A stretch of DNA of 64,000 nucleotides. Origin: Nitrosopumilus sp. GTDB taxonomy: Archaea > Thermoproteota > Nitrososphaeria > Nitrososphaerales > Nitrosopumilaceae. The notes below the pieces were generated by a model. That model did not search any database, had not been told where the DNA came from, and saw nothing but the letters and a program-made list of their open reading frames with translations. How positions within the stretch are numbered: the first letter of the stretch is position 1; every line of letters begins with the position of its first letter. Positions 1 to 64,000 of the stretch are shown here, piece by piece. The stretch is from contig OZ241857.1 in assembly GCA_965203315.1 (NCBI GenBank), positions 1,312,001 through 1,376,000 of the forward strand. The letters run 5' to 3'. A program made the translations under genes and the position numbers.

Positions 1-253
1 CTACAGTTATTGTCTTTGCACTCTCTCTGACCTTTTCAGACATAGATAGCAACTGAACGATATTTGTGTCGACTGGTGGGTAAAGTGACTGTACTATGAT
101 ACAATGTTCTTTAGGCAATGTACCAGGAATCGTAATCTTGTTCTCTCCATCAGCAAAAACTTTGAGTTTGGATTGTATGATCTTGGCATCTAACCCTTCT
201 GCTATTTTAGTCGCTAGCTCTGGCATATTACCAGAAATTACTGATACATTCAA
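1..253 (-). CDS. prs: Ribose-phosphate pyrophosphokinase (5' part, runs off window)
   Basis: Manual translation from TTG at 253: MNVSVISGNMPELATKIAEGLDAKIIQSKLKVFADGENKITI...IIVQSLYPPVD; F(A/P)DGE motif of PRPP synthetase. Not in ORF track. Confidence 0.9.
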   Translation of the reverse strand, partial: MNVSVISGNMPELATKIAEGLDAKIIQSKLKVFADGENKITIPGTLPKEHCIIVQSLYPPVDTNIVQLLSMSEKVRESAKTITV

Positions 254-291
254 TATTGGATCATATTGCAATGGGTATCTTAAGTTTTGAG

Positions 292-2031
292 CTAGTCGTC
301 TACTCCGCCGCGCGAGATATCACCTAAACCATACTCATTCAACACGTCGTCTCTATCTCTATCTAGTCTAGCAATCTCTTCTTCTTCTCGTTTTTCATCG
401 CCTTGATATATGGTTCTGATGGGCCATGGGATCCTAATATCATATCGCTTAAACTCTTCATACATGATCATTCTCAGATCAGTCTTTGTCTTAAACTGCC
501 CTCCATAATCTCGCACATATACCCACATCGAGAAATCAAGCGACGAGTCGTTAAAGTTGTCAAATCGTACCACGGGCTGAGATATATCTACAATTAGATC
601 TTTGTCGCAACCACAACTCGCTTTATTTTTATCTAAAAATGGACATCGACTCTGTCTAATTATGTGCCGTCCTTTATCATCCTTTATCTCTCTCATTCCA
701 CGTCTACCAACCTTTACTAGAATTGATGCTACCTGCTTTGGATCATTAAGATACGATACACCAACCTTTACAACAGCTGGTACGAGCTTGTTCTCTTTGG
801 TATAGTTTACAATCTGTGCTGTAATCAACTGTCTAGTTGGAATAACGGCAATCGACTCATACAATGCATCTCTGATATATGTGACTCTTGGTGTAATTTT
901 ATGTACATATCCATTGTATCCGGTGTCGAGTTTTACTCTATCTCCTTCAACAAAGATCTTGTCCTTTTTGATCATAATATACGCAAAATAGTTTTGCATA
1001 GTCTCTTGCAGTGCTAGTCCCAAACCAATAGAAAATCCACCGGTCGCAGTAGCGAGCACAAACAAGTCGACTCCCCACCATGCCATAACTCCTAGAATCA
1101 CAGCTATGAAAATTCCTATAGGAAGTATCTGTTTTGTAGATTTAGGCACACCCTTATTCTTCTTCTTTGCATAACCTGGCGGCCGTGAGCTCGGAATTAT
1201 AGGTTCATATCCATGCGAACGTTTCTCTTCGCGCCATGTATCTATTGGAAAGATCTCAGTCGGTGTCGCATTGGGTCTGAGCTTTATACCAGATTGATTA
1301 TTGCCTGTTATACAATTTTGATAATATTTCTTGTACTTTTTACGTTCAGACTCTTTCCATTCTTCGAATGGGTCATCCATCAATTTTTCAAATCCACCAA
1401 TTGGATTTCCCTTTGTGGTACGAAACTCTTCTAAATACTTTATACCTTCTTTGGTCTTTAATTTTGCTTGAAATTCCTCTTCGGTAATATCTTCCGGGGT
1501 GATCTTTGGAGGTACCCATTTGTAGAGCTTGTGAAATAGATCACCATCATCATCAACAAAACCACGCATCTCAAACCATGCATTAAAGTCCTGTTTCTCT
1601 TGTAACGACTTTTCACGTTTAGTAAGTATGATTGGAATGAGATATGCGATTGTATAACCGATCACTAGAATATCAAACGTGTTGAGAATCTTTGCAAACG
1701 TATCATGCGCTGATATTCGTTCATCCCCACTAAGTATATCTTCATCTACCAGTACGCCAGTCTGCGTATGTATGTTCAATGCAGTGATTAACGCAATCGC
1801 AAAGACTGGTAGTACCGCTTGCCTGATGAATCTTGAAATGTGAGGACGTTCATAGTAAAACTTTTGTGATCTTACCCATGATGAGAACTTGCGATATGCC
1901 ATAGCTATGCCTATTATGCCTATGATCATCATGGAGAATATTATCTGAATCTGCTCTGAAGCAGCTAAGAGGTGAGATACTGCCTCAAACTCTCCAGCTG
2001 ACATCTGTGCAAGTTGCTCCTCTTGAACCAT
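292..2031 (-). CDS. mscS: MscS-family small-conductance mechanosensitive channel with extra N-terminal TM segments and a large soluble insert
   Basis: GLGLALQETMQNYFA, F..GDRV, G.V.KI, V.VGVSY, FNDSSLDF, I.IPWP motifs of the MscS core. Confidence 0.88.
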   Translation of the reverse strand: MVQEEQLAQMSAGEFEAVSHLLAASEQIQIIFSMMIIGIIGIAMAYRKFSSWVRSQKFYYERPHISRFIRQAVLPVFAIALITALNIHTQTGVLVDEDILSGDERISAHDTFAKILNTFDILVIGYTIAYLIPIILTKREKSLQEKQDFNAWFEMRGFVDDDGDLFHKLYKWVPPKITPEDITEEEFQAKLKTKEGIKYLEEFRTTKGNPIGGFEKLMDDPFEEWKESERKKYKKYYQNCITGNNQSGIKLRPNATPTEIFPIDTWREEKRSHGYEPIIPSSRPPGYAKKKNKGVPKSTKQILPIGIFIAVILGVMAWWGVDLFVLATATGGFSIGLGLALQETMQNYFAYIMIKKDKIFVEGDRVKLDTGYNGYVHKITPRVTYIRDALYESIAVIPTRQLITAQIVNYTKENKLVPAVVKVGVSYLNDPKQVASILVKVGRRGMREIKDDKGRHIIRQSRCPFLDKNKASCGCDKDLIVDISQPVVRFDNFNDSSLDFSMWVYVRDYGGQFKTKTDLRMIMYEEFKRYDIRIPWPIRTIYQGDEKREEEEIARLDRDRDDVLNEYGLGDISRGGVDD

Positions 2032-2205
2032 ATTCTAGTCCTCGTCTTACCGCCATAAAGCGTTTATTATCATACTTGCAAATACAAGCCTCAAACTCTC
2101 CTGTATGAAGATCAATTATAATACGTCTAAACACGGTGGCAATCCTACATACCAAAATCCTCCCAGTTATGTAACATTTAACAACAAGTATAATCTAGTC
2201 AATTC

Positions 2206-3564
2206 ATGGCAAGTCAAGAGTCAGTTTGGGATGGATCTCCATCACTACGCTCATACACACTTACAAACTTTCGTGATCTCGAACCCATCCAAAAGCTCGA
2301 TGAAGAGAAAAAATTTGAGATGGAGGTAGTTGGAAACGTACTGCCTTTTAAGGCTAATAATTATGTGGTTGAGAACCTCATCAATTGGGATGATATTCCA
2401 AATGATCCCATGTTTGTATTGACCTTTCCTCAAAAGGGCATGTTGTTACCAGAACATTATGCAAAGATGGAGTCTACACTAAAAAACACATCTGATAAGA
2501 AAGAGATTGCAGCAGTTGCAAACGAGATTAGATTACAGCTCAATCCTCATCCAGCTGGTCAGATGGAACTTAATGTTCCTACATTAAAAGATGGAACCAA
2601 ACTCTACGGAATGCAACACAAGTACAAAGAGACATGCCTCTTCTTTCCTAGTCAGAGTCAGACATGCCACGCATACTGTAGCTTTTGTTTTAGATGGCCA
2701 CAGTTTGTAGGAATGGATGAGATGAAGTTCGCAATGCAAGAAGGAGAACAACTTGTACAGTATGTCTCTGAACACCCTGAAATATCTGACGTATTATTTA
2801 CAGGCGGTGATCCAATGATCATGAAAGCTAGAATATTTGGCAAGTATGTTGAGGGATTGATCGATGCCAAACTACCAAACCTCAAAACTATCAGAATTGG
2901 TACCAAGGCATTATCGTACTGGCCATACAAGTTTCTTACAGACTCTGATTCTGAAGAGATGTTGAGTATACTACAAAGGATAACAGATAGTGGAATCCAT
3001 GTTGCACTTATGGCACATTTTAATCATATCAATGAAATGCCCACACCTGCACTCAAAGATGCAATAGCTCAAGTAAGAAAGACTGGAACACAGATTCGAA
3101 CACAGTCTCCGTTGTTGGCGCACATCAACGATGACTCAGACATGTGGGCAAGAATGTGGTCAAAACAAGTCCAAATGGGTTGTATTCCATATTACATGTT
3201 TGCTGTACGCGATACCGGAGCTCAACATTACTTTGGCGTTCCATTGGTTAGAGCCCACAAGATCTTTAGATCTGCATATTCGCTAGTCAGTGGATTAGCA
3301 CGAACAGTTCGCGGTCCTAGCATGTCAGCTACACCAGGTAAGGTACATGTTATCGGAACTACAACTATAGGTGATCAAAGAGCCATAGTCTTAGGATTCT
3401 TACAGGGAAGAAATCCAGATTGGGTACAACGACCATTCTTTGCAAAATATGATGAGAATGCAGTTTGGCTAGATGAACTCAAACCATTCTCAGGAGAAAA
3501 ATTCTTCTTTGAGGATGAGATGAATGCATTCAAATCTCAACGTAAATCTGAGATGAATCAATAG
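2206..3564 (+). CDS. KamA-family radical SAM/PLP 2,3-aminomutase (substrate uncertain)
   Basis: HKY, CHAYCSFCFR (CxxxCxxC), FTGGDP, IRIGT, HFNH, PYY and PGK (PLP Lys) motifs. Confidence 0.85.
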   Translation: MASQESVWDGSPSLRSYTLTNFRDLEPIQKLDEEKKFEMEVVGNVLPFKANNYVVENLINWDDIPNDPMFVLTFPQKGMLLPEHYAKMESTLKNTSDKKEIAAVANEIRLQLNPHPAGQMELNVPTLKDGTKLYGMQHKYKETCLFFPSQSQTCHAYCSFCFRWPQFVGMDEMKFAMQEGEQLVQYVSEHPEISDVLFTGGDPMIMKARIFGKYVEGLIDAKLPNLKTIRIGTKALSYWPYKFLTDSDSEEMLSILQRITDSGIHVALMAHFNHINEMPTPALKDAIAQVRKTGTQIRTQSPLLAHINDDSDMWARMWSKQVQMGCIPYYMFAVRDTGAQHYFGVPLVRAHKIFRSAYSLVSGLARTVRGPSMSATPGKVHVIGTTTIGDQRAIVLGFLQGRNPDWVQRPFFAKYDENAVWLDELKPFSGEKFFFEDEMNAFKSQRKSEMNQ

Positions 3565-3785
3565 ATAATTTTTTTACATTAATAATAACAATCATGTTGA
3601 TTTCAGGCAATATTTCATAATAATTCAAACAAAAGAAGCTCAAACATGAACTACAAAACAATTGCATCTGGTAGAAACAAACTGCTTTTATGATATACGA
3701 TCATATTTTTTATCTATAGTCTACAAAAACTATGATAAATTATCTACACATACTATTAATAACTCAACATAGAAACAAATGTAAA

Positions 3786-5231
3786 TTGGATGTAAAACAA
3801 ATATTTCAAACCATTGAAGACCAACATATATCGTTTATTGATTTCTGGTTTGTTGATATCTTTGGTGAGTTACATAACGTGGGAATGCCAAGCTATTCAA
3901 TTGATGAACAAAACTTTGTAACCGGACTAGAAAAATTGGACGCGAGTTCGATTGTTGGATTCAAATCAGTAAACCAATCTGATATGATATTGCTACCAGA
4001 TCCTAGTACGTTTAAAATTTTACCATCAGATTATGATCCAGGTCAAAGAAAGAATGCCAGAATATTTTGTGATCTATATGACGGTAGTGTCACACCTTCT
4101 GATAGGTACAACAGGGATTCTAGGAGTATTGCATTTAAGACATCTGAGAAATTAAAAGAGTTTGGAGTCACCAGTACAAAATGGGGTCCAGAGATCGAGT
4201 TTTTTGTATTTGATGCAATCAATGTATATCCCTCTCCATACGCAGCAACTCACTCATATGGTGGTTCTGGATACTCTATCGAATCTAAAGAGTCACCATG
4301 GTCAAAAGGAAATGTCAGCACGGCGATTGGTATCAAAGAAGGATACTATCCATCTCAACCAAAGGACACTTTGGAGGGATTTAGAAAGGATGTATGTGAT
4401 GATCTACATAACTACTTTGGAATAAATATTGAAGCTGAACATCACGAAGTTGCCACATCTGGACAATGTGAGATCAACTTGGTATATGGTGAGATGATTC
4501 CTACTGCCGACAATGTAATTGCTGTAAAGAATCTAGTAAAAGTAAAAGCGAAACGAAAGAACAAAGTTGCAACGTTTATGCCAAAACCACTCTTTGGTGA
4601 TAATGCATCAGCTATGCATACACATCAAAGTTTGTGGAATGGTACTACAAATGTAATGTATGATGAAAATGACGGTGTTGCACAGATTAGTCAGACTGCT
4701 AGGTATTATATTGGTGGAATACTAAGTCACGCGTCTGCATTATGTGCAATAACCAATCCTACAACAAACTCGTACAAGCGTCTTATTCCCGGATTTGAGG
4801 CGCCCGTAAACGTATGTTGGGGAATGGGAAATCGATCTGCTGCTATCCGTGTTCCAATGTATGCTAGAAACCAAGAGAAAAGTAAGAGAATTGAGTATAG
4901 AGTTCCTGATCCTACATCAAATATCTATCTACTCGAATCTGCATTGCTTTTAGCCGGTTTAGATGGAATAAAGAACAAGATTGATCCAGGCGATCCTGTA
5001 GAAGAGAATGTATACAAACTCTCACCTGAGAAGAAACGAGAGTACAATATAGGCTCACTACCTGTATCTCTCAAAGGTGCACTAGACTCGCTTGGCAGCG
5101 ACTCGAAATTTTTAGAAAGCATCTTTACTAGAGATTTTCTTGATGCTTACATCGATCTAAAATACAAAGAGTATACAGCATTTGCACAGACCCCAACAGC
5201 TTGGGAAGTATCAATGTATGCAGATGCTTGA
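3786..5231 (+). CDS. glnA: Glutamine synthetase type I
   Basis: DASSI.GF, SDM.L.PD, GPE.EFF, HHEVA..QCEI, FMPKP, NSYKRL.PGFEAP, NRSA.IRVP, IEYR.PD; probable TTG start at 3786 within ORF 3732..5231. Confidence 0.95.
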   Translation: MDVKQIFQTIEDQHISFIDFWFVDIFGELHNVGMPSYSIDEQNFVTGLEKLDASSIVGFKSVNQSDMILLPDPSTFKILPSDYDPGQRKNARIFCDLYDGSVTPSDRYNRDSRSIAFKTSEKLKEFGVTSTKWGPEIEFFVFDAINVYPSPYAATHSYGGSGYSIESKESPWSKGNVSTAIGIKEGYYPSQPKDTLEGFRKDVCDDLHNYFGINIEAEHHEVATSGQCEINLVYGEMIPTADNVIAVKNLVKVKAKRKNKVATFMPKPLFGDNASAMHTHQSLWNGTTNVMYDENDGVAQISQTARYYIGGILSHASALCAITNPTTNSYKRLIPGFEAPVNVCWGMGNRSAAIRVPMYARNQEKSKRIEYRVPDPTSNIYLLESALLLAGLDGIKNKIDPGDPVEENVYKLSPEKKREYNIGSLPVSLKGALDSLGSDSKFLESIFTRDFLDAYIDLKYKEYTAFAQTPTAWEVSMYADA

Positions 5232-5290
5232 TTGGTACAAATATCAAATACCGCCTAACCTTTTTAAAATATATTCAAGAATTTTTTTAT

Positions 5291-6010
5291 ATGAAAGTAC
5301 ATGCTATACTGATTTTATTTGTTGTTGGATTTGTCGGCGTAGCACACGCACATACAGTCGACTCTGTAGGTGAGTATAGAGTTGAGATAGGGTGGTTGAA
5401 TGAGCCAGTAGTATCTGGCGAGACAAACGCAATCGAGTTCTTTGCGAGCCCATTAGAACCATGTCCAGATATCAAAGATCGTATAAAATGTGCAGAATCA
5501 CAACCATTCGAGGATGGCATAGCTGGTCTAGAGGATACAGTCAAGATGAAGCTGTTATTCAAAGGCAAGACCATAACACTTCCACTAGTGGCCGATCATA
5601 ACACAATAGGTCAATATCATGCATTTGTCACCCCTACAGTATCCGGATTCTATCAAGCAAACATAATTGGTACGATACAAGATACTCCAATAAGCTTGTC
5701 CATGCATCCACCAAAGGTTGAAGAGAGAGCATACATCGAGTTTCCTGAACCCATAGATCTAGCAACAATCCAACTCCTTGATAAACAAGAGTTGATTGAT
5801 AGTAACATCACATCGATCACAGATGATGTTACATCTCTAAAAGTGACTATCAATGATCTACGCGACGAGGTGGAAACTCTCAGACAAGTCATGGATGCAT
5901 CTGACACTCAAGATATGTCGGCTTTTGGCAGTATAGGTACTGTACTTGGATCAGTAGGGGTTGCACTAGCCATCTTTGCAATAATTCGCTCAAGACAAAA
6001 TACTCGCTAG
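5291..6010 (+). CDS. Secreted/membrane-anchored hypothetical protein (signal peptide, coiled coil, C-terminal TM)
   Basis: ATG 5291 gives signal peptide MKVHAILILFVVGFVGVAHA-H; C-terminal hydrophobic helix followed by basic tail. Confidence 0.7.
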   Translation: MKVHAILILFVVGFVGVAHAHTVDSVGEYRVEIGWLNEPVVSGETNAIEFFASPLEPCPDIKDRIKCAESQPFEDGIAGLEDTVKMKLLFKGKTITLPLVADHNTIGQYHAFVTPTVSGFYQANIIGTIQDTPISLSMHPPKVEERAYIEFPEPIDLATIQLLDKQELIDSNITSITDDVTSLKVTINDLRDEVETLRQVMDASDTQDMSAFGSIGTVLGSVGVALAIFAIIRSRQNTR

Positions 6011-6064
6011 GTAAATATCGTTAATAAACTAAAAGTATAGGATTACCAAAATTGAATTGGCAAG

Positions 6065-7195
6065 ATGGTAGAGAGTAATTATGACATACTAGGCATCGTC
6101 GAAGGTTCAACTGAAGCAGAGATTAGAGATGCGTTTAGACAACTCGCACTCCAGTTCCATGCAGATCGTGGTGGTGAGAATGAACAGTTTATCAAAATAA
6201 AACAGGCATATGAAGATCTCAAAATTGGAAAAAAGTATCCTGACACTGATATTGAGAGATTAAAGAATTCACGTGTATATGCTGACGAGAATGATGCAGA
6301 CGTACGTAGGAGAAACCAGATCTTTGGACAACAGATATCAAAAGATATGGCTACTGCTCAAGAGTGGGCAGCCGCATTAAATCGTTCAAGCGCAACTGCG
6401 TCTAGGCTATTTGGTTCAAAGACACTTGGTGAGATTGAGATAGAACGCAAAGCAAACGGTGCACTATCCATAAAAGGAAACTTTATGGCAGGCAGCTTTC
6501 GATATGACGGTCCAATCATAATGCAAGGAAATATCTCTAGTCCTTCTTGGACACAAGAGTATCAGACTAGTATTGAGATCACTATGGGCGACTTTAAGTT
6601 TGTTGAACCTATAAAGAACAAGTACAAGATCGATAATGGTGCTCGAATAGTAGCACATGACGGTAATATCTTTGTTGGTAATATCTTTGGTAACAAGTTT
6701 CGTGTTGCAGATCCAGAAGGCCGAGTTGGAGTGTATCATATCATAGAACATAGAACATTTGTTGCTGCACCAAAAGGAAAGATAATAGCTGATAATGTAG
6801 TCAATACCGTCCATCTAGTAGCCGATACCATAATGCTTTATAACGCGGAAGATAACGTAATACTCGAAGCACGTGATATTCTATTTTATGGTAACAAGCT
6901 TACCTACGATTGTGTCATCAAACTAAAACAAGGCGGTTCCATACGATTCTTTGAGACATTCTCTATTCAAGGACTTAGCGGTGACGCAATAATTGAGTTA
7001 GATAATGGCAAGAAGATACGATTGTTTAATCTAAAGACCAAAAAGATTCGTGATCTTGCAGACGAGTTTGTACAAAACAAGGATTATGAAAAAGACGCAA
7101 CTATGGTTGGGGGCGGATTTACGATCACATATGATATGTTAGATAGTTTCTACAAGAAGCCTAAACGTAGATGGGGATTTGGTCGTTCAAATTAA
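6065..7195 (+). CDS. J-domain (DnaJ-like) protein
   Basis: N-terminal NYDILG...EIRDAFRQLALQFHADRGG...F.KIKQAYE.L; HPD is replaced by HAD. Confidence 0.8.
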   Translation: MVESNYDILGIVEGSTEAEIRDAFRQLALQFHADRGGENEQFIKIKQAYEDLKIGKKYPDTDIERLKNSRVYADENDADVRRRNQIFGQQISKDMATAQEWAAALNRSSATASRLFGSKTLGEIEIERKANGALSIKGNFMAGSFRYDGPIIMQGNISSPSWTQEYQTSIEITMGDFKFVEPIKNKYKIDNGARIVAHDGNIFVGNIFGNKFRVADPEGRVGVYHIIEHRTFVAAPKGKIIADNVVNTVHLVADTIMLYNAEDNVILEARDILFYGNKLTYDCVIKLKQGGSIRFFETFSIQGLSGDAIIELDNGKKIRLFNLKTKKIRDLADEFVQNKDYEKDATMVGGGFTITYDMLDSFYKKPKRRWGFGRSN

Positions 7196-7275
7196 TCTTC
7201 TCGATCAACTACCGATTCCAACTCTGACTAGATACAAAACTGTAAATTGCTTATTTTTGATTGTGAACTAACCAG

Positions 7276-7393
7276 GGATCTCTTCGGTTTACGTGGGATA
7301 AAATGGTCACAGAAAAAGCACTACAAGATTCTGTGGGAGAAAATTATGGAAAAAGTCTTACGAAATTCCATCACACGTAAATCGAAGAGATCC
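7276..7393. mobile_element. MITE family A, copy 1 (118 bp)
   Basis: TIR GGATCTCTTCGGTTTACGTG...CACGTAAATCGAAGAGATCC; interior homologous to copies at 30124, 57237 and 61815; no TSD retained. Confidence 0.85.
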
Positions 7394-7521
7394 TAGTGGA
7401 GATATCACTTTAAAAAAGCAGTGATATTATAAAAACTTGGAAAAGATGAAGAACTATTGTTGAAACGTATTCCAAAAGTAAAAGAAAGTCTAGAAAAGGA
7501 TTTAAGAAAATAATCGATTAA

Positions 7522-7659
7522 TTATTTCTTCTTTGGTCTAGAACTTACAGGTATCTCATCATTTGTTGTACTAGATACCTCTTGTCTACTACCTATTAGA
7601 TTTGTGTACTGTGCGGATTCGTTTTCCGTTCTACTCCGTTTTGGATGTTCATCTACCAT
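7522..7659 (-). CDS. Putative 45-aa hydrophilic small protein
   Basis: ATG..TAA ORF MVDEHPKRSRTENESAQYTNLIGSRQEVSSTTNDEIPVSSRPKKK filling an intergenic gap; no recognisable motif. Confidence 0.35.
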   Translation of the reverse strand: MVDEHPKRSRTENESAQYTNLIGSRQEVSSTTNDEIPVSSRPKKK

Positions 7660-7952
7660 ATGATACGTTACTCTCTTGAACTATTTGAGTTTTGTCCAAT
7701 TGACGGAGGTTGATATTTTCTGCACAAAATTTTCGAAAAATTTTACAAAATATGGAAACGATCTCATATTGGATATCGTAAATCTGCTGTTTTGAGTCTC
7801 ATATTGTAAGTTCATTGAGATAACACCATCACGATCTCAACCCTCGCCAATTGAACAGAACCTAAATTTTTCAAGAACTGGTACATTATGTCACAAAACT
7901 AGGTACCACACGTAGAGTATCACTTTTAAAAATAAGAAAAAAGAGATCTAGT

Positions 7953-8252
7953 CTAGTCGACTAGTTCAGTCCAACCTTTTACGAAGACGGAGTTTTTGTA
8001 GAGTGGAACTGGTTGTCCAACAGTAAAGTCCATTGGTCTCATCCAAAAGATTGCCTTTGTTGGGCATACGCCGATGCATGCACCATCAGAGATACAACGC
8101 TCTGGGTAAAAGACGAATGCTTTACCTCTCTTCCAGCCTTCAACTGGTTTTACTCGAAGTACATCTGGACCCAAAGTTGTACAAATCTCTACACATAGTG
8201 CACAGCCTATACACATTTGTTCGCTGATGTCCGGAATAATTCCTACTGGCAT
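7953..8252 (-). CDS. 2[4Fe-4S] ferredoxin-like protein
   Basis: CIGCALCVEIC and CISDGACIGVCP motifs; likely start MPVG at 8252. Confidence 0.92.
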   Translation of the reverse strand: MPVGIIPDISEQMCIGCALCVEICTTLGPDVLRVKPVEGWKRGKAFVFYPERCISDGACIGVCPTKAIFWMRPMDFTVGQPVPLYKNSVFVKGWTELVD

Positions 8253-8307
8253 AACAGATTCAAGTTCGTTATACATCATTAATATAATTTACCCAAGATC
8301 TTTCTAC

Positions 8308-8340
8308 TATAACGCCGTTTGAGATATTATAACGCCGTTT
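8308..8340. repeat. 13-bp direct repeat TATAACGCCGTTT x2 (7-bp spacer)
   Basis: Copies at 8308-8320 and 8328-8340, at the 3' end of the 8327..8929 gene and upstream of the ferredoxin. Confidence 0.7.
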
Positions 8341-8929
8341 TTATGTTGTCTAAACTAGTTCGCATCATAAACGAACCATCGTTACCGATCTCATATATTG
8401 TAAGATGATCGTCTTCTCTTCCAACATGATACGTGCCTGTCAGATCGCAATTGATCAACTGCCTTCCTCCTGGAGCTAGCACCCATTCCTTCTCTCTCTT
8501 TCTTGCCATACAAGTAACCATGATCGACGATCCGTTATCTCTCCCCACAACAGCTAACATCATTATACATGCATTTACTAGTCGTATCGAGTCTAGATCT
8601 AGACTACTATACAGTCCATTTAGCGAGTCGACTATGACATGCGTTCTCTTGCTTACAACTCTTCTCATAATCTCTGCAAACTTTATTCTCCAATCTCCTA
8701 TACTTGGACAGACTATGGAGACAAAGGGCTGTGTCTTGATCATATGTGATCTTGTATATCCAGAGTAAAGCAGATCCATATCCACAAAGATTACTGGGTC
8801 GGTAGATGAGTCGATCATATGGCTGAGAAATGCCATCTTTGAGAACGGTTCATCGCATAGTATTACACTAAGAACGTCTCGATCAAACTTGTCAAAGATA
8901 TCTCTGCTCTTAGGATTTTTATCCAACAC
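8327..8929 (-). CDS. Conserved hypothetical protein, degenerate RecA/KaiC-like fold
   Basis: VIFVD.D and VIVDSLN (Walker-B-like) strands; no intact Walker A. Confidence 0.6.
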   Translation of the reverse strand: MLDKNPKSRDIFDKFDRDVLSVILCDEPFSKMAFLSHMIDSSTDPVIFVDMDLLYSGYTRSHMIKTQPFVSIVCPSIGDWRIKFAEIMRRVVSKRTHVIVDSLNGLYSSLDLDSIRLVNACIMMLAVVGRDNGSSIMVTCMARKREKEWVLAPGGRQLINCDLTGTYHVGREDDHLTIYEIGNDGSFMMRTSLDNIKTAL

Positions 8930-8952
8930 ATGTCAAACTCCATTAGATATTA

Positions 8953-10101
8953 ATGAATTTACATAAAGATATTATCGATGACTTTCCCCATGCGGGACAA
9001 ATCTATCTGAATAATGCGTCAACATCTCTGATGCCCTCACAAAGTATCACAGCTATGAACGAGTTTCTCATAGAGTACAACTCACTAGGTCCAGATTCTA
9101 CTAAATCAAATGCCTATGTCGTCGAGAAGCTACAGAGTGTCAGAAAGCTCATAGCAAAAATTATTGCATGTCAACCAGACGAGGTTGTTCTAACTCAGAG
9201 CACTACAGATGGCGTCAATATAGTCGCAAATGGCATCATACTTGACTCTAACTCTAATATTATAATTAGAGGAATGACACACGAGCACCACTCGAATCTC
9301 TATCCGTGGTTAAATTTATCCAAGAGATCTCTGATCAAGAGTTTGCCAATCGATAAAGATGGATTCTTTAACATCGATGATCTAAAAGAGCAGATTGATG
9401 ACAACACCAAACTTGTAACTCTAAGTCACGCATTATACAATACTGGAACAGTTCTACCAATAGAAGAGATTGCTTCTGTTCTTCAAGATACAACTCCATT
9501 CTTTCTCGATAGTGCTCAAACGGTTGGATGTATGGGAATGCTCGATGTATCAAAACTTGGGTGTAACTTTATGTCATTTAACGGATCAAAGTGGCTTTGT
9601 GGTCCTATGGGTACTGGTATATTTTACTGCAGCAGACGATCAAGTGATCTGCTGAAACCTACAACTATTGGTGGCGAATCTGCACTATTGTACGACGCCA
9701 CAAACTTGGCGTTCAAAGATCTTCCCGACAAGTTTCAGACCGGATTTAGAAACTATGTCGGTATGGTCGGTCTAGAGTCTTCCATAAACTATCTCTTAAA
9801 ATTTGGAATGGATAACATACGTCAAAAGAATATGCGACTAGCTAATCTCTTACGCGATGAGCTGATCAAGATTCCAAATATAGTCGTGTATGGTCCTGAT
9901 GATCCAAAACAGAGAACTAGTATTGTATCATTTAATGTTACAGGCACCGATCCTCGAGCCATTGTTGATAGATTGGAAGAGCAAGGAATCATCTTAGCAG
10001 TTCGTGAGATTTATGATCAAAAGATTGTGCGTGTAGCACCGCATTTCTTCAATCGTGAATCTGATATGATGAGACTAGTCGATGCGATAAGATGCCTATA
10101 G
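8953..10101 (+). CDS. Class V PLP aminotransferase / SufS-like fold enzyme lacking the catalytic Cys loop
   Basis: YLNNAS, STT.G.N, EHHSN, DSAQ, NGSKWLCGP.GTG (PLP Lys). Confidence 0.85.
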   Translation: MNLHKDIIDDFPHAGQIYLNNASTSLMPSQSITAMNEFLIEYNSLGPDSTKSNAYVVEKLQSVRKLIAKIIACQPDEVVLTQSTTDGVNIVANGIILDSNSNIIIRGMTHEHHSNLYPWLNLSKRSLIKSLPIDKDGFFNIDDLKEQIDDNTKLVTLSHALYNTGTVLPIEEIASVLQDTTPFFLDSAQTVGCMGMLDVSKLGCNFMSFNGSKWLCGPMGTGIFYCSRRSSDLLKPTTIGGESALLYDATNLAFKDLPDKFQTGFRNYVGMVGLESSINYLLKFGMDNIRQKNMRLANLLRDELIKIPNIVVYGPDDPKQRTSIVSFNVTGTDPRAIVDRLEEQGIILAVREIYDQKIVRVAPHFFNRESDMMRLVDAIRCL

Positions 10102-10353
10102 GTTATCTTGTTCATCTATAACCATCATGGTAAGTGTAGATTGAACTTTGGTGATTCTTCGTATCTTATTCGTAATTATTCCACGTAGCTTTTCTGCGTC
10201 TTTTGATGTTATCTTTAGCATAATATCATAGATGCCATAAACCCCTTGAACCTCATACAAAATATCTTCACTTGCTAGTAGCGTTCTGATCTCGTTAATT
10301 ATTGACTCATCTGAACCCAAATCAGAGTTTATCAATACATATGCAGTTGGCAC
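10096..10353 (-). CDS. Lrp/AsnC ligand-binding-domain protein
   Basis: AYVLIN, V.GVYG.YDI..K, KIR.I..V.STLTM. Confidence 0.88.
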   Translation of the reverse strand: MPTAYVLINSDLGSDESIINEIRTLLASEDILYEVQGVYGIYDIMLKITSKDAEKLRGIITNKIRRITKVQSTLTMMVIDEQDNL

Positions 10354-10403
10354 ATGCAGATTTTGATCAGACAGTATTTAACCTTTGATTTTACACTTGT
10401 TGG

Positions 10404-11057
10404 ATGTTGAACACGGAGAGATATATCGATCTTACCATTGCAGTATCGCCTAATACTCCTACATTTCCAGGTTCACCAACTCCTCAATTCATTCCTTGGG
10501 CTGATCTGAACACAGATGGCTATAATCTGGAACTAGTCTTCTTTAGTTCGCATACGGGAACACATTTGGACTCTCCATATCACTTTGATAAGGACGGGAT
10601 CAAGGTAGATCAGATCCCCATAAAACGTCTGATCGGCTCTGGCATCCTAATTCAAGTTCCTAAACCGTCTAAAGGCAAGATTACCAGATCTGATATCTCC
10701 AACTTTGAGAAAGAGTTTGGAACAATCCCGCCCGACTCGTCCATATTCTTTCACACTGGATGGGATAAACGTCTAAAGAGATCCAACTATTTTACAGAGA
10801 ATCCTGGTCTTGATACATCCGCAGCAAACTATCTAAAATCAAAGAGAGTGAGTCTAGTTGGAATAGACTCACCTAGTATAGATGTAGGAGTTGCAGCCTT
10901 TCCTGTACACAAAATACTCTCAAAGAACAATATTCTAATCGTAGAGAATCTTACAAATCTAGATAAGATTAGAACACATAGATTTGATTTTACATTATTG
11001 CCACTCAAACTCAAAGATGCTACAGGTTCACCAATAAGAGCGATCGCCTCACAGTGA
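10404..11057 (+). CDS. Cyclase family (kynurenine formamidase-like) metal hydrolase
   Basis: HTGTHLDSP.HF, GIDSPS.D, H..L, ENL, GSP.RA. Confidence 0.9.
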   Translation: MLNTERYIDLTIAVSPNTPTFPGSPTPQFIPWADLNTDGYNLELVFFSSHTGTHLDSPYHFDKDGIKVDQIPIKRLIGSGILIQVPKPSKGKITRSDISNFEKEFGTIPPDSSIFFHTGWDKRLKRSNYFTENPGLDTSAANYLKSKRVSLVGIDSPSIDVGVAAFPVHKILSKNNILIVENLTNLDKIRTHRFDFTLLPLKLKDATGSPIRAIASQ

Positions 11058-11135
11058 TCTAAAACCGTACACTGATCTGTAAGATTGTATGGTAAAATTG
11101 TATAGTAAAAATATGACCAATTATATTATCAACAT

Positions 11136-11639
11136 GTGAGCAAACCTGGAAATCTCTGGCGTAAGATACATGGCACAATTACTAAAAAACCTACAAACTT
11201 TTCATGGCTGATCGATTCGTCACTAGCTGGTTCAGGCATTCCAACAACCTTTGACGAATTTACATGGATTCGTGATCAAGGAATTAAATCAATAGTAACT
11301 ATGACAGAAGAACCACTTCCTCAAAATTGGATCAAAGAGATAAACTATCTACACATCCCAACAGCTGATATGACTGCTCCCGATCTAGATTCGATAGACT
11401 CTGCTGCTGATTTTATCAATGAACAGATCAGTCGAGAGCAACCTGTGATGGTTCACTGTGCTGCAGGATTGGGTCGTGCAGGAACTATACTGGCCTGCTA
11501 TTTTATAAAATACAAGAGACTATCTGCAACCGCAGCAATTCAAAAGATTCGAGATGAACGACCAGGATCGATTCAATCTCTAGTCCAAGAGACAGCGATA
11601 TATCTATACGAGAAAGAACTAGGATCAAACAAACGTTGA
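11136..11639 (+). CDS. Dual-specificity protein phosphatase
   Basis: VHCAAGLGRAG (CX5R) and RPGSIQ motifs. Confidence 0.92.
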   Translation: MSKPGNLWRKIHGTITKKPTNFSWLIDSSLAGSGIPTTFDEFTWIRDQGIKSIVTMTEEPLPQNWIKEINYLHIPTADMTAPDLDSIDSAADFINEQISREQPVMVHCAAGLGRAGTILACYFIKYKRLSATAAIQKIRDERPGSIQSLVQETAIYLYEKELGSNKR

Positions 11640-11771
11640 TACAAGTTTACCATCTTTGACCTCTATCTTCAAGACTTTATTCTCTTGAAATATCAGAGTT
11701 AGACCACCATCTTTATCTGGATCCTCGACCTTTACAAGCTCGAGCATCTTTATAGAATCAAACTTTTCCAT
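11625..11771 (-). CDS. 48-aa small protein, paralogue of neighbouring 50-aa protein
   Basis: Manual translation MEKFDSIKMLELVKVEDPDKDGGLTLIFQENKVLKIEVKDGKLVSTFV; shares VE(D/E)PDK(D/E)GG.T.IF..N and DGK with 11778..11930. Confidence 0.8.
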   Translation of the reverse strand: MEKFDSIKMLELVKVEDPDKDGGLTLIFQENKVLKIEVKDGKLVSTFV

Positions 11772-11777
11772 GATATA

Positions 11778-11930
11778 TCACTCTGGAATCGAGACCGTCT
11801 CGATCTTGCCGTCAACTGCTTTGATAAACATAAACCGATTATCTTTAAAGATAAAAGTTATTCCACCTTCCTTGTCAGGCTCTTCAACCTCTAGAACGGG
11901 TTGCCCCAAGAGACCATCATATTTTGCCAT
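11778..11930 (-). CDS. 50-aa small conserved protein
   Basis: MAKYDGLLGQPVLEVEEPDKEGGITFIFKDNRFMFIKAVDGKIETVSIPE; tandem paralogue lies downstream. Confidence 0.8.
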   Translation of the reverse strand: MAKYDGLLGQPVLEVEEPDKEGGITFIFKDNRFMFIKAVDGKIETVSIPE

Positions 11931-12029
11931 ATACTTGACAGTTATCTCCTTGTATATATCCATAATCTATACTGATTATGCCCCTGTGCCGACATTATGA
12001 TTATGTATGCCAACTATCCAATGTTGAAC

Positions 12030-12572
12030 CTAACTCTGATCGGATATCACGACATCGATCTCTTTGGAGTTATTTTTGAGACTATCTTGTTCGGTATAGT
12101 CGTGCTTTTGCCATCCGGCAAAGACCTCTGCAGATAACTTGTGCCGGCCCTCACCCAAATCCGATCCCTTGAATACAAACTTTTCTTCAAAATCAAATAA
12201 CTCTTGGCGAACCTCCTCTTCTGTAAGTCTAATAAAAGGCTCAAAGTTTTTGGCAACCTGAACCCAGATCCTTCTATCTTTCATTGGATTTACAAGTTTT
12301 GGATTTCTAGTCCAAAATATCGATGCCTTTCTATAGGTGTTTATTGTCCTTCCCAACTCTTTCTTCCTAAATCCACCAGTTAACAGTTTTACACCATACT
12401 TTAACTTGAACGAGACATCATTCTTGTCGTATGCAGCTGTCCATCTCTCCTCATTGAATGCAGATCTAATATCTCCTTGTATTGAGAACCGTACACCTAT
12501 CTCCACATTGGAGTATGTAGTATAGGTGTCGCTGTGACTGATCACCTCAATATCAGAGATAACATTCGACAT
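12030..12572 (-). CDS. Conserved hypothetical protein
   Basis: 180-aa ORF with native composition. Confidence 0.7.
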   Translation of the reverse strand: MSNVISDIEVISHSDTYTTYSNVEIGVRFSIQGDIRSAFNEERWTAAYDKNDVSFKLKYGVKLLTGGFRKKELGRTINTYRKASIFWTRNPKLVNPMKDRRIWVQVAKNFEPFIRLTEEEVRQELFDFEEKFVFKGSDLGEGRHKLSAEVFAGWQKHDYTEQDSLKNNSKEIDVVISDQS

Positions 12573-12616
12573 GCTTACAATGATTTATAACTACAATAAG
12601 TTCTTTTTCTGAATAC

Positions 12617-12895
12617 ATGCAAGCGCAAGTGATCAGTTCTAAACCTCAAGAGATCAACATCTCACTGACTGAGGCGGATATCGGAATCTTGTATATCATA
12701 CAACATGAGCTACTGAATGATACTGCTATTGATTTTGCAGGAGTTATTGTAAAACATCCATTGACCAATGAATGTTGGATAAAGATCAATTCTAAAACTA
12801 AACCTCTCGATGGTATCAAAAGGGCGACCGACTCTGCAATAGAGATAACTAATCAATACAGACAGATATTCGAATCAAAGATTCAGGTACAGTAA
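12617..12895 (+). CDS. rpoL: RNA polymerase subunit L (Rpo11)
   Basis: Size, FAG..V.HPL motif, position directly upstream of tfs. Confidence 0.8.
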   Translation: MQAQVISSKPQEINISLTEADIGILYIIQHELLNDTAIDFAGVIVKHPLTNECWIKINSKTKPLDGIKRATDSAIEITNQYRQIFESKIQVQ

Positions 12896-12896
12896 A

Positions 12897-13205
12897 TTGA
12901 AGTTTTGTCCCAAATGTGACACCAAACTAAAAGAGATGAACTCTAATCTCCAATGTTTAAAGTGTGGATATTTAGAGGGCGAGCAAGATAAAAGACCAAA
13001 AGAGTCTAACGATTCACTCTCAAACGACTTTAATGTATTTGAAGATGAAGGAGAGACATCTCATCCTACTATAAAGATGCAGTGTGAAAAGTGTGAGAAC
13101 GACAAAGCAATCTGGTGGATGCTACAGACACGAAGTGCAGACGAACCCACGACTAGATTCTATCGTTGTACAAAATGCAACTATACGTGGCGTGACTACT
13201 CTTGA
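12897..13205 (+). CDS. tfs: Transcription factor S (TFS/RpoM family)
   Basis: FCPKC..CxxC Zn ribbon; QTRSADEPTT.FY.CTKC. Confidence 0.95.
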   Translation: MKFCPKCDTKLKEMNSNLQCLKCGYLEGEQDKRPKESNDSLSNDFNVFEDEGETSHPTIKMQCEKCENDKAIWWMLQTRSADEPTTRFYRCTKCNYTWRDYS

Positions 13206-14211
13206 ATCAAACGAGTAAAACCATCAACCGTCTAGGTCACATCTTGTGTACATTGAGACATTGGTGTCGTCTCGTACCTAGATCTCTACCTCTAGTATGT
13301 GTCGATCAGTCTGTGATGACTAATTCTGGTTTGTGGAATATGAAAAGTCATTCGCCCCTTCATTTGACATGATGTTCATCTCCTGACGACTCGTCAATAA
13401 CTGTTCCTTTTTTTGGCATCTTTCGACTAAATGCTTCATGAGGTGTCTAGTACCCACTTTTTCCAAGAGACATGCGTGGTCGTTCGTAATTGTAGTTGTG
13501 TACGATAGGTCTATTGGATCACTTGTTCATTACATGTATCCTGCAAATACTGGAAATTTGCGTTCAACCTCTCCAAACAATCGTTCTACTTTACCATTGG
13601 TCTGTGGATGATTTACTCGTCCAAGAATATGTTGTATTCCTAACTGCTAATCTTGCCTCAAACTTGGATGTTCCTTTCTTCCTATTCTCAACTGCATTGG
13701 CGTAAAAACTGCGTTCCACGATCTGTGAGTATTGCTTTTGGCTTTCCGTATCTTTTAATGGCAACTTCTAGTACTACAAGTGTATTCTCTGTTGTTGCAT
13801 GGTCAAATATGCCATATCCAACTAAAACCTAGAAGCGTCGTCTAGATAGCTATTAACCATCTGCCATCATCTAGATCGACCTTCATCTCGCAATATGCGG
13901 TATATGGTATTGCGTGAGACATCTATTCACATGGCTTTTTTATCTGCCTTCTGAGACGTGTTGTGGCAAGATAACAATGCTCGTGTACAGGCAAGACAGC
14001 AGAATGTTCTAGTCTACTTGGAAAACTCTTCTTAGATCTGCCCATGTGTCTCGGATATATCATCTGCTTTGGTTTTACATTCTTGTATCGAGCCCACATA
14101 TTTTGAACTCAGCGAGTCGATGCTGGTTCTTTTAACTTATCGGGGGATTAAGATTAAGATGCAGGTATTTCAAGAAACGCCCTGTATGCAATTTAAAACA
14201 GTAATAATCTT

Positions 14212-15118
14212 GGCGATTGCTCATTTCGAGCCCCTAAGCATGTATTGTACCAATAAATCAAACAGATCGCATTCTCGGTTATTGTATCGCCACTCCATCT
14301 CCTTGAGATACAGTAAGAATTTCTTTGAACTCACACCTCGATACTTTGCCAAGTTCAATTTAGCAAAGCCCCAGAACCCTTCCATTCCATTGATGTGAAC
14401 ATCGCCTTTTGCGAAGCTCTTTTGATGATTAACTGATTCTCGATCATATCCATGAAAGATCAAGGTGTCATACCCTTTCCACTTGTCCGTGTATATCATG
14501 CTGCCCTTCTTTACTTTCTTGATCGTTGATTCAAGCAGAGTTTTAGCTGTGACGTCTGGTACAATGTCAACACGTACCTTGCCACCTCTCTGCAATATGC
14601 CAAAAACGATAGTCTTATTTCCGGCGCCGCGGCCTCGTTTTCCTTTACGTTTACCCCCAAAATACGACTCATCTGCTTCGATTTTGCCCTTTAATGTTCG
14701 ATATTCGTCATTTAGTTGCATTAGAATCACGCTCCTGAAAATATCAAAAGCTTTGAGTGCCGTATTGTAAGACAATCTTGCTTGTTTTGCAGCAACTCTT
14801 GCAGATACAGCTAGTTCAAACAATTTGACAAGTACCAGCCATTTTGAATATGAGATTTTGAGTGACGAAAATCTGGATTTGTTAAACGGTCTGAAATCTT
14901 TTTTGCATAATTTACAACGTAACCGATCTCTGTTTTTCATGTAATGGTATTGATCGCACTGACAAAATTTACAAACGATCTTGTCTGAACTATGAGATTC
15001 CAAATATTTCATTATTGCATACCCATCATTTCTCATCTCAAGAAGAGATATCAAATCCATCAAGACTTGCGTCTAAATTTAGTCATATTTAGTTAGGGGC
15101 TCGAAATGAGCAATCGCC
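14212..15118 (-). mobile_element. IS1595-family insertion sequence (907 bp)
   Basis: Perfect 26-bp TIR GGCGATTGCTCATTTCGAGCCCCTAA; imperfect flanking repeat TAATCTT/TAATCTG. Confidence 0.93.
14221..15063 (-). CDS. IS1595-family DDE transposase
   Basis: N-terminal CxxC..CxxC; EADESYFGG, TD.W.GY, VNH, HINGMEGFW, YL.EMEWRYN. Confidence 0.95.
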   Translation of the reverse strand: MMDLISLLEMRNDGYAIMKYLESHSSDKIVCKFCQCDQYHYMKNRDRLRCKLCKKDFRPFNKSRFSSLKISYSKWLVLVKLFELAVSARVAAKQARLSYNTALKAFDIFRSVILMQLNDEYRTLKGKIEADESYFGGKRKGKRGRGAGNKTIVFGILQRGGKVRVDIVPDVTAKTLLESTIKKVKKGSMIYTDKWKGYDTLIFHGYDRESVNHQKSFAKGDVHINGMEGFWGFAKLNLAKYRGVSSKKFLLYLKEMEWRYNNRECDLFDLLVQYMLRGSK

Positions 15119-15333
15119 TAATCTGCAATGGGCAATCTAACCATTTTTCATAACTTGTAAAATTTTTAGAGAATATTGCGTGAAAACTATCGACCCCCCG
15201 TTAAGTTAAAAGAACCCCAATCTGAGCGAACCCACACACCTTCATTTCTACTGCAACTCAGATTGTCTGCTTGACCTAGTCATCTGGCTAGGAGTGAACA
15301 ACTTTTTGTACAACATACATAGAACACAAGATC

Positions 15334-16331
15334 TGTCTTAGACGGAAATCATTTCATATATAAACTCGAAATAAAACCATTGGTAAAGGATGCTGAATGA
15401 AAAACAAATAGCGTATATAATTAGAGAAATGCGTAAAGGCACAAGCTCATCCATCATAGCAGAGAGAATGAAGGTAACTCCCAGACGTGTGTATCAAATT
15501 TATGAATATTATATTCAGACAGGTTCAGTTCCAAAACAGCTCAATGCAGGAAGACCAAAGATAGAACCAACACCAAAACAGATTCAAATTGTAACTGCAG
15601 CATACAATGATGATCCTCGAGGTGCTATTTTTATTGCAAAACATCTGCGCTCTGCCCGCATACAAATAAGCTACAACACTGTAAAGAAGATCATGAAAGC
15701 AAAAGGTTTAGCATCTCCAGCATCTACAAACCGAACGCGTCACAAATGGATTCGCTTTGAACGAAAGTACTCTAACGCAATGTGGCATGTAGACTGGCAT
15801 GTCATAAAAGACTCCAGATGGCAAAATCTATACCTAATTTGCTACCTAGATGATGCATCCAGATGTATTACGGGCTTTGGAGTCTTTCAACATCCCACAA
15901 CAGAGAATGCACTACTTGTATTAGACAAAGCAATTAAGACGTTTGGAAGACCTGCACAGATACTATCTGATCATGGCCCCCAGTTTACATCTAACAAAGA
16001 ACCAAAGAAAGGTAAAAAGAAACCTACGCACTTTGAAAGAGCTTTACAAAAGCGTAAAATTACTCACATACTTGCAGGAGTGGGTCGTCCACAAACCAAT
16101 GGTAAGATAGAGAGATTCTTTGGAACATTTGAAAATGAGGTTGAACATCATGCCAGAATTGATGAATACATTAGTCATTACAATGAAAAAAGACCACACT
16201 TTGCTCTAGATATCGATAACGGAGAAACACCGCTTATTGCTTTTAGAGCAAAACAAGCTAGTGCTGAGATTAGAAAAAACCCAAAATGGGCAGATCTTGA
16301 CTTATATATGAAATGATTTCCGTCTAAGACA
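15334..16331 (+). mobile_element. Intact IS481-like element (998 bp), 16-bp TSD
   Basis: Perfect 30-bp TIR TGTCTTAGACGGAAATCATTTCATATATAA; TSD CATAGAACACAAGATC at 15318-15333 and 16332-16347. Confidence 0.95.
15390..16316 (+). CDS. IS481-family transposase (HTH + rve integrase core)
   Basis: WHVD, LDDASR, LSDHG.QF, PQTNGKIERF, YN..RPH. Confidence 0.95.
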   Translation: MLNEKQIAYIIREMRKGTSSSIIAERMKVTPRRVYQIYEYYIQTGSVPKQLNAGRPKIEPTPKQIQIVTAAYNDDPRGAIFIAKHLRSARIQISYNTVKKIMKAKGLASPASTNRTRHKWIRFERKYSNAMWHVDWHVIKDSRWQNLYLICYLDDASRCITGFGVFQHPTTENALLVLDKAIKTFGRPAQILSDHGPQFTSNKEPKKGKKKPTHFERALQKRKITHILAGVGRPQTNGKIERFFGTFENEVEHHARIDEYISHYNEKRPHFALDIDNGETPLIAFRAKQASAEIRKNPKWADLDLYMK

Positions 16332-16381
16332 CATAGAACACAAGATCACAATTGTTTTATAATATGTTATAGTTCGGCGTA

Positions 16382-19300
16382 TTGTTGTATAAGAAAAATC
16401 ATACGTTGGTTCTTGTACTTGCATTATTTGTAATTGTACCTAGTATAGTCTTTGCTCAAAATACAGATAATCTAGAATCGTCTGTTGTACCTGATATTGA
16501 ACCCACCGATAATACAATTGGTCCTGTTGCAAATGTTGGTGTCGAGTACAAGTTCGATGATGGTTTTTACCAAAAAATTCAGGATCTGAGCAAAGAGACT
16601 CCTCAAGAAGGCGATCCCGGTGTATATGACGGTACCAGATACTATAGTGTAATACTAGTTGTGAATCGAGACGATGGTGACGATAGAACAGGTGACGAGA
16701 CCGCGAAGGAGAACAAAGGTGCTCTTGTAAAGCGACTGGAACTATTAGGAGCTCGAGATATCCTTGCAGCAGAGTCTCTCTCTTTTGTAACTGCTTCTAT
16801 ACCTGTAGGAGAAGTTCCTGGCTTTTCGTTACATGATGAGGTATTTCAGTTAGGTGATGGTGAACTACCCATATTTCCTGCTGTGGATATTGCTAGAAGA
16901 ACGATCAATGCCATGCCTGAAGATCTATCTAGAATAAATAATCAAAATCTTACTGGTAGCGGTATAGTCGTTGCGGTTGTAGATACAGGAATAAACAGCA
17001 TATATCTAAATGATAAAGTTCGTGAGAGGATATATTGTCCAGACAGAACTTGTTGGGCAGAAAATGGTTTGATCATGGGACAATCTACCCTTGAACTCGG
17101 TTTACTGAATACCACAGATTCTACACATGGTACACGCGTTGCGCAAGTACTTGCAGCTTCTGGAATGTCAAATCACAATGGAATTGCGCCAGGGGTCACA
17201 TTGTTGGACGCAATGTATGGTAGTCAATCTTTAATTGGGAACGTTGTTTTCCACAATCCAGACAGTACTTTCTATGTCCATGCAATTGACTGGGCGTATA
17301 AACAAGGTGCAAACATATCAAATCTTAGTGCAGGTTACGATATATGTGACAACTTTTTTGATATTGTTTCGTACAACTTGATTGTGAATGAAGCAGTAGA
17401 TAAAGGAATGATAGTTGTCAAATCAGCAGGAAATCGAGGTTTTAATAATACTGCACAAACCGCATCTTATAATTCTATAACTAATCCAGGATGCGCAAAT
17501 AACGTAATTACCGTGGGAGGCATCGATGATCGTTCTTCTAGCGAAAAAGAAATGTATACTAATTCAAGCCGAGGACCATCAACCGACAACACTCCCGTAT
17601 TGAAACCAGAGATAGTTGCTCCCGCTTATATGATTCAAACACTTAATAACACTCTAAATGATGATGCCGGTCCTCGTTCGGGTACAAGCTATGCAACACC
17701 TCAAGTAAGTGCAGCAGCTGCATTGATGTTAGAAGCAGAGCCAAGCCTTACTCCGATAGAAGCAAAGGCACTGTTATTACTAGGGGCAAACTGGCAGGGT
17801 CCAATTCCGTGCACATCTACTCAATACGAACGAAACAATCCAACTAACGATTGCTCTTTTGCAAGGCAGCCAGCAGATCCAGATACAGCTAATAATGCTG
17901 ATTCACTAAGCATACTAAACAATGTTGGATTTGGCATACTCGATGTAGGACAATCAGTCGTATATTCATCACGTGCTCTATCTCATGTTATGTCAGATCA
18001 TCTTGATCCTCTGGGCATAACATCCAAGGGATATACATTTACAGTAACCAATACATCAGAGCCTGTAAAGATAATTCTTACGTGGCTTGTACATCCACAT
18101 GGCGGCATATTGGAACAGGATAATCGTAACACTGCTGCTCCAGTAGCTGATCTAAACTTTACAGTAAGATGTAATGGCGGTCAAACTATCTCTGCCACAT
18201 CATCACATCAAACAAACGAGTTTGTAGTGTTTAGACCTTCACAAACTGGAACTTGTACTATAACTGTTACGGGCTCTGGACTAGATACCATAAACAAACC
18301 TGTACAAAACTATGCTCTTGCAAGTACACGTCCACTAACTACCGTACTGCCATCCAACAACTTACCGAGTGCAACATCTGATTCTTTTATCGTCAGTCCA
18401 GGAATGCCATCCACAGTATACTTTACTGGACGAGATGCTAACGGTGATTCCATATCGTTTAGTGTAACACGCGATCCAACTCAAGGCATAATAACCACGG
18501 ATGAGTTTATCACAAAGACTCACTCCCGAGCAATGTACACGCCATATGACAACTTTACAGGAAGAGACACATTTCAGATTACGCCATCTGATGGTGTAAA
18601 TCAACGAGGTATTCCTGCAACCATAACTCTGATAGAAGAGACACTGCCTCCAAACTCACAAAAGGCTACTACAAGATCTGACAATGTACGTGATTGGGAC
18701 ACTAGCATATTTTCCTCAAACACGCCATTGACTACATCTAGTAAGACATTTACCGGCCCAACATATCCAGTATCTGCAATTCATATAGGCTCTGTAAATG
18801 TGGAGGGCGGACTTGCCACATTTACAACATCAGATGGCAACACATATCGAGCTGTTGTACCGCCGAGTGGTGCCAGAATGATAGAGTTTCCATCATCCAT
18901 AATGATTAGAACGATGGAACTTGCTTCAGAGTGGATAGATGAGGAATCAATACACAACACAACGAAAAACATACCTACCGACATTCGAATCTTTGCAGGA
19001 TATGTACCTAGTTCATGTGTATCACTATCTGGATCAAGCGGTGCCAACTCTTGTCCTGCACATACGACACACTTGTTTAGTTCATCTCCAAATCTTGCAA
19101 TTCCAGACAACGCAGACAATCAAGACACAACTGACACTATTCGCATATCTGAGAATGGCACAATAAGAAAGATTACTGTATCTCTGGATATAACTCACAC
19201 ATTCATTGGTGATCTCAAAGTTATACTTACACCACCTAGTGGCAAACCCATAACGTTACATGATCGAACAGGCGGAAATCAAGATGACCTCAAGAGATCA

Positions 19301-21151
19301 TATACGTCAGAGATATCTTCTCTCATCGGTACCCATCTTGCAGGCGATTGGGTCTTGTCAGTCGGTGATTATGCAGGTAGCGATGTAGGACGAATAAATT
19401 CGTGGTCTATAAGTACAGAGTCTGCTTTCACAGATGCTCCTGTTACGTCGCCAACCGTCCCATCTACGCCTAGACCCACAAACACAACAATATTCTCTGA
19501 CAACTTTGAGTTATCCCTCTCTGACAAGTGGACCGAATCTGGCGAGAGTGATTGGAGAATTACAACACCCAGCGCTCACTATGTTCCAAATGTACCTGGT
19601 TCATCTCCAACAAACAAGATATTACATGCCGACAATTGTGATACTGGTTGTACATTAACACTAACCAATTCAATAGACCTATCTGGATACACCTCAGCAA
19701 CACTCTCTTTTTGGCGATTTGTTGATTCGTCTCTAGATGATGATGAATATCTCAAAGTTGAACTGTACAACGGCAGAACATGGAATACGATATATCATTG
19801 GTCAGATAACTTGGATAATGATGATGGTCGATGGAATTTAGAGTCATACAATTTACAATCGTATCTGGTATCAAACTTTAAGATGAGACTGGTAACTCAA
19901 CAGAGTTCTACCACTGAAGACGTACAGATAGACGATATCAAGATAACTAGTGGTTCTACAACCACATCTAGACCGACTGTACCATCTACAACTCAATACT
20001 CGATATATGTGGCAGATACAGACGATGACGAGATTGCCGTATTCTCTTCTGCCGGTACATTTGTTGGCAATATCATTCCTCGAGGATCAGGGGATCTAGA
20101 TTATCCAACCGATCTAGTATTTGACACAAATGGAAACATCTATGTCTCTGATTTCATAAACAACAAGATTCGCAAGTATTCCAGTACTGGATCAGTACTA
20201 GACAAAACCTGGGCTACAACTGTAGGATCTCCGCACGGGATGACATGGAATGGAGACACACTATACGTTGCAACGGCACGTGGTGTGGAGCGATTTTCAC
20301 TGTCTGGTTCTTCTCTAGGATTATTTGGTGATGCTGTTCAAGGAACTAACCCATCACATACGAATAAACTATCCACACCGAGCGATGTAATATTCTGCAA
20401 CAACAAAATGTATGTTGCAGATAGTGGTTGGGGTAAAATATTCTACTATTCTACTTCTGGTTCTCTGTTAGGTACAATCTCACCGGGTACAAATAATCCA
20501 AACACCCAACATTCTAGGGGACTAGAGTGTGGTCCAGCAATAATCGGTAGTGGCACTAGTCTATATCAGAGTGGTGGTGATGCTGGAAGAGTAAATGAGA
20601 TAAACTATCGTACAAATTCCTTGATACGCGAGTTTACATCAGATGTTGATGAGCCACATCGTATGGATATGGATAGTCTAGGTAATCTCTATGTCGCAAA
20701 CAAGGACGATGATAATATAATAATGATCAACCAAACAGGTGTAACAGAGGTTGCAGATTATAGACTTGATGATCCACGCGGTGTACAGATAGGGCCTGTA
20801 TACAGATCAATATCCGGTTCTTCTGGACAGGACATACCCGATAATGATCAACCCGAGTTTGACGTATTATTGCAAAACGGTACACGTGCTAGTACACCAC
20901 TGTTCATGACATCAAACAGCTCTATCACATTATACGTGAACGCAACTGACCCACAAGACGATCCAATTACAATTGGTATCATACCTGAACTTATACCAGA
21001 ATCTAGTTTATTATTCATAGATAACAAGAATGGCACAGCTAGTGTTACTATAGACACCATAGATTTGGATGCTGGTAACTATCTGTTCTGGATTAAAGTA
21101 TCTGATGATACAGAGTTTGATCAGTCGCCATTTCTAGTGAGTGTTCAATGA
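16382..21151 (+). CDS. Secreted multidomain S8 (subtilisin-like) serine protease
   Basis: Signal peptide; catalytic VVDTG, HGTRVA, SAGN, GTSYATP; then Ig/cadherin-like domain, proprotein-convertase P-domain (ITHTFIGDL...GDW.L.V.D), S/T/P linkers, beta-sandwich, NHL-type propeller (YVAD/YVSD repeats), C-terminal cadherin-like domain. Confidence 0.93.
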   Translation: MLYKKNHTLVLVLALFVIVPSIVFAQNTDNLESSVVPDIEPTDNTIGPVANVGVEYKFDDGFYQKIQDLSKETPQEGDPGVYDGTRYYSVILVVNRDDGDDRTGDETAKENKGALVKRLELLGARDILAAESLSFVTASIPVGEVPGFSLHDEVFQLGDGELPIFPAVDIARRTINAMPEDLSRINNQNLTGSGIVVAVVDTGINSIYLNDKVRERIYCPDRTCWAENGLIMGQSTLELGLLNTTDSTHGTRVAQVLAASGMSNHNGIAPGVTLLDAMYGSQSLIGNVVFHNPDSTFYVHAIDWAYKQGANISNLSAGYDICDNFFDIVSYNLIVNEAVDKGMIVVKSAGNRGFNNTAQTASYNSITNPGCANNVITVGGIDDRSSSEKEMYTNSSRGPSTDNTPVLKPEIVAPAYMIQTLNNTLNDDAGPRSGTSYATPQVSAAAALMLEAEPSLTPIEAKALLLLGANWQGPIPCTSTQYERNNPTNDCSFARQPADPDTANNADSLSILNNVGFGILDVGQSVVYSSRALSHVMSDHLDPLGITSKGYTFTVTNTSEPVKIILTWLVHPHGGILEQDNRNTAAPVADLNFTVRCNGGQTISATSSHQTNEFVVFRPSQTGTCTITVTGSGLDTINKPVQNYALASTRPLTTVLPSNNLPSATSDSFIVSPGMPSTVYFTGRDANGDSISFSVTRDPTQGIITTDEFITKTHSRAMYTPYDNFTGRDTFQITPSDGVNQRGIPATITLIEETLPPNSQKATTRSDNVRDWDTSIFSSNTPLTTSSKTFTGPTYPVSAIHIGSVNVEGGLATFTTSDGNTYRAVVPPSGARMIEFPSSIMIRTMELASEWIDEESIHNTTKNIPTDIRIFAGYVPSSCVSLSGSSGANSCPAHTTHLFSSSPNLAIPDNADNQDTTDTIRISENGTIRKITVSLDITHTFIGDLKVILTPPSGKPITLHDRTGGNQDDLKRSYTSEISSLIGTHLAGDWVLSVGDYAGSDVGRINSWSISTESAFTDAPVTSPTVPSTPRPTNTTIFSDNFELSLSDKWTESGESDWRITTPSAHYVPNVPGSSPTNKILHADNCDTGCTLTLTNSIDLSGYTSATLSFWRFVDSSLDDDEYLKVELYNGRTWNTIYHWSDNLDNDDGRWNLESYNLQSYLVSNFKMRLVTQQSSTTEDVQIDDIKITSGSTTTSRPTVPSTTQYSIYVADTDDDEIAVFSSAGTFVGNIIPRGSGDLDYPTDLVFDTNGNIYVSDFINNKIRKYSSTGSVLDKTWATTVGSPHGMTWNGDTLYVATARGVERFSLSGSSLGLFGDAVQGTNPSHTNKLSTPSDVIFCNNKMYVADSGWGKIFYYSTSGSLLGTISPGTNNPNTQHSRGLECGPAIIGSGTSLYQSGGDAGRVNEINYRTNSLIREFTSDVDEPHRMDMDSLGNLYVANKDDDNIIMINQTGVTEVADYRLDDPRGVQIGPVYRSISGSSGQDIPDNDQPEFDVLLQNGTRASTPLFMTSNSSITLYVNATDPQDDPITIGIIPELIPESSLLFIDNKNGTASVTIDTIDLDAGNYLFWIKVSDDTEFDQSPFLVSVQ

Positions 21152-22488
21152 ACAGACTGATTATAATAGCATCCATCATAATCGGTGTATCATCTCTTGT
21201 GGGCATATTGTACGTTACAAACCCCGATATGTGGATACAGATTATAGATCGATCAAACTATGAGCCCAAAGATATTGTATCCATAAACAACGAGTTTGCC
21301 ATAAACTTTTACAAAACCATCTATGACGATCCCAAATACCAAGACAAAAACATCCTTTTCTCGCCGACTAGCTTGATTACGGCATTTTCTATACTGTATG
21401 AGGGGGTAGATGGCGATGCTGCAAAACAGATAGAAAAGGTATTTGGATTTAATCCAGATGCTCAAACTAGACACGAATCGCTAAAAAAGTTATGGTCAAT
21501 TGTAAACAACGACACGAAGCATATGGGAGTTGTCTCTTATAAAGAGTGTTGTGATAAGGACAAACATGGATATTATCATACTAACACAATACAAGTTCAT
21601 GAGAAATGGACAGACATCAATATAATCAACAGTATGTGGATTACAAGGAATGGCAGTTTCACTGATAAATACATCAACAAAATTCAAAACACATTCAAAA
21701 ATCAGGTGAAAATAATTGAGCATTTTAATCACAAAGACATAGATGAAATGAATGAATGGATCAGTACAAACACAAGAGAAAAAATAACGGATGTTTTTTC
21801 ATTGGGCGACTTTAAAAATTCATCTTCGTTACTAGCGAGTAATGCGTATTTTAAATCAGCTTGGGAGTTGCAATTTGAACCACGTTATTTAGAAAAAACT
21901 GTTTTTTGGGCGAGCAGCAAAGAAGTAATAGCAGAAGGGATGATACAGCCTGCATGGAGTGGTTACAAATATGCATATTATGATAACGTACAAGTATTAA
22001 ACATACCATACAAGCAAAAACATCTCTCGATGACAATAATACTACCAAATGATCGAAACGGCATAAAAGAGATAGAAGAGATAATATCTGTAAAGCAAAT
22101 TGAGGAATGGCAAAGTAGTTTAGAACAGACATTCCTGTACGTAGAAGTACCAAAATTCGAGATAAATTATAACTATGATTTCTCTGAGATATTTGAGCAA
22201 TTGGAAATAAAAGATGTATTTAGATCAAAGAATAACCTTCCGGATACAGCAATTCCAGATTCAATTGAAAAAGCATACATCGACAAGTTGTATCATCCAG
22301 TGTATTTCTTATTTGATCAGATGGGTACAGATACAAGATATAGACAACCTACAGTAATATTAGATGATATAGCGTATATGCCAAATCTATACTTTTATGC
22401 TAAACATCCATTCATATTCTTTGTACAAGATAATGACACTGGGCTGATACTATTCATGGGCAAGATAGTCGATCCAACTTTGGACTGA
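21148..22488 (+). CDS. Serpin-family protein with N-terminal membrane anchor
   Basis: NILFSP.S, N.W....T...I, N.YFK..W...F, LSM.I.LP, PKF, HPF.F......LILFMGKI.DP; ATGA overlap with protease stop. Confidence 0.93.
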   Translation: MNRLIIIASIIIGVSSLVGILYVTNPDMWIQIIDRSNYEPKDIVSINNEFAINFYKTIYDDPKYQDKNILFSPTSLITAFSILYEGVDGDAAKQIEKVFGFNPDAQTRHESLKKLWSIVNNDTKHMGVVSYKECCDKDKHGYYHTNTIQVHEKWTDINIINSMWITRNGSFTDKYINKIQNTFKNQVKIIEHFNHKDIDEMNEWISTNTREKITDVFSLGDFKNSSSLLASNAYFKSAWELQFEPRYLEKTVFWASSKEVIAEGMIQPAWSGYKYAYYDNVQVLNIPYKQKHLSMTIILPNDRNGIKEIEEIISVKQIEEWQSSLEQTFLYVEVPKFEINYNYDFSEIFEQLEIKDVFRSKNNLPDTAIPDSIEKAYIDKLYHPVYFLFDQMGTDTRYRQPTVILDDIAYMPNLYFYAKHPFIFFVQDNDTGLILFMGKIVDPTLD

Positions 22489-22563
22489 TCTAACAACCAG
22501 TCATTTGTATTGTATGAAAGAGGGTTTTAACTTATCGGTGGGTAGTAAATTGACAAATTAGAC

Positions 22564-23665
22564 TGTGGGATCCGGAAAGTAGTTCGCCCCTCGTTTGATG
22601 TGGTATTCTTTTACGAGTCATCGATTTCTACTCCTTTTGGTGGTTGTTTGTTGATAAACGCTTTGTATGGTGCCTCTCTGACGTCAATATTGAGAGACGT
22701 GTGAATGCGTTCATAGTTGTACCATTTCATTGTATTTACTACAAACATGTCTACCGGATCACTTGTTCGTTGCATGTATCCTGCAAATACCGGATATTTG
22801 TGTTCTACCTCCCCAAACAGTCGTTCTACTTTGCCGTTGATCTGTGGATGATTTACGCGTCAGAGAATGTGCTGTATTCCTAGTTCTGCTAATCTCGCCT
22901 CAAACTTGGATATTCCTTTCTTCTTGTTTTCAGCTGCATTGGCGTAAAACTGCGTTCCATGATCTGTAAGAATTGCTTTTGGTTTTCCATAATTTTTGAT
23001 GGCCTCATCCAACACTGCAAGCGCATTCTCTGCTGCTGCGTGGTCAAATGTATCACATCCGACCACAAATCTAGACGCAACGTCCAGATAAGCGATTAAC
23101 CATCTACCATCAGGCAGTTGTTTCCAGTCTACATGCCATAGAGTTGGAATGTTTACGCTCATATCGCACAAATTTGCGTTGATGTTTGCGTTGTTTTTTG
23201 GTTAGACTCTCATCTCGTAGGATCTTTTGTATCATGTATCGTGGAACGCTTATTCCAAGATACTCTACTAGATCACGTTTGAGATTTGCAGCTCCTTGAC
23301 CTGTTAAAGCACGTAGCGTCATTACTGTAGAGTGTTCTAGCCTACCTACTAGACTCTTCTTGGGCCTACTCATGGGTTTTGGGTATACCATCTGATTTGG
23401 TTCTACATTCTTGTATCTGGCAAACAATTTTTGAATCCAACGAACCGATATGCCCATCTGTTCTGCAATTATTGCATTCTTGGTTCCTTTGCTCTTTTCT
23501 CGTACAATGTATTGTACTTTTTGTTGATCTAATTTACTCACTCTTCGAATTCGCTTCTTGCATACATATTTCCACCTCTCATCATAACTACGTACATGCT
23601 TTCGACGGGGCTTGGAACCTGCACCTACACTCTTGATTGAGGGGTGAACTACTTTCCGGATCTTA
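22564..23665 (-). pseudogene. IS481-family element with frameshifted/nonsense transposase
   Basis: ORFs 23110..23541 and 22860..23171 join across a 2-bp deletion, then an in-frame TGA; IRs GATCCGGAAAGTAGTTCGCCCCTC (22569-22592) and GAGGGGTGAACTACTTTCCGGATC (23639-23662), 23/24 match. Confidence 0.9.
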
Positions 23666-23718
23666 GACTAATTCTAGTTCACAAGGATTAAGTAGTAGAA
23701 AATTTGCCAAATATTGAT

Positions 23719-24468
23719 TTGAGTTTTGGAGCAAAGACAAATGGGTCTGACGACCTAAAGGCGATAATATCTGCAATATCAACTCTAGTAGATGAGGCAA
23801 CTTTTGTTGCTACATCTGAAGGAATAACATTTCGTGGGATGGATCCATCACATGTTGCTTTGATCGATATCTCTTGGCCCAACTCTGCATTTGAAGCGTA
23901 CGAGTGTGATGGTGACATCAAGTTTGGAGTACGAATAGACGAGTTTTCAAAACTGATCAAACGAGCAGACAAGAACGATAGCATTCAGATAAACATCTCT
24001 GATGATAACATGTTATTGGTGACTATTGGCAAGAACAAGAAATACAAGATGCGACTGATCGAGAGTACTGCAACTGATACTCCATTACCCAAGATTCCAT
24101 ACGACTCTAAGATTAGTGTACAACTAGCCAAATTTGACAAGATTATTGGTGATGTCCAAGTAGTATCTGAGTTTTTAACGATTCAGACATCTGGTACAAA
24201 TGCAGTATTCGCTGGCAAAGGCGATAGTGGTGAGGTAAACATCACATTCGAAAAGGACGAGGAAGACGAAGATGAAGAGGTCACCACAAAGGAAGACAGT
24301 TCTGGAACCTACGACCTAGAGTACCTCAACTCCGTCGTCAAGGCAGTACGTAACGCCGCAGGCGTAATCACATGTGAGTTTTCGAGCGCCAAACCTCTTA
24401 GAATAGAGTTCAAGATATCAAATATCGGTAGAATTCACTTTTATCTTGCTCCACGTGTGGAAAACTAA
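23719..24468 (+). CDS. pcn: DNA polymerase sliding clamp PCNA
   Basis: MDPSHVAL, KPLRIEF, FYLAPR; probable TTG start at 23719. Confidence 0.97.
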   Translation: MSFGAKTNGSDDLKAIISAISTLVDEATFVATSEGITFRGMDPSHVALIDISWPNSAFEAYECDGDIKFGVRIDEFSKLIKRADKNDSIQINISDDNMLLVTIGKNKKYKMRLIESTATDTPLPKIPYDSKISVQLAKFDKIIGDVQVVSEFLTIQTSGTNAVFAGKGDSGEVNITFEKDEEDEDEEVTTKEDSSGTYDLEYLNSVVKAVRNAAGVITCEFSSAKPLRIEFKISNIGRIHFYLAPRVEN

Positions 24469-24508
24469 AAAGCATTTTTAAAGTATTGACTAGGTTAGAT
24501 AATTTGAA

Positions 24509-25897
24509 TTGAAACTAGTAATCAAGTATGGAGGTAGCTCTATAGCATCTGCTGCTAGCATTCAAAACTGTGCAAAATATATTGCCTCACTATCTGAGAA
24601 CCAGCTCATTGTTGTATGTTCGGCCACGGATGGAACAACCGATGAGCTTATCGAGATATCAAAATCAATAAAGAAAGAGAATAAAAAGAGAGCAGAGCAA
24701 TTCGTAGCAAAACTAATTCGCCATCACAAACAACTAGCCACCAAAACCATCAAGAAAGATACAGTACGTAAACGACTCTTGACTAATCTTGAGAGAGACT
24801 TTGTAGAACTCTCTAATCTGATCGACGGAATGGTTCTACTTGGTGAAGTGACTCAACGAACCATGGACTATCTGCTATCGTTTGGTGAGAGGTTATCAAT
24901 AAAGATCGTCTCAGCCGCACTCGAGGATGCACGCAAACGATCTATTCCCCTAACAGGCAAAGAGATCGGAATAGTAACTGACTCGAACTTTGGAGAGTCA
25001 AGACCTCTATTAGATACAACCAAACTTCGAGTCTCTAAGACCATCGATGAACTATTTGAAAAGGGAGTAATTCCTGTTGTGGGTGGATTCTCTGGTGCAG
25101 ATCAACACGGTCATGTTACAACATTTGGACGTGGCGGTTCAGACTATACCGCAACAATAATTGGCTCATCTATTGCAGCAGATGAGATCTGGTTATTGAG
25201 TGACGTGGATGGCTTGATGACTGCAGATCCAGCGATTGTGAGAGACGCAAAGTTGATCAATGAAGTATCATATACCGAAGCAGTAGAGATGGCGCTGTTT
25301 GGCGCAAAACAGATCCATCCACGTACATTTGAGCCACTATTATCAAAGAAGATTCCGATGCGCATTCGTAGTTCATTCAACCACGAAAATCAAGGGACAC
25401 TGATATCCATGTCACCATCTATATCCACAAAGGATACCATAAAATGCGTAAGTAACATACGAAACAATGGCCTCATCGATATACGTGGTGGTAGTATGGT
25501 GGGAACACCAGGTACCGCAGCTAGAATATTCGCAACATTAGCAAAGGCTGGCGTAAACGTTATGATGATCTCACAGAATCCATCCGAGTCTAGTATTACA
25601 ATTGTAGTTAAAAATGCCGATCTAGACAAAGCAGTCAACGCACTTGAACTCGAACTACTCGGCAGCATAATCAAAAAACTAGAGATTACCACCAATGTTG
25701 CAATAATCGCATTAATTGGTTCTGGTATGCGTGGAACAGTTGGTGTCGCCTCTAAAGTCTTTAACGCAATTGAACAACACAACATAAACGTCTCAATGAT
25801 AACTCAAGGATCATCAGAACTGAATCTAGCATTTGTAGTCAAAGATAGTGATGCACTGACTGCTGTTCGCGCACTACATACTACATTTGAACTATAA
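24509..25897 (+). CDS. lysC: Aspartate kinase
   Basis: KYGGSS, GERLS, TFGRGGSDYTA, DVDG.MTADP, two ACT domains. Confidence 0.95.
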   Translation: MKLVIKYGGSSIASAASIQNCAKYIASLSENQLIVVCSATDGTTDELIEISKSIKKENKKRAEQFVAKLIRHHKQLATKTIKKDTVRKRLLTNLERDFVELSNLIDGMVLLGEVTQRTMDYLLSFGERLSIKIVSAALEDARKRSIPLTGKEIGIVTDSNFGESRPLLDTTKLRVSKTIDELFEKGVIPVVGGFSGADQHGHVTTFGRGGSDYTATIIGSSIAADEIWLLSDVDGLMTADPAIVRDAKLINEVSYTEAVEMALFGAKQIHPRTFEPLLSKKIPMRIRSSFNHENQGTLISMSPSISTKDTIKCVSNIRNNGLIDIRGGSMVGTPGTAARIFATLAKAGVNVMMISQNPSESSITIVVKNADLDKAVNALELELLGSIIKKLEITTNVAIIALIGSGMRGTVGVASKVFNAIEQHNINVSMITQGSSELNLAFVVKDSDALTAVRALHTTFEL

Positions 25898-26081
25898 ATC
25901 TGCATAAACCAAATGATGATCTCTGGGGGGATTGATCTTGTACCACAAGTCTATTAGAAATATGATTATAAAGTGTACACTTTAGGATCATAAAATTCAG
26001 TCTGGTGTCATATGACATATCTAAAACCGACTGTACAAATTAAGCAAAATCATTTATGGGAATATATGCGATGCAATCTAG

Positions 26082-27515
26082 ATGAATAGACTATTTATCA
26101 TATTGATCTTTGGCATCATCATATCTGGGACTCTATCTGTTTCAACAGCTGATCAAATTAGTGATTCTACAAAATTTCATTTCACTCAAACTATCTCATC
26201 CTCACAAGATCTAGGACAGGGATACGAAGAGTATCAGATGGCACTAGTGTTGTCCCCAAATACGACAACCATCTACGACGGCTCTATGACATTTATCTCA
26301 AACAGTCCTGTAACTCCTATCGTATTCCACGAGATAGCAAGCGATGAAATTATAGATCAATCGGTTTGGACTGTTGACGGTAAATCATTCTTTGTTATAT
26401 CAGAGCTTGGTGCACCCAAGACTTCGGCTAGTTTCGAGTTTACTGGAGCTGCATTGGGTCTACGAGCCGAATCAGAATTTTCTGCAACATTAAGTACCAG
26501 TGGATCGATTCATGGTCAACCGGTCGATCTTGTTATACCGCGATTAGATGATAAAGAGATATCGTTACATTTGTCTAGAACCAACATTCCTGTCACGATC
26601 CCAATGCACAAAGGACTGTACAATGGTAGCAACATGTCTTTTATTATTACAGACAGTAGTGATGCCGAGTATGCTAAAATAATCTCTGAGATAAAAGATT
26701 GGCAAGTACAACATGCACCACCATTGAGAGACGCTCCTAACAGCACACTACAAAAACTCTTTGTCTTTAAAAATGGAATCAAAGGGAGTGGTCTATTTGG
26801 TTATCAACCTAATATTCTCTCGTCTATACCATCGGCGTCAAACTATAGTGCCCTCGTATCTGTGATTGAAGTATCTTGGAAGACTGGCCAACGTCCTATG
26901 AAACTTGATACCATATCTAGTATTATGACTACAGCTGATAGTAATCGGATCAAACTCAATGATACTGGTATAGTGCTCAATGCACCTCAAATAACTTGGC
27001 CTGGCGGTCAAATGATGGTTCGCTCTAATGATACAATAACTGATGAAACAGCATATAGTGGCCAGATAGTCGAAATAAATCATGTTGCTATGAACGTTAC
27101 GTTTGTTGCTCATCGAGGATGGGGACCTGATGGTCGAACTGTATACTGCATAGTAACTGATGCCACACCAAAAGGACCTGCAGAGACGATGGGTACTATT
27201 GTATCGCCGACATCTGTAAATTTGATCGCGAGTCCGGTAGCAGCTGATCTATTCCAGTTCAAAAACGGTATCATTGGATCTGGTCCATTAGGATTTCAAC
27301 CATCTATTGCATCTGCAGCGCCTGGTGATGAAGATTATACTCCTATGTGGCGTGTCTACCTAGTGGAATGGAAGGATCCAAAGACTGCCAAAGTCTTAGA
27401 GACGACAACAGACATTGATCACTTTAGATCATCAGAGATGTTGTCAGTTAGTATTGCCAGACCTACAAATCTCAGCTATATTCTCAACTGTCCAATCATT
27501 GATCCATTCCAATAA
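26082..27515 (+). CDS. Secreted hypothetical protein with two internal repeat domains
   Basis: Signal peptide; repeated F.NGI.GSG..G.QP.I.S..P...YS/YTP motif. Confidence 0.7.
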   Translation: MNRLFIILIFGIIISGTLSVSTADQISDSTKFHFTQTISSSQDLGQGYEEYQMALVLSPNTTTIYDGSMTFISNSPVTPIVFHEIASDEIIDQSVWTVDGKSFFVISELGAPKTSASFEFTGAALGLRAESEFSATLSTSGSIHGQPVDLVIPRLDDKEISLHLSRTNIPVTIPMHKGLYNGSNMSFIITDSSDAEYAKIISEIKDWQVQHAPPLRDAPNSTLQKLFVFKNGIKGSGLFGYQPNILSSIPSASNYSALVSVIEVSWKTGQRPMKLDTISSIMTTADSNRIKLNDTGIVLNAPQITWPGGQMMVRSNDTITDETAYSGQIVEINHVAMNVTFVAHRGWGPDGRTVYCIVTDATPKGPAETMGTIVSPTSVNLIASPVAADLFQFKNGIIGSGPLGFQPSIASAAPGDEDYTPMWRVYLVEWKDPKTAKVLETTTDIDHFRSSEMLSVSIARPTNLSYILNCPIIDPFQ

Positions 27516-27569
27516 CTCGATCATATTCTAATAAACGGATAAATTACTCAATCAGAGATTTACATCAAA

Positions 27570-28337
27570 TTGACCGGTAAACTCTACATCGTTGGTGTCG
27601 GTCCTGGCAGTCATGATCATATGACCTTTCGTGCCAAGGAGGTTATTGCAGAGAGCGATACAATAGTCGGATACGAGACGTATGTTAATCTTGTCCAAGA
27701 CCTGATCGAGGGCAAGACCGTATATCGATATGCAATGACTCAAGAGGTGGAACGAGCGCAACAATGCATAGATCTTGCCAACTCTGGCAAGATAGTCTCT
27801 CTAGTATCTAGTGGTGACCCTGGCATATACGGAATGGCCGGACTGATATATGAGACCTTGGCTGCGGGCAACTGGGATCCAAAAGAGGGACTGACAGTTG
27901 AGATAGTTCCAGGAGTCTCTGCACTCAACTCTTGTGCATCAATCATAGGTTCGCCTCTAATGACCGACTTTGCAGTAGTCAGCATGAGTGATCTACTAGT
28001 TCCATGGGATATCATCGAGCAACGAGTCGAGGCTGCTGCAAAGGGTGATTTTGTAATTGTAGTATACAATCCAGCAAGTAAGAAACGAATTCACCAACTA
28101 AAAGATACACGAACAATACTCCTCAAGTATCGCAAGCCCACGACTCCAGTTGCGATAGTAAAGGGTGCATTTCGTTCATCACAGACTATTGTTCTTACAA
28201 CTCTTGAAGAACTGCCCAACCACTCAGACAAACTCGGTATGATCAGTACGGTCATAATTGGAAACTCTTCTACATATACATACAAAGATCTAATGATCAA
28301 TCCACGTGGATACAAATCAAAGTACAACTTGCAATAG
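27570..28337 (+). CDS. cobJ: Precorrin-3B C17-methyltransferase
   Basis: VGVGPG, SSGDPGIYGMA, PGVSA, DF...S.SDLL.PW, YNP.S..R, PRGY. Confidence 0.95.
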   Translation: MTGKLYIVGVGPGSHDHMTFRAKEVIAESDTIVGYETYVNLVQDLIEGKTVYRYAMTQEVERAQQCIDLANSGKIVSLVSSGDPGIYGMAGLIYETLAAGNWDPKEGLTVEIVPGVSALNSCASIIGSPLMTDFAVVSMSDLLVPWDIIEQRVEAAAKGDFVIVVYNPASKKRIHQLKDTRTILLKYRKPTTPVAIVKGAFRSSQTIVLTTLEELPNHSDKLGMISTVIIGNSSTYTYKDLMINPRGYKSKYNLQ

Positions 28338-28339
28338 AC

Positions 28340-29374
28340 TCAACCCTTGTTTATAATCGCAAAGAGTTCGTCGCTCATATGTAGACTATCTCTTATCGGC
28401 GATACTATCTCAACTAGACTGTCTCCTATTGCTCGCTTTAGATCACTTGGATGTAGATCTCTATTGGCAAAGTCTCTTTCGAGATCTAGAAAACTAGTAT
28501 ACGTTATATCTCCTCCAAACTTTTCTGGTCGTTCTATATTTAGCTCGTTAAACTTTGTAAATATTATATTCTCTGCCATTGCCAATAGTGGGTTGTTTTG
28601 TATATCTCCCTCCTCACACCACGCCTTGTTGATCTTGCGGCGTATCTCATCATCAGTGTTGTGAATGAATATACCAGAGTTTGGATCTGATTTGCTCATC
28701 TTTTCTATCTCTTGCTTAGGACTATGGTTCTTTACCAGACCTGGTAATAGTCTGTGATGTACAGCTATTGGAACTTTCCATCCCATCTTTGGGAAAATCT
28801 CTCTAACAAGCATATGGATCTTGCGCTGATCCATCCCTGCATGTGCAATATCTACATCTAGTGAATGTATATCGACTGCTTGCATTGCAGGATAGAATAG
28901 TTTTGCTAGATCGATCTTGTCACTCTCACTTCTTCCCATAATTGTCAATGCACGTAGCGTTCTTGCAAGCGACATATGCTTTGTAAACTCGATTAGATTG
29001 GTCCAATACTCTGTCTTATCTTGGTACAGCTTTGAGCCTAGAACAATATCTGCTGATGGGCAGACCAATTCGAATGCATCTCTGTAATACTGTACAACCT
29101 TGGATATTGTATCCCAACTACCACCTAATTTGTCGTTGATCACTGTGTGCCAATCTGCAAGAAATATTGTGCACTTGACACCAGCTTTGATAAAATCGTT
29201 TACCTTAAACCCAGTACTGATCAAACTACCTAGATGTAAAAATCCAGATATCTCCAATCCGATATAGTGTTTTGGAGACGAGTTTGTCTCAAACAACTTT
29301 ACTAGATCATCATCTGTTACTATCTCTTGTGTGGGTGGACGCTTGACCAGCCTTACCTTCTCATGTACATCCAA
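28340..29374 (-). CDS. tyrS: Tyrosine--tRNA ligase
   Basis: YIG.E.SG..HLG, YP.MQ..D, GMDQRK.H, KMSKS. Confidence 0.96.
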   Translation of the reverse strand: MDVHEKVRLVKRPPTQEIVTDDDLVKLFETNSSPKHYIGLEISGFLHLGSLISTGFKVNDFIKAGVKCTIFLADWHTVINDKLGGSWDTISKVVQYYRDAFELVCPSADIVLGSKLYQDKTEYWTNLIEFTKHMSLARTLRALTIMGRSESDKIDLAKLFYPAMQAVDIHSLDVDIAHAGMDQRKIHMLVREIFPKMGWKVPIAVHHRLLPGLVKNHSPKQEIEKMSKSDPNSGIFIHNTDDEIRRKINKAWCEEGDIQNNPLLAMAENIIFTKFNELNIERPEKFGGDITYTSFLDLERDFANRDLHPSDLKRAIGDSLVEIVSPIRDSLHMSDELFAIINKG

Positions 29375-29475
29375 ACTAGAACAATTCCTCGACTGTAAAC
29401 CTATAAAGCTATTCTCACTCTACCGAGATTCACATCACAACAGTTTAACCATAAACGATAACCACATGATAAACA

Positions 29476-30036
29476 CTAGTCTAATCGCTTTCTCGGTTTT
29501 GTACTTAGATAGAATGCATGACTACTGATTATGAATGTGCATAGAAAGATCTTTGTCGCAAATACTAGATTCCACGGTCGTTCTGGATCTGGATACGCTA
29601 CATACAATCGATCAATATCTGGAACCATTCCATCTATTGTACCAGCCACTATCTGAGCATTTAGAAGTGTAAAGTTGTAGATGACCTCATACAATGTAAT
29701 TATAGAAAAACCCAATAACATGAGTCGAAGTAGGGCCATCCTTGTACCCACTATCTTTTCTCCAGCTGTCCTCTTCCAACCTATCCTTGATACACAGTAC
29801 CATCCAATGATGGTTGAGAAGAATATCCAAGTTGACAGTCTAGCAAAGTTCTCAAATGGGATCTCTGTGTTGTGTATAGCTTCGCCCATGACGTAGATTC
29901 CATTCTCTAACCACTCCTCTGTTGTAATGTATACGCCGTATACAAGTGACGATACCATGATAAACGAACATAGATAAAATATGTACAGGTAGACCTTGTA
30001 CGCTAGATCGGTCTTTTCAAGATGACCTGACTGCAT
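29476..30036 (-). CDS. Conserved integral membrane protein
   Basis: Four hydrophobic segments; PWNLVFATK motif. Confidence 0.7.
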   Translation of the reverse strand: MQSGHLEKTDLAYKVYLYIFYLCSFIMVSSLVYGVYITTEEWLENGIYVMGEAIHNTEIPFENFARLSTWIFFSTIIGWYCVSRIGWKRTAGEKIVGTRMALLRLMLLGFSIITLYEVIYNFTLLNAQIVAGTIDGMVPDIDRLYVAYPDPERPWNLVFATKIFLCTFIISSHAFYLSTKPRKRLD

Positions 30037-30123
30037 TATACGAGATTGCCAAATCTTGAAATATAAAAATTCATGTATGTGACTTTTGTCCAACGAGCAT
30101 TTTGGTGAATGAATAACTAGGAT

Positions 30124-30240
30124 GGATCTTTTCGGTTTATGTGGGATGAACGTTTACAGAAAAAACACTACAAGATTCTACAAGGGAAAATTGTGGAAAA
30201 AGCCTTACGAAATTCCATACCACATAAATCGAAAAGATCC
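30124..30240. mobile_element. MITE family A, copy 2 (117 bp), 8-bp TSD
   Basis: TIR GGATCTTTTCGGTTTATGTGG/CCACATAAATCGAAAAGATCC; TSD ACTAGGAT at 30116-30123 and 30241-30248. Confidence 0.92.
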
Positions 30241-30359
30241 ACTAGGATATGTATAGAAACATCGTTGATCAGAGATGCAATTTTATGCATATTTGTTGTA
30301 GAGTCATACATGATTGATATCTTAGAGAGTTTTATATCTCGATATAGAGTTACAATCTG

Positions 30360-31442
30360 ATGAACATTCCGATCAACATTCCACTGATCAGTAAAGATGA
30401 GATAAGAGCTGTAATGTCTGTCTTGAGAGATGGTACTTTAACATCAGCTGCAAATAGTGGAGGAGAACGTGTAAGGGAATTTGAGGATACAGTATCTTCC
30501 TTTGTAGGATCAAAGTATACCGTTGCTGTAAACTCTGGAACAGCTGCTTTACAAGCAGCATTATATGCTCTTGATATTAAAGCAGGTGATCAAGTGCTAG
30601 TTCCGTCATTTACATTTGTTGCAACAGCAAACGCAGTAATGTCCGTAGGCGCAAAGCCGATATTTGTTGACATACGCAGAGAGAATTATACAATCGACTG
30701 TCAAGATCTGATAAAAAAGATTACCAAAAAGACGCGAGCAATAATCCCTGTACATCTGTACGGTAATATTGCTAATATCGAACAACTAGCAGAAATCTCA
30801 CATGCTCATAACATTCCTATAATCGAAGACGCTGCACAGGCTCTGGGCTCTACATACAAACAGAGACACGCAGGAACATTCTTTGAGATGGGATGCTTTA
30901 GTATGTATCCTGCAAAAGTTATGACTGCGGGTGAAGGAGGCTTTATCACGACAGACAACAAAAGACTCTATCAGAGTCTACGGATGATTCGTAATCATGG
31001 AATGATAAAGGGGTACGACACTAAAGTATTCGGTCTAAATCTAAGACTTGGTGAGATTGGTGCAGCTATAGCCACAGTTCAGATGAAACGTCTCCCAAAG
31101 TTTCTAGTGACACGAAGACGAAATGCCAAATTATTCACAAAACTGCTCTCAGATCTAGACATAACTCTTCCATCACCACGCGAGAACGAAGAACCGAACT
31201 GGTACCTGTACACCATATCATCATCAAAGAGAAACAAGATTCAAAGACACCTAAACAGACTTGGCATTGGCGCAGCACCGTACTATTCTACTCCTGTACA
31301 CAAGACACCATTGTACAGTTCCACTTTGAAACTTGTTGTGACAGATTGGGCAGCAGAACATGTATTGTCACTACCTATTCATCCCAAAGTTACTATACAA
31401 AATGTACAATACATCGCAGATTCTATACATGATGCACTATGA
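30360..31442 (+). CDS. DegT/DnrJ/EryC1/StrS sugar aminotransferase
   Basis: NSGTAAL, TF.ATANA, PVHLYG, IEDAAQA, S.YP.K...GEGG. Confidence 0.93.
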   Translation: MNIPINIPLISKDEIRAVMSVLRDGTLTSAANSGGERVREFEDTVSSFVGSKYTVAVNSGTAALQAALYALDIKAGDQVLVPSFTFVATANAVMSVGAKPIFVDIRRENYTIDCQDLIKKITKKTRAIIPVHLYGNIANIEQLAEISHAHNIPIIEDAAQALGSTYKQRHAGTFFEMGCFSMYPAKVMTAGEGGFITTDNKRLYQSLRMIRNHGMIKGYDTKVFGLNLRLGEIGAAIATVQMKRLPKFLVTRRRNAKLFTKLLSDLDITLPSPRENEEPNWYLYTISSSKRNKIQRHLNRLGIGAAPYYSTPVHKTPLYSSTLKLVVTDWAAEHVLSLPIHPKVTIQNVQYIADSIHDAL

Positions 31443-31915
31443 ATCTCTTGGGCGAGACCATGGGTCATATATGTAAACTACTCTTACCAATATCAGAAGA
31501 GTACTATGTGGGAGATCCAAAATCCACCATTGCGGTATGTACTCTAGCTAGTATCGATCTACTACGTCGATTCAAAGACTCTGATATCATCGATCGAGTT
31601 CATGTTGCAGGTAGACTCTTGTCAGAGAACAAGGGTATCGATAGAATACTCAACTTTGTATACGATACACCACAGATCCAGACGCTTGTAGTATGTGGTA
31701 GTGAGGTTTGGGGTCATCGAGCAGGACACTCTCTATTTGCATTATATCACAATGGAGTCGATACAAATAATCGAATCATTGGGTCTTGTAGCCCAGATCC
31801 ATATCTGACTGTATTGCACAGTCATGTTGCATACTTTCAAACCAGAATACATCTCATAAACATGATACACGAGACAAACTTTGAGTTGATATGCGACAAG
31901 ATCAAGAATCTCTAA
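31439..31915 (+). CDS. Stand-alone MtrA-like (corrinoid-binding) domain protein
   Basis: GDP.S..AVCTL.S, ENKGI, CG.EV.GH.AG.SL..L..NG.D...IIG; no C-terminal TM. Confidence 0.8.
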   Translation: MNLLGETMGHICKLLLPISEEYYVGDPKSTIAVCTLASIDLLRRFKDSDIIDRVHVAGRLLSENKGIDRILNFVYDTPQIQTLVVCGSEVWGHRAGHSLFALYHNGVDTNNRIIGSCSPDPYLTVLHSHVAYFQTRIHLINMIHETNFELICDKIKNL

Positions 31916-32247
31916 TAACCAGTCCTCTGTCGCTCTCTGTTTATTTCATTCTTTCGTGTATACTCGTCTACAATATCATCTGGTGATAATCCGAGCTCTA
32001 GTGATGCTTGGATAACAAAGTGCCAGATATCGATCAATTCCTCTCTTGCTGCCTTGTGATCAAACTCTGTTGGTATCTTCCACCACTTCCAGTTTGTGGT
32101 TCTCTGCAGCTCTATTGCTTCATGAATAATTGCGGTAGATAAAGCAGATACCCTTGATTCAATATCTTTGGGATATCGATCTTGTCTCATCATTGCTGCA
32201 AGTTCACTCTGCATTCTGAATATCTTTTCAAGTCGATCTTGCTTCAT
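31912..32247 (-). CDS. Dimeric (all-alpha) dUTPase
   Basis: E..E, WKWWK, EE.ID.WHF, KN.IN..RQ..GY. Confidence 0.88.
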   Translation of the reverse strand: MKQDRLEKIFRMQSELAAMMRQDRYPKDIESRVSALSTAIIHEAIELQRTTNWKWWKIPTEFDHKAAREELIDIWHFVIQASLELGLSPDDIVDEYTRKNEINRERQRTGY

Positions 32248-32327
32248 TAGTATAGTCTACAATACTATGACATTAAATCTTTTAGGCACCTAGTCCGTGT
32301 CTTCTCTCGTAAGATTGATTACAGATA

Positions 32328-32592
32328 TAGTTAACCCAAATATGTTTCTTTAGTGAAAGATATTACAACACTTGAGAAAAGTCATGAATCAATTATAACT
32401 ACACAACCATGAGTTTGCTTTAAAACAACAACTGGCAAAACCGTTTGATCGATTTACGTCTAGAAACCTCACTTTCATTACAACTTTTGATTAGGAACAC
32501 GCTTGTGCAAAAATTACCGAGAGTATCTATTCGGTAATAATCTCAGCGAAACATGACGCTGTCTTTTCAAAAAGGCACATTTGGGTTAACTG
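32328..32592. mobile_element. Non-autonomous element / IS relic (265 bp) with terminal inverted repeats
   Basis: (T/C)AGTTAACCCAAAT.TG at both ends in inverted orientation; no ORF, no clear TSD. Confidence 0.55.
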
Positions 32593-32641
32593 TTAAAGAG
32601 TATAATCAAGTTTCTATGAGACATAGAATTCTGAATCTCGT

Positions 32642-33550
32642 CTAAAATTTAACCATCTCTTCATATGTCTGAACTCTTTTTGTAACGTCTTGGAGTTTTG
32701 TGTCCAGTATGCCATCTACTCCATACTCTTCTACTGCAAACGATCCCATAACATTTCCATAAACAACTCCACGCTTGATATCTTCAAGTCCAGTACGTCC
32801 TTTACTAGCTAGATATCCTATCATCGCACCCGCAAACGAGTCTCCAGCACCAGTTGGATCTACAACATCTTGTAATGAGAAACCTGCTGCAGGGAATATC
32901 ACATCATCATAAAACATCAACGAACCGTGTTCACCTTTTTTAATAATCACATACTTTGCACCCCACTTTTGCAACTCTTTTGCACACTTTATCAGATTGT
33001 TCTCTCTTGTGAGTAATTTTGCTTCCTCGTCATTTATTACGACGGCATCCACTGACTTTATCATGTTTATTACCGATTGGCGTTTTGTTGTAATCCAAAA
33101 GTCGATCGTATCACACATTGAAAACTTTACATCATCAAACTCTTTAATGATCTCTATATTCTGATCAGGATCATTGTTTGCGAGATAGACAAATTGTGCA
33201 TCTTTGTAACTATCGGGAACGGTTGGCTTAAAGTCGCCTAGTACATTAAGATCAGTTTTTAGTGTGGTCCTAGTGCTTAATGTCTTGTCGTATTCACCAT
33301 CATAATGAAACGTCTTTCCATCTTGTAATACCAATCCATCGAGGTCTAGACGATCCGCCAAGATCTCGTGATACTCTTTCTTAAAGTCCGCTCCAACAAC
33401 TGCTATCAGCCCAGTATCAACAAAGTTACTAGCAGCAATTGCTGCAAATGTAGCGGCTCCGCCCAGTACACTAGAGAGTGTCTTCTTTGGAGTTCGAATT
33501 GTATCCATGGCCACAGAGCCAAAAACTACAAGCAATAATGTGGTGCTCAA
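32642..33550 (-). CDS. PfkB-family carbohydrate/nucleoside kinase
   Basis: GG.A, N..EA, KKGEHG, DPTGAGDSFAG. Confidence 0.92.
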   Translation of the reverse strand: MSTTLLLVVFGSVAMDTIRTPKKTLSSVLGGAATFAAIAASNFVDTGLIAVVGADFKKEYHEILADRLDLDGLVLQDGKTFHYDGEYDKTLSTRTTLKTDLNVLGDFKPTVPDSYKDAQFVYLANNDPDQNIEIIKEFDDVKFSMCDTIDFWITTKRQSVINMIKSVDAVVINDEEAKLLTRENNLIKCAKELQKWGAKYVIIKKGEHGSLMFYDDVIFPAAGFSLQDVVDPTGAGDSFAGAMIGYLASKGRTGLEDIKRGVVYGNVMGSFAVEEYGVDGILDTKLQDVTKRVQTYEEMVKF

Positions 33551-33999
33551 CTATCATCTATAAATTTTCTTGCTTGCTCTGCTGTAGGATAGTACGAGAA
33601 TGGCACCTCGATCGTTGCAATCAATATATCATACTTTGTAGTTCCACTAATCCTCACACGCTGCGCATCTTCATCAGTATCATCATCGATCTTGAAGATT
33701 CCGTTAACAAAACTACTACTTAGTGGAGTTAGTGTAAATGGATCCATTATTCCTTTACCAACCATCTGATCGTCATATTCTACAAAGAACTCTGTCTCAC
33801 CAGCTGTCAATACTAGTAGTGATGGGTTGGTGAACTCTAACTCGATATTATATGTAGTGCCCTGCTCGTCTTGACTAAACAACTCTTTTCTTACAACATC
33901 CACCTGAATACCCTCTGCTGATATGTACTGCGAGTATCCAAATATGGCTATACCCAGCAAGACTATCACTCCTATGCCTGCCTTTCTAGATCTCTCCAT
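33547..33999 (-). CDS. Membrane-anchored LEA_2/WHy-like protein
   Basis: N-terminal TM, F.NPS motif, beta-rich. Confidence 0.6.
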   Translation of the reverse strand: MERSRKAGIGVIVLLGIAIFGYSQYISAEGIQVDVVRKELFSQDEQGTTYNIELEFTNPSLLVLTAGETEFFVEYDDQMVGKGIMDPFTLTPLSSSFVNGIFKIDDDTDEDAQRVRISGTTKYDILIATIEVPFSYYPTAEQARKFIDDS

Positions 34000-34133
34000 G
34001 ATGTGTATTAAATTGACTACCTTTTAAGCTAAAGAAAGCAAAAATACTAATAATTTGTCTAAAAGATTTAATCTAATATTTGATCTGTTTAAAGTAAATA
34101 AAATAAATCACGACTTGATCAATAGATTTCAAG

Positions 34134-34598
34134 TTGGCTAGAATAAAACTCAGACTCGGCGACAACGAGATCGAGGTTGACTCGAGAGACTTTTACATCG
34201 ACAATGATACAGTAGGTACCGTCATCGATAATCTTACGAGCCATCTACCAGATAACAAGGCAAGTCTAGTCCACATATCTGACCCAAAGGCATACTTGCC
34301 AAACCGATCGGCTCTAGCAAGTCTAGATGATGCAGAAGCGTTTGAACCAGAGTTCAGCGAACCCAAATCAATCTCCACCGATGAGATACGATCAAAACTA
34401 CAAATCTTGGAGTCTAGTAGGTTCTTTGATACGCCAAGAACAGTTGGTGAGATTGCTCAACAACTACGTGAATATGGCTGGTCTGCAAATCTACTTGACA
34501 TATCGATTGTATTGGCAAGGATGGCAATGTACAAAGAACTGGCACGACACACTAGCGACGACAAGGTTCAGTACATGATATATCCACTAGTCGTCTAG
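34134..34598 (+). CDS. Hypothetical protein (possible C-terminal wHTH)
   Basis: FF..PRT..EI...L...GW pattern. Confidence 0.6.
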   Translation: MARIKLRLGDNEIEVDSRDFYIDNDTVGTVIDNLTSHLPDNKASLVHISDPKAYLPNRSALASLDDAEAFEPEFSEPKSISTDEIRSKLQILESSRFFDTPRTVGEIAQQLREYGWSANLLDISIVLARMAMYKELARHTSDDKVQYMIYPLVV

Positions 34599-34792
34599 TT
34601 GTAGTTACATGTGTTACATGTCGTAAATGTGGTTCCATCTAGATGATCAAAATGTGTGTCGCAACGATTGCATGTGTGATGCATATCAAAGTATCCATCA
34701 TGTTCAACTTCACCTACTTGATTTGTACGTAGATCGTCGCTCTTGCACTTTATGCAACGACATCCACAATCTATCTTGATATCTTTGACCAA
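34595..34792 (-). CDS. Small Cys/His-rich zinc-binding protein
   Basis: CGCRCIKC...HHTCNRC..HF.HL...CNTC. Confidence 0.75.
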   Translation of the reverse strand: MVKDIKIDCGCRCIKCKSDDLRTNQVGEVEHDGYFDMHHTCNRCDTHFDHLDGTTFTTCNTCNYN

Positions 34793-34825
34793 TAACTTAT
34801 GTATGGTTGATCTATATACAAACTA

Positions 34826-34978
34826 ATGGCAGAGCGCACGATACCGATCGAGATCGACGAACACTTTAAGCTGTTTGGCAAGGAACCTTGGGAGGTTGAT
34901 TATGGCGAGCGCTGTCCTGTATGTGATGTCAGAATCGATGAGTATGGATTCTGTTCATGTGGTTCTAGTGGAGAGTAA
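34826..34978 (+). CDS. 50-aa CPxC zinc-finger microprotein
   Basis: Manual translation MAERTIPIEIDEHFKLFGKEPWEVDYGERCPVCDVRIDEYGFCSCGSSGE; divergent from 34595..34792. Confidence 0.75.
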   Translation: MAERTIPIEIDEHFKLFGKEPWEVDYGERCPVCDVRIDEYGFCSCGSSGE

Positions 34979-35794
34979 TACGTCTAGCTAGTGGAATCAT
35001 CAGAATTATCATAAACCCAACAACCAATGGAATCATCATTGAAAACTCTGGAATAACGGTCGTACCTACCATAACTATCTCGCCTGGCTCAGATGGTTTC
35101 ATATGAACCCAGACATGCGTATCATTTCTATGATCGATCTGCGCAAAGAGTCTCTCTTCGTTTAGGAATACACTATATGGCTCTCCTAGTAGCTCTAATG
35201 GCATCACAATAGTCAGATACTGATCTGCTGTTGAAACGTCAACAGAGATACTCTTTGTCGGCTGTTCAAACACAAAGTCTTCCACCATCAAATGTGTAAT
35301 GATTTCAACATCAAACCGTCTGTCCTCCCATGTTGCATATTTTACAATACTCTTCTCACCTAACGAATACTCTAGTGTGATCTGACATCCATGACATACA
35401 ACTCCATCACTTTCATCCATGTGGATACTACGGCCATTTAGATATACAACTTGGACATCATCTGGAAAACTAAATTTGGTTGTCATTTGATAATGAAACT
35501 CCCAACTCCAATATTCTCTATCTTTTATTATTGCATCTTTTAGTTTATACTCTACGATCAAATTGGTAGTAGACGGTAGTAACAAGATTCTACCATCTCC
35601 AACCATCTCGTATGCCTTTACTTGACCGTCCTCATCTGTAACCGTTATGTTTGTAGGAGTTCCTTTTATGAGATCAAGATGCTGTGGTGTACCAGAACGT
35701 ACAACTGTGTGCTTTACATTAGCGACACCGTCAGAGCTAGTTGCAATCTCCACTCGCAGTTGGTTGGCATCTATTTCAACATCGGCTTGTTGAG

Positions 35795-36799
35795 TGTCTT
35801 AAATGAAAATTATTTCACACTTTCAGAATTTTGATCTGCCCACTTGGGATCTCGTCTAATTTTGGCACTAGCTCGCTTTGCTCTAAACGCCTTGAGAGGT
35901 GTCTCGCCATTTTTCATATCTAGTGCAAAATGTAATCTTCGTTCATTATAGTATCTGATATATTCATCCACACGATCGTAATGTCCCACCTCATTTTCAA
36001 ATGTCCCAAAGAATCTCTCTATCTTACCGTTGGTTTGTGGACGACCCACTCCTGCAAGTATGTGGATAATTTTACGTTTGTGTAGTGCTCTTTCAAAGAT
36101 CGTGAGTTTCTTTTGACCTTTCTTTGGTTTTTTGTTAGACGTAAACTGAGTTCCATGATCAGATAGTATCTGTGCAGGTCTCCCAAATGTCTTGATTGCT
36201 TCATCCAATACAAGTAACGCGTTTTCTGTTGTTGCATGTTCAAAGACTCCAAAGCCTGTAATACATCTAGAAGCGTCGTCTAGGTAGCAAATCAGGTATA
36301 GTTTTCCCCATCTTGGGTCGTCTATTAGGTGCCAGTCTACATGCCACATGGCATTGGAGTATTTACGTTCAAAACGAATCCAATCACGACGTCTTCTCTT
36401 TGCAGGTGCTGGAGATGCTAAACCTTTTGCTTTCATTATTTTTTGTACAGTATCGTAGCTTATTTGCATGTGGGAATTACGAAGTTGTTGCGCAAGACGA
36501 ATTGCACCTTGAGGATCAGTATCGTACGCTTCAACTACCATTTGAATCTCCTTGGCAGTTGGTTCTCGCTTTGGTCTTCCAACCTTGAGTTGTTTTGGAG
36601 CCGAGCCTGTCTTGACATAACGCTCGTATATTTGATATACTCGTCTTGGCGTTACTTTCATTCTGCTTGCTATGATGGAGGAACTGGTGCCTTTCTTTCT
36701 CTCTCGTATTATGTACGCTATCTGCTTCTCATTCAGCTTCATCTACGCTACTGTTTTATTCTACTCTCTTTATATATGAAATAATTTTCATTTAAGACA
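35795..36799 (-). mobile_element. Intact IS481-like element (1005 bp), 15-bp TSD
   Basis: Perfect 23-bp TIR TGTCTTAAATGAAAATTATTTCA; TSD CATCGGCTTGTTGAG at 35780-35794 and 36800-36814. Confidence 0.95.
35810..36742 (-). CDS. IS481-family transposase
   Basis: Close paralogue of 15390..16316; WHVD, DDASR, SDHG.QF, PQTNGKIERF. Confidence 0.95.
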   Translation of the reverse strand: MKLNEKQIAYIIRERKKGTSSSIIASRMKVTPRRVYQIYERYVKTGSAPKQLKVGRPKREPTAKEIQMVVEAYDTDPQGAIRLAQQLRNSHMQISYDTVQKIMKAKGLASPAPAKRRRRDWIRFERKYSNAMWHVDWHLIDDPRWGKLYLICYLDDASRCITGFGVFEHATTENALLVLDEAIKTFGRPAQILSDHGTQFTSNKKPKKGQKKLTIFERALHKRKIIHILAGVGRPQTNGKIERFFGTFENEVGHYDRVDEYIRYYNERRLHFALDMKNGETPLKAFRAKRASAKIRRDPKWADQNSESVK

Positions 36800-36881
36800 C
36801 ATCGGCTTGTTGAGCAAATACATTAAAAGCTGTTAGAGCTATAGATGCAACCAATACTAGTACAACAATATGCGGTATCAT

Positions 36882-37358
36882 CTACTCCACTGTAATATGG
36901 ATCATTGTAGCCTTTTCTAACGGACAATCTTTATCATCTCGCTCTAGATTGACGATCTTGTCTGCTACTTCGATACCATCAACAACCTCGCCAAATACAG
37001 TATACTGTCTATCTAGAAATGTACTATCTGTTGTAACAATAAAGAACTGTGAACCAGCACTATCAGGATCTTGGGCTCTTGCCATCGAGACTATTCCTCT
37101 CAGATGTGATCTAGTGTTAAACTCTGCTTTTATCGTATATCCTGGTCCGCCGGTACCCCACGAACCTCCGTTATCTGTCTTTGTGTTAGGATCGCCACCT
37201 TGTATCATAAAACCAGGAATAACTCTATGGAATAGTGTTCCATCATAGAATCCCTTCTTTACTAGATCTTTAAAGTTTCTAACAGTCTCTGGTGCCAGCT
37301 CGGGTAAGAGTTTAAACGATATGTTACCAAAGTTTGTCTCAATCTTTACTGTGCTCAT
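36882..37358 (-). CDS. Cyclophilin-type peptidyl-prolyl isomerase
   Basis: FHRVIPGFMIQGGDP, SMAR, SAGSQFFI, YTVFG.V. Confidence 0.96.
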   Translation of the reverse strand: MSTVKIETNFGNISFKLLPELAPETVRNFKDLVKKGFYDGTLFHRVIPGFMIQGGDPNTKTDNGGSWGTGGPGYTIKAEFNTRSHLRGIVSMARAQDPDSAGSQFFIVTTDSTFLDRQYTVFGEVVDGIEVADKIVNLERDDKDCPLEKATMIHITVE

Positions 37359-37493
37359 ATGCCGACTCACAGTATGTTATCATAAGAGTCTTTTGCCAAA
37401 TCGGCTTTTAGATACTATCTCTAAATGCCATAGATATTAGTAAAGTCTTACAAAATTATAACGTTATATAGAACAACTAAAGTTTAGAATCTA

Positions 37494-37793
37494 TTGAGCA
37501 GTACAAACCAAAGTACAAACATTAAGAATGCAATCACATCTTATCTTGATCAGGGATTAACCGACAGGACAGATATCTACAACAAAGTTGTTGAGGATCT
37601 TGGTGTGCCAAGACCCACTGTACGAAGAGTCGCACGTGATCTGAGGACAGAGCTACTAGAAAAGATACAACAGTTGGAAGACAATGCAAAAGGTACAGAG
37701 AAGAAACGTGATCGTACTTTAAAGAAAGATCTACAAAACAAGATGGATGTTCTCAAAGCTGGAGTATCTAAGTCTGAAACGAAAAAAGACTAG
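37494..37793 (+). CDS. Small basic hypothetical protein (possible HTH)
   Basis: IY..VV..LGVPRPTVRRV. Confidence 0.65.
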   Translation: MSSTNQSTNIKNAITSYLDQGLTDRTDIYNKVVEDLGVPRPTVRRVARDLRTELLEKIQQLEDNAKGTEKKRDRTLKKDLQNKMDVLKAGVSKSETKKD

Positions 37794-38101
37794 GACTATT
37801 CTTTAAACCCTTTTTTTAATTCAACTAGAGTAAACTCTCGAGTCCATAGATCATTTCATTGTTTGCAATTTTAATTGTTAACGAATAGTTGAGAGTTTTA
37901 CCGATCAGTCACATCCAACTCACTCTTGAATTACCTGTAATAATCACACATGTCAGATAAATGCATAATATCTGAATTTAGCGAATCGATAGTCAAGATC
38001 GTCTCCTAGTCCATATTGCCGAATATGGAACGCATAGTAGTATATACGCAAGCCATGTTCATAGCATTACTGTTATAAACAATAATCTATCCGTATCTTT
38101 T

Positions 38102-38575
38102 ATGGGATATTTAGGAAACCACCTTGCTACTGTAGCAACTGGTGCGTTTGCAGCTGTCCTTACTGCTCTATGGCCTTACTTTGTAGACTTTGCACCGATC
38201 TTGAACTTTGTATTTATAATGGCTGTACCCATAACTTGGTTTCTGACATTTACTTGTTGGATAGCGCAAAAGAGTGCAGACTATATGCATACACACGCTC
38301 CACCATCTAAACATGGCGAAAAAAAAAGCTTGACTAACGCCGAGGTCATTCAAACAACCTCTAGTTCACAGATAACTGTCTATGATATACACAAAGCTCA
38401 AGATGAACTCGTAGCTGAGCTAGATAGCTTGAAAGAGTCTATGAAGATAAAGGATAGTGAGATAGAACGACTCAATCAAGAGATTGCCAATCTACAAACT
38501 CTTGTACAGATCGAGTCACTAAAGACAGAACTCGCAAATCTAAAGATACTTGCATCCAAGACAAAGTCCAAATGA
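38102..38575 (+). CDS. Membrane protein with C-terminal coiled coil
   Basis: Two N-terminal TMs, heptad-rich C-terminus. Confidence 0.7.
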   Translation: MGYLGNHLATVATGAFAAVLTALWPYFVDFAPILNFVFIMAVPITWFLTFTCWIAQKSADYMHTHAPPSKHGEKKSLTNAEVIQTTSSSQITVYDIHKAQDELVAELDSLKESMKIKDSEIERLNQEIANLQTLVQIESLKTELANLKILASKTKSK

Positions 38576-38683
38576 TCACTTACAGTGTGTACAAGTCACA
38601 CCATGATTTTGTTTACAACTAGGACAGCTTACTGCCCCTCCATAGTGACACTTGCATGGACACAACTCGGTAGGATCTCTCAT
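38576..38683 (-). CDS. 35-aa Cys/His-rich microprotein (metal-binding, metallothionein-like)
   Basis: MRDPTELCPCKCHYGGAVSCPSCKQNHGVTCTHCK; start abuts the FMN reductase stop; fills the gap exactly. Confidence 0.6.
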   Translation of the reverse strand: MRDPTELCPCKCHYGGAVSCPSCKQNHGVTCTHCK

Positions 38684-39229
38684 CTATGCGGACAACCTTC
38701 TTGCCATCTCTAAAGTCTCATCGACCATTGTAGTCAATCTCTTTTGCGAGTCTTCATCAACTATTGAGCCTTCTACGATAGACTCTGTTGTTAGATAGAC
38801 TGCCTTTGGATTTGCGACAACTCTAAAGTACGATAACAACTGTGTCAGTATGGTCTGTACGTCAATAAAACCGATATTTCCAGCTGCCATAATCACCATA
38901 CCTCCAACTTTACCTTCAGTCTTTTTATAATTGACATACTCGAAGAGATTCTTTATCGCTGAACTAAAGAACGAGTTGTATATGGGGGTTCCAATCAGCC
39001 AGACATCAGCAGCCATTATGCTCTCAGCAGCTGCCTTTGTAGATTCATTATACACCTCGTCTGGTCCTCGATAACACTCAACTTTACCATCTGATAGATC
39101 AATCAACTGTGTATCCTTATTCTTTGTACATGCATACTCGTAGACTTTATTCATGGCAATCAATGTGTTTGAGGTCTTTCTTGGACTACCCGATATTACG
39201 ACAACCTTCACATCTTTTGAGATTGACAT
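38684..39229 (-). CDS. NADPH-dependent FMN reductase
   Basis: ISGSPR..SNT, GTP.YN...S...KN. Confidence 0.9.
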   Translation of the reverse strand: MSISKDVKVVVISGSPRKTSNTLIAMNKVYEYACTKNKDTQLIDLSDGKVECYRGPDEVYNESTKAAAESIMAADVWLIGTPIYNSFFSSAIKNLFEYVNYKKTEGKVGGMVIMAAGNIGFIDVQTILTQLLSYFRVVANPKAVYLTTESIVEGSIVDEDSQKRLTTMVDETLEMARRLSA

Positions 39230-39433
39230 CTGTCTATTTAAATCACCACGTGATCTATACAACTCGAGACTGGAATAACAACATATTCTGATATCTAGTG
39301 GATCTTGTTTACTATTTTGTACACTTGATATACATTAGAATATGACAGAGATCTAGTTTGTAGATATACAAGAGTGAATTACATCTAATTTAGTGACTAT
39401 ACAACTATATCGACAGATCTATGAAGAGATAGA

Positions 39434-39525
39434 CGGGCTTGGAGGGCTTCGATCCCTCGACCTGTAACTTAGGAGGCTACCACGCTATCCATATTTCGCA
39501 TCAACTGATTCTGCGCCACAAGCCC
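39434..39525 (-). tRNA. tRNA-Arg(CCT) with a non-canonical D-loop intron
   Basis: Acceptor GGGCTTG/CAAGCCC, anticodon arm GTAGC-CTCCTAA-GTTAC, T arm GAGGG-ATCGAAG-CCCTC; ~15-17 extra nt in the D-loop. Confidence 0.85.
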
Positions 39526-39569
39526 AGCACAAAGAACGTTCCTAATTATTTAAATCGTTAAACCAAATA

Positions 39570-40286
39570 TTATAGTCTGACGTTCTCCATCTCTTTGATC
39601 ATCTCTTGTATGTTGGTCCATTCACGTACTATGCTATTGTCCCATCTCTCAAAGTATACCACATCTTTTAATTTCAGTCTTGGTAACCATCCTGCCTTTT
39701 CTAGATCTGGTTTATCTGCAAATTCCTCTACGTGACCCAGACATAGATATGCAATTGGAATAATATGACTTGGCAAGTCTAACATATCACGCAGTACTGT
39801 ATTGGATAGTATGCTGACCCATCCCATTCCTATATCCTCAGCACGTGCCGCTAACCACAAATTCTGTATTGCACAACAGACACTATACATTCCAGTATCT
39901 GGAATACTAGTTCGCCCTATTACAAATGGACCAAATCTTGAAGGATCATACGTAACACATAGATTTACCGATGACTCCAAGATTCCTTCCAACTTTAAAG
40001 CAAGATACTTTGATCTCTTTGGTTCTTGTACAAGTTTGGCTGACTCAATCTTCTCTCTCTCGAATGACTCTCTGATCTTCTTACGTGTAGTGATATCTCG
40101 GATCAGTATAAAGTTCCATGGCTGCGAAAATCCTACAGATGGTGCATGATGTGCTGCATGAAGAATCTTGGCCAAAGTTTCATCTTTGATCGGTTTTGGA
40201 ATAAAACTCGATCTCACATCTCTTCTGGTGTATACTGCTTTGTAGAACCCGTTCTTCTCTTCATCTGTAAAATCATTCATCTGCAT
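39570..40286 (-). CDS. bluB: 5,6-dimethylbenzimidazole synthase
   Basis: RRDVR, APSVG.SQPW.F, LKLEGI, YS..CAIQNLWLAARAE..G.GWVS. Confidence 0.93.
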   Translation of the reverse strand: MQMNDFTDEEKNGFYKAVYTRRDVRSSFIPKPIKDETLAKILHAAHHAPSVGFSQPWNFILIRDITTRKKIRESFEREKIESAKLVQEPKRSKYLALKLEGILESSVNLCVTYDPSRFGPFVIGRTSIPDTGMYSVCCAIQNLWLAARAEDIGMGWVSILSNTVLRDMLDLPSHIIPIAYLCLGHVEEFADKPDLEKAGWLPRLKLKDVVYFERWDNSIVREWTNIQEMIKEMENVRL

Positions 40287-40349
40287 CTATACTGTACCAG
40301 TTCATTTGTTAAACGTTAATAATGACTAGCTCTAGTTTTCTACTTGATT

Positions 40350-40423
40350 GGGCCGGTAGTCTAGTTGGTTAGGATACCGCCTCGACACGGCGGTGATCGT
40401 GAGTTCGAATCTCTCTCGGCCCA
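40350..40423 (+). tRNA. tRNA-Val(GAC)
   Basis: GGGCCGG acceptor, CCGCC-TCGACAC-GGCGG anticodon arm, TTCGAAT T-loop. Confidence 0.9.
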
Positions 40424-40424
40424 C

Positions 40425-40922
40425 TCATCTTAATTCGATTCTGAACTCTTTCTCACCGATACTCCATGAGGTCTCTGTAACTAGTAGTCCCTCTGCTACA
40501 TAGTTGGTGATCTCTTCATTTATCATAGTGGTATAGATGTCAGAGTTGCTCTCTGTCTTCGATATGGTAAATGTGCTCTTTAGTGGAACTTGAGAGTCTG
40601 GATAGAACACAGCTCGTCCAGGTAGTGCAATATCAGCTGTAGAGTATTGACCAGAACCCAACTCTACTCCATTGCCAACTAGGGTGTATCCTATCTGTGA
40701 TACCGTAAATGTCTTGTCGCTTGGATTTGTGATCAAGAATGTCACATCAAACTCTGCCTGGTTCTTTATCGCATCGACGTCTCGTAGTTCGACCCCGATC
40801 AAGTCAATCTCTGCTTGTTCAAGTTTTTCATTATCTAAACTTGCATAGTAGATGATTCCACCCATCAACGCGAGGGTTCCTGCAATGGCAGCATATACAG
40901 TCATCTTACTTTGTAATTGCAC
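40425..40922 (-). CDS. Membrane-anchored LEA_2/WHy-like protein
   Basis: N-terminal TM; F.ITNPS motif. Confidence 0.6.
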   Translation of the reverse strand: MQLQSKMTVYAAIAGTLALMGGIIYYASLDNEKLEQAEIDLIGVELRDVDAIKNQAEFDVTFLITNPSDKTFTVSQIGYTLVGNGVELGSGQYSTADIALPGRAVFYPDSQVPLKSTFTISKTESNSDIYTTMINEEITNYVAEGLLVTETSWSIGEKEFRIELR

Positions 40923-41001
40923 GTTAATGATACTCTGCTGTGTACAACTAAAAAAGGTTGAGATCCAATAAATAATATTTGATCCAAGTTGTTGCTATCT
41001 G

Positions 41002-41499
41002 ATGGCAGCACTAGAGCAAGCACTACTAACTTGGATACATCTAATCGCAGCGGCAATATGGGTTGGAGGTTCACTCTTTATCGGGATCGTCTTTTCACCA
41101 CTACTCAAGACGATGGCAAATTCCATTCAAGATAGGATTCAGATAATGATTCTCGTTGGGAGAAGATTCAACAAGATAGCTGTACCATCACTGATAATCT
41201 TGATGGCAACAGGTGTATACAATGCACACGGTCTACTAGGCAATCCCAATCTCTTGTTTGCTAGTAGTTATGGTACATTTCTGTTCATAAAGATATGTCT
41301 AGTCGTGGCGTTGATCATCACCTATGTTGTACATGTACGAGTAATCCGTAAAGATGTCCAAGATGCAATAATGTCAAATAAAATGTCGGATATAGAGATA
41401 CAAAAGATTCGTAAAAAGATAATAATCTTGGGTGAGATCACTGTAGTCTTGTCTATTGTGATCTTGTTGCTTGCCGCATTACTCGATGCCGGCGTCTGA
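41002..41499 (+). CDS. CopD-family membrane protein
   Basis: W.H..AA.IWVGG..F, ATG, YG..L..K. Confidence 0.8.
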   Translation: MAALEQALLTWIHLIAAAIWVGGSLFIGIVFSPLLKTMANSIQDRIQIMILVGRRFNKIAVPSLIILMATGVYNAHGLLGNPNLLFASSYGTFLFIKICLVVALIITYVVHVRVIRKDVQDAIMSNKMSDIEIQKIRKKIIILGEITVVLSIVILLLAALLDAGV

Positions 41500-42498
41500 C
41501 GTACCTTGAATTATAACACGATACCCATCTATGTCTTTTGTACCGTACTTGCACCCAGTAATCTTTGCTGCAACGTATAGATTTGTCTGTAGATGATCTG
41601 TTAGGTGTCTAGTATCGAATATAGTCTTTCCAGAACTTAGGCTTGCCGGTACAACCAACATATCTGCTAGATTGTCATCAACTGATGTATCTACAATAAA
41701 CTTTTTCAGATCTAGATCAAATCGTCCTCTCTTTTTATTGTATAATGCATCTGTTCCTATTACAGAGTTTTGATCACGACTAAATACAACTATGGCAGCT
41801 GCAGAGTCTAAAGCCGGCGTCTCATCTATACTGATATGCACATTAAACCCACGTCTAACTAGTTCTCTCTTGATCTCTAGAATACTAGCTTGTATTGTAC
41901 TCTTTGATATCTTTGAGTACGTACATGATATGTTGACATCTCTTGTAATCCTTGATGTGAATACAGCTGATCGAATTTTAGACGGCTCTAACTCTAACAG
42001 TACTCTTCCTCTACCACTTGGATAGTATCCTCGCCTGATCGTTGTTATGGTAGATGATAGCCCCATTCTAGACATTGCTGCACTTAAAACTAATCTGGTA
42101 TAATCCATTGTAGGACTCCATGGAACATCTGTCCCTCCTGTTATCTCTACTTGTAGTCTCTTCTTTAATGATACAGCAAGTGGAATTATACTCTGTATTA
42201 CCAACGATATACTACCAGCTGTTCTGATATCGTAATGGATTGATCCATGTTGTATCTTATCTGGAATAAACTCTAGTTCAGTTGAGTTCAGACGAGCTCC
42301 CGATACTTTGGCAGATGTGAGTTGTTGCATTATATTTACTACAGCTAGATGTTGTGGACGCAAGCCAGCTATTCTACGATTCTTTCTCATGTTTGTCAGA
42401 CGAATAGGTCTTCTCGTAATACATGATAGTGTTAGTGCAGACCGAATTATCTGTCCTCCTCCTTCTCCACGCCCTCCATCGATTACTATTGGTTTCAT
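41479..42498 (-). CDS. rtcA: RNA 3'-terminal phosphate cyclase
   Basis: IDG..GEGGGQI.RSAL, GLRPQH, AGSI.L, GGTDV.WSP, RGYYP.G.G, H..TN. Confidence 0.93.
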   Translation of the reverse strand: MKPIVIDGGRGEGGGQIIRSALTLSCITRRPIRLTNMRKNRRIAGLRPQHLAVVNIMQQLTSAKVSGARLNSTELEFIPDKIQHGSIHYDIRTAGSISLVIQSIIPLAVSLKKRLQVEITGGTDVPWSPTMDYTRLVLSAAMSRMGLSSTITTIRRGYYPSGRGRVLLELEPSKIRSAVFTSRITRDVNISCTYSKISKSTIQASILEIKRELVRRGFNVHISIDETPALDSAAAIVVFSRDQNSVIGTDALYNKKRGRFDLDLKKFIVDTSVDDNLADMLVVPASLSSGKTIFDTRHLTDHLQTNLYVAAKITGCKYGTKDIDGYRVIIQGTSDAGIE

Positions 42499-42550
42499 AA
42501 TTTGATATATTGTGATAGTTTTTTAAAAGAATATTATCTAAAGCAAAGCT

Positions 42551-43045
42551 ATGAATGGTCTACTAGTTGGACGCTTTCAACCATTTCATCTAGGTCATCT
42601 AGCAGCTCTAAAGTTTGCATTATGTTATGTAGATAAGCTGTGGTTGGGTCTAGGCAGCTCAAACAGACCTATTTCGAAACAGAATCCATTCTCTACTAAA
42701 GAACGAGAGATCATGATCCGTAACTCCCTCGATGATGATACAAATGCCAAGATATCTATATACGATATACCAGACTTTGAGAATCATAAACAATGGATCA
42801 GAGAGATCGATGCAATAGTGCCCAACTTTGAGATCATATTCTCTAATGATCCACTAACTAGACATCTATACGCAGATCGTAATGTTCGCGTTGTGGATAT
42901 ACCATTTCTCGACAGAGACATTCTATCTGGAACCCATATACGAGATCTCGTACGTGAGAATAAACGATGGGAACATCTAGTACCTGACGGAACCAAAAAC
43001 TTTCTAATTCAAAATAGTGCCAGCAGACGACTAAAGAGTCTCTAG
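42551..43045 (+). CDS. nadM: Nicotinamide-nucleotide adenylyltransferase
   Basis: GRFQPFHLGH, NPF...ER, SGT.IR. Confidence 0.92.
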   Translation: MNGLLVGRFQPFHLGHLAALKFALCYVDKLWLGLGSSNRPISKQNPFSTKEREIMIRNSLDDDTNAKISIYDIPDFENHKQWIREIDAIVPNFEIIFSNDPLTRHLYADRNVRVVDIPFLDRDILSGTHIRDLVRENKRWEHLVPDGTKNFLIQNSASRRLKSL

Positions 43046-43079
43046 TTATAAATAAAGCAATCAAGCACACAGATCATAC

Positions 43080-44225
43080 ATGGAATATCTGTCAATGTTA
43101 CCTGGACCTACAAATGTCCCAAATCGAGTTATGCGAGCAATGCTTGCACCGATAATAAATCACCGTAGTGATGACTTTGTCGAGCTGTATACGGATGTTA
43201 TTGCCAAGACACAGCAGATCTTTGAGACGCAGAATGATATCGTTGCACTATCTGCTTCTGGTACGGGAGCTGTAGAGGCAGGTGTTGTAAATTTAGTAAA
43301 AAAGGGCGACAAGATAATCATTCCAGTAAATGGTGAGTTTAGTAACAGATTATCTCAACTCATCGCGAATCAAGGTGCAGATGTTGTACGTCTAGAGACT
43401 CCACCTGGTGAGAATGCCACATTTGATCAAGTAAAAGCTGCCTTTGACAACAATCCAGACGTTAAAGCATTCTATGTTGTTCATAACGAGACATCTACTG
43501 GAACTATGGTAAACTATCTAGACCGTGTCTCTGATCTGACCTCTAGAAACGATGCATTCTATGTCGTAGATTCTGTATCTCTCTTGGGTGGATCTCAGTT
43601 GCCCGTGGATAAATGGAATATTGATGTATGTATGACTGGTGCACAAAAAGCTATTGCGGCACCCCCTGGAATATCACCCATCTCTGTTAGTCCACGAGCA
43701 AAAAAGTACATGATGGAGAATCCACCAAATACAATGTACTTTAATCTAGCTCGATACTTCAAGTATTATGAAGAGTCGAGACACACTCCATTCACTCCAG
43801 CACTGCCATTACTCTATGCATATCGTGAAGCACTCACAATGATGTTAGAGGAGGGTTTGGAGAATATATTCAAGAGACACCGAGTCTGCTCTGATGCATT
43901 ATACTCTGCTCTTAGCGCAATAGGGTTGACTCCGTTTGCAAAAAAAGAGGATCGCTCTATATCCATAGTTGCATTGAACTATCTAGATGGACTCGAAGAC
44001 AAGATGTTCCGAGACACACTTGCCAACCAGTTTAAAGTTCTCGTTGCAGGCGGATTTGGTAATCTCAAAGGAAAGGTATTTCGAGTTGGATGTATGGGTG
44101 AGGTTGGTCCATATCATGTCATGCGAACAGTCTCTGCAATCTCGTCGACGCTATCGATGATGGGATTCAAGACTGATTCTCAAACTGGACTACAGACAGC
44201 TCAAGATGTACTCAAACAACTCTAA
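43080..44225 (+). CDS. Class V aminotransferase (serine-pyruvate/alanine-glyoxylate type)
   Basis: PGPT, HRS..F, SGTG, HNETSTG, D.VS, QKA...PPG, FR.G.MG. Confidence 0.92.
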   Translation: MEYLSMLPGPTNVPNRVMRAMLAPIINHRSDDFVELYTDVIAKTQQIFETQNDIVALSASGTGAVEAGVVNLVKKGDKIIIPVNGEFSNRLSQLIANQGADVVRLETPPGENATFDQVKAAFDNNPDVKAFYVVHNETSTGTMVNYLDRVSDLTSRNDAFYVVDSVSLLGGSQLPVDKWNIDVCMTGAQKAIAAPPGISPISVSPRAKKYMMENPPNTMYFNLARYFKYYEESRHTPFTPALPLLYAYREALTMMLEEGLENIFKRHRVCSDALYSALSAIGLTPFAKKEDRSISIVALNYLDGLEDKMFRDTLANQFKVLVAGGFGNLKGKVFRVGCMGEVGPYHVMRTVSAISSTLSMMGFKTDSQTGLQTAQDVLKQL

Positions 44226-44375
44226 TGTGCGTATCGTGATGTGTCATACTGTACACTGGACATTGTACACCACGCCAATAAGCAAATTCACACTAGATGT
44301 AAAGTTCAAATCTAGTATCGCAAATTAGATCTAGATGTATTGACATTAATATAAGGAAATTCAAAAGCTTTCGTA

Positions 44376-45284
44376 TTGACCTTTGATACAGACTCACTCA
44401 TTCTTGTAGACTATACTGTGATGATCAAAGAAGACAATATACTATTTAGTACTACATCCGAATCGATTGCAAGAGAACATAATGTTTATGACATTGATAA
44501 ACGATATGTTCCATCACTCGTCTCAATTAACAATCCTGCTTATCCTCAACGAAAGAAGATCAATGACGCACTTGCGCAATCTAGTGTGGGTGATACACTA
44601 ACAGTCGAGCTTGCTCCTCAAGACGCCTTTGGAGATAGAGATCCCAACAAAGTCCGAGTTATTCCACTTAGAAAACTAGGTGACGATGCAGATAAAATAT
44701 TTGTTGGCGCGCAAGTCAAAGTAGACGACAAAGAAGGTGTTGTTAGACTGATCAGCTCTGGCAGAGTCCGAATCGATTTCAATCACAAATTTGCAGGCAA
44801 GTCTTTGGTATATGATATGACGATTGTACAATCACTCGATACTCTTGACCTAAAGATTACCGAGATCATCAAAAATACATTCGCTATAGAAAACGATCTG
44901 ATTGATTACAAACTAGATGACGACAATCTAACCATTGCTATACCGTCGAAGATGTTTCTAGACGTAGATCTCTCAAGATTTAAAAATATTGTCAAAGATG
45001 ATATCTTTGAATTTATTCCAACCATCAAGGCAGTTGTATTTACCGAGACGTACAGAAATGAAGACTTTGAGGCCGACTTTGTGCCAGAGACAACCTATAC
45101 CCAATCAGAGACACCATATCCCTCCATAACACCATACACGGCATCAACCGACCCCGAGACATCTAGTGTAGACGAAGCCGACCCCGAGACGCCAACCTTA
45201 GAGTCTACGGACATATTTGACTCATCTACTGATACGCCGATAATAGATTCAGAGTCTGCAAGTTCGGATGAAGACAAATCCTAG
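44376..45284 (+). CDS. Long-type FKBP peptidyl-prolyl isomerase with acidic S/T/P-rich tail
   Basis: P..AFG.RD, R.RIDFNH..AGK.L; C-terminal low-complexity tail with a DPET repeat. Confidence 0.85.
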   Translation: MTFDTDSLILVDYTVMIKEDNILFSTTSESIAREHNVYDIDKRYVPSLVSINNPAYPQRKKINDALAQSSVGDTLTVELAPQDAFGDRDPNKVRVIPLRKLGDDADKIFVGAQVKVDDKEGVVRLISSGRVRIDFNHKFAGKSLVYDMTIVQSLDTLDLKITEIIKNTFAIENDLIDYKLDDDNLTIAIPSKMFLDVDLSRFKNIVKDDIFEFIPTIKAVVFTETYRNEDFEADFVPETTYTQSETPYPSITPYTASTDPETSSVDEADPETPTLESTDIFDSSTDTPIIDSESASSDEDKS

Positions 45285-46324
45285 ATGATATTGGTACTCT
45301 TGGCAAGATTTAATGCCTTTCTCTCTGTCATGTTGATCTCTTTTAGTATTGTATAACGATCTTCTCTCAACCCTTGAGCCATCTGTAACGCATCGACTAT
45401 CTCGTCTGGCGAGAGATCGATCTCTTTTGCTGTAGTCGGTGCTCCAACATTCTTTAGCGCTGTTCGAATCTTTCTCCAATCTTGTCTGTGTAGTTTGGAC
45501 ATCATTATCGCCCCAATCCCACATTTTTCACCATGTAGCCCTCTCTCTGGTGCAATTCTGTCTAACGCATGTGAGAATAAATGCTCTGATCCCGAACATG
45601 GTCTACTACTTCCTGCAATACATGATGCAACTCCTGCACTGATCAACCCCTCTACAATCATTCTTGCGTCTATACCATCCTTTGCGAATCTATTCGAGTT
45701 CTCGATGATCATCTTTGCACTCATCAGTGCAAGCTGCGCAGAATATCTACCATAGTACTCATCGATCCTCTTGTGTCCCAACTGCCAATCTTTTACAGCT
45801 ATAATGTTTGCGATCAGATCACCACACCCACTAGCCAAGAGTCGCTTTGGAGCCCTCTTGATCACATCAATATCTACGAATACGCCTATGGGTGTAGTGG
45901 CATTTTTTGAGTACGGTTTATCTCCTTTTATTGATACAAAAGGACTGGCCATTCCATCATGTGATGCAGCTGTAGGCATACTGACAAATGGTCTCTCTAG
46001 ATTAAATGAGATCATCTTTGCAGCGTCTACAGATCGTCCTCCACCAATCCCGATTATAACATCTGATCTATCTCTCTCAACTTTACGTTGTATCTCTTTT
46101 ATGGATGGGATATCATTGTCTTTGGTCATGTGCCATGTGTAGTGAATATTCTTTGTATTGAGCGATCGCTCTATCTCTCTCTTTAACACGCGCTGTACAT
46201 TTGTCCCAGAGATCAACGAGACTGCTCTTGGCTTCTCCAACGATTGTAAGAACGCACCAAACTTGCCGATATTTCTGTCACCGATCTCAATAAGTCTAGG
46301 CAACTCCATCGTATGTGACTTCAT
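45281..46324 (-). CDS. egsA: sn-glycerol-1-phosphate dehydrogenase
   Basis: GGG..VD.AK, PTAASHDG.ASP, SSRP.SGSEH.FSHA, HGE..G. Confidence 0.95.
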   Translation of the reverse strand: MKSHTMELPRLIEIGDRNIGKFGAFLQSLEKPRAVSLISGTNVQRVLKREIERSLNTKNIHYTWHMTKDNDIPSIKEIQRKVERDRSDVIIGIGGGRSVDAAKMISFNLERPFVSMPTAASHDGMASPFVSIKGDKPYSKNATTPIGVFVDIDVIKRAPKRLLASGCGDLIANIIAVKDWQLGHKRIDEYYGRYSAQLALMSAKMIIENSNRFAKDGIDARMIVEGLISAGVASCIAGSSRPCSGSEHLFSHALDRIAPERGLHGEKCGIGAIMMSKLHRQDWRKIRTALKNVGAPTTAKEIDLSPDEIVDALQMAQGLREDRYTILKEINMTERKALNLAKSTNII

Positions 46325-46410
46325 ACCATCTCGATCCATGCTCGTTATTTATGATTTGAATGGATTAACAAGTTATTTAAGAGGGTAAAGTCTCAATTAG
46401 AGTATCTTAG

Positions 46411-47049
46411 GTGTATTTTTTGGTAAATATTCAAGAAAAGATTCTACACGGGACTACCACAGTAGGTATCCAAGCAAGCGATGGCATTGTCTTGTGTGCC
46501 GACATGCGAGCTAGTGCTGGATACTTTGTCGCAACCAACACTACGATGAAGATTACACAGATCGATATTCATGCTGGTCTCACTATGGCAGGTGGTGTGG
46601 CAGACGCACAAAATATTGTAGATATACTATGTTATCACGCAAATCTCAATCGGGTTGAAAAGCAGAGACCGATCCGAATTGCTTCGATTGCAAGACTATG
46701 TTCATTAATATTTCATCAAAACCGTGGCTATCCATTTATCGCAGATATTCTCGTCGGAGGTTATGACGACGATGGTCCCTCACTGTTTAATATTGATACA
46801 TATGGTTCAGTTGAACGGAAACAATATGTCTCTACAGGAAGTGGCTCACCTGTTGCATATGGACTACTCGATAATGAGTACCGTGATGATCTAACAATTG
46901 ACGAAGCAAAAGATATTGCTCTACGCGCTGTAAGATCGGCAATAATCAGAAACATTGGAACAGGAGATGGCATCAATATCGCAACTATAACCAAAGACGG
47001 CTTTAAAATATTAACTGATGAACAAAAGAAGACTGTTATTGAACTTTAG
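46411..47049 (+). CDS. psmB: Proteasome beta subunit
   Basis: HG-TTTVG, AD.RAS, AG.VADAQ, TGSGS. Confidence 0.96.
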   Translation: MYFLVNIQEKILHGTTTVGIQASDGIVLCADMRASAGYFVATNTTMKITQIDIHAGLTMAGGVADAQNIVDILCYHANLNRVEKQRPIRIASIARLCSLIFHQNRGYPFIADILVGGYDDDGPSLFNIDTYGSVERKQYVSTGSGSPVAYGLLDNEYRDDLTIDEAKDIALRAVRSAIIRNIGTGDGINIATITKDGFKILTDEQKKTVIEL

Positions 47050-47056
47050 TGATTTA

Positions 47057-48994
47057 ATGCAAAGAAAACAACCACCAAAAGAGATACCTAGTAGCCAAAA
47101 CATAATGGCGACGATACTGCAAAGTATCCCCAAAGAGGCCAAGGTTACAAAGATCGAGTACGAGGGACCGCGAATTGCACTGTTTACAAAATCACCCAAG
47201 TATCTCTTAGAGAATAGTAGTATAATATCAAATCTAGTTAGCGTTATCAAGAAACGCATAGTTGTACGTACAGACGAGTCTATCCGCAAATCTGAAGATG
47301 ATGCACGAAAGATCTTGACTGAACGTGTACCAAAAGACGCGAAACTCGAAGGTATGGTATTTGATACAGCAACAGGCGAGGTCTCTGTTGAAGTAAAACG
47401 CCCATGGCTCTTGCAGCGTAATCCACAAGAGTTCAATCATGCAGAGATAACCGAAGAGATTGGATGGAAGATGCGAATACGTAAAGCAACGACTATACCA
47501 TCACGTACTATTCAAATCATCAATGCAACACTCAAACAATCTGCAGCTGAACGTAGCAAACAACTGAAACAGTTTGGCGACGAGATATTTAGACCACGCA
47601 TCTCGCAACGAACCGAGGTCTCGTTGTATACACTTGGTGGCTTTGGACAAGTTGGTAGATCTTCGCTACTATTATCTACTCCAGAGAGCAAGATCTTGAT
47701 CGATTGTGGTATAAATCCAGGTGCTAGATCGCCTATGGACTCTTTTCCTAGACTCGACTCGTTAAATTTGAATCTAGATGAGATCGATGCTGTCGTGATC
47801 GGACACGCTCATTTGGATCATACAGGCTTTCTACCTGTACTCTGCAAGTATGGTTACAAGGGACCCATATACTGTACAGAGCCTACACTGCCCATGATGA
47901 ACTTGATTCAACTAGATGCGATCAAAGTCTCTGCTGCACAAGGTCGAACTCCGGTATATGCAGACCGTGATGTAAAACAAGTGATAAAACAAGCAATAAC
48001 CATCCCATATGGAACTGTAACCGATATCTCACCTGATATCAAACTTGTACTAGCTAATGCAGGTCATATTCTAGGCTCAGCTCTATGTCACTTTCATATT
48101 GGAAATGGTGATCACAACTTTGTATACAGTGGCGACATAAAGTTCGGTAAAAGCATACTGTTTGAAGCTGCGAACTGGAACTTTCCGCGTGTGGAGACTC
48201 TATTGATAGAGAGTACATATGGACTCAAAGAGGATATACAACCTAGCAGACAAGAGGTCGAGTCGGCATTCATCAACGCTGTAAACAATACACTAGCTGA
48301 CGGTGGTAAAGTATTGATTCCTATTCCAGCTGTAGGACGAGCTCAAGAGATCATGATGGTTATAGATCATTACATGAAGTTGGGGCAGATGATCGAAGCG
48401 CCAGTATTTACTGAAGGAATGATATCTGAAGCATCTGCAATACACGAATCGTATCCAGAATATCTTGCGCGAGAGCTACGACAAAAGATCTTGGAGACTG
48501 ATGATAATCCATTTGATTCAGAATACTTTACAAATATAGAACATGCAGATGCTCGCGAAGAACCCATGCGAGCTGACTCGCCTTGTATAATATTAGCGAC
48601 ATCTGGAATGTTGGAAGGCGGACCGGTATTAGAGTACTTTAAGAATATTGCACCTGACGCAAAGAACAAACTCTTGTTTGTATCGTACCAAGTAAATGGA
48701 ACATTGGGTCGTAGAGTCTTGGATGGTTCTAAACAAGTATCAATGTTAGGCAAAGAAGGTAAAGTCGAAGTTGTTACAATAAATTGTAATGTAGAAAAGT
48801 TGGATGGGTTTAGTGGTCATAGTGATTATAATCAACTAATGTCATTTGTACAGAGATTGCGTCCAAAACTTCGCCGTGTATTAGTAAATCATGGAGAACG
48901 AAAAAAGTCTGAAAACCTCGCAATGAACATAAGACGCGTGTACAAACTTCCTTCACATTATCCTCAAATTCAAGAAGGGATCAAATTATTTTAG
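47057..48994 (+). CDS. aCPSF1/FttA beta-CASP ribonuclease (KH + MBL)
   Basis: EYEGP, LGGF..VGRS, HAHLDH, AGHILGS, FSGHSD, HGE. Confidence 0.96.
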   Translation: MQRKQPPKEIPSSQNIMATILQSIPKEAKVTKIEYEGPRIALFTKSPKYLLENSSIISNLVSVIKKRIVVRTDESIRKSEDDARKILTERVPKDAKLEGMVFDTATGEVSVEVKRPWLLQRNPQEFNHAEITEEIGWKMRIRKATTIPSRTIQIINATLKQSAAERSKQLKQFGDEIFRPRISQRTEVSLYTLGGFGQVGRSSLLLSTPESKILIDCGINPGARSPMDSFPRLDSLNLNLDEIDAVVIGHAHLDHTGFLPVLCKYGYKGPIYCTEPTLPMMNLIQLDAIKVSAAQGRTPVYADRDVKQVIKQAITIPYGTVTDISPDIKLVLANAGHILGSALCHFHIGNGDHNFVYSGDIKFGKSILFEAANWNFPRVETLLIESTYGLKEDIQPSRQEVESAFINAVNNTLADGGKVLIPIPAVGRAQEIMMVIDHYMKLGQMIEAPVFTEGMISEASAIHESYPEYLARELRQKILETDDNPFDSEYFTNIEHADAREEPMRADSPCIILATSGMLEGGPVLEYFKNIAPDAKNKLLFVSYQVNGTLGRRVLDGSKQVSMLGKEGKVEVVTINCNVEKLDGFSGHSDYNQLMSFVQRLRPKLRRVLVNHGERKKSENLAMNIRRVYKLPSHYPQIQEGIKLF

Positions 48995-49264
48995 ATCATA
49001 CTCGGGCTTCCATATCTTGATGCCCGACGGCGCAATGATGATTCGTTCATCACCTAGTCTGGCAATATCAGATCCTGAAGCCTTTGCTATGGAGTATAGT
49101 TCTTCAACAACCGTTCTTAGCTGATCAACGTCTTTCTGTGCTAGTGGTGTAACTCTTAGGATCAGTATCATGTCTTTCTTGATATCCTCCTTTATGGAAT
49201 GGACATCACTGACGTCTCGTATGGTTATCGCCTTGAGGTATGTCGGGCTCTCTTGCTTTTGCAT
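48986..49264 (-). CDS. sepF: Cell division protein SepF
   Basis: Short ORF with DIARLG..RII..P. Confidence 0.85.
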   Translation of the reverse strand: MQKQESPTYLKAITIRDVSDVHSIKEDIKKDMILILRVTPLAQKDVDQLRTVVEELYSIAKASGSDIARLGDERIIIAPSGIKIWKPEYDLK

Positions 49265-49327
49265 CTTGTACAATAAGAGATCGCACTTACTCAAAAACTC
49301 TTCTCTAATCTGGTAAAGATTTCGTGC

Positions 49328-50326
49328 CTAGATTCGAAATTTGGCATACTCTGACTCGTCTACTGGCTCTGTTGTGTGCTCTTTGATGATATCGTTGATC
49401 TTGACCAAGATCACTCCCTGCTGAGCCTTCGGGGCATCAGAGTATCTTAACGTGACTGCAGCCGCAAACGATACATGCTCTTTCGCATTCGTGCCACGAA
49501 GTATCGATATCGGTCCAACATGATCCTTTGCCTCAAACAAGATATCGTCATGTAGTGCAATCGATGAGATGATATCATTCTCTCTCTTGTTTCTTCCTAC
49601 AACAAACTTTGTTTCATTATCTAATCTAAAATGTCTACCAACCTTTAACAGATCAATATCATTGATACTTGGTGTCTCGATATGTTCAAAGAGATCTCTT
49701 GCCTTTACACCAAAAGCTGGTTCAGTTAATAGACAACCTCCTCCTGCATTTGGTGGATTCTCTATTCCATACTCTGCTGCCATCTTTAGTTGTATCTTTC
49801 TAGATCTACCTTTGATCATGCCTAAATTTTCTCGTTTAATCAAACCATCTCTCTCTGGATCTGTTGGCGGTAATAGTTGTGCAGATAATGGCCTAACTAT
49901 CTTTCCTTTTAGATCAGACTCTTTTTCAATTGTTCGTAGTGCTTGTCCATACTGACTCATTGGGCGTTGACCTAAAACTTCACCTGATATTATAAATTCA
50001 GCCCCAATATCTTCCATGTGTTCCTTTGCTGCATCAAACATCATTGCGCGACAGTCTATACATGGATTAAATCCGGCGCCTCTTCCATGTTTTGGTTTCT
50101 TCAACATCTCGATATATTCATCACCTAGATATACTGTCTTGAGATCTATGTTTAGATCATCTGCGCGTTCTCTGATCTCAAAACCACAGCCACGTCCACA
50201 ATCGAAATCACAAAAAGGTGTCTTTATTGCAACTGCCGATACCTCAAACCCTTGCTCTTGCATCATCTTTACTGCTAGCTGACTATCTAATCCTCCTGAT
50301 AGTAGAGCAACTACCTTCTTTGACAT
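49328..50326 (-). CDS. ThiI/MnmA-like tRNA thiolation PP-loop protein with C-terminal DUF814-like domain
   Basis: SGGLDS, NPCIDC, GEVLGQRPMSQ, GGCLLT, GRHFR. Confidence 0.85.
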   Translation of the reverse strand: MSKKVVALLSGGLDSQLAVKMMQEQGFEVSAVAIKTPFCDFDCGRGCGFEIRERADDLNIDLKTVYLGDEYIEMLKKPKHGRGAGFNPCIDCRAMMFDAAKEHMEDIGAEFIISGEVLGQRPMSQYGQALRTIEKESDLKGKIVRPLSAQLLPPTDPERDGLIKRENLGMIKGRSRKIQLKMAAEYGIENPPNAGGGCLLTEPAFGVKARDLFEHIETPSINDIDLLKVGRHFRLDNETKFVVGRNKRENDIISSIALHDDILFEAKDHVGPISILRGTNAKEHVSFAAAVTLRYSDAPKAQQGVILVKINDIIKEHTTEPVDESEYAKFRI

Positions 50327-50697
50327 ATACACCAGAATATTTTTTCATATATACAGTTTACATTACATGTGTTGTTACTAATATCAAATTGTATGATGTT
50401 ATGCTATGTTGTTATCCACGTCACAACAATCAGACATAATCATAACGAATATTTTTCATAACAGTCTAATGTGTAATCTGCTAGTGATATTTGGATAGTG
50501 CCATACTTACCTGACACGAGCTTTACCAACTATTTCTAGTCGACTATCTCAAGGCATAGGTATGGCTATACATCGGGTTGTATTGTAATATAAAAGGCTA
50601 ACTGAGGATCTACATATGACTCGTGTCGAATATTTATTTTAGATATCTATAATTTAGTGAACAAAATCAAGGTCAATTATTTAATTATTGTCTACAT

Positions 50698-51618
50698 TTA
50701 AAACTCTTCAAAATAGCTTTCGTCTATTTTTTTCAGTTCAATAGTATTTGATATCAAAATACCAACATTATGTTCTATCAAAAGCTTGGTAAGATAATTA
50801 CCGTCTATTAAAATCACATTTGTATGTGTGTTTTTAATCCATTCTTTTGCACTTTGGCTAAAACTTGAGGTTGTTATGAATATTCCCTTTTGTGTATTTG
50901 TTGCCGTTAATGCACCCACAAAATCTCGTAATTCTCGTTCACCAACTACATTTTGCCATTTTTTAGCTTGAGTATAGATCTTTTCTAACCCAAGCTTGTC
51001 TTGTCCAATTATTCCGTCAATTCCATGATCACCAGATTTACCTGTATGTTTAATATTGTCTCCATATCCCATCTTTTTAAATAGTTTTAGAACTAAATAT
51101 TCAAAACCTTGATCAGATAGAGATTTCACTTTTTCAAGTAGTTCGTCTTCTAACTCTCTCACAAATTCAAACTGTCCTTCTTCAATTAACTCTATAGGCG
51201 TCTTATTCACTATGGTATCATTTTGAAGTTTAGATGGATAATTATCTAATGTTGCATCAGACTTGTCCTCATCATCTCTTTTGTCATGCCATTTGACGAA
51301 CGCTGGAAAGTTGTAGAGATATTTAAGATCAGTTTTTTTAGGATTCTCAGCTAGTACATCAAGACCCTGTTGTGTTATTCTATAAATTCCACGACTTGTT
51401 GATTCTATAAATTTAGCATGTTTCATGTACGAGTTAGCCCAAGTAACCCTATCGTATATACGCGACTGTCCACTAGGCGTCCTTTCATTCTTTTCCTCTT
51501 CGGTAAAATTGAACTGTTCGATTATTCTTTCAATCAACTGACTAATCTTGTACTCTCTTTGATCTTTCATAATATGTAATATTGGAAGCATTAATTCATA
51601 ATGAGTCGGTATTGTCAT
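50698..51618 (-). CDS. mrr: Mrr-family type IV restriction endonuclease
   Basis: Mrr_N wHTH (IP.....P.L...R..WA..Y), FE.LV..L...MGY, D.GIDG, QAK, G.FITTS.F, LIDG. Confidence 0.93.
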   Translation of the reverse strand: MTIPTHYELMLPILHIMKDQREYKISQLIERIIEQFNFTEEEKNERTPSGQSRIYDRVTWANSYMKHAKFIESTSRGIYRITQQGLDVLAENPKKTDLKYLYNFPAFVKWHDKRDDEDKSDATLDNYPSKLQNDTIVNKTPIELIEEGQFEFVRELEDELLEKVKSLSDQGFEYLVLKLFKKMGYGDNIKHTGKSGDHGIDGIIGQDKLGLEKIYTQAKKWQNVVGERELRDFVGALTATNTQKGIFITTSSFSQSAKEWIKNTHTNVILIDGNYLTKLLIEHNVGILISNTIELKKIDESYFEEF

Positions 51619-51740
51619 TATACAAAACAGATATTTTTAATATTTATACATATTCCACATTCGTTCATGCATTTTCCATGATCAACTATAACGTGTCTGT
51701 TCTCTTGACATATTAAATAGACGCATGCGCTTTCATCTAT

Positions 51741-52244
51741 ATGAAGCAGACCAAAATCTATCAAGGCAAGATACTAGGCTTGAGCACCTATGAAGGTGAG
51801 ATCGAAGGACGGCAAGTAAAGCGTGAGATAATCGAACACAGAGGAGCTGCCGCAATACTCGGATTTGATGAACATGGAATGGTTATCCTAGTCAGACAAC
51901 ATCGATTCCCACATGGCTATGTCCTAGAGATCCCAGCAGGAACTCTAGAACCCGGAGAAGATCCTCTAGACTGCGCGTTTAGAGAATTTACAGAAGAGAC
52001 TGGATACAAAGCAGAAGAGATGACTCCGCTAATCTCATACTATCCATCGATCGGCTACAACTCTGAGATCATTCACTGCTTTGTAGCAACTAGTACAACA
52101 AAGGTAGCAGATCTAAAACTAGATGATGATGAGATTCTAAATGTCACAAAACTAGATATCAAAGATATACACAAGATGATTATATCTGGAGAGATTCAAG
52201 ACTCTAAAACAATATGTGCAGTTTTAACATACATGACCAACTAA
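51741..52244 (+). CDS. NUDIX hydrolase (ADP-ribose pyrophosphatase-like)
   Basis: EIPAG.LE.GE....A.RE..EETGY. Confidence 0.92.
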   Translation: MKQTKIYQGKILGLSTYEGEIEGRQVKREIIEHRGAAAILGFDEHGMVILVRQHRFPHGYVLEIPAGTLEPGEDPLDCAFREFTEETGYKAEEMTPLISYYPSIGYNSEIIHCFVATSTTKVADLKLDDDEILNVTKLDIKDIHKMIISGEIQDSKTICAVLTYMTN

Positions 52245-53218
52245 TTGTATATCGGCTTTACCAGATCAGCTACATCTGCCCAAGACTGTATGGTTCTCTC
52301 AAACATGTATATCAGATCTAGAAATATTATTGGTATCTCTTTCTTATTTCCTAATGTGGTTCGCAGACTACTCAACTTGGATTCTAGTTCTTTATGCATA
52401 GATATTGCTTCAATAGCAAGATGTCTGTTCGATGTCGTAAATGCATCTATGGACTTTTCAGCTAGACGATCAAAGTCTTTAACAACACCAAAGAGTCTCT
52501 TTGTGTATACTTTGGATAATGACGAATCATGTATTGTATCTGCAAGCTCGACGATTGTATCGCCACCATTCTCAAGTAGATTTGCAGCTATTCTATAATC
52601 CAAGATATCAATATTCTCTAGATTAAACGTATTTGCAAGTTGTCTATCTCCTAATGTACTACGGATAAGTCTAACAAGCAAAAAGTACTGTCGATTAACC
52701 TCTGCATCACGTTTCGATATTGTTGTTAGGGTTGATCTGTCGTCTAGTACTAAACCATTTGTTACATCATTGTACATGCCGAGCGCAATAGAACTCATCC
52801 TCTTGAGTATCTTTTGTGGATTAACCGTAGTCGAATCTAGTAAAAACTGCATCATAATATGTGACGAATCTTCCTCTATTATCTCCATACCAACTAGTCG
52901 ACGCATAGAGTTGCGAATCTTCTCGCGCTCCTCTCCCGGTATAACCGAATCTGATTTAACATGAATCACATCATATCCTAATAGATATGCTCCTGTGATA
53001 TCGGCTACAATATTCTCTTCTTTAGGTAGTGGATACGATATCAAGAGATCTTTGGTGGGTCGTACATCCTTGTTTACCGAGATCGATATACTATCATGTT
53101 TGGTCTCGATCTCTACCTGACTACTCTTTGTGAGGCCATTCGCATCGATCCACTCTTTGGGTAGCGACACTAGGATACTGCTGCCTATCTTTTGTAACCG
53201 TCGAATGAATTTAGCCAA
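52241..53218 (-). CDS. phoU: Phosphate uptake regulator PhoU with AbrB-like N-terminus
   Basis: RRLQ..G.S..VSLPK.W, YL.GYD.I, PhoU helical repeats. Confidence 0.88.
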   Translation of the reverse strand: MAKFIRRLQKIGSSILVSLPKEWIDANGLTKSSQVEIETKHDSISISVNKDVRPTKDLLISYPLPKEENIVADITGAYLLGYDVIHVKSDSVIPGEEREKIRNSMRRLVGMEIIEEDSSHIMMQFLLDSTTVNPQKILKRMSSIALGMYNDVTNGLVLDDRSTLTTISKRDAEVNRQYFLLVRLIRSTLGDRQLANTFNLENIDILDYRIAANLLENGGDTIVELADTIHDSSLSKVYTKRLFGVVKDFDRLAEKSIDAFTTSNRHLAIEAISMHKELESKLSSLRTTLGNKKEIPIIFLDLIYMFERTIQSWADVADLVKPIYN

Positions 53219-53284
53219 TTTATATCAATTTATATAATTTAATCCATATTCTTATATTTTATGCAAAGTTTAAATTTTATAGGT

Positions 53285-54199
53285 ATGAAAGCTAAAGCAT
53301 TCTGTCCAGCTCACATCACCGGATTCTTCAAGGCATATCTAAACGACAACGATCAGATATCACAGATGGGGTCAATGGGGGCAGGTTTCTCCATCAAACA
53401 TGGTGTTACAACAACCGTACACACTAGACCTAGATCCAACGGTGAGCCAAGTTTCAACATAACAACTAGTGGATTTGACATTGACAAGACTGATGTGTCC
53501 GAGTATGTACTGACAGAGTTTCAAAGTATTGGCAACTATACAGATATCTTTTTTGATATTAGGCATGATATTGCTGTACCTGTAGGCTATGGACTAGGTT
53601 CTAGCGCTGCAGTTGCATTGTCACTATCGTTTGCTCTAGATCGCGTTCTTGGTACCAAACTAACTCGTACAGAGATTGGTCATATAGCACACGATGCGGA
53701 GATAAGATGTAGTACTGGACTAGGTGACGTCTTGGCGTCGTATCATGGTGGATTTGAGGTACGTACAAGACCTGGTGCGCCAGGTATAGGCAGTGTAACA
53801 AAGATTGTCACAGATCCAATAATAGTTGTGATGATGTGTTTTGCACCAATATCTACTAGTAGGTTCATCAGAGAGAGACTTGACAAGATCAATGGACTAG
53901 GTGGAAAGATGGTAGATCAACTGTTAGATACTAGAGACTATGACCACTTTCAAACAATGTCGTTAGAGTTTGCAGAGTATGTTGGTGTGATGACTCCAAG
54001 GATGCAAGCGTTGATAGGCGAACTTGCAGCAAACAAGATCAGCTGTGGTGTAGCACTATTTGGCGAGACCTTATTTTCAATGATTCCAAGATCGAGAGAG
54101 CGAGATATATTGGATGTACTATCCAAATATAGAGACTGTACAATAATACATTCAGAACTAGATAATATCGGAGCTAGATCACTAGACTATACATCATGA
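53285..54199 (+). CDS. pok: Pantoate kinase (GHMP family)
   Basis: P.HITGFF, GS.GAG, P.G.GLG.S, AH.AE...TGLGDV. Confidence 0.92.
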   Translation: MKAKAFCPAHITGFFKAYLNDNDQISQMGSMGAGFSIKHGVTTTVHTRPRSNGEPSFNITTSGFDIDKTDVSEYVLTEFQSIGNYTDIFFDIRHDIAVPVGYGLGSSAAVALSLSFALDRVLGTKLTRTEIGHIAHDAEIRCSTGLGDVLASYHGGFEVRTRPGAPGIGSVTKIVTDPIIVVMMCFAPISTSRFIRERLDKINGLGGKMVDQLLDTRDYDHFQTMSLEFAEYVGVMTPRMQALIGELAANKISCGVALFGETLFSMIPRSRERDILDVLSKYRDCTIIHSELDNIGARSLDYTS

Positions 54200-54954
54200 C
54201 AGATATACCTAAATCACATCCAAGGGCAAAATCACTTGAAATACGCCAGAGGCTAGTTGATGGTTTTGATCAAGGTTTGGTCGCAAAGGAGGGTCTACTA
54301 GCTCAAGGAAGAGGAGAGGCATTTGACTATCTATTAGGAGAAAAGACCGGTAGACCAGCTAGACGTGCAATAAGAGCAGCAGCTGCAACCCTATTACTCG
54401 CAACACATCCTGTAATATCGATAAATGGAAACGTAGCCGCACTGTGTCCAAAACAATTGATTCAACTAGCAAGATGTACTGATGCACATATAGAGATAAA
54501 TCTATTCTACACAAATGATGCAAGAAGAAGAAAGATTGCCAAACTATTTGCAGAACATGGAGCTGACAAAATATTGGGATTAGATAAATCTAAATTAAAG
54601 AGTCTTGATGGAACAGACTCGGCGAGAAGATTCGTAGATGAACATGGAATGTATGTTGCTGATGTTGTTGTTGTTCCATTAGAGGACGGCGATCGTACAC
54701 AAGCATTACATAAATCTGGCAAAACCGTTATAACATTTGATCTAAATCCACTATCTAGAACTGCACAGACTGCAGATATTACAATTATAGACAACATTAC
54801 GCGAGCAATTACAATCTTGATCGAAGAAACAAGACATCTCTCAAACAGTACAAGATTGAAAAAGATTGTTGCAAACTTTGACAACAAAAAAAATCTACAA
54901 GAGAGCATATCCCAGATACAAAAAAATCTAACGAGGAGAGCAGCACATGCATAA
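54196..54954 (+). CDS. pps: 4-phosphopantoate--beta-alanine ligase
   Basis: IP.SHPR..SL, GRGEAFDYL.GE, SINGN.AAL, PLEDGDR, DLNPLSRT. Confidence 0.95.
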   Translation: MTDIPKSHPRAKSLEIRQRLVDGFDQGLVAKEGLLAQGRGEAFDYLLGEKTGRPARRAIRAAAATLLLATHPVISINGNVAALCPKQLIQLARCTDAHIEINLFYTNDARRRKIAKLFAEHGADKILGLDKSKLKSLDGTDSARRFVDEHGMYVADVVVVPLEDGDRTQALHKSGKTVITFDLNPLSRTAQTADITIIDNITRAITILIEETRHLSNSTRLKKIVANFDNKKNLQESISQIQKNLTRRAAHA

Positions 54955-55786
54955 ATTGATCAGAGATATAACAGAGATGAAACTCCAAGAGAGAAAGATC
55001 TCTGTAGTTACCAGCTATGACTATACCGTGGCATCATTGTGTGATAGAGCAGGAGTGGATATCTTGCTAGTTGGAGATAGTGCAGGGATGGTTATGTTGG
55101 GATATAATGATACTAGACGTGTCACGATGGAACAGATGTGTGTATTTACCGAGGGAGTAAGTAATGGACGAGAGAATGCACTAGTGGTAGCTGATCTACC
55201 GTTTTTATCATATCAGACATCTATACGTGATGCCATATACAACTCTGGTAGACTCGTCAAAGCAGGAGCAGATGCAGTAAAACTAGAGGGAGGTGTAGAA
55301 GTCGCAGATACCGTGCATGCTATAACACAAGCAGGAATACCTGTGATGGGACATATTGGCGTACAACCACAAACAGCTGTTCTATCAGATGGGTACAAAG
55401 TCCAAGGTAAAACAGCTATGGAAGCATTGAGACTAGTAGATGCCGCCAAAGCACTCGAGTCTGCAGGTGCATTTAGTATAGTACTAGAGATGGTAACCAC
55501 CGAAGCCGCAGATGTCATATCCAAAACGATTAAGATTCCAACGATAGGAATCGGTTCAGGAAATTATTGTGATGGTCAAGTACTTGTGATTCAAGATCTC
55601 TTGGGCATGTATGATAAATTACACCCCAAATTTGTAAAGAGATACAAGAATCTAACAAACGATATCATTGCTGCAATTAAAGAGTATGATGATGATGTTA
55701 AGTCAGATAGATTTCCATCACAAGAGAACTATTTCAGAATGAGTCAAGAAGAGCTGATCAAGTTAAGTGATGTTGTTGATAAATAA
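54947..55786 (+). CDS. panB: 3-methyl-2-oxobutanoate hydroxymethyltransferase
   Basis: T.YD, LVGDS, D.PF.SY, VKLEGG, GHIG..PQ, IGIG.G..CDGQVLV. Confidence 0.96.
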   Translation: MHKLIRDITEMKLQERKISVVTSYDYTVASLCDRAGVDILLVGDSAGMVMLGYNDTRRVTMEQMCVFTEGVSNGRENALVVADLPFLSYQTSIRDAIYNSGRLVKAGADAVKLEGGVEVADTVHAITQAGIPVMGHIGVQPQTAVLSDGYKVQGKTAMEALRLVDAAKALESAGAFSIVLEMVTTEAADVISKTIKIPTIGIGSGNYCDGQVLVIQDLLGMYDKLHPKFVKRYKNLTNDIIAAIKEYDDDVKSDRFPSQENYFRMSQEELIKLSDVVDK

Positions 55787-57020
55787 GACAGGTCATCCAT
55801 CACTTGATATTGTATCATCAGACGGTGACGAGCTTGATGATAAAAAAATAATTCTATGTATATCGGGCAGTGTTGCTGTGTACAAGGCGATAGAGCTCGC
55901 TAGACTCTTGATGCGACATGGAGCTGATGTTACATGTGTTGCAAGTAATGCGGCAACCAAGCTAGTAAAACCAGACTATTTCAAGTGGGCTACTGGAAAT
56001 AGTGTAATAACAAGACTGACTGGAGATATGGAGCATATCAAACTTGCGGACTATAACAACTCTGATCTAATTGTAGTGTATCCAGCTACTGCAAACACGC
56101 TAGGTAAACTTGCAAACGGAATAGATGATACGCCGATATCGACAATACTTACAGTAGGATTTGGATCAAAGATTCCAATAGTCATGTGTCTTGCAATGCA
56201 CGCTGCCATGTATGAGAATGTATCTGTACAACGAAATATCTCATTTCTAAAGAACAAGATTCAATTTCTAGAACCTAATATGATAGAAGGCAAAGCAAAG
56301 GTACCAGAGCCTCAAGATGTCCTAGATCATATACTAGATATGTATAGATCCAGATCACCACTCGCAAATAAGAAGATACTGTTAACTGCTGGTTCGACAG
56401 TCGAGCATATTGATCCAGTACGTGTTATAACAAATCAGAGTTCTGGAAAGACTGGTGCACTATTGGCTGGTGAGTTTATCAAGGTAGGAGCCAAAGTTAC
56501 AATGATCTATGGTCAAGCAAGCGAGCCTCTACCAAAAGGAGTCCAAGTCATCAGAGTTTCAACAAGCAAAGAGATGAGTGCTTGTATAATGAAACAACTA
56601 CGCCAAAGATTCGATGTTATAGTTATGGCAGCTGCTGTATCTGATTATACACCAAAGACAGTATCCAAATCCAAGATAAATAGTACAAAACAACTAACGA
56701 TACAACTCAGACCAACACCAAAGATAATCGATCAGATACGAGAGAGATCTCGAGATGCATTTGTTGTAGGATTCAAGGCAGAGGCCGATGTCTCTGATGA
56801 TAAATTGATTCGAGCTGCAAAGACAAAGTTACATAAATCCAAAGTAGACATTATAATCGCAAACGATATCGGAACAAGATACAAAAAGAATCCAAACAAT
56901 AACCGAGTCTTGATAATAGACGACAAATCAATAGTATCATCAAGGTGGCAAAAGAAGGAAAAGATTGTTAGATTCATTTGTAAAGAGATCGAGAAAAGAT
57001 ATGCTCAGAATAATATCTAG
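55767..57020 (+). CDS. coaBC: Bifunctional phosphopantothenoylcysteine decarboxylase/ligase
   Basis: GSVA.YK, PATAN.LGK.A.GI.D, TAG.T.E.IDPVR.ITN.SSGK.G, AAAVSD, GFKAE. Confidence 0.96.
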   Translation: MMLLINKTGHPSLDIVSSDGDELDDKKIILCISGSVAVYKAIELARLLMRHGADVTCVASNAATKLVKPDYFKWATGNSVITRLTGDMEHIKLADYNNSDLIVVYPATANTLGKLANGIDDTPISTILTVGFGSKIPIVMCLAMHAAMYENVSVQRNISFLKNKIQFLEPNMIEGKAKVPEPQDVLDHILDMYRSRSPLANKKILLTAGSTVEHIDPVRVITNQSSGKTGALLAGEFIKVGAKVTMIYGQASEPLPKGVQVIRVSTSKEMSACIMKQLRQRFDVIVMAAAVSDYTPKTVSKSKINSTKQLTIQLRPTPKIIDQIRERSRDAFVVGFKAEADVSDDKLIRAAKTKLHKSKVDIIIANDIGTRYKKNPNNNRVLIIDDKSIVSSRWQKKEKIVRFICKEIEKRYAQNNI

Positions 57021-57050
57021 CTAGGACTTCAACCTTTATCAAATCTCTGT

Positions 57051-57194
57051 CTAATTATATCCTATAGTATCATAATATGTTATCTGCGTTAATAGTGACA
57101 ATTCATATTCGCGTCCACACTCGTCAGAACAAAAATCATCCCCATATTTTGTATTTTGAGTGGATAGTTTTTTACACATTTTACATTTTGCCAT
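57051..57194 (-). CDS. 47-aa FCS/TRASH-type zinc-finger microprotein
   Basis: MAKCKMCKKLSTQNTKYGDDFCSDECGREYELSLLTQITYYDTIGYN; TTTATATA box ends 22 nt upstream of the ATG. Confidence 0.65.
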   Translation of the reverse strand: MAKCKMCKKLSTQNTKYGDDFCSDECGREYELSLLTQITYYDTIGYN

Positions 57195-57236
57195 TTACTT
57201 GTATTGTACATGTGAATATATAAATTTTATATGGAC

Positions 57237-57354
57237 GGATCTCTTTGATTTACGTGGAGATGACGTTTCACAAGGCTTTTTCTGTAATTTTCCCTTATAG
57301 AATCTCGTAGTGCTTTTTCTGTAACTATTCGTCCCACATAAACTGAAGAGATCC
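57237..57354. mobile_element. MITE family A, copy 3 (118 bp, inverted relative to copies 1-2)
   Basis: TIR GGATCTCTTTGATTTACGTGG/CCACATAAACTGAAGAGATCC; no TSD retained. Confidence 0.85.
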
Positions 57355-57465
57355 AAACTAGTAACAAGTCAGAGAATTTAGTCAGATTTGACTCATCAGA
57401 TGTTGTATGTGCTTGAAAATGACTTTTACCCGAACTCTATAATCTGTATTATTGTTTTTAAAATT

Positions 57466-58446
57466 TTAAATTTCTTTAAGATATGTGGTAAACCAATCAT
57501 GTGTAATAATTATTTTATATGTGTCTCCTACTCCAAAAGAGCAATTATTTGGGTGATATGTTGTTGGAGTGGGCATGATTAATTGAATATCTAGAAATTT
57601 TTTTGCAAATATTATGCAAGCCAAAGCATGTAACTTGTTACCATTTAGTGCAATCGATATATTTGATGTTTCTACATATTTTTCTCTAATATCTATCAAG
57701 TATTTTACAAGTTTATCAAGACAAAATATTGGAAACTCTTCTACTACATCTGAAGAATTTAATAGTTGAGAATGTAGTTCTTTAACTTTTAGATGTCTAT
57801 CAAAAGTATCATTATCGCTAGGTAAGATGCTGATCTTTTTGCTAGGTTGTATATGATCGTATATGGAATTTGCTCTAGCAAAATCATGTCTTAAAAACGT
57901 GACTAGTATAGATGAATACCCTGGTAGTAAAGCTCCTGAAAACTCTCTAGTGGTAAAAATCTCATCTATTCCCGAAGATATTGTACTAGTGTCATCTTTT
58001 TGGTTACCATACCTATCTGGTTCAGTATAGATGATTGTCAATTTGTTTGTAATATCTAATAATAAATTTATTAATTCTACTTGTAGATGTGTCTTAAAAC
58101 TAGAGATATTCACTGTAACTGTATTATGCTCTAGATCTATAATTTTTTGTTTGATTTTTAGAATCGTATCATGTCTATTTTTATGAGAGTATCTTTCATA
58201 AACGGTTTTATCACTAAAACTAGCCCAAATCTTTTCTAGTTTATATTTATCGCGCTCATTCTCTTCCACATATGTATCGTATTCAATTATTAGAGAAGTC
58301 TTTGCTTTAAAATTAGAGGATAATAGTTCTTTGTTACTACCAAGACTTCTGTCTTCAAATCCTAATGCACATATGTACAAATCTTGCCTCCCACTAAATT
58401 TATTCATCTTTAAAAATTCAGGAAAGTTGTCTTTCATAGATTTCAT
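57466..58446 (-). CDS. AT-rich hypothetical protein, probable defence/conflict-system component
   Basis: Very low GC; duplicated Rossmann-like pattern (CALGFEDRS...VNISS...YTEP..Y / LV.FL..D..RA...IAL.G.K..AL...PTTY). Confidence 0.55.
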   Translation of the reverse strand: MKSMKDNFPEFLKMNKFSGRQDLYICALGFEDRSLGSNKELLSSNFKAKTSLIIEYDTYVEENERDKYKLEKIWASFSDKTVYERYSHKNRHDTILKIKQKIIDLEHNTVTVNISSFKTHLQVELINLLLDITNKLTIIYTEPDRYGNQKDDTSTISSGIDEIFTTREFSGALLPGYSSILVTFLRHDFARANSIYDHIQPSKKISILPSDNDTFDRHLKVKELHSQLLNSSDVVEEFPIFCLDKLVKYLIDIREKYVETSNISIALNGNKLHALACIIFAKKFLDIQLIMPTPTTYHPNNCSFGVGDTYKIIITHDWFTTYLKEI

Positions 58447-58834
58447 CTTTTCCTAATAATAAAATCACCTTTGCTGTTTTCATTAAATTTAAAAGCTAGA
58501 ATACTCAAACGATCTGATACCAATTTATCATCAAGTCTACCTAGTAATTTCATAGACACTCTATGCTGTTACTTGTTTATAAAGTGTAACGGTACGAATC
58601 GTTTCCTTCCATTATGCTCTTTTACATGTGAACGATTTTTGTTACGTCTTTCTAGATTTTATTCATTCTTGTATTTGCCAATATGGCGTTTGAGATTCGT
58701 ACAAATAAGCAACCAGATAATGATCTTTAGAAACTGAACTGTTGTTTTAAGACTTTGATAAATTAAGATTCGACAAACTTGGGATATCTAGGATACTTTT
58801 ATGAGACCATGATATACGATTAGATATATCGAGT

Positions 58835-59659
58835 ATGACTATATACAAGAAACAGAACATTGCTCTCTGGAACGAAATTGCACCAAGGTATCACAAACGA
58901 TGGGCAGGTGTGCCACGTGGACCATTTGAGGGAACTACAAAACTAGTAGAGCGTGTAAAGATATCTCAAGGAGACAGAGTCTTAGATGTCGCATGTGGTA
59001 CAGGTGCAGTAACTAGACACTTGAGCTCCACGGTAGGCAGTTCGGGGTATGTAGTTGCTGTAGACACGTCCATAATCGCAATAAAGATCGCCAAACAACT
59101 CAACGATGCCATGAATACTCTATTTGTGAATGCTGATGCTGAGAACCTAGCATTTGGTACAAAGTTTGATGCGATCACATGCCAGTATGCGCTATTCTTC
59201 TTTCCAGATGCTGCAAAAGCACTACGTAAAATGCGACTGAATCTCAAACAAGGTGGTAGATTGGGCATAACTGTCCATGGTCATATAGACAAGGTTCCAT
59301 TCTATGGCTCTATCTTGAATGTGATAAACGAGTTCATCCCTGATTACACGACTCCAAATACTCCTGCTCTTGACAGATACAGTACAAGACAAGCTCTGTC
59401 TAGAGAGGTAAAGACTGCTGGATTCTCTGGTATAGTTGTAAAGGACTACACCTTTATGTATAGTCCAGGTACATTTGAGCAGTACTGGCGTGACTATCTG
59501 CGGTATGCTGCAAAACCGATCAAGGCCAAACTTGACTCATTAACTAGAACAAAACGTAGCAGACTCAAAGAGCTGGTATCACAGAACGTACAGCCATACG
59601 TCTCAGATGGTATCATAACATTTCCTTGGCAAGTTTTAATTTTAACTGCAAAACACTAG
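58835..59659 (+). CDS. Class I SAM-dependent methyltransferase (UbiE-like)
   Basis: VLDVACGTG, ADAE.L, FD, L..GGR. Confidence 0.9.
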   Translation: MTIYKKQNIALWNEIAPRYHKRWAGVPRGPFEGTTKLVERVKISQGDRVLDVACGTGAVTRHLSSTVGSSGYVVAVDTSIIAIKIAKQLNDAMNTLFVNADAENLAFGTKFDAITCQYALFFFPDAAKALRKMRLNLKQGGRLGITVHGHIDKVPFYGSILNVINEFIPDYTTPNTPALDRYSTRQALSREVKTAGFSGIVVKDYTFMYSPGTFEQYWRDYLRYAAKPIKAKLDSLTRTKRSRLKELVSQNVQPYVSDGIITFPWQVLILTAKH

Positions 59660-59662
59660 TGT

Positions 59663-60127
59663 ATGATGACAAAAGATAAACCTCAATCTAGCTTTGGCGC
59701 GTTTCTACGAAAACGAGCGCCCATATATCTCGGGCTATTAGCATTACTTGCCGTCTTTGTAGTTCCAGAGCTAACCAAAGGAGATCTAGAGAGCTCGTTG
59801 CCAGAACTATCAGAATCTGAACAGAGTGTTGTGGATGTATTGATGACATATGACGGACCAAATGATACCGGTCTAACTGTTCTACAAGCATTAGAGCTAA
59901 ATATCGAAGAAGAGTATCCAAATGAGCGCATATACGTAAACAAGGATACAAAGATCAATCTAAACGTAAAAAGCCTAACAGATACTGCATATCGGATACA
60001 ACTAGACTTTGAATCGCACAAAGGTGTAATACAATATGACTGGAATGTCACTCCCGAGACTAGAGAGATATCAGGAAACAATCCCAAGTCTAAATATATT
60101 ATAGAACTAGTAGACTATTATGATTAG
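59663..60127 (+). CDS. Membrane-anchored hypothetical protein
   Basis: Single N-terminal TM after a basic patch. Confidence 0.65.
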   Translation: MMTKDKPQSSFGAFLRKRAPIYLGLLALLAVFVVPELTKGDLESSLPELSESEQSVVDVLMTYDGPNDTGLTVLQALELNIEEEYPNERIYVNKDTKINLNVKSLTDTAYRIQLDFESHKGVIQYDWNVTPETREISGNNPKSKYIIELVDYYD

Positions 60128-61185
60128 AGTGTAATCAACTCTTTTGTAAATTTATGCATTACAACTGGTCTATCTCGTACTATTAACGAGTCTTCTATTC
60201 TAACTCCGAATATATTTTTTGCATATATTCCAGGCTCGACGGTAATTGCCATGTCCTTCTTTAATTTAGTAGTACTCTTTTCAGAGATCCAAGGTAGTTC
60301 ATGAACATCTAGACCTATACCATGTCCTGTAGAGTGAATAAAATATTCACCAAATCCTTGTTGCTCGATATAATCTCTACACGTACGATCAATATCGCTA
60401 CAAAGTACATTTGGCTTTACAGCTGCAAGACCCAACCTCTGTGACTCTCTTACGGTATCGTATGCCTCTCGTGTCATCTTTGTTGGTCTACCTACAGCAA
60501 AGGTTCGTGTTGCATCAGATACATATCCCTTGTAGCGAAGTGTTAGATCAACTACAATTAGATCACGACGTCCAAACTTTCGTCGTGTCACTTGAGCATG
60601 TGGCTGTGAACCATTTGGTCCACTTGCGATTATTAGTGGGTTGAGTGTAGACTCGTATCCTGTATCAAACATCTGGTTATTCACTGCATATGACATCAGT
60701 ATCGACTGAAGTTCAGACTCACGTAGTCCTTCTTTGATCTCTTTGGTACACAGATCAAACATCTCGTCTATTATTCTTGATGCACGCTTGAGGATACGAA
60801 TCTCGTCTGTGGTCTTTATCATACGTGCATCGTGGAATATCTCTGGTGCATTCTTTATCTTTGGGATCGAACGTTTCAGTGCCGACATTGTAGTATAGTT
60901 TTGACAGTCTGTACAAACTTTACATCCTCGTACTAGTCCAGCAACTAGTTTAATCATGCTGCGACTATCTCTAGTCATTGATATGACCTGACATTCAGAT
61001 TCAGATTTGGCTCGGTATACCTCAAGCTCTGATGTGATAATCGTATCATTATTATCTCTTAATAGCCCAACTCCTTCTCCCCAAAATCCAGTCAGGTAGA
61101 AGAGATTCTTTGGTTCAAAGACGACTATGGTGTCACAACCGATCTTTTTAGCATTCTTTAAGAGCCTTTTGGAGTGTTCATTCAT
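60124..61185 (-). CDS. pepQ: Xaa-Pro aminopeptidase/prolidase (M24)
   Basis: PH, D......Y.SD.TRT, HSTGHGIGL.VHE.P, T.EPGIY, GVRIED. Confidence 0.93.
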   Translation of the reverse strand: MNEHSKRLLKNAKKIGCDTIVVFEPKNLFYLTGFWGEGVGLLRDNNDTIITSELEVYRAKSESECQVISMTRDSRSMIKLVAGLVRGCKVCTDCQNYTTMSALKRSIPKIKNAPEIFHDARMIKTTDEIRILKRASRIIDEMFDLCTKEIKEGLRESELQSILMSYAVNNQMFDTGYESTLNPLIIASGPNGSQPHAQVTRRKFGRRDLIVVDLTLRYKGYVSDATRTFAVGRPTKMTREAYDTVRESQRLGLAAVKPNVLCSDIDRTCRDYIEQQGFGEYFIHSTGHGIGLDVHELPWISEKSTTKLKKDMAITVEPGIYAKNIFGVRIEDSLIVRDRPVVMHKFTKELITL

Positions 61186-61240
61186 ATATACTTCACATTA
61201 CGATCTCTAGTTTATTAAATGGTTTACACTTTGATGTATT

Positions 61241-61807
61241 GTGGCTAGTAGTATTCGATCACTAACTGTACAAGATGCATATCTGTTCGATGGTGGTAAA
61301 GTGGTGCCACGCGTAAAGAACTGTTTGAATCTATCAAAATATTATCCAAAACCTAGAATGTTCTCTTTTGGAAAGATAGCTCGGATCGATTACTCTCTTA
61401 TGCAGAGACTAGGTATATCATCTAATGATGTCATTGAGATAAAAGGCAAGTCAAGAACTGTTGTGAGGTGTTTGCCAATATATCCATCAGACGAGGGAAA
61501 GAATATGATCAGAGTTGATTGTACTACAAGAGATAACTCTCTTGTAGGAATTGGTGATAATGTCTCAATAAGAAGAGTGAAAGCATATTCTGCAAAAAAG
61601 GTCGTTATGGGCCCAATGGATACATTCACACCTGTAACTGAATATAATCTTAAAGATGCACTAGTTGGCATCCCATTAATAAAAGGAGAAGAGATAGCCG
61701 TTCCATACTTTGCTGATAGCCTGAATTTTCTAGTGGACTATACTGAACCTAACTCTGTAGTACTAGTTGGAAAAAATACTGTGATTGAACTCGATTATAG
61801 TGAGTAA
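61241..61807 (+). CDS. Stand-alone CDC48/VAT N-domain protein (no ATPase)
   Basis: L.V..AY, IARID...M..LG.S..DVIEIKGK.RTV..C.P.YPSDEGK..IRVD...R.N..V.IGD.V.IR; ends after the CDC48_2 subdomain. Confidence 0.8.
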   Translation: MASSIRSLTVQDAYLFDGGKVVPRVKNCLNLSKYYPKPRMFSFGKIARIDYSLMQRLGISSNDVIEIKGKSRTVVRCLPIYPSDEGKNMIRVDCTTRDNSLVGIGDNVSIRRVKAYSAKKVVMGPMDTFTPVTEYNLKDALVGIPLIKGEEIAVPYFADSLNFLVDYTEPNSVVLVGKNTVIELDYSE

Positions 61808-61814
61808 CATAAAC

Positions 61815-61927
61815 GGTTTTCTTCGATTTACATGGGATGATATTTCGCAAGACTTTTTTGTATTTTCCCTTCTAGAATCTTGTGGTGATTTATGTAATCA
61901 TTCATCCCACGTAAACCGAAAAGAACC
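61815..61927. mobile_element. MITE family A, copy 4 (113 bp), 8-bp TSD
   Basis: TIR GGTTTTCTTCGATTTACATGGGATGA/TCATCCCACGTAAACCGAAAAGAACC; TSD ACATAAAC at 61807-61814 and 61928-61935. Confidence 0.9.
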
Positions 61928-62082
61928 ACATAAACGACTCGTTTGTAGATGGAATATAACAATCGCCTATAATTTATAATTTTCAAATAATTACAATGAT
62001 TTGTACGTCACTACACATTTTGTAAAATTTAATCCATTACAACTAGATCTCTCAGCATCTATATCTACTGATTTACAAGTGT

Positions 62083-62271
62083 CTATAGATTAATCTTGTC
62101 TTTTGTAAATATTGCAAGACCTGCCCCAATACATACAAGCATTCCAATTCCTGTGATATACGCATAGTTGAACCCTGACTCGTCTGTGTGTTGATTATTT
62201 AGCATCAATGTTATCGCAAATAATACAGCAGCTATTATGGTAAGTTTTCGATGAACCTCCAATGACCACAA
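62083..62271 (-). CDS. Small two-TM membrane protein
   Basis: Two hydrophobic segments. Confidence 0.55.
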   Translation of the reverse strand: MWSLEVHRKLTIIAAVLFAITLMLNNQHTDESGFNYAYITGIGMLVCIGAGLAIFTKDKINL

Positions 62272-62332
62272 CTATTAGATTAAACTATATGAATCAATTA
62301 ATATTCAACATTACAGGTCTATTACTGTAATA

Positions 62333-63604
62333 CTATTCTGTGGAACGTTTGCGTCTTGCTGCTACTACAACACCAACACCGGCTGCCACCACTGCTGGAA
62401 TCAATAACAACATTGGATCAATCATCGCTTCTTCAACTATGGGTGGCTCTTGAACAAGGATCGTTGTATCATAAATTATAAACAACTCTTCACGTATGCT
62501 GTCCTTGTATCGTAGTTTTAGTGTGATATCATGTTCTCCGTATACAGGTGTGCCATCAAACTCTATTGGTATGTTGAAAGGCACAGGTGAGTCGATCTCA
62601 ATCTCGTCGATAAACTGTGTATGAGATCTGAGATTAGAGTCTCCACGTGGTTCTAGAGATACAAAACCAAACAATCCTTCTTGGTTTCCCTCGTTAATTA
62701 TCTCACCCACTACCACCTTGTTATCTGAAAGTTCAATAACCTCGATATTGAATATCTTTAGATCGATCAGCCCTTTTACATAAAAGTCTACGATCTTCGT
62801 GACCTCGTTCTGCTTTCCTTGTGAATTGTAATATGTTACAACAAGCGGAATTCGTAGTGTATCGTCCTTTATGTTCTCAGGTACATATACTGTAAATGTA
62901 ATCTGTTGTGATGACTTTGGTGCTATATTTCCAATATCCCAACTAGTCTCTGACACTACAACACCTTCAAAGTTATCAGAAGACATCTCTTTAGACGAAG
63001 GTATTACAACCTCTACCCCTGAGATGTATGCTGTACCATCATTTGATATATCAAACGTAATCTGGTTTGATTGTAGTGAGGTCAGAAAAGACTCTGTGGT
63101 TCGTACATTGATTATACTGTCACCGGTAACTTGGAATCGAAACTCTACAAGCTCGTTTCTAACTCCTGACTCACGAACTCGAGAATAATCTAGTTTTACA
63201 GCAGCTGGATACTGTTGAACTTTGGCGTTTGGTCCAATATTCACATAGAATGTAAGATAAAAGTCGTCACCAGCAGCTGCATTTGTATTACTATCAGACT
63301 GTGTGATTAGGTTTGAACCAATAGTTGGTGAGAACTCGAAAGGTAACGCTAATTGACCCTGAATTCCAGTAATATCTTGTGTACCTACATTTGCAAAGAT
63401 TATCGTAAGTGGAACATTATTGTCACCTGCTTTTACTTCGATCTTTTCGTCTATTGTTCCAAAATAAGCATCAAGAAACTTGATATCGATAAAGTCACGA
63501 TCAAAGGGAGCGTTGACATATACATCAGAAGTTATCTGAGCAAACGACTCTGATACTGGTATCGACAAGACCATTACGGCAATCAATACAACTGTATATC
63601 TCAT
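62333..63604 (-). CDS. COG1361/S-layer-like Ig-domain membrane protein associated with an ABC exporter
   Basis: Signal peptide, repeated I.N.G motifs, C-terminal TM + RRKR. Confidence 0.75.
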   Translation of the reverse strand: MRYTVVLIAVMVLSIPVSESFAQITSDVYVNAPFDRDFIDIKFLDAYFGTIDEKIEVKAGDNNVPLTIIFANVGTQDITGIQGQLALPFEFSPTIGSNLITQSDSNTNAAAGDDFYLTFYVNIGPNAKVQQYPAAVKLDYSRVRESGVRNELVEFRFQVTGDSIINVRTTESFLTSLQSNQITFDISNDGTAYISGVEVVIPSSKEMSSDNFEGVVVSETSWDIGNIAPKSSQQITFTVYVPENIKDDTLRIPLVVTYYNSQGKQNEVTKIVDFYVKGLIDLKIFNIEVIELSDNKVVVGEIINEGNQEGLFGFVSLEPRGDSNLRSHTQFIDEIEIDSPVPFNIPIEFDGTPVYGEHDITLKLRYKDSIREELFIIYDTTILVQEPPIVEEAMIDPMLLLIPAVVAAGVGVVVAARRKRSTE

Positions 63605-64000
63605 ATTGTAATCTCCATAGCATTCTTGGTGAGATCCCTGTCCGAATGTGTAAAGTGTTCACCTTTAGATAATTGCCCATCCTTTATAGTAACAACTCGA
63701 TCGACATTGCCAAAGTCCTCACTGTCGTGTGTAACTACAATGAATGTTTGATTTAGCTCCTTTGCCATAGACTTCATCATCTCAACTACAGTATGTGAAG
63801 TTACCGAATCAAGATTTCCAGTAGGCTCGTCCGCTAGAATTATGGATGGTTTGTTGATTAGAGCTCGTGCAACAGCTACTCGCTGAGCCTGACCTCCTGA
63901 TATCTTGTTTGCACGTTTATGTATATGATCTTTCAATCCAACAGTCTCTAGTAGATCGAGTGCTTGTTGCTTTATATCATTACCAAGACCTGCAATTTGA
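63601..64000 (-). CDS. ABC transporter ATP-binding protein, LolD/MacB type (3' part)
   Basis: ISGGQAQRVAVARAL, ILADEPTGNLD, VTHD. Confidence 0.93.
   Translation of the reverse strand, partial: QIAGLGNDIKQQALDLLETVGLKDHIHKRANKISGGQAQRVAVARALINKPSIILADEPTGNLDSVTSHTVVEMMKSMAKELNQTFIVVTHDSEDFGNVDRVVTIKDGQLSKGEHFTHSDRDLTKNAMEITI

Follow-up and report, generated by a model that had tools for sequence, protein, structure and literature searches.

A subtilase–serpin operon between tfs and pcn in a Nitrosopumilus genome may have arrived on a composite transposon of two IS481-like subtypes, now fossil

The window analysed here is a 64,000-nt stretch of Nitrosopumilus sp. (assembly GCA_965203315.1, contig OZ241857.1, from 1,312,001 to 1,376,000). 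Within it, tfs and pcn are separated by a 10.3-kb block in which a secreted subtilase gene and a serpin gene lie between two dead IS481-like relics, termed relic A and relic B. The features of the block and its flanks, in window coordinates, are as follows:

12617..12895, plus strand: rpoL, RNA polymerase subunit L, in the left flank (Pfam RNA_pol_L_2, 52 bits), syntenic in relatives
12897..13205, plus strand: tfs, TFIIS-type zinc-ribbon transcription factor S, in the left flank (Pfam Zn_ribbon_TFIIS, 69 bits)
13206..13317, no strand: lineage-specific unique spacer of 112 bp from the tfs stop codon to the left repeat, single copy in the genome
13318..13331, plus strand: left repeat copy, GACTAATTCTGGTT (strict register 13320-13331)
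13332..15317, minus strand: relic A, an A-type IS481-like element, decayed and split by a MITE, in which both termini (TGTGGAATATG...GTACAACATA) and only short ORF remnants are preserved
14125..15216, no strand: MITE-1 in relic A, with 22-nt inverted repeats GGTTCTTTTAACTTATCGGGGG, carrying a nested IS1595
14212-15118: IS1595 nested in MITE-1, transposase at 14221-15063 on the minus strand (Pfam DDE_Tnp_IS1595, 124 bits; NCBIfam IS1595, 152 bits)
15334..16331, plus strand: IS-C, an intact 998-bp IS481-like element with 33-nt inverted repeats (97%), transposase at 15390-16316 (308 aa)
16382..21151, plus strand: secreted S8 subtilase, 1589 aa, ORF intact (Pfam Peptidase_S8, 134 bits; P_proprotein, 59 bits; NHL)
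21148..22488, plus strand: serpin, 446 aa, with a hydrophobic N-terminus (Pfam Serpin, 249 bits)
22522..22563, plus strand: MITE-1-type left-end fragment of 42 nt, cut off by relic B, with a 39-mer match to MITE ends
22564..23667, minus strand: relic B, a B-type IS481-like element, likewise decayed, whose two termini (TGTGGGATCC...GGATCTTAGA) are preserved and fragments of which match IS481/rve models
23666..23679, plus strand: right repeat copy, GACTAATTCTAGTT, which shares its first 2 nt with the IS terminus (strict register 23668-23679)
23704..24468, plus strand: pcn, PCNA sliding clamp, in the right flank (Pfam PCNA_N, 71 bits; PCNA_C, 62 bits)

The subtilase translation is stop-free and scores 134 bits against PF00082 (cutoff 21.8). 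Its architecture comprises a signal-peptide-like N-terminus, an S8 domain, an Ig-like domain, a P-domain and an NHL propeller, and the sequence contains the stretches VVDTG, HGTRV and GTSYATP, which we take to be the catalytic motifs (Asp/His/Ser) of an S8 subtilase. The downstream gene, with its start codon overlapping the S8 stop codon (ATGA), encodes a member of the serpin family, its product matching PF00079 at 249 bits (cutoff 27) over profile positions 3-370 of 370.

The tfs and pcn genes are neighbours in 21/21 same-genus genomes with matches, and the 10.3-kb block is therefore an insertion relative to kin. The spacer between the two genes measures 19 bp at all 11 of the relatives' loci examined, the protease and serpin genes are absent from this site in relatives, and the pcn product shares 78-80% amino acid identity with its counterparts there. 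Larger tfs–pcn spacers occur in two relatives, of about 118 bp (G018) and about 354 bp (G002), and insertions of 3.5-4.4 kb lie just upstream in two species. The spacer at 13206-13317 is unrelated to any of the repeats in this genome, and a search with the 126-bp spacer in 150 genus genomes gave 58 matches, none of which reached past the tfs stop codon. An older IS relic at 13228-13249, suggested by a match of 19/22 nt to the IS-C end plus flank, was rejected because the similarity is at the level of chance inverted repeats.

IS481 (NCBIfam NF033577) is the best-scoring family for IS-C and the relic fragments alike. As in that family, a single ORF encodes a DDE (rve) transposase with an HTH at its N-terminus, and the elements have terminal inverted repeats and TGT...ACA at their ends. 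However, IS-C scores 181 bits, under the curated 224-bit cutoff (IS3 is next, with 97 bits), and the target-site duplications (TSDs) are 15-16 bp long. These lengths were read from the flanks of intact IS481-like copies and hold for 6/6 measurable TSDs of the group in this genome. The IS481 family has TSDs of 4-15 bp, and those here lie at or above the upper end of this range.

Relics A and B are co-oriented, with IS481-like transposase remains on the minus strand in both, and they represent two subtypes that are 83% identical over 365 nt. Relic A is collinear with an A-type copy at C1:1294114-1293014 (best-match identity 81-89%). For relic B, whose inverted repeats are 24 nt long (96%), identity to a copy with a 16-bp TSD at C1:444434-448487 is 93-96%. 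The two relics look unequal in age. The outer ends (A left, B right) match at 20/32 nt and share the core AAAGTnnTTCnCCCCT, against 18/32 nt between the two ends of relic A and 26/32 nt between those of relic B; judged from sequence, the outer ends would form a usable inverted-repeat pair. Relics of the A and B types occupy 51 places in the genome, and IS relics are frequently nested or clustered, as at C1:1293-1295 kb. No intact A-type or B-type transposase was found in the genome, the longest ORFs reaching 203-235 aa vs about 308 aa in IS-C. The unit is therefore a fossil and not a currently mobile module; an earlier note on this DNA had inferred a mobile host-interaction module.

The same note had named the protease and serpin as the only non-mobile cargo; the cargo comprises more than these two genes. 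Besides the two genes, the block contains the intact IS-C and the 42-nt MITE fragment, and relic A holds a MITE with IS1595. IS-C is bounded by a 16-bp TSD, CATAGAACACAAGATC (15318-15333 and 16332-16347), that immediately adjoins the inner terminus of relic A. Three other copies of IS-C in the genome are 99-100% identical to it. The nested IS1595 is 100% identical to two C5 copies. The 39-mer at 22525-22563 shares 95% identity with MITE ends at three sites (C1:446439, 471375 and 732882); past this stretch, the element there continues with different sequence.

Both inner junctions are truncation joints. At relic A, homology to the S8 paralog breaks off at the inner terminus, while upstream sequence continues in the paralog and in a third locus. 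Relic B interrupts a MITE, and the rest of that MITE does not follow on B's other side. Each IS therefore lies between two unrelated sequences, which is the expected result for outer ends that moved to a new target.

The outer borders are marked by a direct repeat, two 14-mers that agree at 13/14 bases and abut both outer IS ends. The left copy is followed immediately by the relic A terminus (TGTGG at 13332). On the right, the 4/4 other right ends of B-type copies in the genome have the sequence ...GGATCTTACA (...TTACA), and relic B therefore ends at 23667 (...TTAGA). Its last bases overlap the right 14-mer, so the strict in-register repeat is 12 bp, CTAATTCT(G/A)GTT, or 14 bp only if the relic B terminus has lost CA. 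The two 14-mer copies meet the relic A terminus exactly and the relic B terminus to within 2 nt. We write the presumed target sequence as CTAATTCTRGTT. The shared 14-mer reported previously is thus present at both outer ends, although in strict register it shortens to 12 bp and overlaps an IS terminus. The note had called its length close to that of the 15-16-bp TSDs; at 12-14 bp, the repeat is shorter than all six of the duplications measured. The repeat is, as had been stated, missing from the inner sides of the relics, whose flanks differ from it (CATAGAACACAAGATC at relic A, AATTGACAAATTAGAC at relic B). No separate TSD flanks either relic individually, and a 6-bp TSD (TTAGAC) considered for relic B was rejected because TTA is part of the IS terminus.

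The repeat is rare. At ≤1 mismatch, the 14-mer occurs at only three sites in 2.47 Mb (both strands), namely the two copies here and C1:432042. Such an in-register repeat (12 nt, ≤1 mismatch, ±2 nt slack) was obtained for 46 of 400,000 random position pairs (1.15e-4). Further, among the 14 IS-end pairings listed genome-wide within 12 kb, flank repeats were present at two, a genuine single IS with a 16-bp TSD and the A/B pair. An origin of the 14-mer as a piece of a repeated element, MITE-1, was also considered. The MITE-1 interior following ...AAATTTGAC reads ACTAAATTTTAG and is loosely similar; this origin was ruled out, as no other MITE copy matches at ≤2 mismatches and the remainder of the MITE would not fit before pcn.

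An empty site with a single 14-mer between tfs and pcn had been predicted for relatives. The two genes are indeed joined there, but none of the relatives' spacers (19, about 118 and about 354 bp) is homologous to 13206-13317 or contains the 14-mer. No empty site with the 14-mer was found, the relatives being too distant. Nor did the suggested metagenome check yield one, as the left-flank 24-mer and the right-flank 24-mer matched no contigs in two scans. The left flank was found in 7 public runs from 4 studies, with no RNA run among those listed. Runs X1, X4, X5 and X7 contain occupied junctions only, among those listed and in contigs, which drop rare variants; none of the joints listed for these runs skips 13332-23667. 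The left junction is confirmed by contigs from runs of 4 studies and the right junction by contigs from 3. None of the public pieces listed for the four runs spans the whole block, and the internal order therefore rests on the assembly.

Both genes of the operon have paralogs in the same genome. The S8 paralog (C1:218634-223757) is 85% identical overall at the DNA level, and no closer copy was found in the genome. Between the two, dS is 0.05-0.14 in the C-terminal half and about 1 in another part, indicating that the paralogs are mosaic; dating of the event by their divergence was abandoned for this reason. The serpin paralog (C1:396013-397254) shares 75% amino acid identity, vs at most about 35% elsewhere in the genus (150 other species), where serpins are present in a minority of genomes (39/150). 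Because the cargo is paralogous to genes already in the genome, the event would be a gene-family expansion within the genome and not an import. The idea that the element delivered these genes and spreads them among host-associated archaea has no support here; no evidence of spread between genomes was seen, the nearest homologs being same-genome paralogs. The search for other S8 and serpin genes bounded by the same IS ends was negative, with an A/B-type relic within 5 kb at 0/5 loci, and no second copy of the unit or donor site was found in the genome.

We consider it fairly probable that the block records a fossil transposition of composite type, i.e. two-ended and ordinary in kind. An S8/serpin operon at a different position, most likely in this same genome, would first have received an A-type and a B-type IS481-like element, the former immediately upstream of the S8 promoter and the latter in a MITE located downstream of the serpin gene. 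The donor would then have been arranged as a relic-A-type end, CATAGAAC...S8...serpin...MITE and a relic-B-type end. A transposase of this IS group may have paired the outer end of A with the outer end of B, and the whole unit, from A through S8, serpin and the MITE fragment to B, would have moved into the lineage-specific tfs–pcn spacer in a single event that joined the two outer ends to the target, with a duplication of 12-14 bp, perhaps 15-16 bp originally. Since the target lies within a spacer unique to this genome, this account also requires an additional, prior event by which the spacer arose. Later, both flanking ISs would have decayed, relic A would have been invaded by a MITE with a nested IS1595, and IS-C, an active IS481-like element, would have inserted beside A's inner end, the protease and serpin genes remaining intact throughout. 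This order of events is inferred.

Composite transposons of bacteria and archaea, such as those of the Tn10 and Tn5 type, share this plan, in which two ISs of the same family bracket passenger genes, the outer ends serve as transposon ends and the target duplication lies outside only. In comparison, the ISs here are of two subtypes and both dead, the duplication is 12-14 bp vs the group's 15-16 bp, and neither a second copy nor an empty site was found. The composite transposon of the earlier note is partly supported, namely by the insertion, the outer-only repeat beyond chance expectation and the inner truncation joints, and is weakened by the two relic subtypes and the missing empty site. The short repeat with its one mismatch and the lack of a donor or second copy count against it as well. 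Whether a composite transposon of two IS481-like subtypes moved the intact protease/serpin operon with its promoter into a core information-processing cluster is, as a complete statement, about evenly balanced.

Among the alternatives, one IS481-like insertion could have made the repeat, after which the S8 and serpin genes entered by homologous recombination with an IS on a circular or distant segment and no composite transposition took place. Recombination between repeats is evidently frequent in this genome, given the 51 places with A/B-type relics and the mosaic S8 paralogs, and this route likewise predicts target repeats at the outer ends only. However, it predicts hybrid ISs, with A's left part and B's right part derived from one element, whereas both termini of relic A are of the A type and this relic aligns collinearly with an A-type copy, and relic B is B-type throughout and 93-96% identical to one copy. 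Such uniformity of subtype at both ends of each relic argues against a single IS split later by homologous recombination. The shortness of the repeat relative to 15-16 bp is also left unexplained, and we regard this route as unlikely.

The block, or a larger piece including the 112-bp spacer, could instead have come by site-specific integration with a 12-14-bp att core or by illegitimate recombination, the position of the repeat at the IS termini being coincidental. The misfit of the repeat length to the IS group would agree with this, as would the spacer left of the repeat, which has no homolog in any sequence searched, and the enlarged unrelated spacers and upstream insertions, in two species each, suggest that the neighbourhood repeatedly takes up DNA. 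Against it, no integrase or recombinase domain besides the IS transposases was matched by Pfam among the 13 ORFs scanned, no tRNA or Rfam match lies at the borders (Rfam and tRNA scans of 12000-25000 and 10000-27000, respectively), the repeat touches the IS termini, and the GC content of the block equals that of its surroundings. Such an origin seems doubtful, with a low probability. Independent insertion of relics A and B around genes already present or otherwise arrived, with the repeat a chance match, is highly improbable: IS relics are dense and often nested or clustered, and 14/100 shuffles of the window alone gave at least two matches at ≤2 mismatches, but against this stand the in-register rate of 1.15e-4 per pair, the three genome-wide sites at ≤1 mismatch, the want of a TSD at either relic and the relatives' lack of the genes at this site.

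Two sets of published findings in archaea can be compared with this locus. On the Thaumarchaeota soil fosmid 19c08, an amoAB unit flanked by identical ISs was proposed and, in the available text of that report, called only potentially mobile (PMC3379541), whereas the present locus carries a post-insertion footprint. In sponge-associated ammonia-oxidising archaea, subtilase and serpin families are expanded, S08A subtilases are co-located with I4 serpins, and the genomes are enriched in transposases (Moeller et al. 2019, PMC6790972; Haber et al. 2021, PMC7848895). The genome studied here likewise has an extracellular S8 gene beside a serpin gene with an export signal, multi-copy families and many ISs. 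Unlike here, the accessible portions of those two papers report no IS-bounded unit with a target duplication, and a text search of the literature, within the passages it returned, found no structural footprint that links subtilase/serpin expansion with transposase richness.

The addition is modest: in bacteria this mechanism is textbook knowledge, the present element is dead, and none of the data show transfer between genomes. The unit would mark a vehicle for exchange between genomes if it had been moved from a lost donor on a different replicon or in a different genome. If the composite-type transposition is true, the locus would be one concrete example of the IS-mediated copying of a module inside a genome, and a direct footprint of the IS-driven amplification of putative host-interaction gene families in Thaumarchaeota.

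Between tfs and pcn, Nitrosopumilus sp. GCA_965203315.1 (genome G000) carries a block of ~10.3 kb bounded by two decayed IS481-like elements, relics A and B. GC content is flat over the whole block. The window corresponds to C1:1312001-1376000 of G000. The locus reads as follows, in window coordinates:

12617-12895, rpoL
12897-13205, tfs
13206-13317, unique spacer of 112 bp
13318-13331, left 14-mer, GACTAATTCTGGTT
13332-15317, minus strand, relic A, a decayed IS481-like element with transposase remains
14125-15216, MITE splitting relic A, with 22-nt inverted repeats
14212-15118, IS1595 nested in the MITE of relic A, 100% identical to two copies on contig C5
15334-16331, IS-C, an intact IS481-like element of 998 bp (transposase of 308 aa)
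16382-21151, S8 subtilase of 1589 aa
21148-22488, serpin of 446 aa, its start codon overlapping the subtilase stop codon
22522-22563, MITE end fragment of 42 nt
22564-23667, relic B
23666-23679, right 14-mer, GACTAATTCTAGTT
23704-24468, pcn, 24 bp past the right 14-mer

When a 13-kb query was searched against 24 genomes of the same genus, the tfs and pcn flanks lay on one contig in all 21 that matched. The gap between the two flank matches, counted from the listed coordinates, is at most 37 bp in 19 of these, and 19 bp separate the tfs stop from the position aligned with the pcn start in 11/11 loci examined (CGTTTAACTGGAACTTTAA or variants). Larger, unrelated spacers occur in genomes G002 (~354 bp) and G018 (~118 bp). 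Because tfs and pcn are neighbours in these relatives, with no protease or serpin between them, the block is inserted DNA by comparison with the genus. Two relatives, G014 and G007, carry insertions of 3.5 kb and 4.4 kb just upstream of the locus, between a 180-aa ORF and rpoL (G014:C1:1290542-1294029; G007:C1:1568108-1572553). The same-genus relatives are distant, with protein identities of 57–65% for TFS and 78–80% for PCNA. Across 150 other genomes of the genus, nothing corresponds to the 126 bp between the tfs stop and relic A (0/58 matches pass the stop codon); this stretch also has no second copy elsewhere in G000, and the spacer at 13206-13317 has no Rfam match. The predicted insertion target is a spacer peculiar to the lineage of G000, and an earlier proposal to look for the empty site in related genomes is inapplicable to these relatives.

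Two exact-pattern scans of metagenome contigs for the empty site found nothing. The left flank is present in seven public sequencing runs from four studies. Contigs cross the left junction without difference (12300-13384 in runs X1, X4 and X5; 13290-13512 in X7) and reach pcn from within relic B (23636-24700 in X1; 23511-24700 in X4 and X5). No joint skipping the block is among those listed for these four runs, in contigs, which hide rare variants. All that the contigs show is that the occupied form prevails in those runs. One high-depth X5 contig departs from the window at 12780, within rpoL, and goes on as GAGAGTTAATTCTAGTTCAAAACC, which matches 23668-23681 beside relic B at 13/14 bases; the match could be fortuitous, or could mark a junction that recurs in a related organism.

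The inner junctions bear on how the block arrived. The 16-bp duplication of IS-C, CATAGAACACAAGATC, begins flush against relic A's inner terminus (15318-16347 with IS-C). Homology to the S8 paralog at C1:218634-223757 (85% identity over 5.2 kb) begins at CATAGAAC..., the base adjoining that terminus. Upstream, the paralog DNA continues with a sole interruption, a 224-bp MITE with TA flanks 2–4 nt away, and at a third locus the upstream DNA is continuous, without insertion. On the other side, relic B truncates a MITE at 42 nt, where three other copies go on as ACTAAATTTTAG..., which differs from the sequence beyond relic B. Neither relic is flanked by its own duplication. The DNA on one side of each relic is unrelated to that on the other, and this, together with the missing duplications, matches the prediction of a two-ended move of the A...B unit to a new target. 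The 224-bp MITE, upstream of the paralog S8 promoter (G000:C1:218409-218650), has >15 copies in the genome and lies within 2–4 nt of the point that corresponds to the IS-C insertion; the proximity may point to a hot spot for insertion, or to targeting of IS ends.

Both relics match the IS481 and rve models and are co-oriented. Relic A is collinear with the A-type copy at C1:1294114-1293014 (81–89% identity), relic B matches the copy at C1:444-448 kb at 93–96% identity, and the two relics share 83% identity over 365 nt; by sequence they are two subtypes. Recombination of the block into a pre-existing IS is an unlikely alternative, since each relic carries a single subtype at both of its own termini, which argues against the later splitting of one IS through homologous recombination with another copy. 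The outer ends (A-left against the reverse complement of B-right) match at 20/32 nt, the own ends at 18/32 in relic A and 26/32 in relic B, and AAAGTnnTTCnCCCCT is common to all four, so mixed subtypes would in principle be no obstacle to transposition. Copies of the two types occupy 51 places in G000, all broken. As no intact A-type or B-type transposase gene occurs in this genome (longest ORFs 203–235 aa), the unit is a fossil. Four intact copies of IS-C are present, with proteins 99–100% identical; IS-C and IS1595 (several copies), at 99–100% identity, look active. Broken A- and B-types beside active-looking IS-C and IS1595 indicate successive waves of IS activity. A further 717-bp IS481-like relic (G000:C1:722105-722821) has an A-like left end, a B-type right end and flanks that are alike in inverted orientation, and is possibly a chimeric or rearranged copy.

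Both copies of the flanking 14-mer lie where the earlier note had placed them, and at ≤1 mismatch the 2.47-Mb genome holds, on both strands, three sites only: these two and one unrelated. The left copy abuts the relic A terminus TGTGG; TGT starts 23 left ends of such elements (both relics and 21 other copies), upstream of which there is no conservation. Other B-type right ends finish ...GGATCTTACA in 4/4 cases and relic B ends ...GGATCTTAGA, which means that the right 14-mer shares its first two bases with the IS terminus. Counted in strict register, the repeat has 12 bp, CTAATTCT(G/A)GTT; the full 14 bp would require that a terminal CA be absent from relic B. Duplications read from flanks are 16 bp for IS-C in the window, 15 bp for each of three near-identical copies and 15 bp for a 79% relative (window 35794-36802); among B-type copies, C1:444434-448487 alone retains both ends together with a recognisable duplication, and that is 16 bp. 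The 15–16 bp previously given for the intact IS481 elements in the window thus hold, while the tfs-pcn repeat itself is shorter (12–14 bp). Integration by some other route, in which the repeat would abut the IS ends by coincidence, is unlikely too, slightly more so than recombination into a pre-existing IS. That the repeat arose by chance is highly improbable, given the three genome sites and a control in which 400,000 random position pairs 1–12 kb apart yielded 46 in-register 12-nt repeats (≤1 mismatch, ±2 nt slack), a rate of 1.15e-4. Among 14 listed A/B-type left-right end pairings within 12 kb, two have a flank repeat: a genuine single IS and the A/B pair. The flanking repeat is not due to chance.

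The most economical account, and a reasonably probable one, is that the A...B unit moved in a single two-ended transposition into the lineage-specific tfs-pcn spacer. Of the composite move proposed earlier, the insertion and the repeat at the outer ends are borne out, and the broken inner junctions support it; no empty site was found in the genus genomes, the metagenome contigs or the joints listed for the runs, and no donor or second copy of the unit in G000, which is a weak point. Two others are that the duplication is shorter than the group's 15–16 bp and that the unique spacer is not accounted for. A deletion of 2–4 nt at one junction would reconcile the lengths, albeit ad hoc.

The nearest relatives of both cargo genes are in G000 itself. 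At C1:396013-397254 lies a serpin with 75% protein and 85% DNA identity to the one in the block; this locus retains 179 bp from the 5' end of S8 (89% identity), fused almost directly to the serpin. The serpin region of the block ends in 110 bp that match C1:243346-243455 at 96% identity. Elsewhere in the genus, serpin matches occur in 39 of 150 other species, the best ~35% identical. These relationships point to copying of the cargo within the genome and lend no support to the suggested delivery from outside or spread among genomes. The suggested search for other S8/serpin loci bounded by such ISs gave none: 0/5 have an A- or B-type relic within 5 kb, despite the 51 relic places. The wider segment G000:C1:396003-397838 (minus strand), where the S8 upstream region and 179-bp 5' end join a full serpin gene, resembles a version of the module shortened by deletion. 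The 1589-aa S8 paralogs (16382-21151 and C1:218672-223441) are mosaic, with dS of 0.69–1.15 over codons 200–800, the catalytic domain and what follows, and 0.05–0.14 over codons 800–1589. The pattern is suggestive of gene conversion or of an exchange of the protease half; because the copies exchange sequence, their divergence is unusable for dating the event. Inhibitory serpins have small, GTEAAAAT-like hinge residues. Residues about 390–420 (window 22240-22400), presumably the position of the reactive-centre-loop hinge, read ...DQMGTDTRYRQPTVIL..., with bulky and charged residues at the putative hinge, and the serpin may fall outside the classical inhibitors.

Co-located S08A proteases and serpins, with transposase enrichment, have been described in sponge-associated ammonia oxidisers (PMC6790972, PMC7848895), and an amoAB unit between identical ISs on a soil thaumarchaeal fosmid was proposed as potentially mobile (PMC3379541). 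Judged by titles and the starts of abstracts, none of the papers listed on composite transposons and IS481 in archaea and Thaumarchaeota deals with an IS-bounded protease/serpin unit, and other literature searched showed none either. The composite transposon is a well-known kind of element, and the tfs-pcn unit would be a new example, a dead one, from a lineage with few documented cases.

Follow-up and report, generated by a model that had tools for sequence, protein, structure and literature searches.

We analysed a 64,000-nt stretch of DNA (the window) from a Nitrosopumilus sp., an AmoA-bearing Nitrosopumilaceae archaeon that owns a locus in which the gene for a giant S8 subtilase is followed on the same strand by a serpin gene (Table 1). 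Both open reading frames, and the ATGA at which the serpin start overlaps the subtilase stop, lie exactly where a first-pass annotation of the window had placed them. A promoter-like segment of about 45 nt is conserved upstream of the subtilase genes S8_A and S8_B and of a mini-ORF that precedes serpin E of the same genome; the TTTTATAAT within it may be an archaeal TATA box. Locus DNA was present in several DNA runs (contigs of X1, X2, X5 and X7 were compared), the assemblies break at the repeated 3′ end of the subtilase gene and, among the pieces listed, none bridges positions 21124–21332. The DNA encoding the serpin hinge (22318–22344) is covered by contigs from two runs, one of which may be the source sample, with 0 differences over 21984–22437.

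Table 1. Features of the subtilase–serpin locus and its flank, in window coordinates.
Feature	Position	Strand	Evidence or remark
IS1595-family transposase gene (flank)	14221..15063	-	Pfam DDE_Tnp_IS1595, E 7e-36
rve integrase-core transposase gene (flank)	15390..16316	+	Immediately 5′ of the locus; Pfam rve, E 3e-16
Promoter-like segment	16336..16381	+	Contains TTTTATAAT (16355-16363), ~23 nt 5′ of the TTG start
S8 subtilase gene	16382..21151	+	1589 aa, TTG start
Signal-peptide-like segment, residues 1-25 (...VFA/QNT)	16382..16456	+	Sole hydrophobic segment of the protein
Peptidase_S8 catalytic domain, residues 192-480	16955..17821	+	Pfam, E 7.5e-39
Big_9 / cadherin-like Ig domain, residues 659-742	18356..18607	+	Pfam, E 8e-5
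Proprotein-convertase P-domain (P_proprotein), residues 929-1011	19166..19414	+	Pfam, E 3.6e-16
MAM-like domain, residues ~1031-1189	19472..19948	+	Pfam MAM, E 0.0013, under the curated cut-off
Six-bladed NHL-type beta-propeller, residues ~1207-1471	20000..20794	+	AlphaFold2, Foldseek, Pfam NHL
C-terminal Ig/PKD-like sandwich, residues ~1492-1588	20855..21145	+	AlphaFold2, Foldseek
ATGA junction, context caATGAac	21148-21151	+	Serpin start overlaps S8 stop
Serpin gene	21148..22488	+	446 aa, ATG start
N-terminal hydrophobic helix of the serpin, residues 1-25	21148..21222	+	Hydrophobicity; AlphaFold2 (helix at 2-24)
~30-aa insertion of the A/E serpin type, residues ~120-152, contains CC	21505..21603	+	Low pLDDT, alignment gap
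Reactive-centre-loop region, residues 391-414	22318..22389	+	Hinge P17-P9 = QMGTDTRYR (22318-22344)

The subtilase has a hydrophobic stretch at residues 5–29, followed by VFA/QNT, and no second such segment. Alignment of 12 S8 sequences placed D201, H249, N351 (oxyanion hole) and S436 in conserved columns, of which His, Ser and Asn are invariant and Asp is present in 11 of the 12 (L046 has Asn instead). This confirms the intact Asp–His–Ser triad noticed in the first-pass annotation, and the order of these residues together with the oxyanion Asn identifies the protein as a subtilase (Peptidase S8) by both Pfam and alignment. Residues 27–190, the putative propeptide, gave no Pfam match, I9-type or other, even at E ≤ 1, and are strongly conserved among the 12 homologues. 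The P-domain, Ig/cadherin-like domain and NHL propeller that had been proposed were all found, the first two by Pfam and the propeller by Pfam, AlphaFold2 and Foldseek. A kexin/furin-type (S8B) architecture was rejected because the P-domain does not directly follow the catalytic domain: it begins about 450 residues past the end of the Pfam S8 match (480) and about 270 past the end of the conserved subtilase region (~655), with an Ig-like domain between. Homologues of the MAM-like domain occur in other proteins encoded upstream of serpins (L052 and L053, with InhA-like_MAM and MAM calls). Pfam recognised a single NHL repeat (residues 1239–1266, E 2.7e-7); the AlphaFold2 model of residues 1190–1589 (pLDDT 85.5) contains 24 strands forming the six-bladed propeller, followed by an 8-strand sandwich. 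Foldseek matched this model to NHL domains (TMt 0.68–0.72) and to 1l0q, an archaeal S-layer propeller–PKD tandem (E 1.9e-15). An NCBIfam search gave sub-threshold matches only.

The second protein matches PF00079 at residues 47–443 (E 1.2e-73, profile positions 3–370 of 370), and AlphaFold2 predicted a confident serpin fold (pLDDT 79, pTM 0.79). All 21 invariant serpin columns are retained, and 82 PDB serpin sequences match it at E ≤ 1e-20, among them conserpin (E 6e-39) and antithrombin (E 2.5e-36). The insertion listed in Table 1 has low pLDDT at residues 126–135 and 144–152 and is unaligned against PDB serpins. The first-pass annotation had both proteins exported and the serpin keeping an anchor. 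One N-terminal hydrophobic segment was indeed found in each protein; from the serpin helix, which may be a signal anchor or an uncleaved signal, we infer that the anchor is retained. Serpins B and C, and likewise P0004 and P0006, begin with the same MNRL/MKR plus hydrophobic N-terminus. Comparison with paralogue E gave a dN/dS of 0.37 overall and 0.32 for the serpin body, which is under purifying selection. In a quick, midpoint-rooted tree whose only branch support is SH-aLRT, the stem branch of this lineage is 2.47 substitutions per site long (median tip length, 0.18), and the closest protein outside its own genome, in a search of 5.8 billion clusters, is 37% identical. The window serpin belongs to a fast-evolving A/E clade found, in these comparisons, in its own genome only.

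The reactive loop is exposed and flexible in the AlphaFold2 model (pLDDT <50 at residues 397–407) and aligns as 3 residues longer than that of conserpin-AAT. Inhibitory serpins have the P17–P9 consensus E[EKR]G[TS]x[AGS]4, as set out in PMC2770083, and the norm in the archaeal family is E[EK]GTEAAA[AV]T, against QMGTDTRYR in the window. Of the 8 constrained consensus positions this hinge satisfies two, Gly at P15 and Thr at P14; it has 0 of 4 small residues at P12–P9, where R, Y and R are present, and is followed by Pro at P7; its core, GTDTR.R, is common to both A/E paralogues. Strict regular expressions proved too narrow for the family (27 of 80 serpins fail, mostly at P16), and we counted small and disallowed residues instead. 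At least 3 small residues at P12–P9, with no charged or aromatic residue or Pro at P14 or P12–P8, were found in 69 of 80 family serpins; by this empirical rule the window hinge is not of the inhibitory type. Since Arg-Tyr-Arg and proline stand where small residues are required, we judge classical loop-inserting inhibition to be lost, and the window serpin is probably not a classical suicide inhibitor. The inhibitory role first considered for it therefore conflicts with the published consensus. Canonical hinges are present in four S8-paired serpins of other genomes (G177, G089, G080 and G061) and in the two of L094 and L095, so the non-canonical hinge is a peculiarity of the source genome and not of the gene pair in general. 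Two more S8-paired serpins have bad hinges and appear degraded: in L049 both start and anchor are gone, and L050 has a split S8 gene. The loop of the window serpin has a pN/pS of about 2 against paralogue E (a point estimate over 24 codons) and evolves faster than the body, as expected where a loop still meets a protease.

The low GC content and CTAG scarcity of the serpin gene had been read as a sign of separate origin. The values stand (GC 0.342 with 3 CTAG, against 0.411 with 28 CTAG in the subtilase gene); their use as evidence of origin does not, because GC3 is reversed (0.349 in the serpin versus 0.293), the gap in GC comes from the first and second codon positions, and about 10% of genome segments of equal size are just as AT-rich or CTAG-poor. 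We therefore rejected GC and CTAG as signs of a foreign origin. The residues G/A/P/S/T abound in the protease and K/I/F/Y/N in the serpin; the low GC and few CTAG sites reflect amino-acid composition rather than foreign origin.

ATGA overlaps are common among prokaryotes generally, so the weight of the junction lies in its conservation only. A search with the whole 1589-aa protease, which scored 2 candidates per genome, undercounts linkage, and we therefore inspected every serpin locus directly. We searched 201 genomes of the family, of which 49 have a serpin, and these gave a sample of 80 unique full-length serpins; the general rarity of prokaryotic serpins invoked in the first-pass annotation does not extend to this family. 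An S8 3′ end lies at the serpin start, or at most 62 nt from it, in 17 of the 80, and L050, with its two S8 ORFs 113 nt upstream, is the 18th. These 18 serpins are spread over 8 genomes of 5 genera (g1, g2, g7, g14 and g16): 8 follow a full-length S8 gene and 8 no more than a 3′ remnant, and a contig end cuts off the remaining 2. The other 62 are not S8-linked. Stop and start codons overlap (ATGA, GTGA, TTGA or ATGAATAA) in 13 junctions, and in 2 further junctions in another Nitrosopumilus record, whose two S8–serpin pairs are outside the 18. The protease–serpin unit with its overlap thus recurs in at least 8 genomes of 5 genera, the kind of conserved pairing by which the first-pass annotation had proposed to check its pair.

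The eight serpins that keep only an S8 remnant clearly function without an adjacent protease, and some S8 homologues lack a serpin, namely L055, L098 and, in the source genome (G000), five further large S8 genes. Each partner is thus kept alone, and the proposed analogy to toxin–immunity pairs fails on the mutual dependence that it implies. Serpins of other genera occur as fusions with NHL propellers, solute-binding domains, DUF6438 or a Kunitz domain, and no subtilase lies near them. We asked whether the NHL–serpin fusions could act as a ‘Rosetta stone’, hinting that the S8 tail touches the serpin, and rejected the idea: their propellers are mostly 22–32% identical to that of the subtilase (one 69-residue segment is 41% and one 31-residue segment 48% identical), a likeness generic to NHL domains.

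The source genome contains five serpins with very different loops, all linked to S8: two of them follow a full subtilase gene, three a remnant left by deletion. Overall identity between the two paralogous subtilases is 84%, rising to 96–100% over residues 800–1589, and the serpins of these two pairs are 34% identical to each other. The S8 catalytic domain is the most diverged part between paralogues (49–72% amino-acid identity, dS 0.8–1.4), and the last 500–700 nt of the S8 genes are 90–100% identical among loci A, B and C. This mosaic of identity, 84% for the subtilases and 34% for the serpins, shows cassette exchange, and it is here, rather than in base composition, that the earlier suggestion of a serpin with a history different from that of its protease is borne out.

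Remnants upstream of serpins D and E keep the last ~55 S8 codons, about two thirds of the terminal Ig-like domain of the subtilase; those before other ‘orphan’ serpins keep 26 to 143. The mini-ORF before serpin E encodes 103 aa, in which S8 residues 1–48 (81% identity) are fused in frame to ~1513–1589 (40%), and it retains the TTTTATAAT box, TTG start and signal peptide as in S8_A and S8_B. Between the 55-codon remnants of D and E we counted 9.5 synonymous and 4.5 non-synonymous changes (pN/pS 0.14; binomial P of at least 9 synonymous among 14 changes ~9e-4), a test that covers 14 differences and assumes that the deletion preceded the D/E duplication, an order backed by the shared D/E breakpoint only. 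The counts point to purifying selection at the amino-acid level on the remnant before the D and E serpins. A tblastn search of the source genome (5 hits only) found no full-length donor of this remnant type.

We also modelled a complex of S8 residues 168–655 with serpin residues 35–446. It scored 0.35 (runs of 0.34, 0.58 and 0.35), against 0.00 for the best of three controls; the runs agreed in at least 57% of contacts, with a partner pLDDT of at least 74. Of 157 solved complexes 116 reached the mark used, as did 2 of 215 mismatched pairs; at scores of 0.60 or below, only 18 of the 157 did so, along with both passing mismatches. The result is weak, and it may stem from model memory because serpin–protease complexes have already been solved.

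Co-localisation of S08A subtilases and I4 serpins has been described in sponge-associated ammonia-oxidising archaea (Moeller et al. 2019, PMC6790972, Fig. 4B), with the hypothesis that the archaeon’s own secreted proteases and/or host proteases are regulated. The window locus involves the same two families, the same archaeal group and the same hypothesis, so the core finding is not new. The main text of PMC6790972 makes no mention of the hinge, reactive loop, overlap or co-transcription; what is new relative to that text is the overlap of stop and start codons, the S8 remnants before ‘orphan’ serpins, the exchange seen in the mosaic identities and a hinge that departs from the consensus. Our literature search found no described prokaryotic serpin–subtilisin operon beyond two sponge-archaeon papers.

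The window serpin shares its fold, core columns and flexible exposed loop with inhibitory serpins (MEROPS I4; alpha-1-antitrypsin, antithrombin and conserpin), and differs from them in its non-consensus hinge, P7 Pro, loop longer by ~3 residues, ~30-aa insertion and N-terminal membrane helix. Serpins of Thermococcus, Pyrobaculum and Clostridium thermocellum inhibit subtilisin-like proteases and have consensus hinges; the present locus is like these cases in that a prokaryotic serpin meets S8 proteases, and to our knowledge they have not been described as overlapping a protease gene. Ovalbumin, PEDF, maspin and HSP47 are serpin-fold proteins that do not inhibit proteases, and the window serpin resembles such proteins in keeping the fold and lacking the run of small hinge residues. 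We know of no prokaryotic non-inhibitory serpin coupled to a protease gene, and found none in the literature. According to PMC2770083, 42% of Drosophila serpins are non-inhibitory, and non-inhibitory serpins arise from inhibitors after duplication.

Our preferred reading, to which we give a probability of about 0.45, is that the locus is a single instance of a gene module conserved in Nitrosopumilaceae, whose serpins are usually inhibitory, the window serpin instead being a loop-dependent binder or modulator of one or more subtilases. The first gene would encode a giant secreted protease in which a signal peptide and a conserved N-terminal pro-region precede the S8 domain, and a long surface-type scaffold follows it (Ig-like, P-domain, MAM-like, NHL propeller and Ig-like, in that order). 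The arrangement suggests co-transcription and translational coupling: the serpin apparently has no promoter of its own and would therefore be made from the protease transcript by re-initiating ribosomes, then exported, and it probably remains membrane-anchored. In most members, which have a textbook inhibitory hinge, the serpin most likely restrains the cell’s own secreted subtilases at the envelope. In the source genome the module has been duplicated and reshuffled, with scaffold halves near-identical and catalytic domains and serpins different, and the window serpin is more likely a selected, loop-dependent binder or substrate-like modulator acting at the cell surface.

A classical cognate pair, in which the window serpin irreversibly traps the subtilase encoded upstream, in fixed proportion and for self-protection or immunity, seems unlikely to us. 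Such a pairing has been put forward for sponge ammonia oxidisers (PMC6790972) and agrees with the conserved adjacency and overlap, the fast-evolving loop and, weakly and perhaps through memory, the complex prediction (0.35 versus 0.00 for the best control). The paralogous pairs, moreover, differ precisely in catalytic domain and serpin, on either side of a scaffold that is 96–100% identical, which looks like matched specificity. Against this, the hinge agrees with the inhibitory consensus at 2 of 8 constrained positions and is followed by Pro at P7, the loop exceeds that of conserpin-AAT by 3 residues, the serpin has survived deletion of the protease 8 times, and subtilases without serpins exist. 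That survival, the very different loops of the five paralogues, the loop pN/pS of about 2 and the fused serpins of other genera, near which no subtilase lies, would suit serpins aimed at foreign proteases, of host, prey or neighbours, that are kept in a subtilase operon for co-expression as ‘attack plus shield’. Host proteases are suggested as targets in PMC6790972 and PMC7848895. We hold this reading to be doubtful, because it leaves the selected last codons of S8 and the overlap unexplained, and the window hinge argues against the trapping of any protease.

A third alternative takes the window serpin for a former inhibitor now drifting with no present role. The non-consensus hinge, very long branch and deviant composition, the degraded look of L049 and L050, which are S8-paired and have bad hinges, and the IS genes flanking the locus would all be compatible with decay. 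However, the 446-aa frame is intact, 21 of 21 invariant serpin columns are present, the body dN/dS against paralogue E is 0.32, the fold is predicted with confidence (pLDDT 79) and the GTDTR.R hinge core is kept in both paralogues; we regard decay as very improbable.

We also suggest, tentatively, that the unit of inheritance and function may be the last ~55 S8 codons, the overlapping start and the serpin, rather than ‘protease plus inhibitor’. The S8 tail would then be either a mini-partner that is exported and serves the serpin as a docking or tethering peptide, or a leader that must be translated for the serpin to be made. On this tentative reading the A/E serpins, with their Arg-Tyr-Arg/Pro hinge, would be a neofunctionalised, non-inhibitory archaeal lineage whose loop binds the subtilase without trapping it. 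With the basic co-localisation already published, the gain lies in mechanism and evolution, not in discovery of the pair.

Few gene sets separate host-associated from free-living ammonia-oxidising archaea; secreted subtilases and serpins belong to these and have been proposed as a basis of mixotrophy and host interaction in these organisms. The present analysis offers testable handles on them: which serpins, which protease domains and which leader. It shows that the module, a serpin joined to the 3′ end of a subtilase gene, moves as one and has been reshuffled repeatedly, and that some paired serpins have dropped the inhibitory hinge yet stay under selection. This would correct the assumption that each archaeal serpin beside a protease is an inhibitor of that protease.

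The subtilase and serpin of the window (S8_A and serpin A) are encoded by two ORFs that overlap in caATGAac, the stop–start overlap from which the first-pass annotation had proposed a protease–serpin pair. Its assignment of an S8 triad, P-domain, Ig-like domain and NHL propeller to the protease was borne out by Pfam matches, conserved columns and a propeller model. In a 12-sequence alignment of S8 homologues, H249, N351 and S436 were invariant and D201 was kept in all except L046, an interrupted copy in genome G089. In a model of subtilase residues 1190–1589 (pLDDT 85.5), 24 strands form a six-bladed propeller with an Ig-like sandwich after it, and a Foldseek search with this C-terminal model returned NHL domains and an archaeal S-layer protein with a propeller + PKD tandem (1l0q, E 1.9e-15). 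Each protein has a single N-terminal hydrophobic segment and none elsewhere, so export of both is plausible. The subtilase segment is followed by VFA/QNT; that of the serpin, modelled as a helix of 25 residues, lacks an obvious cleavage motif, and we infer that it serves as a membrane anchor. An AmoA gene is present in the genome (2.47 Mb in 7 contigs), and the named records matched by the subtilase tail were Nitrosopumilus or Nitrosopumilaceae.

Features of the window pair, its surroundings and related loci (window positions unless a contig is named)
Feature	Position	Strand	Details
S8 subtilase ORF (S8_A)	16382..21151	+	1589 aa, TTG start
Serpin ORF (serpin A)	21148..22488	+	446 aa
Peptidase_S8 domain	residues 192-480 of subtilase		Pfam E 7.5e-39
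Big_9 Ig-like domain	residues 659-742 of subtilase		Pfam
P-domain	residues 929-1011 of subtilase		Pfam
NHL repeat, one	in subtilase		Pfam
Full serpin domain	in second ORF		Pfam E 1.2e-73
IS1595 transposase	within 14221-16316	-	mobile-element gene bracketing pair
rve integrase (transposase)	within 14221-16316	+	ends 65 nt before S8 start
HTH_23 ORF	23110-23541		bracketing mobile-element gene, other side of pair
ORF with DUF7482	26082-27515		477 aa, E 2e-93
S8_B + serpin B	C1:218681-224679		second full pair
Serpin 'island'	C1:218681-244000		outside window
C-terminal serpin fragment	243322-243414 of C1		in the island
Mini-ORF + serpin E	C1:396007-397793	-	outside window
L046/L043	G089:C2:2364000-2376000		second S8 copy, interrupted

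Serpins were present in 49 of 201 sampled genomes of the family, covering 15 of 27 genera. We collected every full-length serpin ORF of the serpin-bearing genomes, excluding partial matches with fewer than 250 aligned residues; the resulting 85 rows represent 80 unique sequences. None of our conclusions draws on G077 and G092, two genomes that are unpublished. For 17 of the 80, S8 coding sequence from the 3′ end of the gene terminates at the serpin start or at most 62 nt from it; adding L050, a serpin whose S8 gene, 113 nt upstream, is split, makes 18 S8-linked serpins in 8 genomes and 5 genera (8 behind a full-length subtilase, 8 behind a remnant only and 2 cut by contig ends). The serpin start overlaps the S8 stop in 13 printed junctions, as ATGA, GTGA, TTGA or ATGAATAA, and a further Nitrosopumilus record yielded two more pairs, both GTGA. 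The S8–serpin junction is conserved, and so is the pairing in other genomes. No S8 gene lies upstream of the other 62 serpins, and Peptidase_S8 domains were found in none of 63 scanned ORFs upstream of serpins or serpin N-terminal extensions. Subtilase homologues without a serpin also occur (L055 and L098), and three serpins sit behind proteins that have only a MAM-like domain in common with S8. From the serpins without S8, the subtilases without a serpin and the MAM-only upstream proteins, we conclude that the two genes form a module and are not obligate partners. The pair described in the first-pass annotation is real, and the interpretation given there is partly supported.

In most printed junctions a purine-rich motif (GGTG(ATC)/GTGAG/GAGGTG-like) lies 8–14 nt before the serpin start, where the subtilase gene codes for its conserved ...V.V.. 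tail; the motif resembles a Shine–Dalgarno site. At L046/L043, the catalytic Asp of the second S8 copy is replaced by Asn and a 446-aa minus-strand ORF parts the S8 tail from the body, the 88-aa tail remnant still overlapping the serpin start. At L096, in a named Nitrosopumilus record, the frame overlapping the S8 stop gives an anchor-like peptide (LRKKILIAAVATII...) with a CTG start; no serpin ORF follows and the next S8 gene begins about 600 nt further, and the peptide may be a serpin shrunk to its first codons. Other genera of the family carry serpins of 500–900 aa with N-terminal fusions (L021, L022, L027, L093; L076, L077, L079, L082; L023, L025; L028), the fused parts being six NHL repeats, a periplasmic Peripla_BP_6/ANF_receptor solute-binding domain, DUF6438 or a Kunitz domain. 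We know of no description of serpins fused to NHL, solute-binding, DUF6438 or Kunitz domains.

The genome of the window holds eight S8 genes and five full serpins (A–E). Serpin B belongs to the second full pair, likewise with a 4-nt overlap, and the remaining three each lie directly behind a short S8-derived ORF, again overlapping by 4 nt. These ORFs are a 143-aa copy of the S8 C-terminus, 94–97% identical, before serpin C; a 56-aa piece of that C-terminus before serpin D; and, before serpin E, a 103-aa mini-ORF that joins S8 residues 1–48 (81% identical) to residues about 1513–1589 and overlaps the serpin in GTGA. One remnant, the mini-ORF, keeps the promoter-like TTTTATAAT box upstream, the TTG start, as in both full subtilase genes, and the tail; it is a subtilase gene with an internal deletion, apparently retained as a serpin leader. 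The D and E remnants differ by 9.5 synonymous versus 4.5 non-synonymous differences (P about 9e-4), and the 55-codon S8 tail has been under purifying selection after deletion. No full-length donor of the D/E remnant type was found in this genome. S8_B with serpin B, the 143-aa remnant with serpin C and a serpin fragment lie together in one island.

S8_A and S8_B are 84% identical overall, with 49–72% identity across residues 200–600 (dS 0.8–1.4) and 96–100% across residues 800–1589 (dS 0.07–0.16). At the DNA level, loci A, B and C share 90–100% identity over the final 500–700 nt of the S8 gene, and this similarity falls at the ATGA; serpin A is only 34% identical to serpin B and 75% identical to serpin E. 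In each pair, then, the histories of the serpin and of the catalytic domain differ from that of the homogenized scaffold between them and reach further back. Separate origins had been proposed earlier from the AT-rich, CTAG-poor serpin gene; the proposal was right, but its reason was not. The GC difference (0.342 in the serpin versus 0.411 in S8) sits in codon positions 1 and 2, GC3 is reversed (0.349 versus 0.293), windows as AT-rich or as CTAG-poor make up about 10% of those in the genome, and amino-acid make-up differs strongly between the two proteins. IS genes adjoin serpins also at three loci elsewhere in the family (L070, L072, L091), and the DUF7482 ORF lies downstream of PCNA and aspartokinase genes.

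We then compared hinges (reactive-centre loop positions P17–P9). In 69 of 80 family serpins at least three small residues occupy P12–P9, while P14 and P12–P8 are free of charged residues, aromatic residues and proline, the typical hinge being E[EK]GTEAAA[AV]T. Serpin A has QMGTDTRYR-QP and its paralogue E RMGTDTRPR; aligned to conserpin by HMMER, serpin A has three additional loop residues. According to a published account, non-inhibitory serpin-fold proteins lack the flexible hinge, and a single substitution in the hinge can abolish inhibition (PMC2770083). The stem branch of the A/E clade measures 2.47 substitutions per site (quick tree, midpoint root), and the clade has no relative of more than 37% identity outside this genome. 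One main rival is that serpin A is a decaying gene. S8-paired L049 and L050 have bad hinges and both look degraded, but serpin A keeps all 21 columns that are invariant in the serpin alignment, its fold was modelled confidently, and against serpin E its body has a dN/dS of 0.32 (about 2 in the 24-codon loop region, a small sample). We conclude that the gene is not decaying.

The other main rivals are that serpin A is a classical cognate inhibitor of its paired subtilase or a shield against foreign proteases. Canonical hinges occur in the paired serpins of four other genomes (G177, G089, G080 and G061) and of the further Nitrosopumilus record (L094/L095); in this genome serpin B, which also sits behind a full-length subtilase, has a likewise deviant hinge, GIQASEDSA, while those of serpins C and D come near the consensus. 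A predicted complex of the S8 domain with the serpin scored 0.35 (best control 0.00), with runs sharing at least 57% of their contacts and a partner pLDDT of 74 or more. Among solved complexes 116 of 157 came up to the mark, as did 2 of 215 mismatched pairs; at 0.60 or under, only 18 of the 157 and both passing mismatches did so. The prediction hints at an interaction, and the pass may stem from the memory of the model, since serpin–protease complexes have already been solved. Protection from host digestion is the role proposed by Haber et al. 2021, who also give serpin copy numbers (PMC7848895). Moeller et al. (PMC6790972) propose that serpins regulate the archaeon's own secreted and/or host proteases; the main text of their paper has no mention of hinge, reactive, overlap or co-transcription.

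We found no literature joining serpins with Nitrosopumilus-type archaea beyond these two papers, and no further description of a prokaryotic serpin–subtilisin operon. S8–serpin co-localization is already published (PMC6790972), so the pair described here is a further, atypical example of that arrangement; the conserved overlap, the S8-tail remnants kept under selection, the mosaic exchange and serpin A's non-consensus hinge appear to be new. In the mechanism that we favour, the subtilase promoter would drive transcription of the serpin, which would be translated by ribosomes finishing the upstream frame. Canonical serpins would act at the envelope to hold back subtilases that the cell itself secretes, and the serpin of the window would have abandoned the loop-insertion mechanism and may instead be a binder that depends on its loop, or a substrate-like modulator.
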